From a virus (taxonomy: Duplodnaviria; Caudoviricetes), in IMG/VR virus record IMGVR_UViG_3300046779_001090, positions 1 through 35,159 of that record: a stretch of DNA of 35,159 bases. One strand, 5' to 3'. The translations under genes were made by a program, and so were the position numbers. This document shows, piece after piece, positions 1 to 35,159 of the stretch (position 1 is the first letter of the stretch; each line of letters begins with the position of its first letter). Under the pieces are notes generated by a model. The model saw only the letters and a program-made list of their open reading frames with translations. It was not told the DNA's origin and did no database searches.

Positions 1-23
1 GCCCAGTAAAGGGCCTATTTTTA
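1..23 (+). terminator. possible weak intrinsic terminator of the last early gene (if the genome is circular)
   Basis: GCCC-agtaaa-GGGC followed by CTATTTTT; the stem may be cut by the window edge. Confidence 0.35.
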
Positions 24-267
24 TACCCTAAAGAGCTAAAACGCCACAGGATGCCCGTACACGCCACGAAAACACGGCCACGAACTAACGCTCATAAGCA
101 ACCCTAAACGACCGCCTACAAGCCACCTAACCCCACCTAAAACATAGACCCCCACCCTTATAGGGGGGAGTGGGTCAAATTCTGCCAGATCACGTGTCTA
201 TGACACCCCGCCCGCAGTGTTACGCACCTATACGCATTTCAAACTTTTCCTACGCTAGGCTTTATGT

Positions 268-714
268 ATGGCTAATCCAGCAAAACCGGCAGAGTTGAGG
301 ATCCTTCAGGGGAATCCTGGCAAACGTCCTATTCCAAGTAATGACGCTATTGCTCCGTTGGAATACGGGTATGTTGAACCGCATCGTCCTCTTGGCCCTG
401 TGGGTAAACAGTTCTGGGACAGCATCTTTGGGGCTGGTGAGTTGTGGATCAGCATTAAGACTGACACTGGGTTGGTGCAGTTGATTTGTGAGCAACTTGA
501 TCGCCGTGAGTTTTTGCGTGAGTATGTGGCTGAGCACCCGCATGAGTGGCATATGTTTAAGCAGTTGAATGACATTGAGGTTCAGATTGTTAAAGGGTTT
601 AGTTTGCTCGGCTTTAGTCCGGCTGATCGTACACGTTTGGGCTTGGTATCGGCTAAGACTAAGAGCAAGCTGGAAGAATTGATGGCTAAGAAGGCTCAGA
701 AGCAGAATGGCTGA
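268..714 (+). CDS. terS: terminase small subunit (P27-like)
   Basis: N-terminal P-KP..LRILQGNPGKRP and C-terminal LGFSPADRTRL motifs; overlaps the terL start; TAGGCT -10 box 6 nt before the ATG. Confidence 0.85.
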   Translation: MANPAKPAELRILQGNPGKRPIPSNDAIAPLEYGYVEPHRPLGPVGKQFWDSIFGAGELWISIKTDTGLVQLICEQLDRREFLREYVAEHPHEWHMFKQLNDIEVQIVKGFSLLGFSPADRTRLGLVSAKTKSKLEELMAKKAQKQNG

Positions 715-2236
715 TAAGTGGCCTCCGACTTGGTTGACTCCCGTAGATCCTGTTGCTATTGAGAATGGTGATGGCGAGTTTGCTATTGAGTTTGCTGAGA
801 CGTTTGGCTCTATTGGTAAGGATGGTATTGCTGGTCGGGCTGGTGAGGCGTTAAGGCTTCGTGATTGGCAGAAGGAACTTCTTAAAAATCTTTATGCTCG
901 TGATGAGAATGGCGGGTTGGTTGCATCTACGGCTCTGCTGGGGCTTCCGAGAAAGAACGGCAAAAGTGCTTTGTCGTCTGCGGCTATTGGTCTTTACTCT
1001 TTGCTGGCTGAAGGCATCAACGGTGGTGAGGTTATTGCGGTAGCTGCTGAAAAGGAACAGGCTCGCATTGTGTTTGGTGAAGCGAAGCGTATGGTTGAGG
1101 ATTCTGAACTGGCAGACCTAGTGACCGTTTATAAGGACTCTATCTATGTGCCGTCTACTAACTCGGTGTTTAGGGTTGTTTCTGCTGAGGCTTACTCTAA
1201 AGAAGGTTTGAACCCTAGTCGTGTGATCATGGACGAGTTACACGCTCACAAGAACCGTGAAATCTTTGACGTGTTCTCTTTGGCTATGGGTAACCGTGGC
1301 AAGATTGGACAGTTGGTTGCGATCACTACCGCCGGTGTCAAGTCGGACAGCACCGGTCAGGACAGCATCTGCTATTCGTTGTATAACTATGGCAAGCGTG
1401 TGAGCACTGGTGAAATTGTTGATCCGTCTTTTTTTATGGCTTGGTGGGAAGCCCCACCTGAAATGGATCACCGTGACCCGTTGGCGTGGGAGATTGCTAA
1501 TCCTGGCTATGGCGACATTGTTTCGGCTGAGGACTTTGAGTCTGCGGTTCGCCGTACCCCTGAGGCTGAGTTCCGTACTAAGCGTTTGAACCAGTGGGTG
1601 TCGTCTCAGATCAGTTGGCTACCGGCTGGGTCTTGGGATGCCTGTGCTGAATCCCGTGAGGTCACACCTGACGATGAGATTGTTCTGGGCTTTGACGGTT
1701 CGTTCTCCGGTGACACGACTGTCATTGTTGGGGCTACAGTACCTAAGGGCGAGGACGAGACTCCGCACGTGTTCTTGGTAAAAGCGTGGGAGAAGGACGA
1801 CACTATTCACGATGATTCGTGGCGTGTAAACATTGCTGAGGTTGAAGAAGAAATCTTGAACTTCATTCGCCAGTTCCCTAAGGTTAGAGAAGTTGCCTGT
1901 GACCCTTTCCGTTGGCAAAGGTCTATGGAGGTTTTGGCTGATCAGGGTGTTCCGATTGTGGAGTACCCGTCTACGTCTGCTCGCCGTATGGTTGTTGGCT
2001 GTGCCAAGTTCTTTGACCATGTGACTGAGAAGCGTGTGACCCATGACGGTAATCCGTTACTTGCCCGCCATCTATCTAATGCTGTGACTAAAACTGACAA
2101 CATTGGTATTCGTATCGTTAAAGAGAATCGTGCTTCGGCTCGAAGGATTGACGCTGCGGTTGCAGCTGTGATTGCGTTAGACCGTGCCACAGCAGGTAGA
2201 ATGGAAGTGCAGGTTATTCCTGAGTTCTTTATGTAA
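707..2236 (+). CDS. terL: terminase large subunit
   Basis: Walker A PRKNGKS, Walker B VIMDELH, ITTAG coupling motif, nuclease motifs GFDGSFSGDTT and RIDAAVA. Confidence 0.97.
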   Translation: MADKWPPTWLTPVDPVAIENGDGEFAIEFAETFGSIGKDGIAGRAGEALRLRDWQKELLKNLYARDENGGLVASTALLGLPRKNGKSALSSAAIGLYSLLAEGINGGEVIAVAAEKEQARIVFGEAKRMVEDSELADLVTVYKDSIYVPSTNSVFRVVSAEAYSKEGLNPSRVIMDELHAHKNREIFDVFSLAMGNRGKIGQLVAITTAGVKSDSTGQDSICYSLYNYGKRVSTGEIVDPSFFMAWWEAPPEMDHRDPLAWEIANPGYGDIVSAEDFESAVRRTPEAEFRTKRLNQWVSSQISWLPAGSWDACAESREVTPDDEIVLGFDGSFSGDTTVIVGATVPKGEDETPHVFLVKAWEKDDTIHDDSWRVNIAEVEEEILNFIRQFPKVREVACDPFRWQRSMEVLADQGVPIVEYPSTSARRMVVGCAKFFDHVTEKRVTHDGNPLLARHLSNAVTKTDNIGIRIVKENRASARRIDAAVAAVIALDRATAGRMEVQVIPEFFM

Positions 2237-2245
2237 GGGCGGTAA

Positions 2246-2383
2246 ATGTTAGCTACGATTCTACAAATCGCTGGTATCAGTGCGATATCACTCGGTGTTG
2301 GCCTTTGGTTTCCCCCTGCCGGTGTAATTGTTGCTGGTGCGGGTTTGGTTCTTTTTGGTATCGCATTGGAGCGAGGTAAGTAA
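2246..2383 (+). CDS. small membrane protein (45 aa)
   Basis: MLATILQIAGISAISLGVGLWFPPAGVIVAGAGLVLFGIALERGK; fills the terL-portal gap; TAATG coupling to the portal gene. Confidence 0.8.
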   Translation: MLATILQIAGISAISLGVGLWFPPAGVIVAGAGLVLFGIALERGK

Positions 2384-3684
2384 TGCTAGGTCGTCTCACA
2401 GAACAGAGAGCAATCTCATTCCAAAGTGTTTGGGGCTCCGGTGCTGACATCGAGTTGATGAACCCTGCCGGTGTGAACATCAACAACAACACAGCGTTTG
2501 AGATTGTTGCGTTCTTCTCAGCAGTATCTCTGATCAGCGACACGATCTCTACCCTGCCAGTTGATGCTTTGTATAAGGCTGATGGGGAGATCTACCCTTA
2601 CCGTCCTCGTCCAGCATGGGTTGACCAGCCAGATGTTGACAACACTCGTCAGGCACACTACCAACAGGTTCTTGTTTCGTTGATGGTTAGCGGTAACTCA
2701 TTTACTCGTGTGTTCCGTGACTCTCAAGGCGAAGTTGTAAACCTAGTTGTTCTTGACCCGACCACTGTGGAGATTAAGCGTAATGCTTTGGGTCGTAAAA
2801 TGTTCCAAGTTGAGAAGGAATCAAAACTTCTAACTTCTGAGGACATTATTCACATCACAGATTTGCTGGAGCCAGGTGCTCTACGTGGTATGAGCCGTGT
2901 CTCTAAATTGTCAGACGCTTTGGGTGTTGCTTCAGCACTACAGTCTTACGCAGCTACTTTCTTTGGTCAGGGTGCAACCACCGCTGGTGTGATTGAGTTC
3001 CCTGGGCCACTACTTACTGCTGAACAGGCTAAGACTTTGCAGGACGGTTTTGATAGCCGTCACAAAGGTTGGAAACGAGCACACAAGACAGGTATTTTGT
3101 CTGGCGGTGCAACCTACAAGCAGACAACTGTTCCTAACGACTCTGCACAATTCTTGGAGTCTCGCCGTTTTGCAGTTGAAGAAATTGCTCGTGCATTCAA
3201 CATCCCACTACACCTGTTGGGTGTGCCTGACACAGCGTCATACGCTTCTGTTGAGCAGAACGCAATTCAGTTCGTAACTCACACCCTTCGCCCATACGTG
3301 GAGAAGATTGAGTGGGCTTACACTCGTCTGCTACCAAGCCCTGCGTATTTGAAATTCAACGTAAACGGTTTGATGCGTGGAGATTTCCAGACCCGTATTC
3401 AGGCTTACTCAGTGGCTTCACAGGCTGGCTTTATGAGCATCAACGACATTCGTAAACTAGAGGATCTTCGCTCAGTTGAGGGTGGCAATGTTTACCGTGT
3501 GCCTTTGGCTAACGTGAACCTATCAGCATCTGACCTACCAGAAATGGAAGGCAAGGTGGCTATGGCTACTAAGTTGATTCAGGCTGGTTTTGATCCTGCT
3601 TCTACAATGTCTGCTCTTGGACTACCTGCTATCGCACACGATGGCGGTATCCCAACAACACTTCAGCCAGAAACAGGTGCGTAA
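2383..3684 (+). CDS. portal protein (HK97 family)
   Basis: Motifs AVSLISDTISTLP, QFLESRRFAVEEIARAFNIP, SINDIRKLEDL; position after terL. Confidence 0.96.
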   Translation: MLGRLTEQRAISFQSVWGSGADIELMNPAGVNINNNTAFEIVAFFSAVSLISDTISTLPVDALYKADGEIYPYRPRPAWVDQPDVDNTRQAHYQQVLVSLMVSGNSFTRVFRDSQGEVVNLVVLDPTTVEIKRNALGRKMFQVEKESKLLTSEDIIHITDLLEPGALRGMSRVSKLSDALGVASALQSYAATFFGQGATTAGVIEFPGPLLTAEQAKTLQDGFDSRHKGWKRAHKTGILSGGATYKQTTVPNDSAQFLESRRFAVEEIARAFNIPLHLLGVPDTASYASVEQNAIQFVTHTLRPYVEKIEWAYTRLLPSPAYLKFNVNGLMRGDFQTRIQAYSVASQAGFMSINDIRKLEDLRSVEGGNVYRVPLANVNLSASDLPEMEGKVAMATKLIQAGFDPASTMSALGLPAIAHDGGIPTTLQPETGA

Positions 3685-4028
3685 TGATTAACCCAGGAAC
3701 TTATAACATCACTTGCCCTCAGGGTGCAACTTGGGATAGAACCTTTACTGTCACTATTGGTGGAACAGCCCTTAACCTAACTGGTTACACAGCGGCTATG
3801 CAGGTTCGTGATTCTGCTGGTGCAGCTACCGCTTTGATAAGTTTGACAAACGGTGCAGGTATTACTTTGGGTGGAACTGCTGGAAGCGTTGGTGTGACCA
3901 TTGCTTCAACAGCAACCGCAGCTCTGTCAGCGGGTTCATACTCTTATGACTTGGAACTAAACTCTGGTAGCACCATCACTCGTTTGCTTGAGGGTGCTTT
4001 TAACGTGACAGGTAATGTGACCCGATGA
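3684..4028 (+). CDS. virion beta-rich protein, possible fibre base/adaptor
   Basis: [25 protein letters not shown] pattern typical of phage Ig-like fibre-anchor domains; coupled to the collagen gene. Confidence 0.5.
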
Positions 4029-5089
4029 GCGATGTCGTAGTTTCCGTTGTCGAATCTACTACTACAGTCACAGTCACAGATCAGGACGTTGCAGTAGCGG
4101 TTACAGAGTCGCCTGTTGTTGTTACGACTGGAACTTCTGGCCCTCAGGGCATCAAGGGTGATACTGGCCCTGCTAACACGCTAACTGTTGGCACAGTTAC
4201 TAAAGCCACAGATGACACAGCCGTTGTCACAATCACTGGCACTGCCCCTGAACAGACAATCAACTTTACTTTGCCTCGTGGTTTACAAGGCGTTAAAGGC
4301 GACACCGGTGCTACCGGTGCTACAGGTGCAACCGGAGCGACAGGTGCTACCGGCCCTCAAGGTGCTACTGGTGCACAAGGCCCTAAAGGTGACAAGGGTG
4401 ACACCGGAGCCACTGGCCCTCAAGGTGAAACTGGTGCGGTTGGTGCTACAGGTGCGACAGGTATTCTTTGGCGTGGCAACTGGTCACAAGACATTGACTA
4501 CGTAAACAACGATGCTGTTTATTACAACAACTCATCATGGTTTGCTTCTGGTGATCCGACTCAGGGTGAAGCACCTGCTTTAGATGCGACTCACTGGTTT
4601 CCGCTTGCTATTCAGGGTGCGACTGGAGCTACTGGTGCGACTGGCCCACAGGGGCCACAGGGTATTCAGGGTGAACGTGGCGAACAGGGTATTAAAGGCG
4701 ACAAGGGCGATACTGGTGCGACTGGTGCAACCGGAGCCACCGGTGCTCAAGGCCCTAAGGGCGATAAAGGCGACACTGGCGACACTGGCCCACAGGGTAT
4801 TCAGGGTATTCAGGGTGTAAAAGGTGACACTGGTGATACAGGTGCTACTGGTGCGACTGGCCCACAAGGTGCAATAGGGCCTCAGGGTGCTACTGGCCCT
4901 CAAGGGCCAACCGGTGCTACAGGAGCCACTGGTGCTGGCGTTGTAGCCGGTGGAACAGCAGGTCAAGTTCTTAGCAAAGTCAACGGCACTGATTACAACA
5001 CACAATGGGTAACTCTTGGTTCGATCACAATGAATGGTACAGCGGTTGCTCTGGGTGGAACTGTGACAATTCTGGCAGTGTTAGGCTAA
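4025..5089 (+). CDS. collagen-like (Gly-X-Y) fibre protein with a central carbohydrate-binding-like module
   Basis: Two long G-X-Y tracts flank [26 protein letters not shown]...W; C-terminal [17 protein letters not shown] fibre motif. Confidence 0.85.
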
Positions 5090-5092
5090 ATT

Positions 5093-5356
5093 ATGGCTGT
5101 TACTTCAGGTCAAATGACAATCGGTACTACTGCTCAACAGATTGATGGTTTGAGCACGAACTACACAAACATTATGGTTCAAAACGATAGCAACACAACT
5201 AAGTTGCACATTGGCGGCCCAGATGTGACCGTAAATAACGGCTTGGCTGTAGGGGCAAGTCAGATTATTCAGTTGCAATTAGGGCCACTTGATAGTTTGT
5301 GGATAGTTTCAGATACAACGGGACACCCTGTTTCGTGGCTTAGATGGGATACATAA
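5093..5356 (+). CDS. hypothetical virion protein
   Basis: 87 aa beta-rich ORF tightly packed in the structural operon. Confidence 0.6.
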   Translation: MAVTSGQMTIGTTAQQIDGLSTNYTNIMVQNDSNTTKLHIGGPDVTVNNGLAVGASQIIQLQLGPLDSLWIVSDTTGHPVSWLRWDT

Positions 5357-6967
5357 ATGCCGTACTACATTGAAAAAGACAACGCCGAATGTAAATCTGG
5401 CTGGGCTGTCACAGGTGCTGAAGGCAAGGTTCACGGCTGTCATACAACTAAGGCATCTGCTATCAAGCAAGCCATTGCTATAAGCCTTTCAACAGATGAA
5501 CCATTTGCTGGTGAACGTGCAGCTATTGATTCGCTACAGGTTGAAGATTACGTATCTTGGAATGTTCTTGATCCTGAAGTTCTTGCCGAAGTTGTCATGG
5601 TTGAGGGCGAGTATGCCGTAATTCGTATTTACGAATACGAGGATGGAATCTTTACGTCTACTGACAAGATGATGATTATCAACGTCTTTAAGTTAGAGAA
5701 GGTCGTCAAGCCAGAGATGGTTGCTGAGGAAGTTGAGTCAGAGGATCAGCCTCTTGACCAGCCAGAAGATCAACCTGTAGATGATTCTATGGATCAGCCA
5801 GAGGATCAGCCGGTAGAGTCTCGTGCAATTAACCAAGAAGCACCTGCTTACATGAGAGCAGCTGCTCGCCGTGGACTTGCTTACTATGAAGATGGTTTGG
5901 GTGGCGATGGTCTTGTTGAGAAAACTATTCGTGAAGCACGTGACATGGCTTCTGGCACTGTTAGCGATGACAAGTGGGTTCGTATCGCTGCGTGGATTTC
6001 ACGTCACCTTGTAGATCTTGATTCACCGGATGCACAACCTGGCTCGGAGAACTATCCAAGCCCTGGAGTTGTTGCACACTTGCTTTGGGGTTCTGGCCCA
6101 TCAAAGAGAGCCGCACAGAGAACATTGGCATTTGCGGAGTCTGTTGTTGCTAGAATTAAAGCAGAGGAAGAAAGACATTCTATGGTTGATGAAGTAATTG
6201 ACGAATCACGTGATAAGTGGGTTCGTGCAGCTTGGGCTATTAAGGCTCGTATTGAGGGTTTGACTGAGGAAGCACGTTCTTTGGGTAAGACTGAGATTCG
6301 TACTGAGCACGTTGATCTTGAGATTCGTGAGACCGGTGACGGAATGACCTTTGAGGGTTACGCTGCTGTTTTCAACTCTCCGTCTCAGCCTCTCCCATTC
6401 ATTGAGACCATTAAGCCAGGAGCGTTTAAGCGTTCGTTGCAGGGTCGTCACCGTATGATGCTTTTGTGGAACCACAACGCTTCAGAGCCTCTTGCGTCTA
6501 CACGCAATGGTTCCTTGAAGTTGGTTGAAGATTCTCGTGGTCTAAAAGTTGTTGCTAAGTTGGCTAACACTCAGACTGGCCGTGATGTTGCTGAACTGAT
6601 CCGTTCAGGTGTAATTGATGCGATGTCGTTTGGTTTCCAAGTTAAGAAGGACTCTTGGTCGGCTGATGGCAACTACAGAACTTTGGAAGAAGTTGCCGTC
6701 CACGAAGTAAGTTTGACTTCGTTCCCAGCCTACGAGGGAACTGCTGGCACTACCTCTGTCCGTGAGAAGCGTGACATTGATGCAGACCAGTTGGCTGACA
6801 GCCTTATGAAATTGGAATCCGGTGAAGAATTGGATGCCGAGCAAGCCAAAGTCATTAGCGAAGTTGTTGCAAAACTTACCAAGACTGAGGAAGTCGCAGA
6901 AGTTGAGGGCGACATCTTGGCTTTGAAGAAGAAGAAACTAGATCTACTAATGAAAGAGGCTGTGTAA
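5357..6967 (+). CDS. prohead protease (HK97/S78 type) with a long N-terminal extension
   Basis: C-terminal FEGYAAVFN, LLWNHN, MSFGF, EVSLTSFPAY; about 300 aa of extra N-terminal sequence with DQPED repeats. Confidence 0.92.
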   Translation: MPYYIEKDNAECKSGWAVTGAEGKVHGCHTTKASAIKQAIAISLSTDEPFAGERAAIDSLQVEDYVSWNVLDPEVLAEVVMVEGEYAVIRIYEYEDGIFTSTDKMMIINVFKLEKVVKPEMVAEEVESEDQPLDQPEDQPVDDSMDQPEDQPVESRAINQEAPAYMRAAARRGLAYYEDGLGGDGLVEKTIREARDMASGTVSDDKWVRIAAWISRHLVDLDSPDAQPGSENYPSPGVVAHLLWGSGPSKRAAQRTLAFAESVVARIKAEEERHSMVDEVIDESRDKWVRAAWAIKARIEGLTEEARSLGKTEIRTEHVDLEIRETGDGMTFEGYAAVFNSPSQPLPFIETIKPGAFKRSLQGRHRMMLLWNHNASEPLASTRNGSLKLVEDSRGLKVVAKLANTQTGRDVAELIRSGVIDAMSFGFQVKKDSWSADGNYRTLEEVAVHEVSLTSFPAYEGTAGTTSVREKRDIDADQLADSLMKLESGEELDAEQAKVISEVVAKLTKTEEVAEVEGDILALKKKKLDLLMKEAV

Positions 6968-7140
6968 TGGCTACTAAAGAACAAATTGAAATTGCTGTAA
7001 AAGTAATTAACGAGGTTACTGGTTCGCCAGACTCTGGCGTTATTGCTGAATTGATTAAAGACATTCAGAAGTCAGAGGTTAAGACCGACAACACTGCGGC
7101 CAAAGAAGTTCGCATTGTCGAGGCAAAAGAAACTCGCTAA
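6967..7140 (+). CDS. hypothetical protein (57 aa)
   Basis: MATKEQIEIAVKVINEVTG...RIVEAKETR; TAATG overlap with the protease stop; followed by a terminator. Confidence 0.75.
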   Translation: MATKEQIEIAVKVINEVTGSPDSGVIAELIKDIQKSEVKTDNTAAKEVRIVEAKETR

Positions 7141-7161
7141 CCCCCTTTAAGCGGTTCTTCT

Positions 7162-7205
7162 CCCCCACCAGATTATTCCCTTTCTCTGGTGGGGGTTCTT
7201 CTTTT
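7162..7205 (+). terminator. intrinsic terminator
   Basis: 11 bp stem CCCCCACCAGA/TCTGGTGGGGG, 12 nt loop, then TTCTTCTTTT. Confidence 0.8.
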
Positions 7206-7221
7206 GGCTGTGCATAACTCT

Positions 7222-7315
7222 TGTAGAATTGTTATAGGTTCTGTGTGTTCACGGCCTCTTGTCTGCTCTGAGTTTCCTCGGCAGAAATAACTATTCACTT
7301 TAATTTAGGAGAACC
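7222..7315 (+). promoter_or_regulatory. capsid promoter (-10 TAGAAT) and structured 5' leader
   Basis: TGTAGAAT at 7222-7229; twin hairpins at 7241-7255 and 7268-7282; AGGAG RBS before ATG 7316. Confidence 0.55.
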
Positions 7316-8467
7316 ATGTCAGAGTTCATTAAGACTCAGGCTGAAGTTCGCAGCAACCTTGTTGCTCAGATGCGTGAGGTTATTGACCTTGCTGAATCAG
7401 AGAAGCGTGGACTAACTGCTGAGGACATTCAGAAGATTGACCGCATCGAGAAGGACATTGAAGCCCGTGATGCAGCTATCGAAACTGCTCAGAAGGTAGA
7501 GGCTCGTTCAGCCGCTGCTGCTGAAGCAGCATCATCATTCACCCCTGCACAGGCAACATCAACTACCGATGCTGACCTTCTACGCTCAATCGCTCGTGGC
7601 GAGATGCGTGGACACGAGTTCGCTCGTGAAGCACGTGCAGCACTAGTTCCATCAAGCAACACTGTTGGACAGTCTTTCTACAACCGTGTATTTGAGATTG
7701 CACAGCTAGTTGGCCCAATGCTTCAGACTTCTGAGGTATTCAACACTGCTTCAGGTGAGAACCTAGTTATCCCAACCGTTACTGCAACCTCATCAGCAGG
7801 TTCAGTTGCAGCTGGTTCAGCAATCACCGAGTCAAACCCAACCTTCGCAAGCATCACTCTAGGTGCTGAGAAGTACGGAGCACTCGTTTCTGTGGCAAGC
7901 GAATTGATCGCAGATGCAGGATTCGACATTTCTGGCTACATCGCTCAGGAACTAGGAACTGCACTTGGTCTACAGGCTAACTCAGTTCTAACCACCAAGC
8001 TATCAGCAGCAGCTGGCTCAGTTGTTACTGGTGGAACCGGTGTATCTGGTGCGGCGACTTACGAAAACCTAATTGACCTTGTTTACGGTATCGCTAACGG
8101 TGCCCGTGTTCTTCCAGGTCTTGGTTTCCAGATGTCAAAGACTGGTATCGCAGCGGCTCGCAAGATGAAGGACGGTGCAGGAAACTACATCTGGTCTGAC
8201 TCTGCTATCCCTGGTCAGCCAGCAACTCTATTGGGTTACGCAGTTTACGAGAACCCAGCAGTTGCAGCTGTTGCTACTGGTGCTAAGTCTGTTCTATTCG
8301 GTCACCTACCTTCATTCAAGGTTCGTGTTGCTGGTGGAATCCGTGTAGATCAGTCTGCTGACTACGCTTTCAACTCAGATGTAACCACTTACCGTGGTCT
8401 AATCCGTCTTGACGGTGGACTAACCCACGCAACCCACATTGGTTACTTCAAGGGTGGAGCGAGCTAA
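7316..8467 (+). CDS. major capsid protein (HK97 fold) with an N-terminal scaffold/delta domain
   Basis: Coiled-coil N-terminus; VSVASELIADAGFDI, KMKDGAGNYIW, TLLGYAV, RLDG motifs; strong RBS; biased codon usage. Confidence 0.96.
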   Translation: MSEFIKTQAEVRSNLVAQMREVIDLAESEKRGLTAEDIQKIDRIEKDIEARDAAIETAQKVEARSAAAAEAASSFTPAQATSTTDADLLRSIARGEMRGHEFAREARAALVPSSNTVGQSFYNRVFEIAQLVGPMLQTSEVFNTASGENLVIPTVTATSSAGSVAAGSAITESNPTFASITLGAEKYGALVSVASELIADAGFDISGYIAQELGTALGLQANSVLTTKLSAAAGSVVTGGTGVSGAATYENLIDLVYGIANGARVLPGLGFQMSKTGIAAARKMKDGAGNYIWSDSAIPGQPATLLGYAVYENPAVAAVATGAKSVLFGHLPSFKVRVAGGIRVDQSADYAFNSDVTTYRGLIRLDGGLTHATHIGYFKGGAS

Positions 8468-8486
8468 ACCCTCGCCATTCAAGGCT

Positions 8487-8528
8487 GGAAGCCCCTCAGA
8501 GTGCGTAGGCTCTGGGGGGTTTCCTTTA
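8487..8528 (+). terminator. intrinsic terminator after the capsid gene
   Basis: GGAAGCCCCTCAGAGT / GCTCTGGGGGGTTTCC stem followed by TTT. Confidence 0.8.
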
Positions 8529-8570
8529 CCCTAAAATTTGCTATGCTGAAATCATCTACGAAAGGGAAAA

Positions 8571-9749
8571 ATGGCAAAGATTAATGGCGTTGTTTCAGTT
8601 TGGTCTAATAGTCCAACTCAACCTACTGGTTATGGTCAGCAAGCGGCTTATCTGATTGACCGTCTAAAGCGTGACGGTGCTGATGTAGCAGCTATGTCAA
8701 ATTATGGTGTCGAGGGAAACATTGTCACCTATAAGTCGCCGTATGGTGAGATACCTCACTACCCTCGTGGTATGGATCCGTATTCTAACGATGTGGCTCC
8801 TATGCACCACGCTCATTGGAAGTCTAAGAATCCTGGTAAGAGCGATGTTTGGATTTCGTTGTATGACGTTTGGGTTTTGAACAATCCTGCGTTTGACAAG
8901 ATGAACATTGCTTCGTGGGTTCCGTTGGATCACGTGACTATGCCACCTAAAGTCAAGGCTTGGTTGGAGAAACCGAACGTGACTCCTATTGCTATGGCTC
9001 CTAATGGTGTACGTCAGATGGAGCAGAATGGCATTGCTTGTGAGTATGTGCCTCACGCTATTGATACAAAGATTTTTAGACCGACTGACAAGATTGACGG
9101 TCAGGATGCTCGTGAGTTTATGGGTATTACTGACGAGTTTGTTGTGGGTATGAACGCAGCTAACAAGGCTTCTGGTCTGATACACCGTAAGGCGTTTTCT
9201 GAGAACCTTATGGCTTTTAGTATTTTCCGTGAACGTCACCCTGACGCTGTGCTTTACATTCACACTGATCCACTTGGGTCGGCTGGTGGCTGGAACTTAA
9301 TCAAGATGTTGAAGGCTTTTGGTATTCCTAAGGAAGCCATTATGTTCCCGCCGTATGTTGACTACAAGTACGGGATGCCTCAGTCTGATTTGGCTGGGCT
9401 TTACTCGGCTATGGACGTGTTCTTGGCTCCGTCTTATGGTGAGGGCTTTGGTTTGGGCACGATTGAGGCTCAGGCGTGTGGTACTCGTGTTATTGGCTCT
9501 AACTGGGGTGCGACACCTGATCTTGTGGCCGAGGATTCTTGGCTTATTGATGGTCAGCCTATGTGGGATTCTGGGCAGGACGCTATCTGGCAGGTTCCAT
9601 TGATTCCATCTATTGTGGAGGCTTTAGAACAGGCTTATAAGGCTGATCGTGGTGCATCGCAGGTTGCTATTGATTTCGCTAAAGACTTCGATGTAGATAC
9701 CGTTTTTGACAAGCACTGGCTTCCTGTGTTGAAGAAGTTACTTAAGTGA
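8571..9749 (+). CDS. glycosyltransferase, GT-B fold (GT4-like)
   Basis: PTGYG near the N-terminus, VPHAIDT, DVFLAPSYGEGFGLGTIEAQACG (E-x7-E); own TATGCT -10 box and GAAAGGGAA RBS. Confidence 0.92.
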   Translation: MAKINGVVSVWSNSPTQPTGYGQQAAYLIDRLKRDGADVAAMSNYGVEGNIVTYKSPYGEIPHYPRGMDPYSNDVAPMHHAHWKSKNPGKSDVWISLYDVWVLNNPAFDKMNIASWVPLDHVTMPPKVKAWLEKPNVTPIAMAPNGVRQMEQNGIACEYVPHAIDTKIFRPTDKIDGQDAREFMGITDEFVVGMNAANKASGLIHRKAFSENLMAFSIFRERHPDAVLYIHTDPLGSAGGWNLIKMLKAFGIPKEAIMFPPYVDYKYGMPQSDLAGLYSAMDVFLAPSYGEGFGLGTIEAQACGTRVIGSNWGATPDLVAEDSWLIDGQPMWDSGQDAIWQVPLIPSIVEALEQAYKADRGASQVAIDFAKDFDVDTVFDKHWLPVLKKLLK

Positions 9750-10393
9750 TTCCGGTACTTGGCTTTGCAACTCTCAAGAGATTTGATCTTGCTGATCGCC
9801 TTCTTCGTTCCGTGGATTACCCTGTGGAACACCTCGTGGTGGTTGATAATTCGGGAACTCAGGAATGGAACCCTGTCAAACCTGCTTTGGTACGGAATTT
9901 ATGGGTTATCCGTGTGCCATTTGGCCTTGGTCTTGTTGGTGCATGGAACCTGATAGTAAAATCAACACCATACGCACCGTATTGGGTGCTTATAAACGAT
10001 GATGCTTGGTTCGCCCCAGGTTCATTGAAGAAAATTGAAGAAGGTGTAGATACTAATGCTCTCAACTTTGTGGACATTGTTCCGGCGTGGTCGTGTGTTG
10101 TATTCGGTGAGGGCATGGTTGAAAAAGTTGGTCTTTACGATGAGCGTTTCTACCCTCTTTATTTTGATGACAACGACTTGGAACGTAGAGTGGATTACGC
10201 CGAGGTTCCGAAGAATCACATCGCAGCTAAGGTCTTTCACGAGAACTCCTCAACGCTCAATAGTGGGTATCAGGTACAGAACCAGAGGTCTTTTGTGGCA
10301 AATCACACGCTTTATGAAATTAAGGCGAGAGAAGATGATTTCTCGCAAGGTGAGTGGAGTCTCAAAGTGCGGAGGGCGAACCGATGGGACTGA
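9746..10393 (+). CDS. glycosyltransferase, GT-A fold (GT2-like)
   Basis: VVVDNSG, WVLINDDAWF, GLYDERFYPLYFDDNDL motifs. Confidence 0.88.
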   Translation: MIPVLGFATLKRFDLADRLLRSVDYPVEHLVVVDNSGTQEWNPVKPALVRNLWVIRVPFGLGLVGAWNLIVKSTPYAPYWVLINDDAWFAPGSLKKIEEGVDTNALNFVDIVPAWSCVVFGEGMVEKVGLYDERFYPLYFDDNDLERRVDYAEVPKNHIAAKVFHENSSTLNSGYQVQNQRSFVANHTLYEIKAREDDFSQGEWSLKVRRANRWD

Positions 10394-10821
10394 GTGTTTA
10401 CACGGGCGGGACGTTCGATTTGTTCCATGCGGGACACGTGGAGTTCCTGAGGAGATGTGCAGAGCTTGGCTCTGTGACTGTTTCGCTAAATGAGGATGAG
10501 TTTATTGAAAAATACAAAGGTAAAAGACCTGTTATCTCTTATGCGGAGCGTGAGGCTGTCCTCTTGGGATGTCGTTGGGTTGATCGGGTTGTTCCTAACA
10601 TGGGTGGTGCTGATAGTCGGGTCGCTATCAGTTATTGTCGTCCTGATTTGATTGTTATTGGTTCTGATTGGGCTAGGCGTGATTATTATGCCCAGATGCA
10701 GTTTGATCAGGATTGGTTGGATGAGCGTGGGATTGGGCTTTGCTACATTCCTTACACTCAGGGCATCTCTAGTACGGCTATTAAAGAAAGACTACGTTTC
10801 AACGGTAGAATAGAGTCATAG
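10384..10821 (+). CDS. cytidylyltransferase-family nucleotidyltransferase (TagD/RfaE-like)
   Basis: YTGGTFDLFHAGH (HxGH), GSDW, YTQGISST; likely start ATG 10384. Confidence 0.9.
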   Translation: MGLSVYTGGTFDLFHAGHVEFLRRCAELGSVTVSLNEDEFIEKYKGKRPVISYAEREAVLLGCRWVDRVVPNMGGADSRVAISYCRPDLIVIGSDWARRDYYAQMQFDQDWLDERGIGLCYIPYTQGISSTAIKERLRFNGRIES

Positions 10822-10836
10822 ACTTAGGAGTTTCTT

Positions 10837-11436
10837 GTGGCAATTACCAACGGATACGCAACTCTAGCGGATGTTAAAAATTCGCTAAAAATTACAGACA
10901 ACATGGATGACTCTCTTTTGGAGATCGCTATCGAGTCTGCTTCTCGTCTAATTGACGGTTACACTGGGCGTTACTTTTATAACGGTGGCACTGCGACACG
11001 CAACTATGCGGCTACTGACTCTTGGATTACTTTCATTGATGACCTGCAGAGTTTGAGTGAATTGGCAACAACTAATGAGGTTGGCGACACTTACACTGTT
11101 TGGACTTCAAACGACTATCAACTAGAGCCTCTAAATGGCATCTCAAACGGCCTCACACAGCCCTACACGAGCATTAGAGCAGTTAAGCAGTACGTGTTCC
11201 CATTCTTGGGAGATAGAGCCTTGGTGAAGGTTACAGGCGTTTGGGGATGGGCTTCTGTGCCAACCGCTGTCAAGCAAGCAACTATTTTGCAAGCTGCACG
11301 TATTTTCAAGCGTAACGATTCACCTTTGGGCGTGGCTGGTTTTGGCGACATGGGTGTTGTTCGTGTTGGCTCACGTCTAGACCCTGATGTGCAGCACTTG
11401 GTAGACCCTTACCGTTCTATGCGAAACTTTGCATAA
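10837..11436 (+). CDS. head-tail adaptor (gp6/gp15-like)
   Basis: YATLADVK, IESASRLIDGYTGR, WGWASVPTAVKQA, LVDPYR; AGGAG RBS. Confidence 0.85.
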   Translation: MAITNGYATLADVKNSLKITDNMDDSLLEIAIESASRLIDGYTGRYFYNGGTATRNYAATDSWITFIDDLQSLSELATTNEVGDTYTVWTSNDYQLEPLNGISNGLTQPYTSIRAVKQYVFPFLGDRALVKVTGVWGWASVPTAVKQATILQAARIFKRNDSPLGVAGFGDMGVVRVGSRLDPDVQHLVDPYRSMRNFA

Positions 11437-11849
11437 TGGCAAGCATTACCGACATTCGACTTGGACTTGAGACCAACCTCAAGCGTATCCCTGGGCTTCG
11501 TACCGCATCGCAAGCACCAGATCTAGTAAACCCACCTATGGCTATCGTCCAACCAGACTCAACACCGGTCAAATTTGACGTAGCAATGAACCGTGGACTA
11601 GACGAATTTAGATTTATCATCACTGTTTTGGCTCACCGAGCAGACGAACGCAGTGCACAGAACAAGTTGGATACTTACTGTGCAGGATCGGGCGATTATT
11701 CGGTAAAACAGGCGGTAGAATATGATAGGACTCTTGGTGGCGTTGTCAACGATTGCCGAGTGACTGAGATTAGTTCGTATGGCTCAATCTCTGTAAATGA
11801 AATCCAATACACAGCGGCTGAATTTTTGGTCACTGTGTATGCAAGCTAG
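11436..11849 (+). CDS. tail terminator / tail completion protein
   Basis: 137 aa directly before the tail tube gene; DRTLGGVV motif. Confidence 0.65.
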   Translation: MASITDIRLGLETNLKRIPGLRTASQAPDLVNPPMAIVQPDSTPVKFDVAMNRGLDEFRFIITVLAHRADERSAQNKLDTYCAGSGDYSVKQAVEYDRTLGGVVNDCRVTEISSYGSISVNEIQYTAAEFLVTVYAS

Positions 11850-11858
11850 GAGAATAAA

Positions 11859-12272
11859 TTGGCTAAGTATGTAGTCACAGGAAACAAGGTCACCATCAAC
11901 GGTGTTGACCTATCATCTTCAGTTGCCCGTGCCGAAATCGCTATGAACGTTGCAGATGTTGACGTTACTGATTTTGGTTCACAGGGTTACACCGAACTAA
12001 TCGGTGGCCTAAAGTCAGGTACTGTATCTATTGACTTCCACCAGGATTACGCATCTGGTTCAGTCGAAGCAACAATCTTCCCACTATTGGGTTCTATCGC
12101 AACTGCTGTTATCATCGCTGGTAACGGTACTGCAGCTTCATCAGCGACACCTGCTTACACAGCGACTGTCCTTGTGAACAACTGGAACCCAGTATCTGGT
12201 GCAGTGGGCGACCTAAGCACCGTATCAGTGACCTGGCCTACCTCAGGCGTTGTCACAAAAGCAACCGCTTAA
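11859..12272 (+). CDS. major tail tube protein
   Basis: INGVDLS, DVTDFG, GGLKSG, VSVTWP; AGGAG RBS; upstream of the chaperone and tape measure genes. Confidence 0.85.
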   Translation: MAKYVVTGNKVTINGVDLSSSVARAEIAMNVADVDVTDFGSQGYTELIGGLKSGTVSIDFHQDYASGSVEATIFPLLGSIATAVIIAGNGTAASSATPAYTATVLVNNWNPVSGAVGDLSTVSVTWPTSGVVTKATA

Positions 12273-12285
12273 TTAAGGACATAAA

Positions 12286-12537
12286 TTGAAACTCAATCTA
12301 CGCATTGAATACGTATCAACAGGTGCTAAAGAAATCACTTGCTCTGCAAGCGACCTAGTAGCATTTGAAACCAAGTTCAACCTAAGCGTTACCAAACTGG
12401 GTGAAGAAACTAAGTTGACTCACCTTCTATACCTTGCATGGGCTTCAGAGAAGCGTACTAAAGCAACTGCTCTAGAGTTCGATGCTTGGGTAGATACAGT
12501 TGTAACTGTTGGATCGAGTGATCTCGACCCAAAATAG
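12286..12537 (+). CDS. tail assembly chaperone (gpG-like)
   Basis: Lies between the tail tube and tape measure genes; ends in slippery C-CCA-AAA-TAG. Confidence 0.85.
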   Translation: MKLNLRIEYVSTGAKEITCSASDLVAFETKFNLSVTKLGEETKLTHLLYLAWASEKRTKATALEFDAWVDTVVTVGSSDLDPK

Positions 12538-12683
12538 TTGGTCTAGGCGAGACTTCAGCACATTGGTTTATCGCTGGCCTAGCTTGCGAAACTGGCATTT
12601 CTCCGCGTGAGTTGATGCTGCTGGATGACCGTATGCTTTGGACTATGAACCGCTGGTTGATAGCGAAGGCTACTGCTCGTTAA
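12286..12683 (+). CDS. tail assembly chaperone frameshift product (gpGT-like, -1 shift at CCCAAAA 12528-12534)
   Basis: The -1 frame continues IVGLGETSAHWFIAGLACETGISPRELMLLDDRMLWTMNRWLIAKATAR to TAA 12681-12683. Confidence 0.85.
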
Positions 12684-12716
12684 CGAAGCCCCCTCGAAAG
12701 AGGGGGTTTTCGTTTT
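12683..12716 (+). terminator. intrinsic terminator
   Basis: ACGAAGCCCCCTC-GAAA-GAGGGGGTTTTCGT then TTT, immediately after the frameshift-product stop. Confidence 0.85.
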
Positions 12717-12752
12717 GCGGGTAGAATGGTTATTAGAGATTGGTAGGGATTC

Positions 12753-13370
12753 GTGGCACAAACTTTAAATGTCAAGACCGGTGATCGTATTGAGATACAG
12801 ATCACTGATTGGCGTTTTCTGGTACGTGAAACACGCAAAGTAGATCCTGCATTGGTTGAGAAGTTTAAGAAAAACGCTAAGCGTATTGGTCGTCCTGTTG
12901 AAAAAGCAGTTCAATCTGGCATCCCTAGCCGTGCCGTAATACGTGGTATGCAACCTAAGGTGATTCCTGGGCGTGTAACCTGGGGTGCTGTTCTTCCGGC
13001 TAAATCAACTGAGTTGAGGGTTGATACCCGTATGCGTAAACGAGGCAAGTCTATTGTTTCTATCTGGGTTAACTCTCCGGCTACAGCGATTGCTGACGTA
13101 GCCAACAAAAATGGTGACCGTAGTGGCAGACTCACTCGTGAATACGATTACAGTCGCTCTCCAACTGGTCGCCGTAGACACCGAATCAACGGACAGGGAA
13201 GCGGTATGGTGGTTGCCTTAAATAAGGCTACTGGTGTCAAGAAGCGTAGTCCTTCTCGTATGGTTTGGCCATCTGCTGAGAAGGCTTTACCTGCTGTAAA
13301 TGTGGAGATGGCTGCATTAATTAATCAAACTGCTGAAAGAATCAACGCAGAGATTAGAAGGAACGCCTAA
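12753..13370 (+). CDS. basic neck/tail-completion protein (HK97 gp10-like)
   Basis: Very basic 205 aa; N-terminal helix LVRETRKVDPALVEKF, C-terminal RMVWPSAEK; coupled to the tape measure gene. Confidence 0.5.
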   Translation: MAQTLNVKTGDRIEIQITDWRFLVRETRKVDPALVEKFKKNAKRIGRPVEKAVQSGIPSRAVIRGMQPKVIPGRVTWGAVLPAKSTELRVDTRMRKRGKSIVSIWVNSPATAIADVANKNGDRSGRLTREYDYSRSPTGRRRHRINGQGSGMVVALNKATGVKKRSPSRMVWPSAEKALPAVNVEMAALINQTAERINAEIRRNA

Positions 13371-16084
13371 TGGCTATTATTTTACCTATTCTGTCCACAT
13401 TTAATGCGGCAGGTATTAAAGCTGCTCAAGGGCAACTGGCTGGTTTGGGTGCTTCACTTAAGGGTCTAGTTGGCCCTGCGGCTGCTGCTACGTTAGGTGT
13501 CCAGGCACTCCAGGGTGCTGTTAGATTTGCTGGCGATGCTATTTCTGAGGCTCGTGACCTTGAGCGTAACATGGCAGCTTTGGGCACGGTTTTTGGCAAC
13601 ATTACGCCCCGAATGGCAGAGTTCTCTAAAAATGCTTACAACATGGGTCTTAGCCAAGTTGAGGCAGCTCGTACAAGCACATTCTTAGGCTCTGTTCTAA
13701 AACAGGCCGGTCTGCCTATGAATGAGGTTGCCGACAATACCGAGCGACTCACCATACTTGCTCAAGACTTGGCAACTACTTTTGGTTACGACACTTCCGA
13801 AGCATTGACCGCTATGACGGCTTTGTTCCGTGGTGAGTATGACCCGATTGAAAAGTTCGGTGTTGCTCTTAAGCAACAGGAAGTTAATGCCCTTGTTGCA
13901 GCTAAGGGTCTTGGTCACCTAACCGGTCAAGCCATGCTTAACGCTCAACAGCAAGTTCGTATGGAGCAGTTGTACCTACGTTCTGCTGATGCTGCTGGTG
14001 CTTTTGCTCGTCAGTCAGGTACGTTGTTTGTTGAGCAGAAGAAACTTACTGCTGTATTTAGCAATATGCAAGCAATGGTGGGTACTGAACTTACACCTGC
14101 TTTGACATCTTTGATGCAAACCTTGACACCTTTGGTTGAGGAAAATGGGCCAAAACTACAAGAGACCTTTAGGGGTATCGGTCAAGTTATTGATGCTCTA
14201 ACGCCTATTGTTTCGCCAATAATTGATTTCTTTGGTCTTTTGTTTGAAACATTTGGCAAATTAATGCAAGCACTTGACCCACTTACTAGGTTATTGGGTG
14301 CTGGATTTGCCGTCGCCCTTGAGTTGATTGTAGATCTCCTTACTCACATTCTTAACCCATTTAATGCTCTTTTTGATGCAATAAATAAAGTATTTGACGC
14401 TGGAAATAAAGATTTTGGCAATCTTGGTATCACGGAATGGCTAAGAACAGTTGTCAACCAAGGTGGGATTATTGCCAGCATCCTATCGCCTGTTGTCAAA
14501 ATTCTTGAACGTATTGGTGAGATTACTAAAGCCCAAGACATCAATAAAGGCACTAGGGGCGAAGCAGCTCGTTTTGCTGCTATGGCTAAGTTCTATGATG
14601 GCAAGGCGGCTTTTGAGAAAGCTGCTGCTGCTGGTGCAGTTGGTGACGGTAAAGCCGTTAAAAACGCAGTCGCTGAGTTTTATAAAAACCTTAAAGACGA
14701 GATGGAAAAACAATCTGCTCGTCTTAAGTTGGAAAAAATGGGTGCTTCTAAAGCGTTCATTGAGTCTGTTGTTGGTTCTGGCGAGGACTGGAAGAAAGTA
14801 TTTGCCAACATTACGGCTAGAGGAAAGGCTGGCGTAGCCCAGTTACAGCGAGAGTTCAACAAGACTTCTGCTGGTATCAAGGAAATCGCTGAGGCTAACG
14901 AAGCAGCCATTAAAGCATCTGAGGACGCTTACGATGAGGCTTTCAAGGCTTACGAGAAACTAAAAGAGGCTTACGATCAGCAAGTTCAGGCAATTAATGA
15001 ACTGAAGAAGTCTCTGAAGGATGCGGCTTCTAGCGTTTCACCTTTGGCTGTTGCTACTCGTGAAATTGGACAGTTTGAACAGGCTGTTATTGACTCGTTC
15101 AACAATGTTGTTGACGCTATCAATAAGGGTCTCGCCGATGGCACTCTGCTTAAGGATGCTGCTCAAAACCTAACTGATTACGCTCGTAAAGAGCAGGTTC
15201 TGATTCAGGACTTGATGCGTCAGCGTGACGAACTTGTCAACCGCCGTAGCCTGGCTAAAGCCCTTATGGATGATGTTAAGTCAACCATTATGGGCATGGG
15301 CAACATTACCGAGTTGTTGGCTAAGAACACAACTGATGTCACTCAGACCATTACCAAGATGGTTGGCAATGTTCAGGTTGCTACTTCTAAGGTCATTAAG
15401 GGTGCTAATGGTGGTGCAGCTGGTCTTGTAGCGTCATTTACTGAGACTCTGAATAAGACTAAGGAGTTTGCGAAGCAACTTAAGGATCTTCGTGCTCTTG
15501 GGTTGGATAAGAATCTTTACCAGCAGATTGTCACAGCCGGTGTTGATGCTGGTGGTGCTACTGCTAAGGCTATCCTTGAGGGCGGTACAGGCACTGTTAG
15601 CGAACTTAATGGGTTGTTTGCGGAACTTGACTCTGTTGGGGCTGACATTGCTGAGCAGTCTGGTCAGGTCATGTATGGGGCTGGTATTGATCTAGTTGAT
15701 GGTCTGATCAATGGCATGATCTCTAAAGAGAAGTCGCTTGTTGAGTATGCTCAGAAGTTGGCTGATACTTTTACTAATGCTTTTGCTGAGAAGATGAACT
15801 TGGCTTTGCCTATGCCTACTGCTCCTGTTGCTCCTACAACTGGTGCTGTGAACTTGACTGTTGGTGCTGCTCAGTTGGACACCTTTGCTTTGGCTAAGCA
15901 GTTGTCTGGTTCGGCGGCTAACTACTTTGGTTCTTCGGAATCTATCCGATTTGCTAACATTGCTCAGAAGCAAAATGCTCCTATTAACATTACTGTTAAT
16001 GCTGGTTTGGGTACGGACGGAAAGATTGTGGGTCAGACCATTCAGAGTTACATTAACCAATACAACAAGGCTAATACTTTCTAA
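13370..16084 (+). CDS. tape measure protein
   Basis: 904 aa, Ala/Gly-rich and helical; LFRGEYDPIEKFGV motif; amphipathic repeats; position. Confidence 0.93.
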   Translation: MAIILPILSTFNAAGIKAAQGQLAGLGASLKGLVGPAAAATLGVQALQGAVRFAGDAISEARDLERNMAALGTVFGNITPRMAEFSKNAYNMGLSQVEAARTSTFLGSVLKQAGLPMNEVADNTERLTILAQDLATTFGYDTSEALTAMTALFRGEYDPIEKFGVALKQQEVNALVAAKGLGHLTGQAMLNAQQQVRMEQLYLRSADAAGAFARQSGTLFVEQKKLTAVFSNMQAMVGTELTPALTSLMQTLTPLVEENGPKLQETFRGIGQVIDALTPIVSPIIDFFGLLFETFGKLMQALDPLTRLLGAGFAVALELIVDLLTHILNPFNALFDAINKVFDAGNKDFGNLGITEWLRTVVNQGGIIASILSPVVKILERIGEITKAQDINKGTRGEAARFAAMAKFYDGKAAFEKAAAAGAVGDGKAVKNAVAEFYKNLKDEMEKQSARLKLEKMGASKAFIESVVGSGEDWKKVFANITARGKAGVAQLQREFNKTSAGIKEIAEANEAAIKASEDAYDEAFKAYEKLKEAYDQQVQAINELKKSLKDAASSVSPLAVATREIGQFEQAVIDSFNNVVDAINKGLADGTLLKDAAQNLTDYARKEQVLIQDLMRQRDELVNRRSLAKALMDDVKSTIMGMGNITELLAKNTTDVTQTITKMVGNVQVATSKVIKGANGGAAGLVASFTETLNKTKEFAKQLKDLRALGLDKNLYQQIVTAGVDAGGATAKAILEGGTGTVSELNGLFAELDSVGADIAEQSGQVMYGAGIDLVDGLINGMISKEKSLVEYAQKLADTFTNAFAEKMNLALPMPTAPVAPTTGAVNLTVGAAQLDTFALAKQLSGSAANYFGSSESIRFANIAQKQNAPINITVNAGLGTDGKIVGQTIQSYINQYNKANTF

Positions 16085-17310
16085 TGCCTACACAAAAAGT
16101 TGAGATTGGTTTCGATTTAGCGGGTAATAACGGCCCGTTCTTTGTGCTGGACGATGCTGAGCGTGGCGTGTTGGATAACACTGCTTGGACTTTGGCTGGA
16201 ACGTTTTTCTATGACGTGACTCAGTATGTTAAGGACATTCAGATTACTCGTGGTAAGAACCGTGACATTGACTCGTATTCTTCTGGTGAGTCTGTTGTGA
16301 CGATGAACAACTACAACCGGTATTTTGACCCGACTTATCAGGATAGCCCGTTTTATGGGAACATTATTCCTCGCCGTGAAGTCCGTATTAGCAGTAATGG
16401 TATTCAGCAGTATTTTGGCACTATTGACGACTGGAACCTTCGTTATGCGGTGCAGGGCGATTCGACTGTTACTTTTGTGACTTCTGATGGTTTCTACCGC
16501 TTTAATAATCAGTCTTTGAACGCTGGTACTGCGACTGTGCAGACTTCTGGTGAGCGTATTTCGGCTATTTTGGATGATCCGAATGTGGCTTGGCCTTCTG
16601 CGTTCCGAAACATTGATACTGGCGTAGCAACACTTGGTGCAGATGTTATCGCTGAGGGTACGAATGTTTTGTCGTATTTGAAACTAGTTGAAAAGACTGA
16701 GTTTGGTGCGTTCTTTATCGCTAAGGACGGTAAAGCGACTTTTAAAGACCGTACCGTGGTTCAGCCGGTCACTGGACTTGTTGAGTTGACTGATGATGGC
16801 ACAGGTATCGGCTACAGCGACATCCATATCACTTACGGTTCTGAGCAACTTGCTAACGAGATTGTTGTCACTTCTGCAATCACGACAAGCACTGTAACAG
16901 CTATTGACCTAGCGTCTCAGGGTGTTTACGGTGTGCTAAACCTGACGCTTTCTGACCTACTAATGAACAGCGATGATCAGGTTGAGGAATTAGCGGTCTA
17001 TTTGGCTAACAAGTATTCTCAGCCTGAATACCGTTTTGACGCTGTTGAGATTATTCTGGACGACTTGTCACTAGAGGATCAGAACAAGGTGCTAAACCTT
17101 GAACTAAACGATGTTGTAAAGGTCAAGTTCACCCCTAACGGCATTGGCCCTGCTATTCAACAGTATGCGGAGATTATCAACATTAATCACCGTGCTGATT
17201 TACAAATACACCGTGTCACCCTTGGTTTGGCTCGTTTGGACTTCCTATACTTTATTTTGGATGACCCAACCTTTGGTAGACTAGATGCAGATAACACCCT
17301 TGGGTTTTAG
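16084..17310 (+). CDS. minor tail / baseplate hub protein
   Basis: Follows the tape measure gene; DVTQYVKDIQITRG, ERISAILD, FFIAKDGKATF hub-like motifs. Confidence 0.75.
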   Translation: MPTQKVEIGFDLAGNNGPFFVLDDAERGVLDNTAWTLAGTFFYDVTQYVKDIQITRGKNRDIDSYSSGESVVTMNNYNRYFDPTYQDSPFYGNIIPRREVRISSNGIQQYFGTIDDWNLRYAVQGDSTVTFVTSDGFYRFNNQSLNAGTATVQTSGERISAILDDPNVAWPSAFRNIDTGVATLGADVIAEGTNVLSYLKLVEKTEFGAFFIAKDGKATFKDRTVVQPVTGLVELTDDGTGIGYSDIHITYGSEQLANEIVVTSAITTSTVTAIDLASQGVYGVLNLTLSDLLMNSDDQVEELAVYLANKYSQPEYRFDAVEIILDDLSLEDQNKVLNLELNDVVKVKFTPNGIGPAIQQYAEIININHRADLQIHRVTLGLARLDFLYFILDDPTFGRLDADNTLGF

Positions 17311-17320
17311 GAGATAAATT

Positions 17321-17923
17321 ATGGCTGGTTTGGGTAAAAAGACCTGGAACGCTCTTGACGTTCTGACAGCTGCTGATGTTAACGGCTATTTGATGGAGCA
17401 GACCGTAATGAGGTTTGCTGGCACAGCAGCTCGTTCTTCTGCTCTTGGTACTAGTGTTGCTTCTGGTATGGTTTCATACCGCACCGATGGTACTGTTTGG
17501 GAAGGATATAACGGTACTTCTTGGGGGCCTCTTGTTGATACTTCGACTTTCTTAACTGCTTCTGGCACAGCAACTCTGACTAATAAGAGCATTGATTCAG
17601 GGCAGTTGACCACAACTGTAAATAACGTAACTGGTGCTTATACAGCCGTTGCAGCTGACCGAAACGAAACTATTGTGGCGAACAGCGGATCAGCGTTCAC
17701 TATTACTGTTCCTGACCTTTATAACATTGGTGACCGTCTAGACATTATCCGTGACGGTGCAGGTACTGTATCTATCGCAGCCGGTACTGGTATTACTACT
17801 TGGGCTGGTGCTGGTACTGCCGGTACAGCGGTGACATTCAAAATTGATCAACAATACAACGGTGCGACTATTCAGAAGGTTGCTGCTAACTCTTACCGTG
17901 TTATTGGAAAGATCACTGTCTAA
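17321..17923 (+). CDS. minor tail / fibre protein
   Basis: DVLTAADVNGYL N-terminal anchor, TATLTNKSI fibre motif; AGGAG RBS. Confidence 0.7.
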   Translation: MAGLGKKTWNALDVLTAADVNGYLMEQTVMRFAGTAARSSALGTSVASGMVSYRTDGTVWEGYNGTSWGPLVDTSTFLTASGTATLTNKSIDSGQLTTTVNNVTGAYTAVAADRNETIVANSGSAFTITVPDLYNIGDRLDIIRDGAGTVSIAAGTGITTWAGAGTAGTAVTFKIDQQYNGATIQKVAANSYRVIGKITV

Positions 17924-18483
17924 TGCCAATTCCGTTGGGGATTTTTGCTACCGCTGGTGCTAGTAGTGCACCATCAGGGCCAGCGTTTGAATTAATTAGC
18001 ACGACAGTTTTAGGTTCACCAGCGTCAAGTATTACTTTAAGCTCGATACCTTCTACATATAAACATTTACAAATTCGTGGACTTTTTCACGCTGAAACTT
18101 CAAATACTATAACTGGTTTAAATTTTAGATTTAATGGCTCATCATCTGTAGAATACAACGCACATTACTTACGAGGAAATGGCAGCAGTGTTTATTCAGA
18201 GCAAAATGGTGCTGATGTTCAAATACCTATTCAACTTAATACGCCAGGATACAATAATCCTTCTACATTTAGTGCTTTGCTAACCGATATTCTCGACTAC
18301 ACTTCAACTTCAAAGAACAAGACCGTTCGCTCACTAGGTGGAACTGCTATTGAAAATCAAGTTATTTTAGGCTCAGGTCTATGGATAAATACTTCGGTTA
18401 TTAGCTCAATCACATTCTTTTTAAATTCTGGAATCCAGTTGTCAAGTGGCACACGTGTCTCACTTTATGGAATTAAGGGGTAA
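17923..18483 (+). CDS. tail-tip / receptor-binding protein, paralog 1
   Basis: LISTTVL..SITLSSIPSTYKHL..RFNG..GNGSS..SLYGIKG pattern shared with the next two genes. Confidence 0.6.
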   Translation: MPIPLGIFATAGASSAPSGPAFELISTTVLGSPASSITLSSIPSTYKHLQIRGLFHAETSNTITGLNFRFNGSSSVEYNAHYLRGNGSSVYSEQNGADVQIPIQLNTPGYNNPSTFSALLTDILDYTSTSKNKTVRSLGGTAIENQVILGSGLWINTSVISSITFFLNSGIQLSSGTRVSLYGIKG

Positions 18484-18485
18484 TT

Positions 18486-18983
18486 ATGCCAGCAGGAGTA
18501 ACAGCGTACACAGCATTAGCCAATGTAACTCTTGGCTCTAGTGCTTCAACTGTAACATTTTCTTCAATTTCTGGAAGTTATCGGGATCTTGTTTTAGTAA
18601 TGCAAGCAACTACAACTGGTACTGCTTTCTCACGTATAAGATTTAACAATGATTCAGGCGGTAACTATTCTTGGGTAACCATGGAGGGTAACGGCAGCAG
18701 TGCACAAAGTAACCAAGGAAATGGTGGAAATAATCTGCCTTTGCCAACTGGTAGCAGCATGGATTCTAGCTCGAATTGGATGAATATTATTCATGTTTTT
18801 GATTACACTCAAACAAATAAAGGAATTTCTGGTTTGATGAGAAGCAATAACCCTTCTGATAGAACTGCCGCTGTTGCCTTTAGATGGGGAGTAACTGCCG
18901 TTATCAATCAAGTTCAATTTATTGGTAATAATCAGCCTTTTGCTGCTGGTTCAACTTTTGCGTTGTATGGAGTGAGTGCATAA
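18486..18983 (+). CDS. tail-tip / receptor-binding protein, paralog 2
   Basis: VTFSSISGSYRDL..RFNND..GNGSS..ALYGV. Confidence 0.6.
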   Translation: MPAGVTAYTALANVTLGSSASTVTFSSISGSYRDLVLVMQATTTGTAFSRIRFNNDSGGNYSWVTMEGNGSSAQSNQGNGGNNLPLPTGSSMDSSSNWMNIIHVFDYTQTNKGISGLMRSNNPSDRTAAVAFRWGVTAVINQVQFIGNNQPFAAGSTFALYGVSA

Positions 18984-19513
18984 TGGCTATGACTTTGATT
19001 AGCACTGTAAGCGTTGGTTCTGGTGGAATTGCTGAAATTACATTTAGCAACATCCCTCAAACTTATACTGATTTATTAATTCTGTATTCAGCAAGAACCT
19101 CATATGCAGCTAATAGTGCTGGCTTAGGTATTATTCCAAACGGAACAGAGTACCCGAATTTAGAGCGTGGGCTTTATGGTTCAGGATCAAGCGTTGTCTC
19201 GACAACTGGGGCATATAGAACTATTGGTGTTATTCCAGGCACTAATTACACATCGAATACTTTTGGAAATGGCAGCATTTATGTTCCGAATTACGCTACT
19301 GCTGGAATTACAAAGATTTTTATTGGTGATTCAATAGCAGAAAATAACGCAAGTGCTTCTAATCAAGCAATTTTAACTGTACGAGCTGCTAATACAAACG
19401 CAATATCTTCACTATCTATTGCAGACTCTACTTCTGGAGCGAATCTTATACAAAATAGTACCGCAAGTCTCTATGGAATACTTAAAGGCTCTGGTGGAGC
19501 CACAGTTTCTTAG
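18983..19513 (+). CDS. tail-tip / receptor-binding protein, paralog 3
   Basis: LISTVSV..ITFSNIPQTYTDL..GSGSS..SLYGILKG. Confidence 0.6.
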   Translation: MAMTLISTVSVGSGGIAEITFSNIPQTYTDLLILYSARTSYAANSAGLGIIPNGTEYPNLERGLYGSGSSVVSTTGAYRTIGVIPGTNYTSNTFGNGSIYVPNYATAGITKIFIGDSIAENNASASNQAILTVRAANTNAISSLSIADSTSGANLIQNSTASLYGILKGSGGATVS

Positions 19514-19527
19514 GATAGGATAATAAA

Positions 19528-19764
19528 ATGACTGATAAAAAATACGTTTTAGAGCACAACTGCGAGACTGGCGAAACTGTCGAGCGAGAGTTTACTGCTG
19601 AAGAATACGCACATGCGGAGTTAGACGCACAAGCGTTTGCTCAGGCTCAGGCAGAGCGTGTAGCCGCAGAAGAAGCACTAGCAACCCTCAAAGCTTCTGC
19701 TAAGGCAAAACTCATTGCTGGTGAGCCTTTAACTGCTGAAGAAGCCGACACGCTAGTTATTTAA
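19528..19764 (+). CDS. small protein, possible tail-fibre chaperone
   Basis: HNCETGETVEREFTAEE plus a helical C-terminus; follows the fibre genes. Confidence 0.5.
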   Translation: MTDKKYVLEHNCETGETVEREFTAEEYAHAELDAQAFAQAQAERVAAEEALATLKASAKAKLIAGEPLTAEEADTLVI

Positions 19765-19799
19765 TACTTTTACCCCTACGCCTGACTGAAAGATAGACG

Positions 19800-20018
19800 T
19801 TGGAGCAAGAGCAGATCCCTACTTGGGCGATTGAACTTATCAAACAGGTTGAACGCCTTAATGAGAAGATACCTACACACGTTGAGTGGGTTGAACGCAA
19901 CCTGAAAGATCACGAGAACCGTATCCGTACTTTAGAACAGTTCCGTTGGATGCTTTTAGGTATGGTTGGTCTTGCCGGTCTCCTTGGTGCAGTTATAACT
20001 AAACTTCTGGGGTTGTAA
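19800..20018 (+). CDS. coiled-coil plus TM protein (XhlA-like lysis accessory)
   Basis: KDHENRIRTLEQFRW followed by a C-terminal hydrophobic helix. Confidence 0.6.
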   Translation: MEQEQIPTWAIELIKQVERLNEKIPTHVEWVERNLKDHENRIRTLEQFRWMLLGMVGLAGLLGAVITKLLGL

Positions 20019-21206
20019 ATGTTGAAAGTCGCTAGATCTTTAGCGGCTACTACGCTGGCCTTCGGTTCTCTTTTTATTGCTTCTCCTGCACAGGCTTCTT
20101 GTGTGACAGTTCAGCAATCTCAAACTATTGCAGCTCTTGACACGGCTACTTCTGAGTCGGTTGTTAGGACTTTAGAAACTTGCGGTGGAGACGACATCTC
20201 TTACCAAGTTCCGCTTACTGTTGATGTGACTTTTGATGGTCAACAATTTTCAAGCGTTTACGCAACCACAAACTCGGTCATTACTTTTGGTAGACCAGAT
20301 AACACTTACTGGGATTACCCTGGCACACCTTCTATAAGCCTTTATTCAATGGACTGGGTTGTGTTCCCAGATCGTGGGGATGAACATCTCATTATTCAAA
20401 CTTCAGACGGTGGTTTCCGTGTTGACATTTCTGCGAGACCTTATGGTTTGTGGAATTATGTGGGCACTGCTCCTACCAGCATTATTATTACCGCCGCTAT
20501 TAACGCTGATGGTACTGTCGCTATTGCTTACGCCTTGAGTGGCCCTGAGTATCAGTCTCGTACTGGTGTGCGTTTGATTGATGGGTCTGTTGTGACTTTA
20601 GAGCAGTATGGGATTGTTCAGGTTGAGGAGCCTATCGTTTTGACTCCTGAGCCTGTCCAGCCAACACCGGAACCGACCCCTGAGCCAACTCCTGAGCCTA
20701 GCCCTGAGCCTACTCAAAGTCCTTCGCCAGAACCCACAGTATTACCACAACCGCCAGTAGTAGAACCAGCACCATACGTCCCTCCTGTCGAACCTACTCC
20801 TGAGCCTACCGTAGAACCTGAGCCGGAACCTGAGCCTTCTGTGCCTGTTGTCGAGCCAACACCTGAGCCTAGCCCAGAGCCTAGCCCTGAACCTGCACCG
20901 GAGCCGACAGTAGAACCAACTCCTGAACCAACAGTCGAGGAAACACTGGCTGTTCTCGCTGAGGAAGCAAAAGCCGATGATCCGGTTGTACCTCAAGAAA
21001 TAGCAGCCATTCCACTGATCGGTAACGCAGCTGTCGCCGTGTTAGAAGCCTTTAACGCTTTGGGCAACATTGGAGCCGACATGACACCTGAGGTTCGTGA
21101 ACAATCAGAAAAAGTTGTTATCTCTGCTGTTATTGCAGGGAACATTGCTACGACTGCTGTGGCGACAGCCTCAGTTTCATCTTCAACTGTTAGGAGAATA
21201 AAGTGA
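20019..21206 (+). CDS. exported Pro/Glu/Thr-rich surface protein
   Basis: Signal peptide ending A-Q-A, beta-rich domain, ~100 aa PTPE/PSPE linker, hydrophobic C-terminus ending RRIK. Confidence 0.75.
20643..20932 (+). repeat. degenerate 12 bp coding repeats ([12 protein letters not shown])
   Basis: Recurrent CCTGAGCC units within the exported-protein gene. Confidence 0.8.
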
Positions 21207-21367
21207 AAGACTTTCTGAATGACATTGTTGGGCAAATTTGGACACTTTTAGGTATGTTCGTTGCTTGGCTTGTTTTGGAGGGATCAGCAAAGACCGTGGT
21301 GGGCTGGTGCATTTTGGGCACTATGGCTGTTTGGGTTGCTACTTATCCGCTTCGCAATCGTGAGTAA
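21203..21367 (+). CDS. small two-TM membrane protein (54 aa)
   Basis: [54 protein letters not shown]; AGGAG RBS; GTGA overlap with the upstream stop. Confidence 0.75.
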
Positions 21368-21377
21368 AATTGTAGAC

Positions 21378-21524
21378 ATGAATCGTTTACCCCGTGCTAA
21401 GGCTGAAGCCGATAAGTGGGTGCGTTGGTGGTTTGCTGATAAGCCAAATACGCCTTTGGAGACGATTGAGAATGCTCGCCGTATTTTCATTGAAAAGTGG
21501 CTAGACAACTACAAGGTAAAATAG
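21378..21524 (+). CDS. hypothetical protein (48 aa, probably leaderless)
   Basis: MNRLPRAKAEADKW...; TAAAAT 7 nt upstream of the ATG. Confidence 0.6.
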   Translation: MNRLPRAKAEADKWVRWWFADKPNTPLETIENARRIFIEKWLDNYKVK

Positions 21525-21528
21525 ACCT

Positions 21529-21984
21529 ATGGCTAATTGGATGCAACCCTTCCCTGACTCTTGCAGGACAGACCCGTTTGGTGTTCACACTGAGGCTCGT
21601 AAAAAGGCTGGTCTTGGCCCTCACCGTGGAACGGATTGGGGTAAAGGCGTAAAGGGTAAATCTATCCCTGCTGTGACTTCAGGCAAGATTGAACTGATCA
21701 CTGAGTCTAAAGGTTTGGGCTGGGTACTTGTCCAGTCAAACGCTAACGGCAAACTATTTATTGGTTACTGCCACTTGAAGTCGAAGCCTACTTGGAAAGT
21801 TGGCGACACTATCAAGATGGGTCAGCGAATTGGCTTTGTAGGCAACACTGGTTCTTACTCTGCCGGTGACCACCTACACGCAACTCTTGGCCCTACAAGA
21901 GATTCTTACTCAAGCGGAAAAGTCTACGATCTACACGCTTACATTGCTAAACACATCGAGGCTTGGAACGCAAAAAATGCTTAA
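21529..21984 (+). CDS. endolysin, M23 peptidase
   Basis: HRGTD (HxxxD), YCHL, GNTG...GDHLH (HxH). Confidence 0.92.
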   Translation: MANWMQPFPDSCRTDPFGVHTEARKKAGLGPHRGTDWGKGVKGKSIPAVTSGKIELITESKGLGWVLVQSNANGKLFIGYCHLKSKPTWKVGDTIKMGQRIGFVGNTGSYSAGDHLHATLGPTRDSYSSGKVYDLHAYIAKHIEAWNAKNA

Positions 21985-22321
21985 ACTTCTAAAAGACATT
22001 GTTATCCGTTTTATTGGTGTAATCCTGTTCGCTTTCATTCCTGGCATGGCTGTTGGTGCTCCGACAGTGGGCTGGTTCTGGGGCGGTATCAATGGTGTGT
22101 TGACTGTTGCAGCTTCTATCGTTGTGTTCTTTGGTGTGCAGTTGGCGTGGGATGCTTCGATTACTCACGATGACATCGAAAAGGGTTTCCGAGCTGCTGT
22201 TGCAAAGCAAGCCGCTGAGAACAAGGACATTGCTGAAGCCGTTGAGACTTCTTCAGAGGACACCATTGACTTTGAGGACATTGGTGATTTAGCCGACTTG
22301 GACGGTCTAGACGAGGACTAA
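21977..22321 (+). CDS. holin
   Basis: Two or three TM segments and an acidic tail, overlapping the endolysin end; likely start ATG 21977. Confidence 0.7.
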   Translation: MLKLLKDIVIRFIGVILFAFIPGMAVGAPTVGWFWGGINGVLTVAASIVVFFGVQLAWDASITHDDIEKGFRAAVAKQAAENKDIAEAVETSSEDTIDFEDIGDLADLDGLDED

Positions 22322-22382
22322 ACCTTGTCTAGATTCTTGCAGTGGGCGATTATTAAACTGCTAAGTTTCCACGCATGGTGGA

Positions 22383-22682
22383 CTAATCGCTAGTTTTGTA
22401 TTTACGCCTTTTTGATTTCATGTCACGGCGATCTTCGGCACTTGTGCCACCCCAAATACCGTAGGGTTGGGCACTGACCACACCATAGGTGAAGCACTCT
22501 TTTAGCACAGGACACGTGCCACAAATGGCTTTGGCTTCTCGTGTCTCAAATTGTCGCTCGTTCCATTTAGGCTGATCTTCTGGGTAGAAGATGTGAGGAA
22601 CTTGCTCGCAGGGCACACCACCTTCATTCTCTATTGCTTTGTATAGGGCAATTAGGAGTCTGTCGTTAGTTGCGGCTGTCAT
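22383..22682 (-). CDS. whiB: WhiB-family Fe-S transcription regulator
   Basis: C..(FYP)..AKAICGTCPVLKEC..GIWGG..RR plus a basic tail; TACAGT -10 box 6 nt before ATG 22682. Confidence 0.95.
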   Translation of the reverse strand: MTAATNDRLLIALYKAIENEGGVPCEQVPHIFYPEDQPKWNERQFETREAKAICGTCPVLKECFTYGVVSAQPYGIWGGTSAEDRRDMKSKRRKYKTSD

Positions 22683-22732
22683 ACCCATACTGTATGTTGA
22701 TGAGTATCCAGTTGTCAAACTGAAAGGGAAAA

Positions 22733-23611
22733 ATGAGAAAAGGTAAAGTTTTTTCGGAGAAGGCAGAGTTTCTTGGCTTCTTTGAGAATCAGTCGCCTGA
22801 GTGGTATGAGATCCGTAAGGGTCGTATTGGTGGGTCTCAGATTGGTGCAGCTTTAGGGTTGTCACCGTGGGAATCACCTATTACTTGTTATTACAAGGTG
22901 CGTGGTGAGATTCCGGATACGGAAGCGTCTACTGCCATGCGTTTAGGTACGTTGTTGGAGGATCCGTTGTTGGAGTTGTTTCAACAAGAGAATCCGATGT
23001 TTGATGTGTTTAAGTCTGGGTCTTACATTTCTAAGTCTCATCCTTGGTTGTTGGCTAACCCTGATGCGTTTTATCGTGACGAGAAGGGTCGTTTGCATCT
23101 GATTGAGGTTAAGACGACAGCAGATTTTTGGGAGTCAGCGTCAGACATCCCACCTAACTACATTGCACAGATTCAGTCGTATTTGTGGTTATTTCAGATT
23201 GAACACGCTACCGTTGTAGCCCTGTGTGGTGGACGCTACAAGACTTTTGATGTGGAGTTTGACCAGTTCTTGGCTGAGGCTAATTTGTCGGCTCTACGCC
23301 GGTTCTGGGATCATGTTGAGGTTGGGTCTCAACCGGCTTGGGATGGTTCTGATTCGACTTATGAGACTATGAGGCGGTTGAAGCCTGAGATTCATGAGGA
23401 CGACATTGAGGAACTTGGTGATTTGGGTATGTATTTGGCTTTGGCAAAAGATGAGTTAGAGGTTGCTAAGAGCAAGTATCAGGAACTACAATCAAGAACA
23501 CTAGAGGCTATGGGCTCTGCTAAGTGGGGGGCGATCAATGATGACATTGTTTTGTTCCGTACTCAGCGTGGTGTTGGTGCACCGTACATTCAATGGAAAA
23601 AGGGAAAATGA
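22733..23611 (+). CDS. YqaJ / lambda-exonuclease-family recombination nuclease
   Basis: WYEIRKGRIGGS, GTLLE, ANPDA, IEVKT, YIAQIQ. Confidence 0.93.
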   Translation: MRKGKVFSEKAEFLGFFENQSPEWYEIRKGRIGGSQIGAALGLSPWESPITCYYKVRGEIPDTEASTAMRLGTLLEDPLLELFQQENPMFDVFKSGSYISKSHPWLLANPDAFYRDEKGRLHLIEVKTTADFWESASDIPPNYIAQIQSYLWLFQIEHATVVALCGGRYKTFDVEFDQFLAEANLSALRRFWDHVEVGSQPAWDGSDSTYETMRRLKPEIHEDDIEELGDLGMYLALAKDELEVAKSKYQELQSRTLEAMGSAKWGAINDDIVLFRTQRGVGAPYIQWKKGK

Positions 23612-23796
23612 TGACATTAAAGAAAGCACTTGCTATGAGTGTGGAGCATTTACTAAAGTGCAATTTAGTTCAAGCAGATTTCAATACAGCAGTGGTCGAA
23701 GATTTGAAAGTGATGCGTGAACGTATTGCTAGATTAGAGGCAATTTTAGATCTTCATGAAGAACGTTATGCAGCTCAAATAAAGAAAGGGAAATAA
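23608..23796 (+). CDS. hypothetical coiled-coil protein
   Basis: AAAGGGAA RBS, ATGA overlap. Confidence 0.6.
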   Translation: MMTLKKALAMSVEHLLKCNLVQADFNTAVVEDLKVMRERIARLEAILDLHEERYAAQIKKGK

Positions 23797-23979
23797 ATGG
23801 AAGAATACACAGTTGGCGAAACAGCCACTATTAATGGAATCACTGGAACTATTGTGGATGTCCGTGAGACAGACATGGAGCGTTTAGTGAAGATGGAAAC
23901 TGATACTAATAAGGTGTTGGTGTTTCGTTTTGTGAAGCGTGAGTTTCGCCCAGGTTTGAACGAATTGAGACTTGGCTGA
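23797..23979 (+). CDS. hypothetical protein (SH3-like beta pattern)
   Basis: GAAAGGGAA RBS; 60 aa. Confidence 0.6.
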   Translation: MEEYTVGETATINGITGTIVDVRETDMERLVKMETDTNKVLVFRFVKREFRPGLNELRLG

Positions 23980-24536
23980 TGGCAAACTTTAACCTTAATG
24001 ATTATGAGACCGTTGAACAGCGTCTCCACCGTGCTTATAAAGACCACCCGCTTATGCGTGTGATTACTAAGAATTTGACTACGCTTCAGGATCGTCAGGT
24101 TTCGACTTGGGTTGTTCAGGCAGAGATTTGGTTGCCTTATCCGGATGACATGGCTGAGGTTGCTTTGCGTTCTGACGGTTGGTATCTGAAAGCGACTGGT
24201 CTTGCGTTTGAAATTGATGGCGTGGGTATGGCTCAAAAGACTGCAGCTCTTGAGACCTGTGAGAGCAGTGCGATTGGACGTGCCTTGGCTAACGCAGGGT
24301 ATTCCGGCAATAAGAGGACTACTCGTGAGGAGATGGCTAAAGCCGAGCGTGGCGTAACACCGGCTCCTGCCCGTGACTGGCTAAAGATTGCTGAAGATCT
24401 GGCTTGGAAAGAAGATCTAGATGGCTTACGTGCTTTGTTTGTTGAAGCGTCTAGACTTAAAGCATCAGAGGACGTTCTGAACAAGATCAAGGAATTAGGT
24501 AATGGACATAAAGGATCTAAGGATTCTGCTAAGTAG
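23979..24536 (+). CDS. single-strand annealing protein (Rad52/ERF-like SSAP)
   Basis: YETVEQRL, ATGLAFE, LETCESSAIGRAL, TREEMAK; downstream of the YqaJ exonuclease. Confidence 0.65.
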   Translation: MANFNLNDYETVEQRLHRAYKDHPLMRVITKNLTTLQDRQVSTWVVQAEIWLPYPDDMAEVALRSDGWYLKATGLAFEIDGVGMAQKTAALETCESSAIGRALANAGYSGNKRTTREEMAKAERGVTPAPARDWLKIAEDLAWKEDLDGLRALFVEASRLKASEDVLNKIKELGNGHKGSKDSAK

Positions 24537-24717
24537 CATTATCGAACTTCGTGAGTTGTACGGCGAATTGGTTAATCCTGCTAATGGGGCTAACGGCACT
24601 ATGGCTGACATTATTCACGAGACTGGTATGGAGCGTCTAGAAAGGGTTGAGAGTGGCGAATACTACTCCGAGTGGGATCATAGAAGAATTACAGAGAATC
24701 CAAGCGGAAGCAGCTAA
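24502..24717 (+). CDS. hypothetical protein
   Basis: 71 aa ORF with an AAGGA RBS, overlapping its neighbours. Confidence 0.5.
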   Translation: MDIKDLRILLSSIIELRELYGELVNPANGANGTMADIIHETGMERLERVESGEYYSEWDHRRITENPSGSS

Positions 24718-24997
24718 GGGTGTTGGTGCTTTGTATGACGCTGAGGTGAAGTTGGCTGATGCTGAAGCAAAGTATGAACGTACTTTGGCTTTGACGTTCA
24801 TGGAGACCACTGATGGCACTGTGAAGGATAAAGAGGCTATTGCTAAGTTGAAGTCGGCTGATGATAAGTTGGCGGCTGATTTGGCTAGGGCTGAATACAA
24901 CCGGATAAAGTTGAAGTTGAAGCAGTTGGAGTTGGCTCAGATGAGCACTCAGACTATTGCTCGCATGATTGAAACGGAATTAAAGGTTCTTCGCTAA
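24647..24997 (+). CDS. helical coiled-coil protein (possibly UvsY-like recombination mediator)
   Basis: All-helical 116 aa in the recombination cluster; start uncertain. Confidence 0.45.
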   Translation: MRVANTTPSGIIEELQRIQAEAAKGVGALYDAEVKLADAEAKYERTLALTFMETTDGTVKDKEAIAKLKSADDKLAADLARAEYNRIKLKLKQLELAQMSTQTIARMIETELKVLR

Positions 24998-25128
24998 TGT
25001 GGCTTTTGGTGTTGTGGATTGCAGCTCTCATAGTTGGTATGTGGGCTACAACCGCATCTTTTCTCGCTTTTTTGTTTTGGTGCGAGATGAAAGTCATAGA
25101 AGTATTTGGTGAAGTAGATGATCTCTGA
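24997..25128 (+). CDS. small membrane protein (43 aa)
   Basis: MWLLVLWIAALIVGMWATTASFLAFLFWCEMKVIEVFGEVDDL; TAATG coupling. Confidence 0.55.
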   Translation: MWLLVLWIAALIVGMWATTASFLAFLFWCEMKVIEVFGEVDDL

Positions 25129-25333
25129 AGCGTGTTCGTGCGGGGCTAGTTTCCAGGCTGAACGGTCTGACGAGATTAAGTTGTTGAATCAGTGGCGTTC
25201 TAATCACAAGTGTCGCTCTGAGGGCAATCTTGCCATTATTGATAGTTCACGAGTGGAGACCGCCCCAGTTGGGTTTATGGCTACGGGTTTAGTTGATCCT
25301 GCGAGGAGTCCGGAGCCACCGTGGGAAGAATGA
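25118..25333 (+). CDS. hypothetical Zn-binding protein
   Basis: CSCG...WRSNHKC. Confidence 0.55.
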   Translation: MISEACSCGASFQAERSDEIKLLNQWRSNHKCRSEGNLAIIDSSRVETAPVGFMATGLVDPARSPEPPWEE

Positions 25334-25668
25334 GTCAGAAGCAGTGGGCTAAGTTCCTAGAACGGGATCTGGAGTGCCTACACTGCGGAACAAACGATAA
25401 TACTCTAGTACCGCAGCACCGGTCTAACAGGGGCATGGGCGGCTCTCACAAGAAGGACAAGCCGTCTAACATTATTGTTTTGTGCTCTTGGTTTAACTGT
25501 CAGATTGAGATGAGTGCTGAGGCTGCACGGCTCGCTAAGGGTATGGGCTGGAAGCTGGAGAACTGGCAAGACGCTGCGGCTATCCCTGTTTGGCAGAATG
25601 GCAAGTGGTATTTACTAGATGATGATTTTGGTAAAACTGAGTTGCCAAATTACGACTATCATTACTAA
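25330..25668 (+). CDS. HNH endonuclease-like protein
   Basis: RDLECLHCG..QHR..RGMGGS..NIIVLC..N. Confidence 0.75.
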   Translation: MSQKQWAKFLERDLECLHCGTNDNTLVPQHRSNRGMGGSHKKDKPSNIIVLCSWFNCQIEMSAEAARLAKGMGWKLENWQDAAAIPVWQNGKWYLLDDDFGKTELPNYDYHY

Positions 25669-25687
25669 ACTGTAAAAAAGGGGAATT

Positions 25688-26344
25688 TTGCTAGATCTAT
25701 TTACGGAAAAAAATAAAACATCTGCGTTTGCAGATTATGAAGTTATGGCAATACCAGCCTTAATTGGTAAAAAGTTCATTATTGAAAATCACTATTCAAA
25801 GGGTGTGCACAATGGGCCTATGTGCTTTGGTCTTTTAAAAGACGGAGAATTACAAGGGGTTTGTGCATTTGCTTCTCCAAGTTCTGAAAATGTAAGATCC
25901 AGTATTTTTGGCGAAGAATTTAAAGGCTCAGTAACAGAACTTCACAGATTGGTTTTATTGGATGAAGTACCTAAAAACGCTGAATCGTTCTTCATTGTTC
26001 GTGCCTTAAAAGAATTAAAAAAACAAAGACCGTACTACAAAGCAGTTATTAGTTTTGCAGACCCAACACAGAATCATTTAGGCATCATTTATCAAGCGAC
26101 AAACGCTATCTACTGTGGCACAAGTAGCCCTGCCACGTTCTATTTAGACGAGGATGGAAGATTACGCCACCCACGACAAAATGGCAAAAACATAACCGCT
26201 TCAATAGCAAAATCTTACGGATGGACTCCAACAAAACGACAAGGTAAACATAGATACGTCTATCTAATAGCGGAGAATAAAACAGAATTGAAAGAATTAA
26301 AAAGACTATTTAAGTTGGAAAGTTTGCCATATCCCAAAAGGTGA
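25688..26344 (+). CDS. mom: Mom-family (GNAT) DNA adenine-modification protein
   Basis: FIIENHYS, ELHRLVL...KNAESFFI, ISFADPTQNHLGIIYQATN match the Mom-like signature; AT-rich relative to neighbours. Confidence 0.8.
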   Translation: MLDLFTEKNKTSAFADYEVMAIPALIGKKFIIENHYSKGVHNGPMCFGLLKDGELQGVCAFASPSSENVRSSIFGEEFKGSVTELHRLVLLDEVPKNAESFFIVRALKELKKQRPYYKAVISFADPTQNHLGIIYQATNAIYCGTSSPATFYLDEDGRLRHPRQNGKNITASIAKSYGWTPTKRQGKHRYVYLIAENKTELKELKRLFKLESLPYPKR

Positions 26345-26352
26345 CCTATAAT
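26324..26352 (+). promoter_or_regulatory. sigma70/SigA promoter
   Basis: TTGCCA (26324-26329), 17 bp, TATAAT (26347-26352). Confidence 0.8.
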
Positions 26353-26358
26353 CAAATC

Positions 26359-26680
26359 TTCAAGCAGAGGTTCTTAAACCGTCAGACTGCTATAAAACTG
26401 GCTCTCGCTTCACAAGCGGAGATACTGGGCGTTAGAGGCCGTCAGTTTGGCATACCCGACACAGTGAAGCCTTAGATTTGGGTGAAAGTTTCTGAGAGTG
26501 GAACAGAGTTTAGTTGGCGGTGCTACTTCGTATCTACCTAGCATCCTTGCAGTTGGCTAAACACATGGCGTAGATAGTCTTACCCGTGAGGATAGACCCA
26601 TTAGAAAACCTGACAGTCCTTATACCTGTGGTTTGAGATGGTCGTCTAGGCCATTTCTACCCTCTTGAGCCTTTCCCTGT
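26359..26680 (+). ncRNA. putative large structured non-coding RNA
   Basis: ORF-free, directly behind a consensus promoter; about 10 nested helices with G-U pairs and a 7 bp pseudoknot (TATCTAC 26531-26537 / GTAGATA 26570-26576). Confidence 0.7.
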
Positions 26681-26697
26681 GATTACGCTACGCTTGT

Positions 26698-26979
26698 GTG
26701 GTGGATGATAATCGGGTTTTGTGTAAGAGGTGTGGCCTTTCGTGGGAGGTTCCTCTGGTTAAACGCCGTCAGCAGGTGGTGTTGTGTGTGTCGTGTCGTA
26801 TGCGTCCTGCTTTGAGTATTCAGTATGGTTCGTCTCGGTGTGTGCCTTGGCGTGGTGATTTTGATCTTGAGGATAATCCGATGGTTGCGGGTGGTTTGTT
26901 GTTGCCTGGGGTTCGGTTGTGTGGGCATCGGGATTGTGTGAATCCTCATCATATTGAACTTGTCGTTGATGGGGAGTAG
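26698..26979 (+). CDS. Zn-finger protein with an HNH-like Zn-binding loop
   Basis: CKRC..CVSC ribbon, CVPWRG, CGHRDCVNPHH; possible leaderless start GTG 26701. Confidence 0.65.
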   Translation: MVDDNRVLCKRCGLSWEVPLVKRRQQVVLCVSCRMRPALSIQYGSSRCVPWRGDFDLEDNPMVAGGLLLPGVRLCGHRDCVNPHHIELVVDGE

Positions 26980-27023
26980 TGTTGTAGTACCCTGACTTGT
27001 TCAGGACTATGGAAAGAGCTGCT

Positions 27024-27431
27024 ATGGCTAAGTGTGATATTACGGTTCGTGGGAATCTTGGGGCTGATGTTGAGTCTAAGGTTTCTAAGGCTGGCAAGAT
27101 GTATTATGTGCTGCGTGTTGGGTCTACTCCTTCTAAGAAGAACGCTTCTGGTGAGTGGGAGAATGGCGAGACTATGTGGTTTAATGTGACTTCTTTTGAG
27201 GAGTTGAATCCTTTTGAGTTTGTGAAGGGTACTCCTGTTGAGGTTCATGGTTCGTTTGTGTTTAGGACTTATGCGAAACGTGATGGGTCTTTGGGTGTTG
27301 CGTTGGATGTTGTTGCTAACAAGATTGAGCGTGTTGTTCGTGAGCAGAAGAAGGTTGATTTTAAGGAGCAGGATTTGATTCCTGAGTCTTGGACTCCTAT
27401 TTCTGTGCACATGGATGATGCACCTTTTTAA
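27024..27431 (+). CDS. ssb: single-stranded DNA-binding protein
   Basis: ITVRGNLGAD, TMWFNVT, KGTPVEVHG, acidic DDAPF tail. Confidence 0.93.
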   Translation: MAKCDITVRGNLGADVESKVSKAGKMYYVLRVGSTPSKKNASGEWENGETMWFNVTSFEELNPFEFVKGTPVEVHGSFVFRTYAKRDGSLGVALDVVANKIERVVREQKKVDFKEQDLIPESWTPISVHMDDAPF

Positions 27432-27860
27432 TTGAAGGATTTATTTTTCTTCGTTGACGGTTCTCCTGCACCGCAAGGGTCTAAGACGGCTTATGTGCGT
27501 GGTGGGAGAGCCGTTCTCGTTGAGGCTAATAAGAGGCTTCCGGAGTGGCGTTTGGCTGTTACTGATGCAGCTCGTCAGGCGATGCATGATTTGGAGCAGG
27601 TTGTTCCGTTTGATCAGCCGATTCGTTTAGAGGTCACGTTTTTTATTGCTCGTCCTGCTAAACCTAAGCATCCTGTTTATCCTGGCTCTAAACCGGATTT
27701 AGATCATTACATTCGTGCCGTAGGCGATTCGTTGACTCGTGCCGGTGCGATTGTTGATGATTCTTTGATCGTGGACATTGTGGCTAAGAAGCGTTGGTGT
27801 GGGTCTACTACTGATACTTACCCGACTCCTGGGGCGAAGGTGTTTATAACGGTTGTGTAA
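27432..27860 (+). CDS. rusA: RusA-like Holliday junction resolvase
   Basis: PAPQGSK, KPDLDHYIRAVGDSL, DDSLIV. Confidence 0.92.
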   Translation: MKDLFFFVDGSPAPQGSKTAYVRGGRAVLVEANKRLPEWRLAVTDAARQAMHDLEQVVPFDQPIRLEVTFFIARPAKPKHPVYPGSKPDLDHYIRAVGDSLTRAGAIVDDSLIVDIVAKKRWCGSTTDTYPTPGAKVFITVV

Positions 27861-27876
27861 CGGCTCGTGTCGTAAG

Positions 27877-27906
27877 TTGACTTGCACCGCTTTCTTACCA
27901 TAGATT
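27877..27906 (+). promoter_or_regulatory. sigma70/SigA promoter
   Basis: TTGACT, 18 bp, TAGATT in an intergenic gap, followed by a GAAAGGGAA RBS. Confidence 0.65.
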
Positions 27907-27936
27907 TGGTTATACGGCAAGAGAAAGGGAAAGCAA

Positions 27937-28230
27937 ATGCCTAGAGCAAGAAAAACAGATCCGTACACATCACATGATGCAGCTCGGTCTGTTAAGAATT
28001 TTACTGAGGTTCAGACGGTTATTTATGAACTGTTGAATACTCCTATGACGGATGAGGATTTGGTTCCTCAGTATGAGCAGTTGATGAATTTTGGTACTGC
28101 ACCTATGGCTTCGCCGTCTACTATTCGTACGGCTCGTCATCATTTGGTTGATAAGGGTTTTGTTATTGATGTTGGTGAGGGTCAGTCTCGGTTTGGTCGT
28201 AAGGCTTTGATTTGGGGGCGTAGACGATGA
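27937..28230 (+). CDS. winged-helix DNA-binding protein
   Basis: ARKTDPYTSHDAA N-terminus; TDEDL..STIRTARHHLVDKGFV..GRKALIW. Confidence 0.7.
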   Translation: MPRARKTDPYTSHDAARSVKNFTEVQTVIYELLNTPMTDEDLVPQYEQLMNFGTAPMASPSTIRTARHHLVDKGFVIDVGEGQSRFGRKALIWGRRR

Positions 28231-28451
28231 ATCAGGAGATTGAGAAAGCAATTATTGATCAAATTAATAAGGTTTGGGAACAGGCTTTGAAGGTTGGCAT
28301 TTCTGATGAGCGGGAACGCATTATCAAATTGCTAGATAAGCACGAATGGTTTGAACAAGGCGAAAAAGATGAAGTCTTAGGAATACTTGACGGCACTTAT
28401 CAATGTGAATGTATTGGCTGTAAACAACTTATCAAGGGAGAAACAAAATGA
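28227..28451 (+). CDS. hypothetical protein (ERERIIKLL motif)
   Basis: ATGA-coupled small ORF with CEC..C. Confidence 0.6.
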   Translation: MNQEIEKAIIDQINKVWEQALKVGISDERERIIKLLDKHEWFEQGEKDEVLGILDGTYQCECIGCKQLIKGETK

Positions 28452-28627
28452 ACATACATGGATTCTTTGAAAATCAAACTTGTGAACAATACCTACCTAA
28501 AAAGAAACACAAACTAATCGGCTTAATAGCTCAATGTGAAGAATGTCGAGAATATTATGTTTTAAGGACTAATTACACTGCACTTATTTGGCGACCAGCA
28601 TCTGGAGCAAAGGAAAAAATTAAATGA
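28448..28627 (+). CDS. hypothetical protein (59 aa, CEEC)
   Basis: MNIHGFFENQTCEQ...; AAGGGAG RBS; ATGA overlaps at both ends. Confidence 0.6.
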   Translation: MNIHGFFENQTCEQYLPKKKHKLIGLIAQCEECREYYVLRTNYTALIWRPASGAKEKIK

Positions 28628-28809
28628 GCACACCTATTTTTGATGCTGTTAAAGCACAGTTCGATGACGCTATTGCCTCAGCAGAACAACGAGCAACACT
28701 AGAAATAAAGACCAAAGTTTTAGACACGTTGAAGCCTTTGAAGTCTAAGACCGCAGCTGTAAAAAGTTTGATTGAGGAGTTGGAAAATGGAACTGATGCA
28801 GGTAAGTAA
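28624..28809 (+). CDS. hypothetical protein
   Basis: 61 aa, AAGGA RBS. Confidence 0.6.
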   Translation: MSTPIFDAVKAQFDDAIASAEQRATLEIKTKVLDTLKPLKSKTAAVKSLIEELENGTDAGK

Positions 28810-28975
28810 GCAAGGGTTCCTTCGGGCTCTTGAGGAGGGTATGTCTGAGGCTAGGGCTGATGAGCGTATGCGTATCGCTAATTTGGTTGAGGACATGATT
28901 CACGAGGATTTGCCTGGTGGGTACATTGTGTTGTTGCGTCAGGTGCGGGACAAGATCATTTCGGGAGGAAACTAA
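28787..28975 (+). CDS. hypothetical protein
   Basis: GAGGAG RBS before ATG 28787; DERMRIANL resembles the motif in 28227-28451. Confidence 0.55.
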   Translation: MELMQVSKQGFLRALEEGMSEARADERMRIANLVEDMIHEDLPGGYIVLLRQVRDKIISGGN

Positions 28976-29220
28976 TGAAGGTAACAGTTTGGACTAAGAG
29001 TTCGTGTGTGCAGTGTGACATGACTAAGAAGCAGTTTGACAAGTTGGGCATTGTTTATGAGGAGCAGTCTCTTGAGGAGAACCCGCTTGTTTTGGAGGGC
29101 TTTAAGGCTCAGGGGCTTCTTGCAGCTCCGATTGTGACTACTGATACTAAGGCTTGGTCTGGGTTCCGGTTGGACAAGATTCAGTCGTTGGCTCGTCACC
29201 TAAAGAGCGTAGGCGAGTGA
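28975..29220 (+). CDS. nrdH: NrdH-like glutaredoxin
   Basis: VTVWTKSSCVQC, APIV, WSGFRLDKI. Confidence 0.93.
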   Translation: MKVTVWTKSSCVQCDMTKKQFDKLGIVYEEQSLEENPLVLEGFKAQGLLAAPIVTTDTKAWSGFRLDKIQSLARHLKSVGE

Positions 29221-29306
29221 CACAAGGTTTGGGCTGGTTCATGATCTGCATGGGACTGGCTTTAGCAGTTGTAATTATTGAACTTATAAGGAGAAACAAT
29301 GAGTGA
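29217..29306 (+). CDS. tiny membrane peptide (29 aa)
   Basis: MTQGLGWFMICMGLALAVVIIELIRRNNE; GTGA overlap; fills the gap. Confidence 0.45.
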   Translation: MTQGLGWFMICMGLALAVVIIELIRRNNE

Positions 29307-29463
29307 CATTTCTGAAAGGGAAGCGGCTCTGCTAATGGTAGAGATGCGACTTCAGTTGTTAGAGATTGGGCTGAATAGCCTGAACAAGATTATTGATGAG
29401 TGTGCCAAGTCTGTTGATGAGATGGAGAAGGCTGTTAAGGAGATTTATGGATCCCGTGATTGA
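29299..29463 (+). CDS. hypothetical coiled-coil protein (54 aa)
   Basis: AAGGAG RBS; MSDISEREAALLMVEMRL... Confidence 0.65.
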   Translation: MSDISEREAALLMVEMRLQLLEIGLNSLNKIIDECAKSVDEMEKAVKEIYGSRD

Positions 29464-29635
29464 GCAAGCGATGGAGTTGCTGGAGTCACCTAATTTGGTT
29501 TGGTCAGCAGACTTTGATCACATTCGTCACCACTTGTGGGCGATTCTTAAAGAAGAACAACGCAGCTATGCACCGTATGAGGCTACAAGAAACTTATGCG
29601 AAGCATTACTAGAGGAATTTCCTGTTAACCGATAG
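29447..29635 (+). CDS. hypothetical protein
   Basis: AAGGAG RBS before ATG 29447 (MDPVIEQ...). Confidence 0.6.
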   Translation: MDPVIEQAMELLESPNLVWSADFDHIRHHLWAILKEEQRSYAPYEATRNLCEALLEEFPVNR

Positions 29636-29644
29636 GGTTGAACT

Positions 29645-29875
29645 ATGAGCATTTTAAAAGGGATGACCCCACCGGTCAGAATCCGTGTTTGTCGTATTGA
29701 AGAAGTAGCCAAAGGGCTTGGTAAGGAAGATGCGGAGATTCTTCGGAACGCTGTCGTTGATCCTGCTTGGTCTGTGAACGCCTTGATTTCGGCGTTGTCG
29801 GCTCGTGGCGTTTTGTTGTCTAGGACAAGTCTTGAGCGTCACCGTGGAAAGCGTTGCCCGTGCTCGAAGATCTGA
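29645..29875 (+). CDS. small HTH-like / Zn-binding protein
   Basis: LISALSARGVLLSRTSLERHRGKRCPC; leaderless-type TAGGGT 6 nt upstream. Confidence 0.6.
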   Translation: MSILKGMTPPVRIRVCRIEEVAKGLGKEDAEILRNAVVDPAWSVNALISALSARGVLLSRTSLERHRGKRCPCSKI

Positions 29876-31029
29876 CACCAGCCTCAAAGGTTGATGTTCC
29901 TAAAGACTGGCGACCTGCTGTCGAGTTCAATGGGTCTGAGGGTGAAGCCACTACGCAGGGCTTTTTACCTGATGAGAAACCCGACTTTGACAAGTTCTTA
30001 GTTGAGGCTGGATTTGATCCGGCTGAGATTGAGATTGTTGGAGAACCTAGAACTAGCCGATGGCAGGTTGCCCGACCTTTCCCTCTTGATCCGCAGTGGT
30101 TGACGGCGTATAGGTTCCGGTTCCGTAAGAAGGGTGTCTTTGAGACGGATTTGCCTACTTTGTACGCTCAGGCTAAGAAGGCTGTGCCTAAACCGGTTAG
30201 GTCTGGTGTTGATGGTAAAGCGTTTGTGATTGTGGCCGCTGACTTTCAGGTTGGCAAGGTTGGGTCTAGGGGTAATACTCAGGATTTGGTTGCTCGTGTG
30301 TTTGAGTCTTATAAGGCTATTGAGGCGAAACTTAAAGCGGGCAAGTATGAGAAGGTCATTATTGTTGACGCTGGGGACATTATTGAGTCTGTGTCTAATC
30401 AGGCTTCTATGGCACAGTTGGAATCAAACGACCTGAGCCCGATGCAACAGGTGGATTTGGCAGCTGCTTTGATGTGGGATCTGATCAAGATTGCTCACAA
30501 GTACGCACCAGTCACTTACGCCTCTGTAGCGTCTAACCACTGCCAGTTCCGGTTCAACGGTCAAACAGTTGGTAAGCCAGGTTTGGACGACTGGGGCATT
30601 GTTATTCTCCAGCAACTTCGCCGTCTAACAACCGAACTCGGTATGGATGTCAATTACCTGATTCCACAACCGTATGACGAATCGCTCGCATTTGACGTAT
30701 GGGGCGATAACTTTCACGTTTTGGCAGTAGCACACGGTCATCAGGCTAAACGCCCTAACAGCGTCCAACAGTGGCTGGAGAAGCAAGCATTTGGTCAAGG
30801 GCCATGCTCAAACTTCACTACTTTCATTTCTGGTCACTTTCACCACCTCAGGGTTGAGGAAATTGGTCAGGCACACAACGGAGGATCTCGGTGGTGGGTT
30901 CAAGCCTCAACAAGCGATAACGGTTCTGATTGGTTTCGTCTAATGTCAGGAAATGACTCCAGTACGGGCATTACTTGTTTTGAACTGGTTAAGGGTTTGC
31001 ACTTTAAGGGCACAGTATATAAACTGTAA
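29854..31029 (+). CDS. calcineurin-like metallophosphoesterase (Mre11/SbcD-like fold)
   Basis: ADFQVGK, GDIIE, SNH, HGH, GHFHH metal-binding motifs. Confidence 0.85.
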   Translation: MPVLEDLTPASKVDVPKDWRPAVEFNGSEGEATTQGFLPDEKPDFDKFLVEAGFDPAEIEIVGEPRTSRWQVARPFPLDPQWLTAYRFRFRKKGVFETDLPTLYAQAKKAVPKPVRSGVDGKAFVIVAADFQVGKVGSRGNTQDLVARVFESYKAIEAKLKAGKYEKVIIVDAGDIIESVSNQASMAQLESNDLSPMQQVDLAAALMWDLIKIAHKYAPVTYASVASNHCQFRFNGQTVGKPGLDDWGIVILQQLRRLTTELGMDVNYLIPQPYDESLAFDVWGDNFHVLAVAHGHQAKRPNSVQQWLEKQAFGQGPCSNFTTFISGHFHHLRVEEIGQAHNGGSRWWVQASTSDNGSDWFRLMSGNDSSTGITCFELVKGLHFKGTVYKL

Positions 31030-31042
31030 GAAAAGGGGATTT

Positions 31043-31300
31043 ATGTGTTCAGTAGAGAATTGCAGTAGAAACAAATACACTCGTGGGCTGTGTCAAGCAC
31101 ACTACATGGCGGCTTATCGTGTCAGAAAATCTGGTTTGTCAAAATCTGGTTTAGATCCGGCTATAAATCTGGTTGTTGCCGAAAAATTTGGTTCAAAAAT
31201 CTGCTCGGAGTGTGCAGCTCCTGTGCATGGCAAAGGGTTATGTGGGACGCATTACGCCAGGTTGCTACGGGCGAGAAAGAAGCAAAATGAAACTGTATAA
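31043..31300 (+). CDS. tandem C3H zinc-finger protein
   Basis: Two C..C....GLC..HY units; AAGGGG RBS before ATG 31043. Confidence 0.65.
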   Translation: MCSVENCSRNKYTRGLCQAHYMAAYRVRKSGLSKSGLDPAINLVVAEKFGSKICSECAAPVHGKGLCGTHYARLLRARKKQNETV

Positions 31301-31511
31301 GGTTTATAGGGCATACAAGCGTGGGGTTGAAACCGAACGTACTCGTTGTATCAACGTTGTTAAAGATGTTTTTAATGGCATAGAAACTTACGATATTGAA
31401 TTGATGCTTGAAATTAGAGCTCGGGTAGATAAAGCACTTGGTGAGATTTCTTTGATTGGTGATTTAAAGGGCACTGGTTTGGAAACCCCTATTAAAACTG
31501 AAAAAAGGTAA
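31287..31511 (+). CDS. hypothetical protein
   Basis: MKLYKVYRAYKRGVETERTRCI...; fills the gap. Confidence 0.55.
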   Translation: MKLYKVYRAYKRGVETERTRCINVVKDVFNGIETYDIELMLEIRARVDKALGEISLIGDLKGTGLETPIKTEKR

Positions 31512-31513
31512 AA

Positions 31514-31687
31514 ATGCCGGTCTATGACTTTAAGTGTGAGTGTGGGAAAACAAACACGCTAACCGTTGGTTTCAGAGAAATTGATGGGTTTCAGTGCCGG
31601 TGTGAGTGTGGCAAATTGATGACACGCCAGTACGGTGTTGGAGCCATTACCTTTAAGGGATCTGGTTGGGGCAAGGATAAGAACTAG
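31514..31687 (+). CDS. FmdB-like zinc-ribbon protein (57 aa)
   Basis: MPVYDFKCECG...CECGKLMTR...FKGSGW. Confidence 0.85.
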   Translation: MPVYDFKCECGKTNTLTVGFREIDGFQCRCECGKLMTRQYGVGAITFKGSGWGKDKN

Positions 31688-32013
31688 TGGGTCGTTTTCC
31701 TAAACCTTGTGCTGATTGTGGTGTGTTAACTTCTGGTGGTAATCGGTGCGACTATCACGAAAATTTGGTTAAAAAACTTCACGACATTAAACGGGCTGAG
31801 GTTAAGAAAAATTCTGGTCAGTATTCTGGTTCTTATCGGGCTAGAGCTGCGGCTGTTCGTGCAAGTGCTTTGGTGTGTTGGTTGTGTGGTGAGGGTGCTC
31901 GTGCTGGGGATCCTTGGGAAGCGGATCACGTTATTCCGGCAGAATCTGGTTCGACAGCGGAGTTGAGAGCTGCACATCGGACTTGTAATCGTAAGCGGTC
32001 AAATCTGGTTTGA
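31687..32013 (+). CDS. HNH endonuclease (packaging-associated, HK97 gp74-like)
   Basis: KPCADCG, CWLCG, ADHVIP, AAHRTCNRKRS. Confidence 0.85.
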   Translation: MGRFPKPCADCGVLTSGGNRCDYHENLVKKLHDIKRAEVKKNSGQYSGSYRARAAAVRASALVCWLCGEGARAGDPWEADHVIPAESGSTAELRAAHRTCNRKRSNLV

Positions 32014-32140
32014 AAATTTGGTCAGAAAAAATTTGGTCAAAATCTGGTTAAAAAATTTGGTTGGAAAAAATCTGGTCAAAATCTGGTTGGAAAATTTGGT
32101 CAAAATTTGGTCAAAATCTGGTCAAAATCTGGTCAAAAAT
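32001..32140 (+). repeat. array of 11 AAAT(C/T)TGGT repeats, ~11-15 bp spacing
   Basis: Counted directly; the last copies form exact 11 bp CAAAATYTGGT tandem units. Confidence 0.95.
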
Positions 32141-32163
32141 CACGATGACGGACAAAAATCGGC

Positions 32164-32224
32164 TCGAACAGGTGTTCGTTTGTCAAGCCCCTGTTGATAA
32201 CTATTTATTCGAACAGGTGTTCGG
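32164..32224. promoter_or_regulatory. two LexA (SOS) boxes, actinobacterial type
   Basis: TCGAAC-AGGT-GTTCG at 32164-32178 and 32209-32223; consensus TCGAAC-N4-GTTCGA. Confidence 0.75.
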
Positions 32225-32262
32225 TGGATAAGTCTGCGGATAACTTAACCGCTTGTGGATAA
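32192..32262 (-). promoter_or_regulatory. cluster of four co-oriented DnaA boxes
   Basis: TGTTGATAA 32192, GGTGGATAA 32223, TGCGGATAA 32235, perfect TGTGGATAA 32254 (reverse complement TTATCCACA). Confidence 0.75.
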
Positions 32263-32403
32263 CTTAAAACATGTCTAAGCGTGGCAGTGCATGAGTTACG
32301 AGCTAGGCACGAGAGCCGATAGCATGGCAACCACCGCCGGCCTATGGCCTAAATGTAATGAGTTGACCGTTACCTAATTGTTATAAAAAATGAACGTTCA
32401 AAC

Positions 32404-32433
32404 TTGACACTTATAGCGTTTTTTTACTAATCT
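32404..32433 (+). promoter_or_regulatory. strong sigma70/SigA early promoter
   Basis: TTGACA, 18 bp, TAATCT with an AT-rich upstream tract; hairpin CCTAGTAA/TTGCTAGG downstream. Confidence 0.75.
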
Positions 32434-32478
32434 ATTCCTAACCTAGTAAATTGCTAGGCGTGAATAAAGGGGTAAAAC

Positions 32479-32637
32479 GTGAAGCTAATCAGACTAATAG
32501 GCATAAGTGCCGCTGTAGGCCTAATTTTAGGCTTTATAGATAACCTAACCGACCGTAACCTAGCCGCTATTTTAGGCGTGTCTCTAATCTTAGGCGGCCT
32601 AATTCTTATCGTGAAAATGGAGCGTAAAAATGACTAA
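32479..32637 (+). CDS. small two-TM membrane protein (52 aa)
   Basis: MKLIRLIGISAAVGLILGFIDNLTDRNLAAILGVSLILGGLILIVKMERKND; AAGGGG RBS. Confidence 0.7.
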   Translation: MKLIRLIGISAAVGLILGFIDNLTDRNLAAILGVSLILGGLILIVKMERKND

Positions 32638-33367
32638 CGTAACCGCTCAGAAAATTGCCGACATGCTAACCGAAAACACTGGCGGCTCGATGCTCGACTC
32701 CGGCGGCTATTACGGCCGCCACTGGGAGCGTAACGCCGGCAAAACGGTTGCAGACTTTGAGAGTGCACCGGCCGGCACTATAGATGAATATGGTGAGATT
32801 ACGCTCGACCTATTCCATTACCTAAACGACCGCTTAGAGTACGCCCCGGCCCTAGATGCCGCATGGTCAAAATATGATGGTGATCACCCTAATGAATCAT
32901 GGAGCCACAACATAGAGACATTTTTAGACATGCTAGGGGTTGCCAGTGACTCAGGATATTACGAGGGTGGCCGCTGGGGGTTCAACACTTATAACTTTGG
33001 AAATTGTCTACTTAGTCAAACTATCCAAAGTACAGCGTTTAGCTTAGGTAATACCGAATATCTTATTTTGCAAGTGCACGGCGGTTGTGACGTACGAGGT
33101 GGATATACTAAGCCGGTCATTTTCACTGGAGATATTGAGTCGGTAATCTGCGGCGTAAGTGATGCCATGCTCCGATGCAGTGAGTGTGAGTTTTATATCG
33201 ACTATTGCGATGGTCAAGTCAACTATTACGAATTACCCGATGCTGAAGCTACGCCGGATATGCTAATCGAGCTAACCGTACCCCGTGAGTGGGAGCCATC
33301 CGATGACTGGCATGCCGGTAACGGTTGCCCTATTGACCACAAGCCGCTAATCGTACAAGGGAGATAA
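32630..33367 (+). CDS. hypothetical early protein (acidic, C-terminal Cys cluster)
   Basis: 245 aa; MLTENTG..LDSGGYYGRHWERN, QVHGGCDVRGGYT. Confidence 0.75.
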   Translation: MTNVTAQKIADMLTENTGGSMLDSGGYYGRHWERNAGKTVADFESAPAGTIDEYGEITLDLFHYLNDRLEYAPALDAAWSKYDGDHPNESWSHNIETFLDMLGVASDSGYYEGGRWGFNTYNFGNCLLSQTIQSTAFSLGNTEYLILQVHGGCDVRGGYTKPVIFTGDIESVICGVSDAMLRCSECEFYIDYCDGQVNYYELPDAEATPDMLIELTVPREWEPSDDWHAGNGCPIDHKPLIVQGR

Positions 33368-33372
33368 CCAAA

Positions 33373-33948
33373 ATGGAGCCAATTACAACACACGATATAA
33401 ACGACACGACACGCCTAGCCGCCTACCTTGATTATGGCACTTATGACTGGAGCGAGCTAACGGGCGATGGTGTCGGAATTTACACGCTTGATATTGCTCG
33501 CAACTTAGGCATTACTAATGGCGGCCAGTGCACGGATGACCTTGACCGTCTAACCCGTGACCTTGACCGTGACCGCTGGGAGCGAGCTATCGGCCTATAT
33601 ATGCACCTAGCTAACCGGACATATAAAACGCTGGCATTACGTGGCTACTCGCAGGGTGAGTGGGCCGATGTTATTGTCTATGCCGATGCCGGCCCTAATG
33701 GTGAATGGCTAAATAGTAAAAATGCCACCGCCGATATTGAGGCATGGTTCAGGGGGGACATTTACACGGTGGCCCTTGAGTCGCTAGAGACTTACGTCAA
33801 CGCTAAAAATGGCGACACTTTGCAACGCTGGGAGATTACCGAATCATGCGGCATGGTAACCCTATCGAATGACTATACGCTGGCCGATGCCGGCCGTGAC
33901 ATATTCGGCAGTGATGCAGTGGCTAAAAATGAGTTGATCAACTCATGA
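33373..33948 (+). CDS. hypothetical early protein (acidic)
   Basis: 191 aa; RGYSQGEW and WFRGDIY motifs. Confidence 0.75.
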   Translation: MEPITTHDINDTTRLAAYLDYGTYDWSELTGDGVGIYTLDIARNLGITNGGQCTDDLDRLTRDLDRDRWERAIGLYMHLANRTYKTLALRGYSQGEWADVIVYADAGPNGEWLNSKNATADIEAWFRGDIYTVALESLETYVNAKNGDTLQRWEITESCGMVTLSNDYTLADAGRDIFGSDAVAKNELINS

Positions 33949-34226
33949 AGTCACAAGATTACACGGTCACAAGCTGGGCCGATGGTTACGGTAATTGGCA
34001 TGCTAAAGCAACCTTTACCGTACCGCTAGGCAACACGGGTGAAGCTGAGAGAGTGGCCGAAAATGCCCACCGCTCATGCCGCCGTGTTATACGTAATGAA
34101 ATAAGTTACCGGATGGCCGGCCGGCCACGCCGCCTATCGTATTACGTGAGTGCCAATGAGTTTGAGCCAGGAATCGGCCGGCTCAAGTCAATAACAATAA
34201 GTGAACAGATAAGGGGTAAAAAATAA
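33945..34226 (+). CDS. hypothetical early protein
   Basis: 93 aa, ATGA coupling. Confidence 0.65.
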   Translation: MKSQDYTVTSWADGYGNWHAKATFTVPLGNTGEAERVAENAHRSCRRVIRNEISYRMAGRPRRLSYYVSANEFEPGIGRLKSITISEQIRGKK

Positions 34227-34227
34227 A

Positions 34228-34563
34228 ATGAGTAATTACACGTTTATAAGTGGAGACACTTACGAGGTAACCGCCGGCAGTGTTGTTGAAGCTGAGGGAA
34301 TTATCAGCGACTATCTGAGTGGCAACCTAGCCAATAGTGATGCAGTGACCGCCGGCGAAACTAACACGGTAATTTATAGCATCGAGACCGAATCGGGGTT
34401 CGAGCCTAATCAGCTTCATTACTCGATGGATGAACTAGGAGTTTGCTACGATACGGACCACCTAATCATGCTATTTCAAGAGTTGCTGGATGATGGTTAT
34501 ACGGGCCTAAGTTTCGGGTTAGTTATTGACCTTATAAAGTCAAGACTGGAGCCGGTGGCCTAG
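34228..34563 (+). CDS. hypothetical early protein (very acidic)
   Basis: 111 aa, AAGGGG RBS. Confidence 0.65.
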   Translation: MSNYTFISGDTYEVTAGSVVEAEGIISDYLSGNLANSDAVTAGETNTVIYSIETESGFEPNQLHYSMDELGVCYDTDHLIMLFQELLDDGYTGLSFGLVIDLIKSRLEPVA

Positions 34564-34670
34564 TGGATAAGTATCTCAAAACGATAGGAGCCGGATGGTT
34601 GTATATCGTGCTCGTGTCTATCGGCGTAATGGCCGACCAAACTAATAAAACTATTCGCAAGAATTACTAA
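34563..34670 (+). CDS. tiny membrane peptide (35 aa)
   Basis: MDKYLKTIGAGWLYIVLVSIGVMADQTNKTIRKNY; TAGTG coupling. Confidence 0.5.
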   Translation: MDKYLKTIGAGWLYIVLVSIGVMADQTNKTIRKNY

Positions 34671-34685
34671 AGGGAGTAAATAAAA

Positions 34686-35126
34686 ATGGTGATCAACTCA
34701 ACTAACACAACCGCCACGGATGAAGAGACTTATTACCGTGTAAAGTTTGCTAACGTCTCGCATGAGGTATATCAGTGGGCGACCAGTGCCAAAGCTGCCG
34801 CGTGGGATGCACTCGATGAGCTACTCGATAGCGGTTACCCTGAGCCACTGGGAGCGGCCGCTATTCGGCCGGCAGTATATAAAGAGTGGAATCATTCGAC
34901 ATGGAGATATCAAAACGGGGGCAACTTTATACACGACCTAACCCCGTGCGATAGTTGTCAAACACTTATGGACACGGAGACCCACCGTGAGGAACTAGGC
35001 CTATGCCTAAAATGCTCCGATGACTATTTCAACCACACTTGCGACAAGTGCGGAGCCGATGAAGTCCACAACCTAATCGCACCATTTACACGACTTTGCG
35101 ACAAGTGTCAAGAGCTACCCGAATAA
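34686..35126 (+). CDS. hypothetical early protein with C-terminal Zn ribbons
   Basis: Four CxxC pairs; AAGGGAG RBS. Confidence 0.7.
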   Translation: MVINSTNTTATDEETYYRVKFANVSHEVYQWATSAKAAAWDALDELLDSGYPEPLGAAAIRPAVYKEWNHSTWRYQNGGNFIHDLTPCDSCQTLMDTETHREELGLCLKCSDDYFNHTCDKCGADEVHNLIAPFTRLCDKCQELPE

Positions 35127-35159
35127 CCTAACTAACCGCTCCACCGCTAACCCCTGAGC

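Follow-up and report, generated by a model that had tools for sequence, protein, structure and literature searches.

Many tailed phages carry no recognisable replication genes, which raises the question of how their replication starts. The window, i.e. the whole stretch of 35,159 nucleotides that was analysed, is a complete siphovirus of 35 kb (CheckV 100%) with WhiB, RecE-like exonuclease, ssb and rusA genes. PHROGs and Pfam searches of it found no helicase, primase, polymerase or integrase, in line with the first-pass annotation, which had recognised no initiator, helicase or primase. Between a Mom-like gene and the gene of a 92-aa Cys/His protein the window harbors a non-coding gap (26345-26697), read in that annotation as a large, promoter-driven, structured RNA placed where replication genes would normally be found. 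The gap and its surroundings comprise the following features.

25321..25668, + strand: HNH gene, 115 aa, PHROG 740, the upstream neighbour in RNA-type and helicase-type phages
25688..26344, + strand: Mom-like DNA modification gene, 37% GC, missing from the closest relatives, outside the element
26324..26352, + strand: sigma-70/SigA-type promoter, -35 box 26324-26329, -10 box 26347-26352
26359..26681, + strand: predicted ncRNA of ~320 nt, its start set from the -10 box and its 3′ end placed at repeat copy 2
26698..26979, + strand: Cys/His-rich (Zn) protein of 92-93 aa with a degenerate HNH-like tail, the slot marker in both module types
27024..27860, + strand: ssb and rusA, located downstream of the slot

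The promoter noticed before the gap is indeed the top sigma-70 match within 20000-35159 (11/12), and its position is kept in 24/33 homologues, where a -10/-35 pair scoring at least 7 lies directly upstream of the RNA, as compared with 4.6% of random positions. Across homologues 8-18 nt separate the promoter from the last base of the 5′ strand of the first helix, P1. No ORF accounts for the gap; the longest closed + strand ORF per homologue is 18-66 aa. In the window, a terminator scan found no intrinsic terminator after the ncRNA and a promoter scan found no promoter-like site on the minus strand over it. Among cultured phages, the gene that follows the gap finds its best match in Pontimonas phage phiPsal1, and the host is therefore likely to belong to the Microbacteriaceae.

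The -35 box lies within the final codons of the Mom-like gene, which is missing from close relatives. Comparison of window positions 25688-26344 with the same position in L024, L025, L034, L066, L067 and L092 depicts an exchange hot spot before the RNA, occupied by Mom-like, HNH, GIY-YIG or DNA methylase genes or by none, at which the -10 box is constant and the -35 box comes from whatever sequence adjoins upstream.

Relatives retrieved via the neighbouring genes retain the gap, and in distant relatives it is conserved above the flanking ORFs. Pattern scans followed by an nhmmer filter yielded 33 full sequences, namely the window, 20 from IMG/VR and 12 metagenome contigs, with identities of 42-100% (median 53%) and three pairs of near-copies; with one truncated member, L126, and two members found later, L446 and L457, the total is 36 loci (35 homologues and the window). 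Twelve of 120 metagenome pattern matches were true (37/64 parts scanned) and none of 120 in prokaryote genomes (49/64 parts scanned). The RNA was found in 0/151 host-family genomes, taken from the family to which a Rathayibacter genome belongs; this search scored only 27 candidates in each and included no positive control. Blastn with five members against 50,697 phage records gave no cultured carrier. Each carrier genome holds one copy of the RNA. Four sequencing runs labelled RNA-seq consist of contigs and are probably DNA; genes and gap are covered alike.

Rfam 15 gave no match for the window and, for seven homologous loci, only chance miRNA or snoRNA matches (E 2-6) and no ribozyme match. 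A group I intron was considered and rejected on the grounds that Intron_gpI was not matched, that the GACUG/UAGUC pair is not conserved and that the element lies between genes behind its own promoter and interrupts none. The literature search, with most subscription papers outside its reach, found no description of this RNA. The viral candidates of Fremin 2023 (PMC10690425) measure 29-151 nt, and single hairpins of the present RNA may be among the IMG/VR candidates of that study. With the covariation described below, the element is most likely an RNA and represents a real and new, previously uncatalogued family of phage ncRNAs, as judged from sequence comparison; the undescribed large structured RNA of the first-pass annotation is borne out in this respect.

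All 15 sequence motifs checked from that annotation are located where it placed them, and most of its helices (P1/P2, P4, P6, P7, P8, P9 and P12) show compensatory changes among homologues. The fold consists of these elements.

26363..26391, + strand: P1 (26363-67/26387-91) and P2 (26369-72/26377-80), separated by an internal loop of 1x6 nt (GUYVGV); covariation
26402..26445, + strand: P4 (26402-10/26414-21) and P5 (26425-30/26438-45), the loop of the latter, 26431-37, being 7 nt long and conserved; covariation
26453..26504, + strand: P6 (26453-59/26478-84) and the P7 hairpin (26488-92/26500-04); covariation
26508..26576, + strand: long stem P8 (26508-18/26552-62 and 26519-25/26539-45), whose loop makes the pseudoknot 26531-39/26567-76
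26577..26597, + strand: P9 hairpin with GNRA tetraloop; covariation, loop taken from the alignment
26635..26657, + strand: P12 hairpin separating the repeat copies, paired in 31/31 with 18 versions

Covariation was scored on plain MAFFT alignments with shuffled and slid controls. In the 5′ domain (30/33 rows) 91.3% of cells are paired and 16/23 pairs show two-sided changes, with a covariation score of 0.63 as compared with 0.19 for shuffled and at most 0.10 for slid alignments. The domain of P8, pseudoknot and P9 (28/33 rows, L034 and L236 being among those omitted) has 83.1% of cells paired, two-sided changes in 24/32 pairs and a score of 0.44 versus 0.23; slid controls are far lower in both domains. 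An independent check is provided by P1, of which the search pattern set only the first three bases of one strand: P1 has at least 5 bp in 31/31 true but in 2/231 chance pattern matches. P6 pairs in 33/33 sequences in 21 versions, and P7 is supported in 21/21. The proposed pseudoknot forms all six pairs in 31/33 homologues in 11 versions (random hexamers, 1.6%) and is extended by 2 bp beyond a conserved bulged C (26569) in 31/33. A GNRA loop closes P9 in most members, as judged by eye, and the G-U pairs that had suggested RNA are frequent as G-U and U-G cells kept on the + strand.

Three helices of the initial fold lack support. The helix 26395/26441 gives way to the covarying pairing of 26425-30 with 26438-45, ATGG/CCAT competes with the pseudoknot extension and lacks support, and the closure 26484/26671 is likewise not supported, repeat copy 2 having no covarying RNA partner. 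A long-range closure exists, though in a different register, in which the P7 region covaries with the 3′ linker 26657-26669 (own -12.8 versus shuffled -10.4 kcal/mol, a difference that kinship may inflate); P7 may thus alternate between the local hairpin and pairing with the 3′ linker. Folding energy, proposed at the outset as a possible refutation, is no better than in shuffled controls for the single window sequence (z +0.37, 64/100 shuffles equally good); the best local folding window reaches z -2.1 only, and crude z values for 17 members range from +0.3 to -6.0. As evidence for a conserved structure, the covariation seen across the homologous sequences overrides ordinary folding energy.

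Two architectures are found: that of the window has a large P6 loop, and in the other (13/33) GTCAA can pair with a later (T/G)(T/G)GAC. In L446 (~2430-2790, minus strand) the 5′ domain differs, without a match to P1-P4, while P5-P12, pseudoknot and repeat are intact, which suggests that the 5′ domain is modular. Furthermore, a CGTYAG-like motif is common to the P1/P2 internal loop (26379-26385) and the P5 loop (26430-26437 region) in most members, a possible repeated tertiary or protein-binding motif.

In order to see what related phages carry at this position, 106 viral loci were collected by alignment of the Zn protein, the best 80 of these were kept, and gene families were assigned by Pfam. 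Among these best 80 of 106, 12 carry the RNA only and 68 carry an HTH initiator and/or DnaB (57 HTH_36 initiator plus DnaB, 10 DnaB only within the flank, one initiator only); none has both modules and none has neither. None of the 24 RNA-bearing records that were searched contains DnaB_C; 10 of these records are at least 90% complete (two of the 10 only ~16 kb), and 2/2 positive controls gave the domain. HTH_36 occurs in one of the 24 (G027), in truncated form. Conversely, the RNA 5′ domain was found in 2/2 controls and in none of the 46 of 68 protein-initiated records that were searched genome-wide, five of them at least 90% complete. A further 87 ORFs from seven other near-complete RNA genomes and the window include no helicase, primase or polymerase. 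The cultured relative Pontimonas phage phiPsal1 possesses RepO and a replisome organizer upstream and gives no R1 match; its Zn-protein homologue (L387, 5001-5243) is unannotated in GenBank. The placement of the gap in the initiator/helicase slot, initially based on the usual gene order of siphoviruses, is thereby shown directly by relatives carrying these genes there.

The module types cluster on the Zn-protein tree, and the 12/68 split therefore does not amount to 80 independent events; the module label changes four times on this tree (bootstrap 3-4), of which well-supported branches force one only. L034 and L066 possess different RNA subtypes and repeat versions together with Zn proteins identical at 84/91 positions, and this pair is, at the level of sequence, direct evidence of cassette exchange. 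In G022 and G024, which also bear the RNA, head or terminase genes did not cluster with those of the window. A special case is G027, a 16-kb record in which a 117-aa N-terminal stub matches positions 1-107 of the 196-position O-like initiator family.

L389, 10879-11229 and 13410-13753, opposite strands: O-like initiator of G027, truncated and at its usual position, and the RNA of this record

No helicase was found in G027, and its RNA, on the opposite strand from the stub, converges with the early operon. The arrangement fits a transition state in which the protein module decays after gain of the RNA; a chimeric contig is the alternative, and both are possible. Judged by these genome comparisons, the RNA stands in for the genes of the initiator and the DnaB helicase within this group of phages, a non-coding module of ~0.35 kb lying in the slot that otherwise has ~1.9 kb of protein genes.

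The Zn gene itself is present in 68/68 protein-initiated loci (best 80 of 106), gave no tblastn match in the RNA-bearing G027 and does not adjoin the RNA in L446. The predicted model of its product (pLDDT 75, pTM 0.47) has no Foldseek match at E<=0.001, and the protein falls into unnamed viral clusters of the atlas with a weak HNH_3 lead. The RNA as a scaffold for the adjacent Zn protein, another initial proposal, is disfavoured by the Zn gene in helicase types, by G027 and L446, and by the 84/91 identity across RNA subtypes. In some helicase-type phages (L030 and L045, upstream of the Zn gene; L044, L047, L054, L060 and L064) an insert between helicase and Zn gene encodes either SAM synthetase or a fusion of ABC-ATPase and GNAT.

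The 3′ part of the element contains a two-part direct repeat, the copies of which flank P12.

26618..26630, + strand: first repeat copy (copy 1), a putative guide inside the RNA, located in the loop region of P10/11 and made up of box A (26618-21) and box B (26625-30) with 3 nt between them
26670..26681, + strand: second repeat copy (copy 2), made up of box A (26670-73) and box B (26676-81) with 2 nt between them; the R-loop is proposed to form on its template strand

In the 3′ alignment the copies are 51-61 nt apart, and in the window the repeat pattern occurs at these two places only (0.17 expected). Box B is the same in both copies in 25/31 anchored rows, where the copy-2 anchor constrained 3/6 positions and 2/33 rows were dropped for lack of it; of these two, L034, anchored by hand, also agrees between copies and L236 is cut short. 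Counted as distinct box B pairs, 8/12 are exact, compared with 0.9 in shuffles and a maximum of five in 20,000. For box A, the final three bases match between copies in 31/31. New box versions are present in both copies of L446 and L457 (CGGCTA; CGGATAG), which were found by patterns not using box B; box A of L446 has one mismatch between copies. Thus the repeat varies in sequence while its two copies remain matched to each other.

An RNA partner covarying with the repeat was not found inside the RNA (p=0.84 in one test, all p>0.06 in another). A third RNA strand pairing with both copies was rejected on this basis, as such a strand should covary and none does; a DNA-binding protein reading the repeat should change with it, and the Zn protein remains constant (84/91 identical). 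Nor does the window beyond 19.5 kb encode any ORF that every RNA genome shares and both helicase genomes lack. The simplest reading is that copy 1 RNA would pair with the template strand of copy 2, because this strand covaries automatically and no other partner does. Of the four distinct mismatch types, three have G in copy 1 and A in copy 2, an asymmetry that stems from three events; such G/A mismatches would be tolerated as an rG-dT wobble only with copy 1 as the invading strand. The predicted seed is short (~3-4 plus 6-9 bp) and less G-rich than that of ColE1.

From the exclusion of initiator and helicase genes and from the covarying direct repeat, the ColE1 RNA II-like primer considered in the first-pass annotation gains comparative support, and we regard it as probable that the RNA acts as such a pre-primer, copy 1 invading the template strand of copy 2 to form an RNA-primed origin. 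Host RNA polymerase would transcribe the element, the RNA folding during synthesis into P1-P9, pseudoknot and P12 with P7 pairing to the 3′ linker. The fold would hold copy 1 beside the polymerase while copy 2 is transcribed, the P7-3′ linker pairing closing it as copy 2 is made, and copy 1 RNA would then pair with the template strand at copy 2 and seed an R-loop that persists. Host Pol I would be primed by the end of the RNA, either after trimming by host RNase H or as the polymerase leaves it, and on the displaced strand the host PriA restart pathway would load the host helicase, aided by phage SSB. The steps of RNase H, Pol I and PriA follow the background of ColE1 replication and replication restart. 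An origin role of the element in some form is highly likely. The more specific view of a protein-free, self-guided RNA initiator, with a changeable guide of 10-13 nt, swapped as a cassette with initiator and helicase and reprogrammable via two short repeats, we consider an even call.

Sequence composition around the element was inspected as well. GC skew gives no consistent signal at the RNA; G/T skew downstream is higher in RNA types (0.36/0.29 versus 0.22/0.06), values that are not independent of ancestry. At 10-40 nt past copy 2 in L123, L130, L135, L136, L157 and L181, GTTAC/GTAAC motifs and an AT-rich tract are followed by a promoter, and could be an unwinding element or an operator.

The slot exchange would be explained equally well by an origin acting as folded single-stranded DNA, i.e. 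a primosome-assembly or single-strand origin that transcription would expose and in which the repeats would serve as sites on the DNA, and according to Weinberg 2017 (PMC5737381) plasmid motifs such as GEBRO could act as ssDNA. However, RNA is indicated by the G-U/U-G cells on the + strand, by the GNRA loop in P9 and by the promoter 8-18 nt before the last base of the 5′ strand of P1; the repeat varies next to a Zn protein that is 84/91 identical, and beyond 19.5 kb the window has no ORF found in all RNA genomes but in neither helicase genome. This explanation appears unlikely. Similarly low in probability is a cis-regulatory leader, antiterminator or ribozyme, with the repeats as alternative partners of one strand (a switch or two processing sites) in phages that replicate by recombination using RecE-like exonuclease, SSB and RusA. 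It accords with predicted transcription into the downstream genes, no terminator following the RNA, with the two pairing options of P7, with partial complementarity to copy 2 in single members and with the resemblance of the bulged-C pseudoknot to a tertiary pocket. Against this, no third strand covaries, the downstream content varies between Zn gene, ssb, AT-rich promoter region and converging operon, and the absence of loci with neither module (best 80 of 106) would be left unexplained.

A trans-acting or protein-bound RNA, perhaps a domesticated HEARO/omegaRNA-like scaffold recruiting the phage HNH protein or host replisome parts, is suggested by a core order which by eye resembles the Rfam HEARO consensus, including a long stem whose inner loop pairs with GGCG just 3′, and by the GTCAA..GAC closure in 13/33 members. 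Yet the HEARO model gives no match at E<=10, HMM cross-searches against 21 HEARO sequences yield no signal above shuffles in either direction, no IscB/TnpB-like gene is annotated, and HNH and Zn genes are also present in helicase-type phages, which renders the scaffold very unlikely. That the element is a selfish or neutral passenger whose insertion displaced the replication genes is scarcely credible: its upstream position is a hot spot of mobile genes (Mom, HNH, GIY-YIG, methylases), but it is present in one copy per genome, its fold is kept down to 42% identity, it is conserved above flanking ORFs in distant relatives, and 0/120 prokaryote pattern matches and 0/151 host-family genomes carry it.

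In comparison with known systems, the probable RNA-primed origin shares with ColE1/pMB1 RNA II a replicon without Rep and an internal stretch complementary to the downstream template; its conserved promoter and fold would correspond to the promoter-driven structured pre-primer of ColE1. In ColE1, internal RNA of the pre-primer pairs with the downstream template strand (PMC4412123; PMC12966454), an rG stretch and a dC stretch of the template forming a persistent hybrid that primes replication, as outlined in PMC4412123. Unlike ColE1, the carrier is a tailed phage and not a plasmid, the RNA has ~320 nt, and in place of a G run the predicted seed is a two-part repeat of variable sequence; homology to RNA II/RNA I was not found with Rfam or with plasmid blastn of one subtype (L137), which gave no plasmid match and none to ColE1 or MRB origins. 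Antisense control by an RNA I, as in ColE1, may also be absent, the window scan having revealed no promoter-like site on the minus strand over the RNA. Origins of MRB (marine RNA-based) plasmids are likewise ORF-free with a long RNA II and no Rep, and ColE1 and MRB plasmids are described as Rep-less, RNA-initiated replicons (PMC3035462); MRB origins, however, belong to Vibrionaceae plasmids under RNA I control, and no similarity to the phage RNA was found. If the model holds, the phage RNA would work by analogy like ColE1/MRB RNA II without being a member by sequence.

The plasmid motifs ARRPOF, GEBRO and PAGEV are covarying structures of 220-350 nt in replication regions, and ARRPOF lies within a fragment that replicates without rep (PMC5737381). 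They do not match the phage RNA in Rfam at E<=10, and the passage on them describes no swap with initiator or helicase genes; within the account given there, ARRPOF is the nearest comparative precedent. T4 encodes its own helicase and polymerase, whereas the present phages conserve a folded RNA and no primase, helicase or polymerase genes were found in them. The T4 origins oriF and oriG resemble the proposed origin in combining a phage promoter with a persistent RNA-DNA hybrid, but employ a DNA-unwinding element, and T4 encodes its own primase (PMC4412123). HEARO/omegaRNA (RF02033) is of similar size with a stem-plus-pseudoknot core, by eye. Descent from it was rejected, as the two share no statistical similarity; moreover, the phage RNA has no adjacent IscB/IsrB ORF (Zn protein, ssb or none being downstream) and a fixed hairpin domain at the guide position. 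The lambda O-like initiator (HTH_36) plus DnaB module occupies the same slot, from the HNH gene to the Zn-protein/ssb/rusA genes, and differs in being protein-coding and mutually exclusive with the RNA.

An RNA interchangeable with initiator and helicase would offer a testable answer to the question of replication start for one group of freshwater/wastewater actinophages, and the covarying repeat supplies the classic compensatory-mutation test in advance. If true, the proposal would furthermore supply a protein-free origin, compact at ~0.4 kb, for use in Actinomycetota vectors, a large and new RNA fold to be studied structurally, and a search recipe for other phages, namely non-coding islands that exclude initiator genes.

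Two further observations concern the gene content of the carriers. The RNA-bearing G024 encodes an RNA ligase and polynucleotide kinase pair (L393, 16729-18605), and the window contains glycosyltransferase and nucleotidyltransferase-like genes within its head-tail block (8571-10821).

Follow-up and report, generated by a model that had tools for sequence, protein, structure and literature searches.

LexA-type and DnaA-type boxes at an optional gene island, and a structured RNA as candidate replication origin, in a family of small cos siphoviruses

Among the described systems closest to the locus reported here is the injection-stop region of phage T5 (IRD'-spacer-IRC', Repeat Region 3). In the T5 genome (AY587007; L536), an E. 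coli LexA-type palindrome at position 9332 is followed by two pairs of DnaA boxes on the same strand, with the boxes of each pair 12 bp apart (9358/9370 and 9419/9431); TGTCAAG lies between these elements, and polar repeats are found nearby. Consensus palindromes of this type are present in both repeat modules of T5 (6137 and 9332). The DnaA pairs are covered in a preprint by Davison (10.1101/866236), the accessible part of which makes no mention of LexA or SOS. In the tectivirus GIL01, according to the available part of its description (PMC4551915), a CGAAC-N4-GTTCG box is located upstream of the operon and no phage repressor was detected; there the boxes belong to the promoter region of P1, and lysogeny has been demonstrated. 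Two further systems concern RNA-based replication: RNA II of ColE1 (PMC5043065) and the origins of cluster A mycobacteriophage prophages (Wetzel 2020, PMC7157519), the latter being, in the literature covered and as far as the accessible text of that paper goes, the only RNA-based phage origins described. The same literature, in which subscription papers were mostly not included, holds no description of the RNA or of the LexA/DnaA cassette presented below for these phages.

The DNA analysed here (the window) is a viral stretch of 35,159 nucleotides. It belongs to an HK97-like cos siphovirus, a relative of Pontimonas phage phiPsal1, which is the closest named phage (TerL 61%) and was termed lytic by its depositors in the accessible part of their publication (PMC6106888). 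The gene set includes terminase, portal, capsid, WhiB, YqaJ, Mom, SSB, RusA and a terminal HNH gene. Searches of genome collections yielded 12 matches, under five loci, all on phage-sized contigs (each of at most 34.4 kb), and four of them in Microbacteriaceae or Actinomycetota bins. Given the inferred cos site (Table 1), the gene island described below would be located at the right end of the packaged genome. The window seems complete save for about 70 nt at the junction, a gap judged from the relative L270; the break (35159/1) falls within a terminator-like hairpin.

Several other features of this genome were recorded. WhiB (22383-22877) is the sole annotated gene on the minus strand and is transcribed away from the YqaJ gene; this is the position where temperate phages keep their repressor, and translation of WhiB probably begins further downstream than the listed start. 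The region between the capsid and head-tail genes (8571-10821) encodes a cytidylyltransferase and two glycosyltransferases, likely as a virion glycosylation module, and phiPsal1 carries two glycosyltransferases in the matching place. A 395-aa protein with Pro-Glu repeats (20019-21206), adjoining the lysis genes, has no family match.

Table 1 Features of the window and of the predicted regulatory sites.
Feature	Position	Strand	Remarks
Inferred cos site	206..216	.	Many relatives' contigs begin just after a shared motif slightly upstream of terS; L100 begins at window position 217
Predicted RNA promoter, TTGCCA-17-TATAAT	26324..26352	+	Similar promoter at the same offset in 9/17 copies
Structured pseudoknotted non-coding RNA, candidate replication primer	26358..26697	+	In rep-gene slot
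6-nt direct repeat flanking the last hairpin	26625-26630, 26676-26681	+	Both copies change together across lineages
Zinc-finger-like gene and ssb	26698..27431	+	Third-position G+T 0.95 and 0.93; candidate displaced-strand footprint
5 extra AAAT(C/T)TGGT copies	31127..31769 (31127-31192, 31761)	+	Inside upstream genes
Terminase-associated HNH gene	31687..32013	+	PHROGs; borders the locus on the left; directly next to cos and terS in the 16 relatives without an island
11 AAAT(C/T)TGGT repeats	32001..32133	+	Polar, period of about 11 bp; HNH/island border
LexA-type box 1	32164..32179	.	Core at 32165, invariant in 6/6 aligned relatives
Spacer between LexA boxes, TGTCAAG-C4-6-(C)TTGACA	32181..32197	.	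Conserved in relatives
DnaA-like 9-mer, one mismatch	32192..32200	-	Window-specific; TTGACA there in L001, L269 and L006; absent in L102 and L270
LexA-type box 2	32209..32224	.	Core at 32210; 0-1 change in 6/6 aligned relatives
Three DnaA-type boxes (32223, 32235, 32254)	32223..32262	-	Start-to-start 12 and 19 bp
GTTAC-N6-GTTAT direct repeat, candidate OmpR-type host regulator site	32369..32384	+	Enriched in islands
Predicted sigma-70-type promoter of the island, TTGACA-18-TAATCT	32404..32433	+	Motif scan; absent from a stricter scan's list
Optional island, six small unannotated genes, likely early	32479..35126	+	Third codon positions without strand skew

Host-type boxes at the border of the optional island

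An earlier note on this DNA had read positions 32001-32262 as an oriC-like locus in which four DnaA boxes of one orientation are interleaved with two LexA boxes behind AT-rich repeats. All of these motifs are present where the note had placed them, with the four DnaA-type boxes on one strand, and they exceed chance as judged from 300 dinucleotide shuffles of the window. The cluster of four DnaA boxes within 72 bp was reached in 0/300 shuffles (three boxes appeared in one), two exact LexA cores never occurred, and the AAAT(C/T)TGGT repeat, found in 16 copies in the window, gave a mean of 0.5 and a maximum of 4 copies. The two LexA-type cores are identical, and the DnaA-type boxes carry one mismatch each except for the perfect one at 32254 (1/4). 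The repeat block is 71% AT, at a distance of 52 bp from the nearest DnaA box. The 9-mer at 32192 arose in the window by drift of the right half of the spacer. An assembly artefact was ruled out by the relatives and by a public contig that covers 30361-32761 without any difference, the sequencing run of which may be the window's own source. A cos or pac site was likewise rejected at this place, as cos maps near 206-216. BLAST searches with 32001-32262 against plasmids and phages gave no match.

The boxes appear to correspond to the LexA and DnaA site types of the host, as the earlier note had proposed, since they match sites in the likely host family. The LexA-type motif was found in 44 of 61 genomes of this family, and its reversed control in 4. 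A scan of 31 neighbouring ORFs placed it upstream of recA (three times), one Pol III alpha gene and one IMS gene. Clusters in the dnaA regions of these hosts consist of the same 9-mer as in the phage, but in both orientations, and the 12-bp DnaA box pair also occurs in one host oriC (G023). One host-family ORF downstream of a LexA box (L435:1607-2932) matches Pfam Diphtheria_T (E 8e-18); this match may be a repeat-family artefact, as ORFs of similar size at such sites match DUF222.

Among the relatives, 210 HNH-bearing loci were collected, of which 145 remained after dereplication. These were divided into (i) 81 loci with an island after the HNH gene, (ii) 16 with the HNH gene next to terS and (iii) 48 that were too short and were excluded. 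The optional island, of about 3 kb, is located before cos, and its genes are small and variable (630 ORFs in 250 families); its proteins had no functional match in PHROGs, Pfam, NCBIfam or Atlas, and a test for restriction-site depletion in the island gave no clear pattern. Exact LexA boxes are confined to the island: they occur in 49/81 islands vs 0/16 island-less loci, with 70 sites in 278 kb of islands and 0 in 409 kb upstream, and allowing one mismatch gives 62/81 and 2/16, respectively. At least three repeats follow the HNH gene in 36/81 island loci and in 0/16 island-less ones, and over the 1.5 kb immediately upstream of the island the repeats are polar across the family (272 on the + vs 21 on the - strand). 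DnaA clusters (at least two boxes within 600 nt) are limited to 7/81 islands.

An alignment of the window with five relatives, i.e. six of the seven DnaA-cluster loci, separates the two types of box. Both LexA boxes and the intervening spacer hardly vary, which bears out the conservation that the earlier note had suggested as a check. The number and spacing of the DnaA boxes are not conserved: there are 2 to 4, with three perfect ones at the window's spacing in L001 and L269, two perfect ones in L006 and L102, and degenerate ones in L270. The overlap of LexA and DnaA boxes at 32223 and their interleaving are found in the window only, and the competition site proposed for 32209-32231 is thus absent from the five aligned relatives.

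Between the boxes and the island genes lie a predicted promoter and a direct repeat, the latter a candidate MtrA/GlnR site. Sites of the form GTTAY-N6-GTTAY number 86 in 278 kb of islands vs 23 in 409 kb upstream, and in relatives the LexA boxes often adjoin such a repeat and a -35. In the window, 190-240 bp separate the LexA boxes from the predicted -35 downstream of them, and the boxes are clear of the predicted promoter. The arrangement of GIL01 P1 and of several host sites, with a LexA box inside the promoter it represses, is thus not found in the window, despite the common box upstream of an operon and the lack of a detected phage repressor.

The window's clade shares with the T5 injection-stop region (10.1101/866236) same-strand DnaA pairs 12 bp apart (3-bp gap), a LexA-type palindrome, TGTCAAG, polar repeats and a position at the inner edge of variable terminal genes, which in the window would be the first to enter. 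The window differs in having cos-type ends, no long terminal repeat, no inverted twin module and no match to A1/A2; in addition, its LexA box is actinobacterial and DnaA boxes are found in 7/81 islands only. We considered whether the locus is a T5-like entry signal, with DnaA and LexA at the inner border of the island pausing or anchoring the DNA so that the island genes act first. The 12-bp pair with flanks nearly identical to those of T5, the polarity of the repeats and their presence only together with the island, and the end of the strand skew at the island border are all in keeping with such a role. We nevertheless regard it as unlikely: 74/81 islands have no DnaA cluster, A1/A2 are unmatched among the window proteins, boxes and repeats, seen relative to the strand, are ordered differently from those of T5, and LexA boxes of relatives also occur mid-island and next to cos. 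Moreover, two-step entry has been demonstrated in no phages other than T5 and BF23, and the DnaA model is still a hypothesis in the available text of the preprint (10.1101/866236).

A wider scan for DnaA boxes that come after a LexA box, run without a shuffled control, returned 82 viral loci in 31 distinct contexts. Seven of the 31 come from one group of 15-kb gut phages, in which the cassette lies near the genome ends; 5/5 of these phages with the cassette encode a Pol B of the protein-primed type and 4/5 have inverted terminal repeats. In these 15-16 kb Pol B phages (L016-L095, e.g. L029 and L072; records G152-G156), the LexA box stands one base from the DnaA box near both ends. Five other loci (L032, L053, L075, L091 and L096) have one to three LexA boxes closely surrounded by 7-13 DnaA-type boxes. 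Of the larger, incomplete LexA/DnaA records, just 1/5 contained Pol A. The predicted LexA-beside-DnaA cassette recurs in phages with their own polymerase, namely phi29-like gut phages and T5.

Such recurrence in unrelated phages would also suit a decoy, the alternative named in the note, whereby rising phage copies titrate LexA (raising RecA and repair and blocking division) and DnaA (stopping host initiation). The boxes are indeed flexible in position, and many stand in tandem at a distance from promoters. We consider this quite improbable, as there are just 2-3 LexA and 2-4 DnaA sites per genome, a sink would not need strict confinement to the island, and the DnaA boxes of the window are partly degenerate.

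The rep slot and a structured RNA

In most relatives, the position between the second HNH gene and the zinc-finger-like gene is occupied by a gene for a lambda-O-like Rep (63/77 loci with upstream DNA). Tandem iteron-like repeats were found inside 4/4 rep genes tested, and the rep slot therefore likely holds the origin of these relatives. The earlier note had described the window phage as one without recognisable replisome, integrase or repressor, and profile searches agree: no Rep, loader, helicase, integrase or repressor was detected. Rep, loader and DnaB are lacking in the window and in G001, G003, G009 and G010, and six-frame HMM searches of these five genomes with filters off revealed no hidden or frameshifted Rep. 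PHROGs and other profile searches of the window proteins gave no match to an integrase, par gene or repressor.

The note had proposed that such a phage may start replication from host DnaA at an origin gated by host LexA. A host-DnaA origin, or a DnaA-dependent helicase-loading site gated by LexA, in the window's Rep-less clade would be in line with several observations: DnaA clusters were seen only in Rep-less phages (5/5 of known Rep status), the 12-bp pair is shared with the host oriC of G023, and the AT-rich block is on the side where unwinding would happen. Among Rep-bearing loci, 0/41 have two perfect DnaA boxes and 2 have at least two one-mismatch boxes. The absence of Rep from all five DnaA-cluster phages of known status would agree with a part in replication, but on the exonuclease tree these five form one (starred) clade.

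Two complete Rep-less genomes speak against the origin reading. G003 has two LexA boxes and no DnaA cluster; G009 lacks the island as well as any LexA box or perfect DnaA box. As both do without a DnaA cluster, reading the locus as the origin is unsupported. Of the ten RNA-bearing loci (see below) with DNA past the HNH gene, five have a DnaA cluster and five do not, two of the latter being truncated. The locus resembles oriC of the host family in the 9-mer, the 12-bp pair and the AT-rich neighbour, but differs in that its boxes have one orientation, are perfect in 1/4 cases, vary in number and overlap and are dispensable in Rep-less relatives. The skew profile, which the note had suggested inspecting, lends no help either: cumulative GC skew flattens at the locus without inverting, and the same composition step occurs at the border of 63 islands without DnaA boxes. 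A DnaA-trio pattern was found neither in the phage nor, equally, in two host oriC controls. A dormant state is unsupported by an integrase, a partition gene or a prophage-length contig. A LexA-gated host-DnaA origin thus appears very unlikely, and positions 32001-32262 are, with high probability, not the primary origin.

A better candidate lies 5.5 kb away, in the rep slot. Every Rep-less phage examined has a related non-coding stretch of about 340 nt in this slot, and 17 distinct copies were collected. Among 122 loci spanning the slot (85 distinct), 70 had Rep only (68 by a custom HMM, plus 2 missed by it and recognised by PHROGs as divergent Rep), 15 had the RNA only and 0 had both. Targeted scans had raised the share of RNA-bearing loci, many of them closely related, and the ratio should therefore not be read as a frequency nor the counts as independent. 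RNA and rep thus exclude each other in all 85 loci, and at least four changes between the RNA and Rep labels are seen on a quick exonuclease tree (72 rows). The Mom-family gene just before the RNA (25688-26344; AT-rich, third-position G+T 0.42) is found only in the window among close kin, and other RNA-bearing phages have methylase or nuclease-like genes in its place.

The structure is a manual drawing based on an alignment of 11 copies and on the window, which gives it an advantage over slid controls; on these copies 95.8% of cells are paired and 38 of 78 pairs have changed on both sides (compensatory), including 3/7 pseudoknot pairs, while 0/500 shuffles reach this level and slid controls give 34-43%. 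Variants with G-U pairs and with GNRA loops in the aligned copies suggest that the RNA has the sense of the + strand. Single-sequence folding gave a z-score of 0.01, and RNAalifold on 15 divergent copies, poorly aligned, kept 22 pairs only. The direct repeat flanking the last hairpin measures 6-9 nt across copies and is the best or tied-best match with the RNA's own 3' end in only 6/8 divergent copies; no consistent partner for it was found within the RNA. No match to the RNA was found in Rfam or by plasmid and phage BLAST, and a sequence-only model, run without a positive control, had 0 matches in 141 host-family genomes. A loose pattern of the RNA hit chance loci only, none with a profile match.

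Third-position G+T in the two genes that follow is 0.85 and 0.80 at 14 RNA loci vs 0.55 and 0.56 at 66 Rep loci; the two groups do not differ upstream or, far downstream, at the distant exonuclease. Taken copy by copy (n=17), 10 show a strong step, 5 a modest one and 2 none. Such a spike would be expected from deamination of a displaced + strand, but strong transcription could contribute to it or be its source. One divergent copy (L512:3914-4276), located about 5 kb from the zinc-finger-like gene, has no downstream G+T step.

The RNA resembles the ColE1 RNA II origin, as presented in the available part of PMC5043065, in the lack of an initiator protein, the predicted promoter, the folded RNA and the downstream strand bias. 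It differs in length (about 340 vs 550 nt), in being pseudoknotted, in having no G-tract (its longest G run is 3-4) and no conserved antisense promoter in its 5' part, and in the lack of a plasmid match. With the cluster A origins, following the accessible text of PMC7157519, it shares actinobacterial phages and a non-coding RNA in place of a Rep gene; those origins are parABS-linked and belong to prophages of phages with their own Pol I, whereas the window RNA replaces a lambda-O-like gene and no par genes were detected. A profile comparison with the Alma and LadyBird ori regions of cluster A gave no match. By homology, antisense and par features the RNA is a member of neither class.

The missing ColE1 hallmarks (G-tract, antisense RNA), together with a predicted promoter of its own and a course directly into the zinc-finger-like gene, might instead mark the RNA as a cis-acting leader or antiterminator for the ssb operon and not a primer. 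This seems rather doubtful to us, as a leader would have no need to exclude rep in 85/85 loci over at least four changes and would leave three complete genomes without an initiator. We favour the RNA as the probable replication origin, given its covariation and its mutual exclusion with rep; by analogy, initiation there is likely ColE1-like and RNA-primed.

Proposed course of infection and significance

For the locus itself, a host-factor cassette acting mainly on transcription of the island genes is the reading we prefer; judged from the distribution of the motifs, it has close to, and at most, an evenly balanced standing. Lambda serves as the model for entry: by analogy with it, the right genome end would enter the cell first. 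On entry, LexA (family-wide), DnaA (in the window's clade only) and an OmpR-type regulator would bind, and the bound host factors may hold back or adjust transcription from 32404 in response to DNA damage and the state of replication. As the LexA boxes are so distant from the -35, simple occlusion would not account for such control; looping, a roadblock or interplay with the activator-like site at 32369 would be required.

Host RNA polymerase would transcribe the RNA from 26324, and the folded transcript would form a persistent hybrid at its own 3' end. The first copy of the direct repeat possibly pairs with the template strand and aids the hybrid; the model for this pairing is the ColE1 mechanism that Masukata and Tomizawa reportedly described in 1990. 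The hybrid would then prime rightward DNA synthesis with displacement of the + strand, as with ColE1 RNA II. That both parts apply, the cassette tuning the likely early genes of the island while replication starts at the folded RNA, is to our mind evenly balanced.

The analysis removes a tempting but probably wrong assignment of the origin. For Rep-less small phages it offers a testable answer to where replication starts: a 340-nt RNA that is interchangeable with rep and of which compensatory variants exist in nature. A single family of small cos phages with natural plus/minus variants could, in addition, test the role of the long-unexplained DnaA boxes of T5. As a tentative overall picture, held with somewhat less than even confidence, small lytic siphoviruses of planktonic actinobacteria may repeatedly swap a lambda-O-like initiator and its iterons for a pseudoknotted, so far uncatalogued primer RNA whose guide repeat would let it invade its own template, and thereby replicate without a phage initiator, helicase or polymerase, while a T5-convergent LexA/DnaA cassette would let the first-entering genes sense the damage and replication state of the host.
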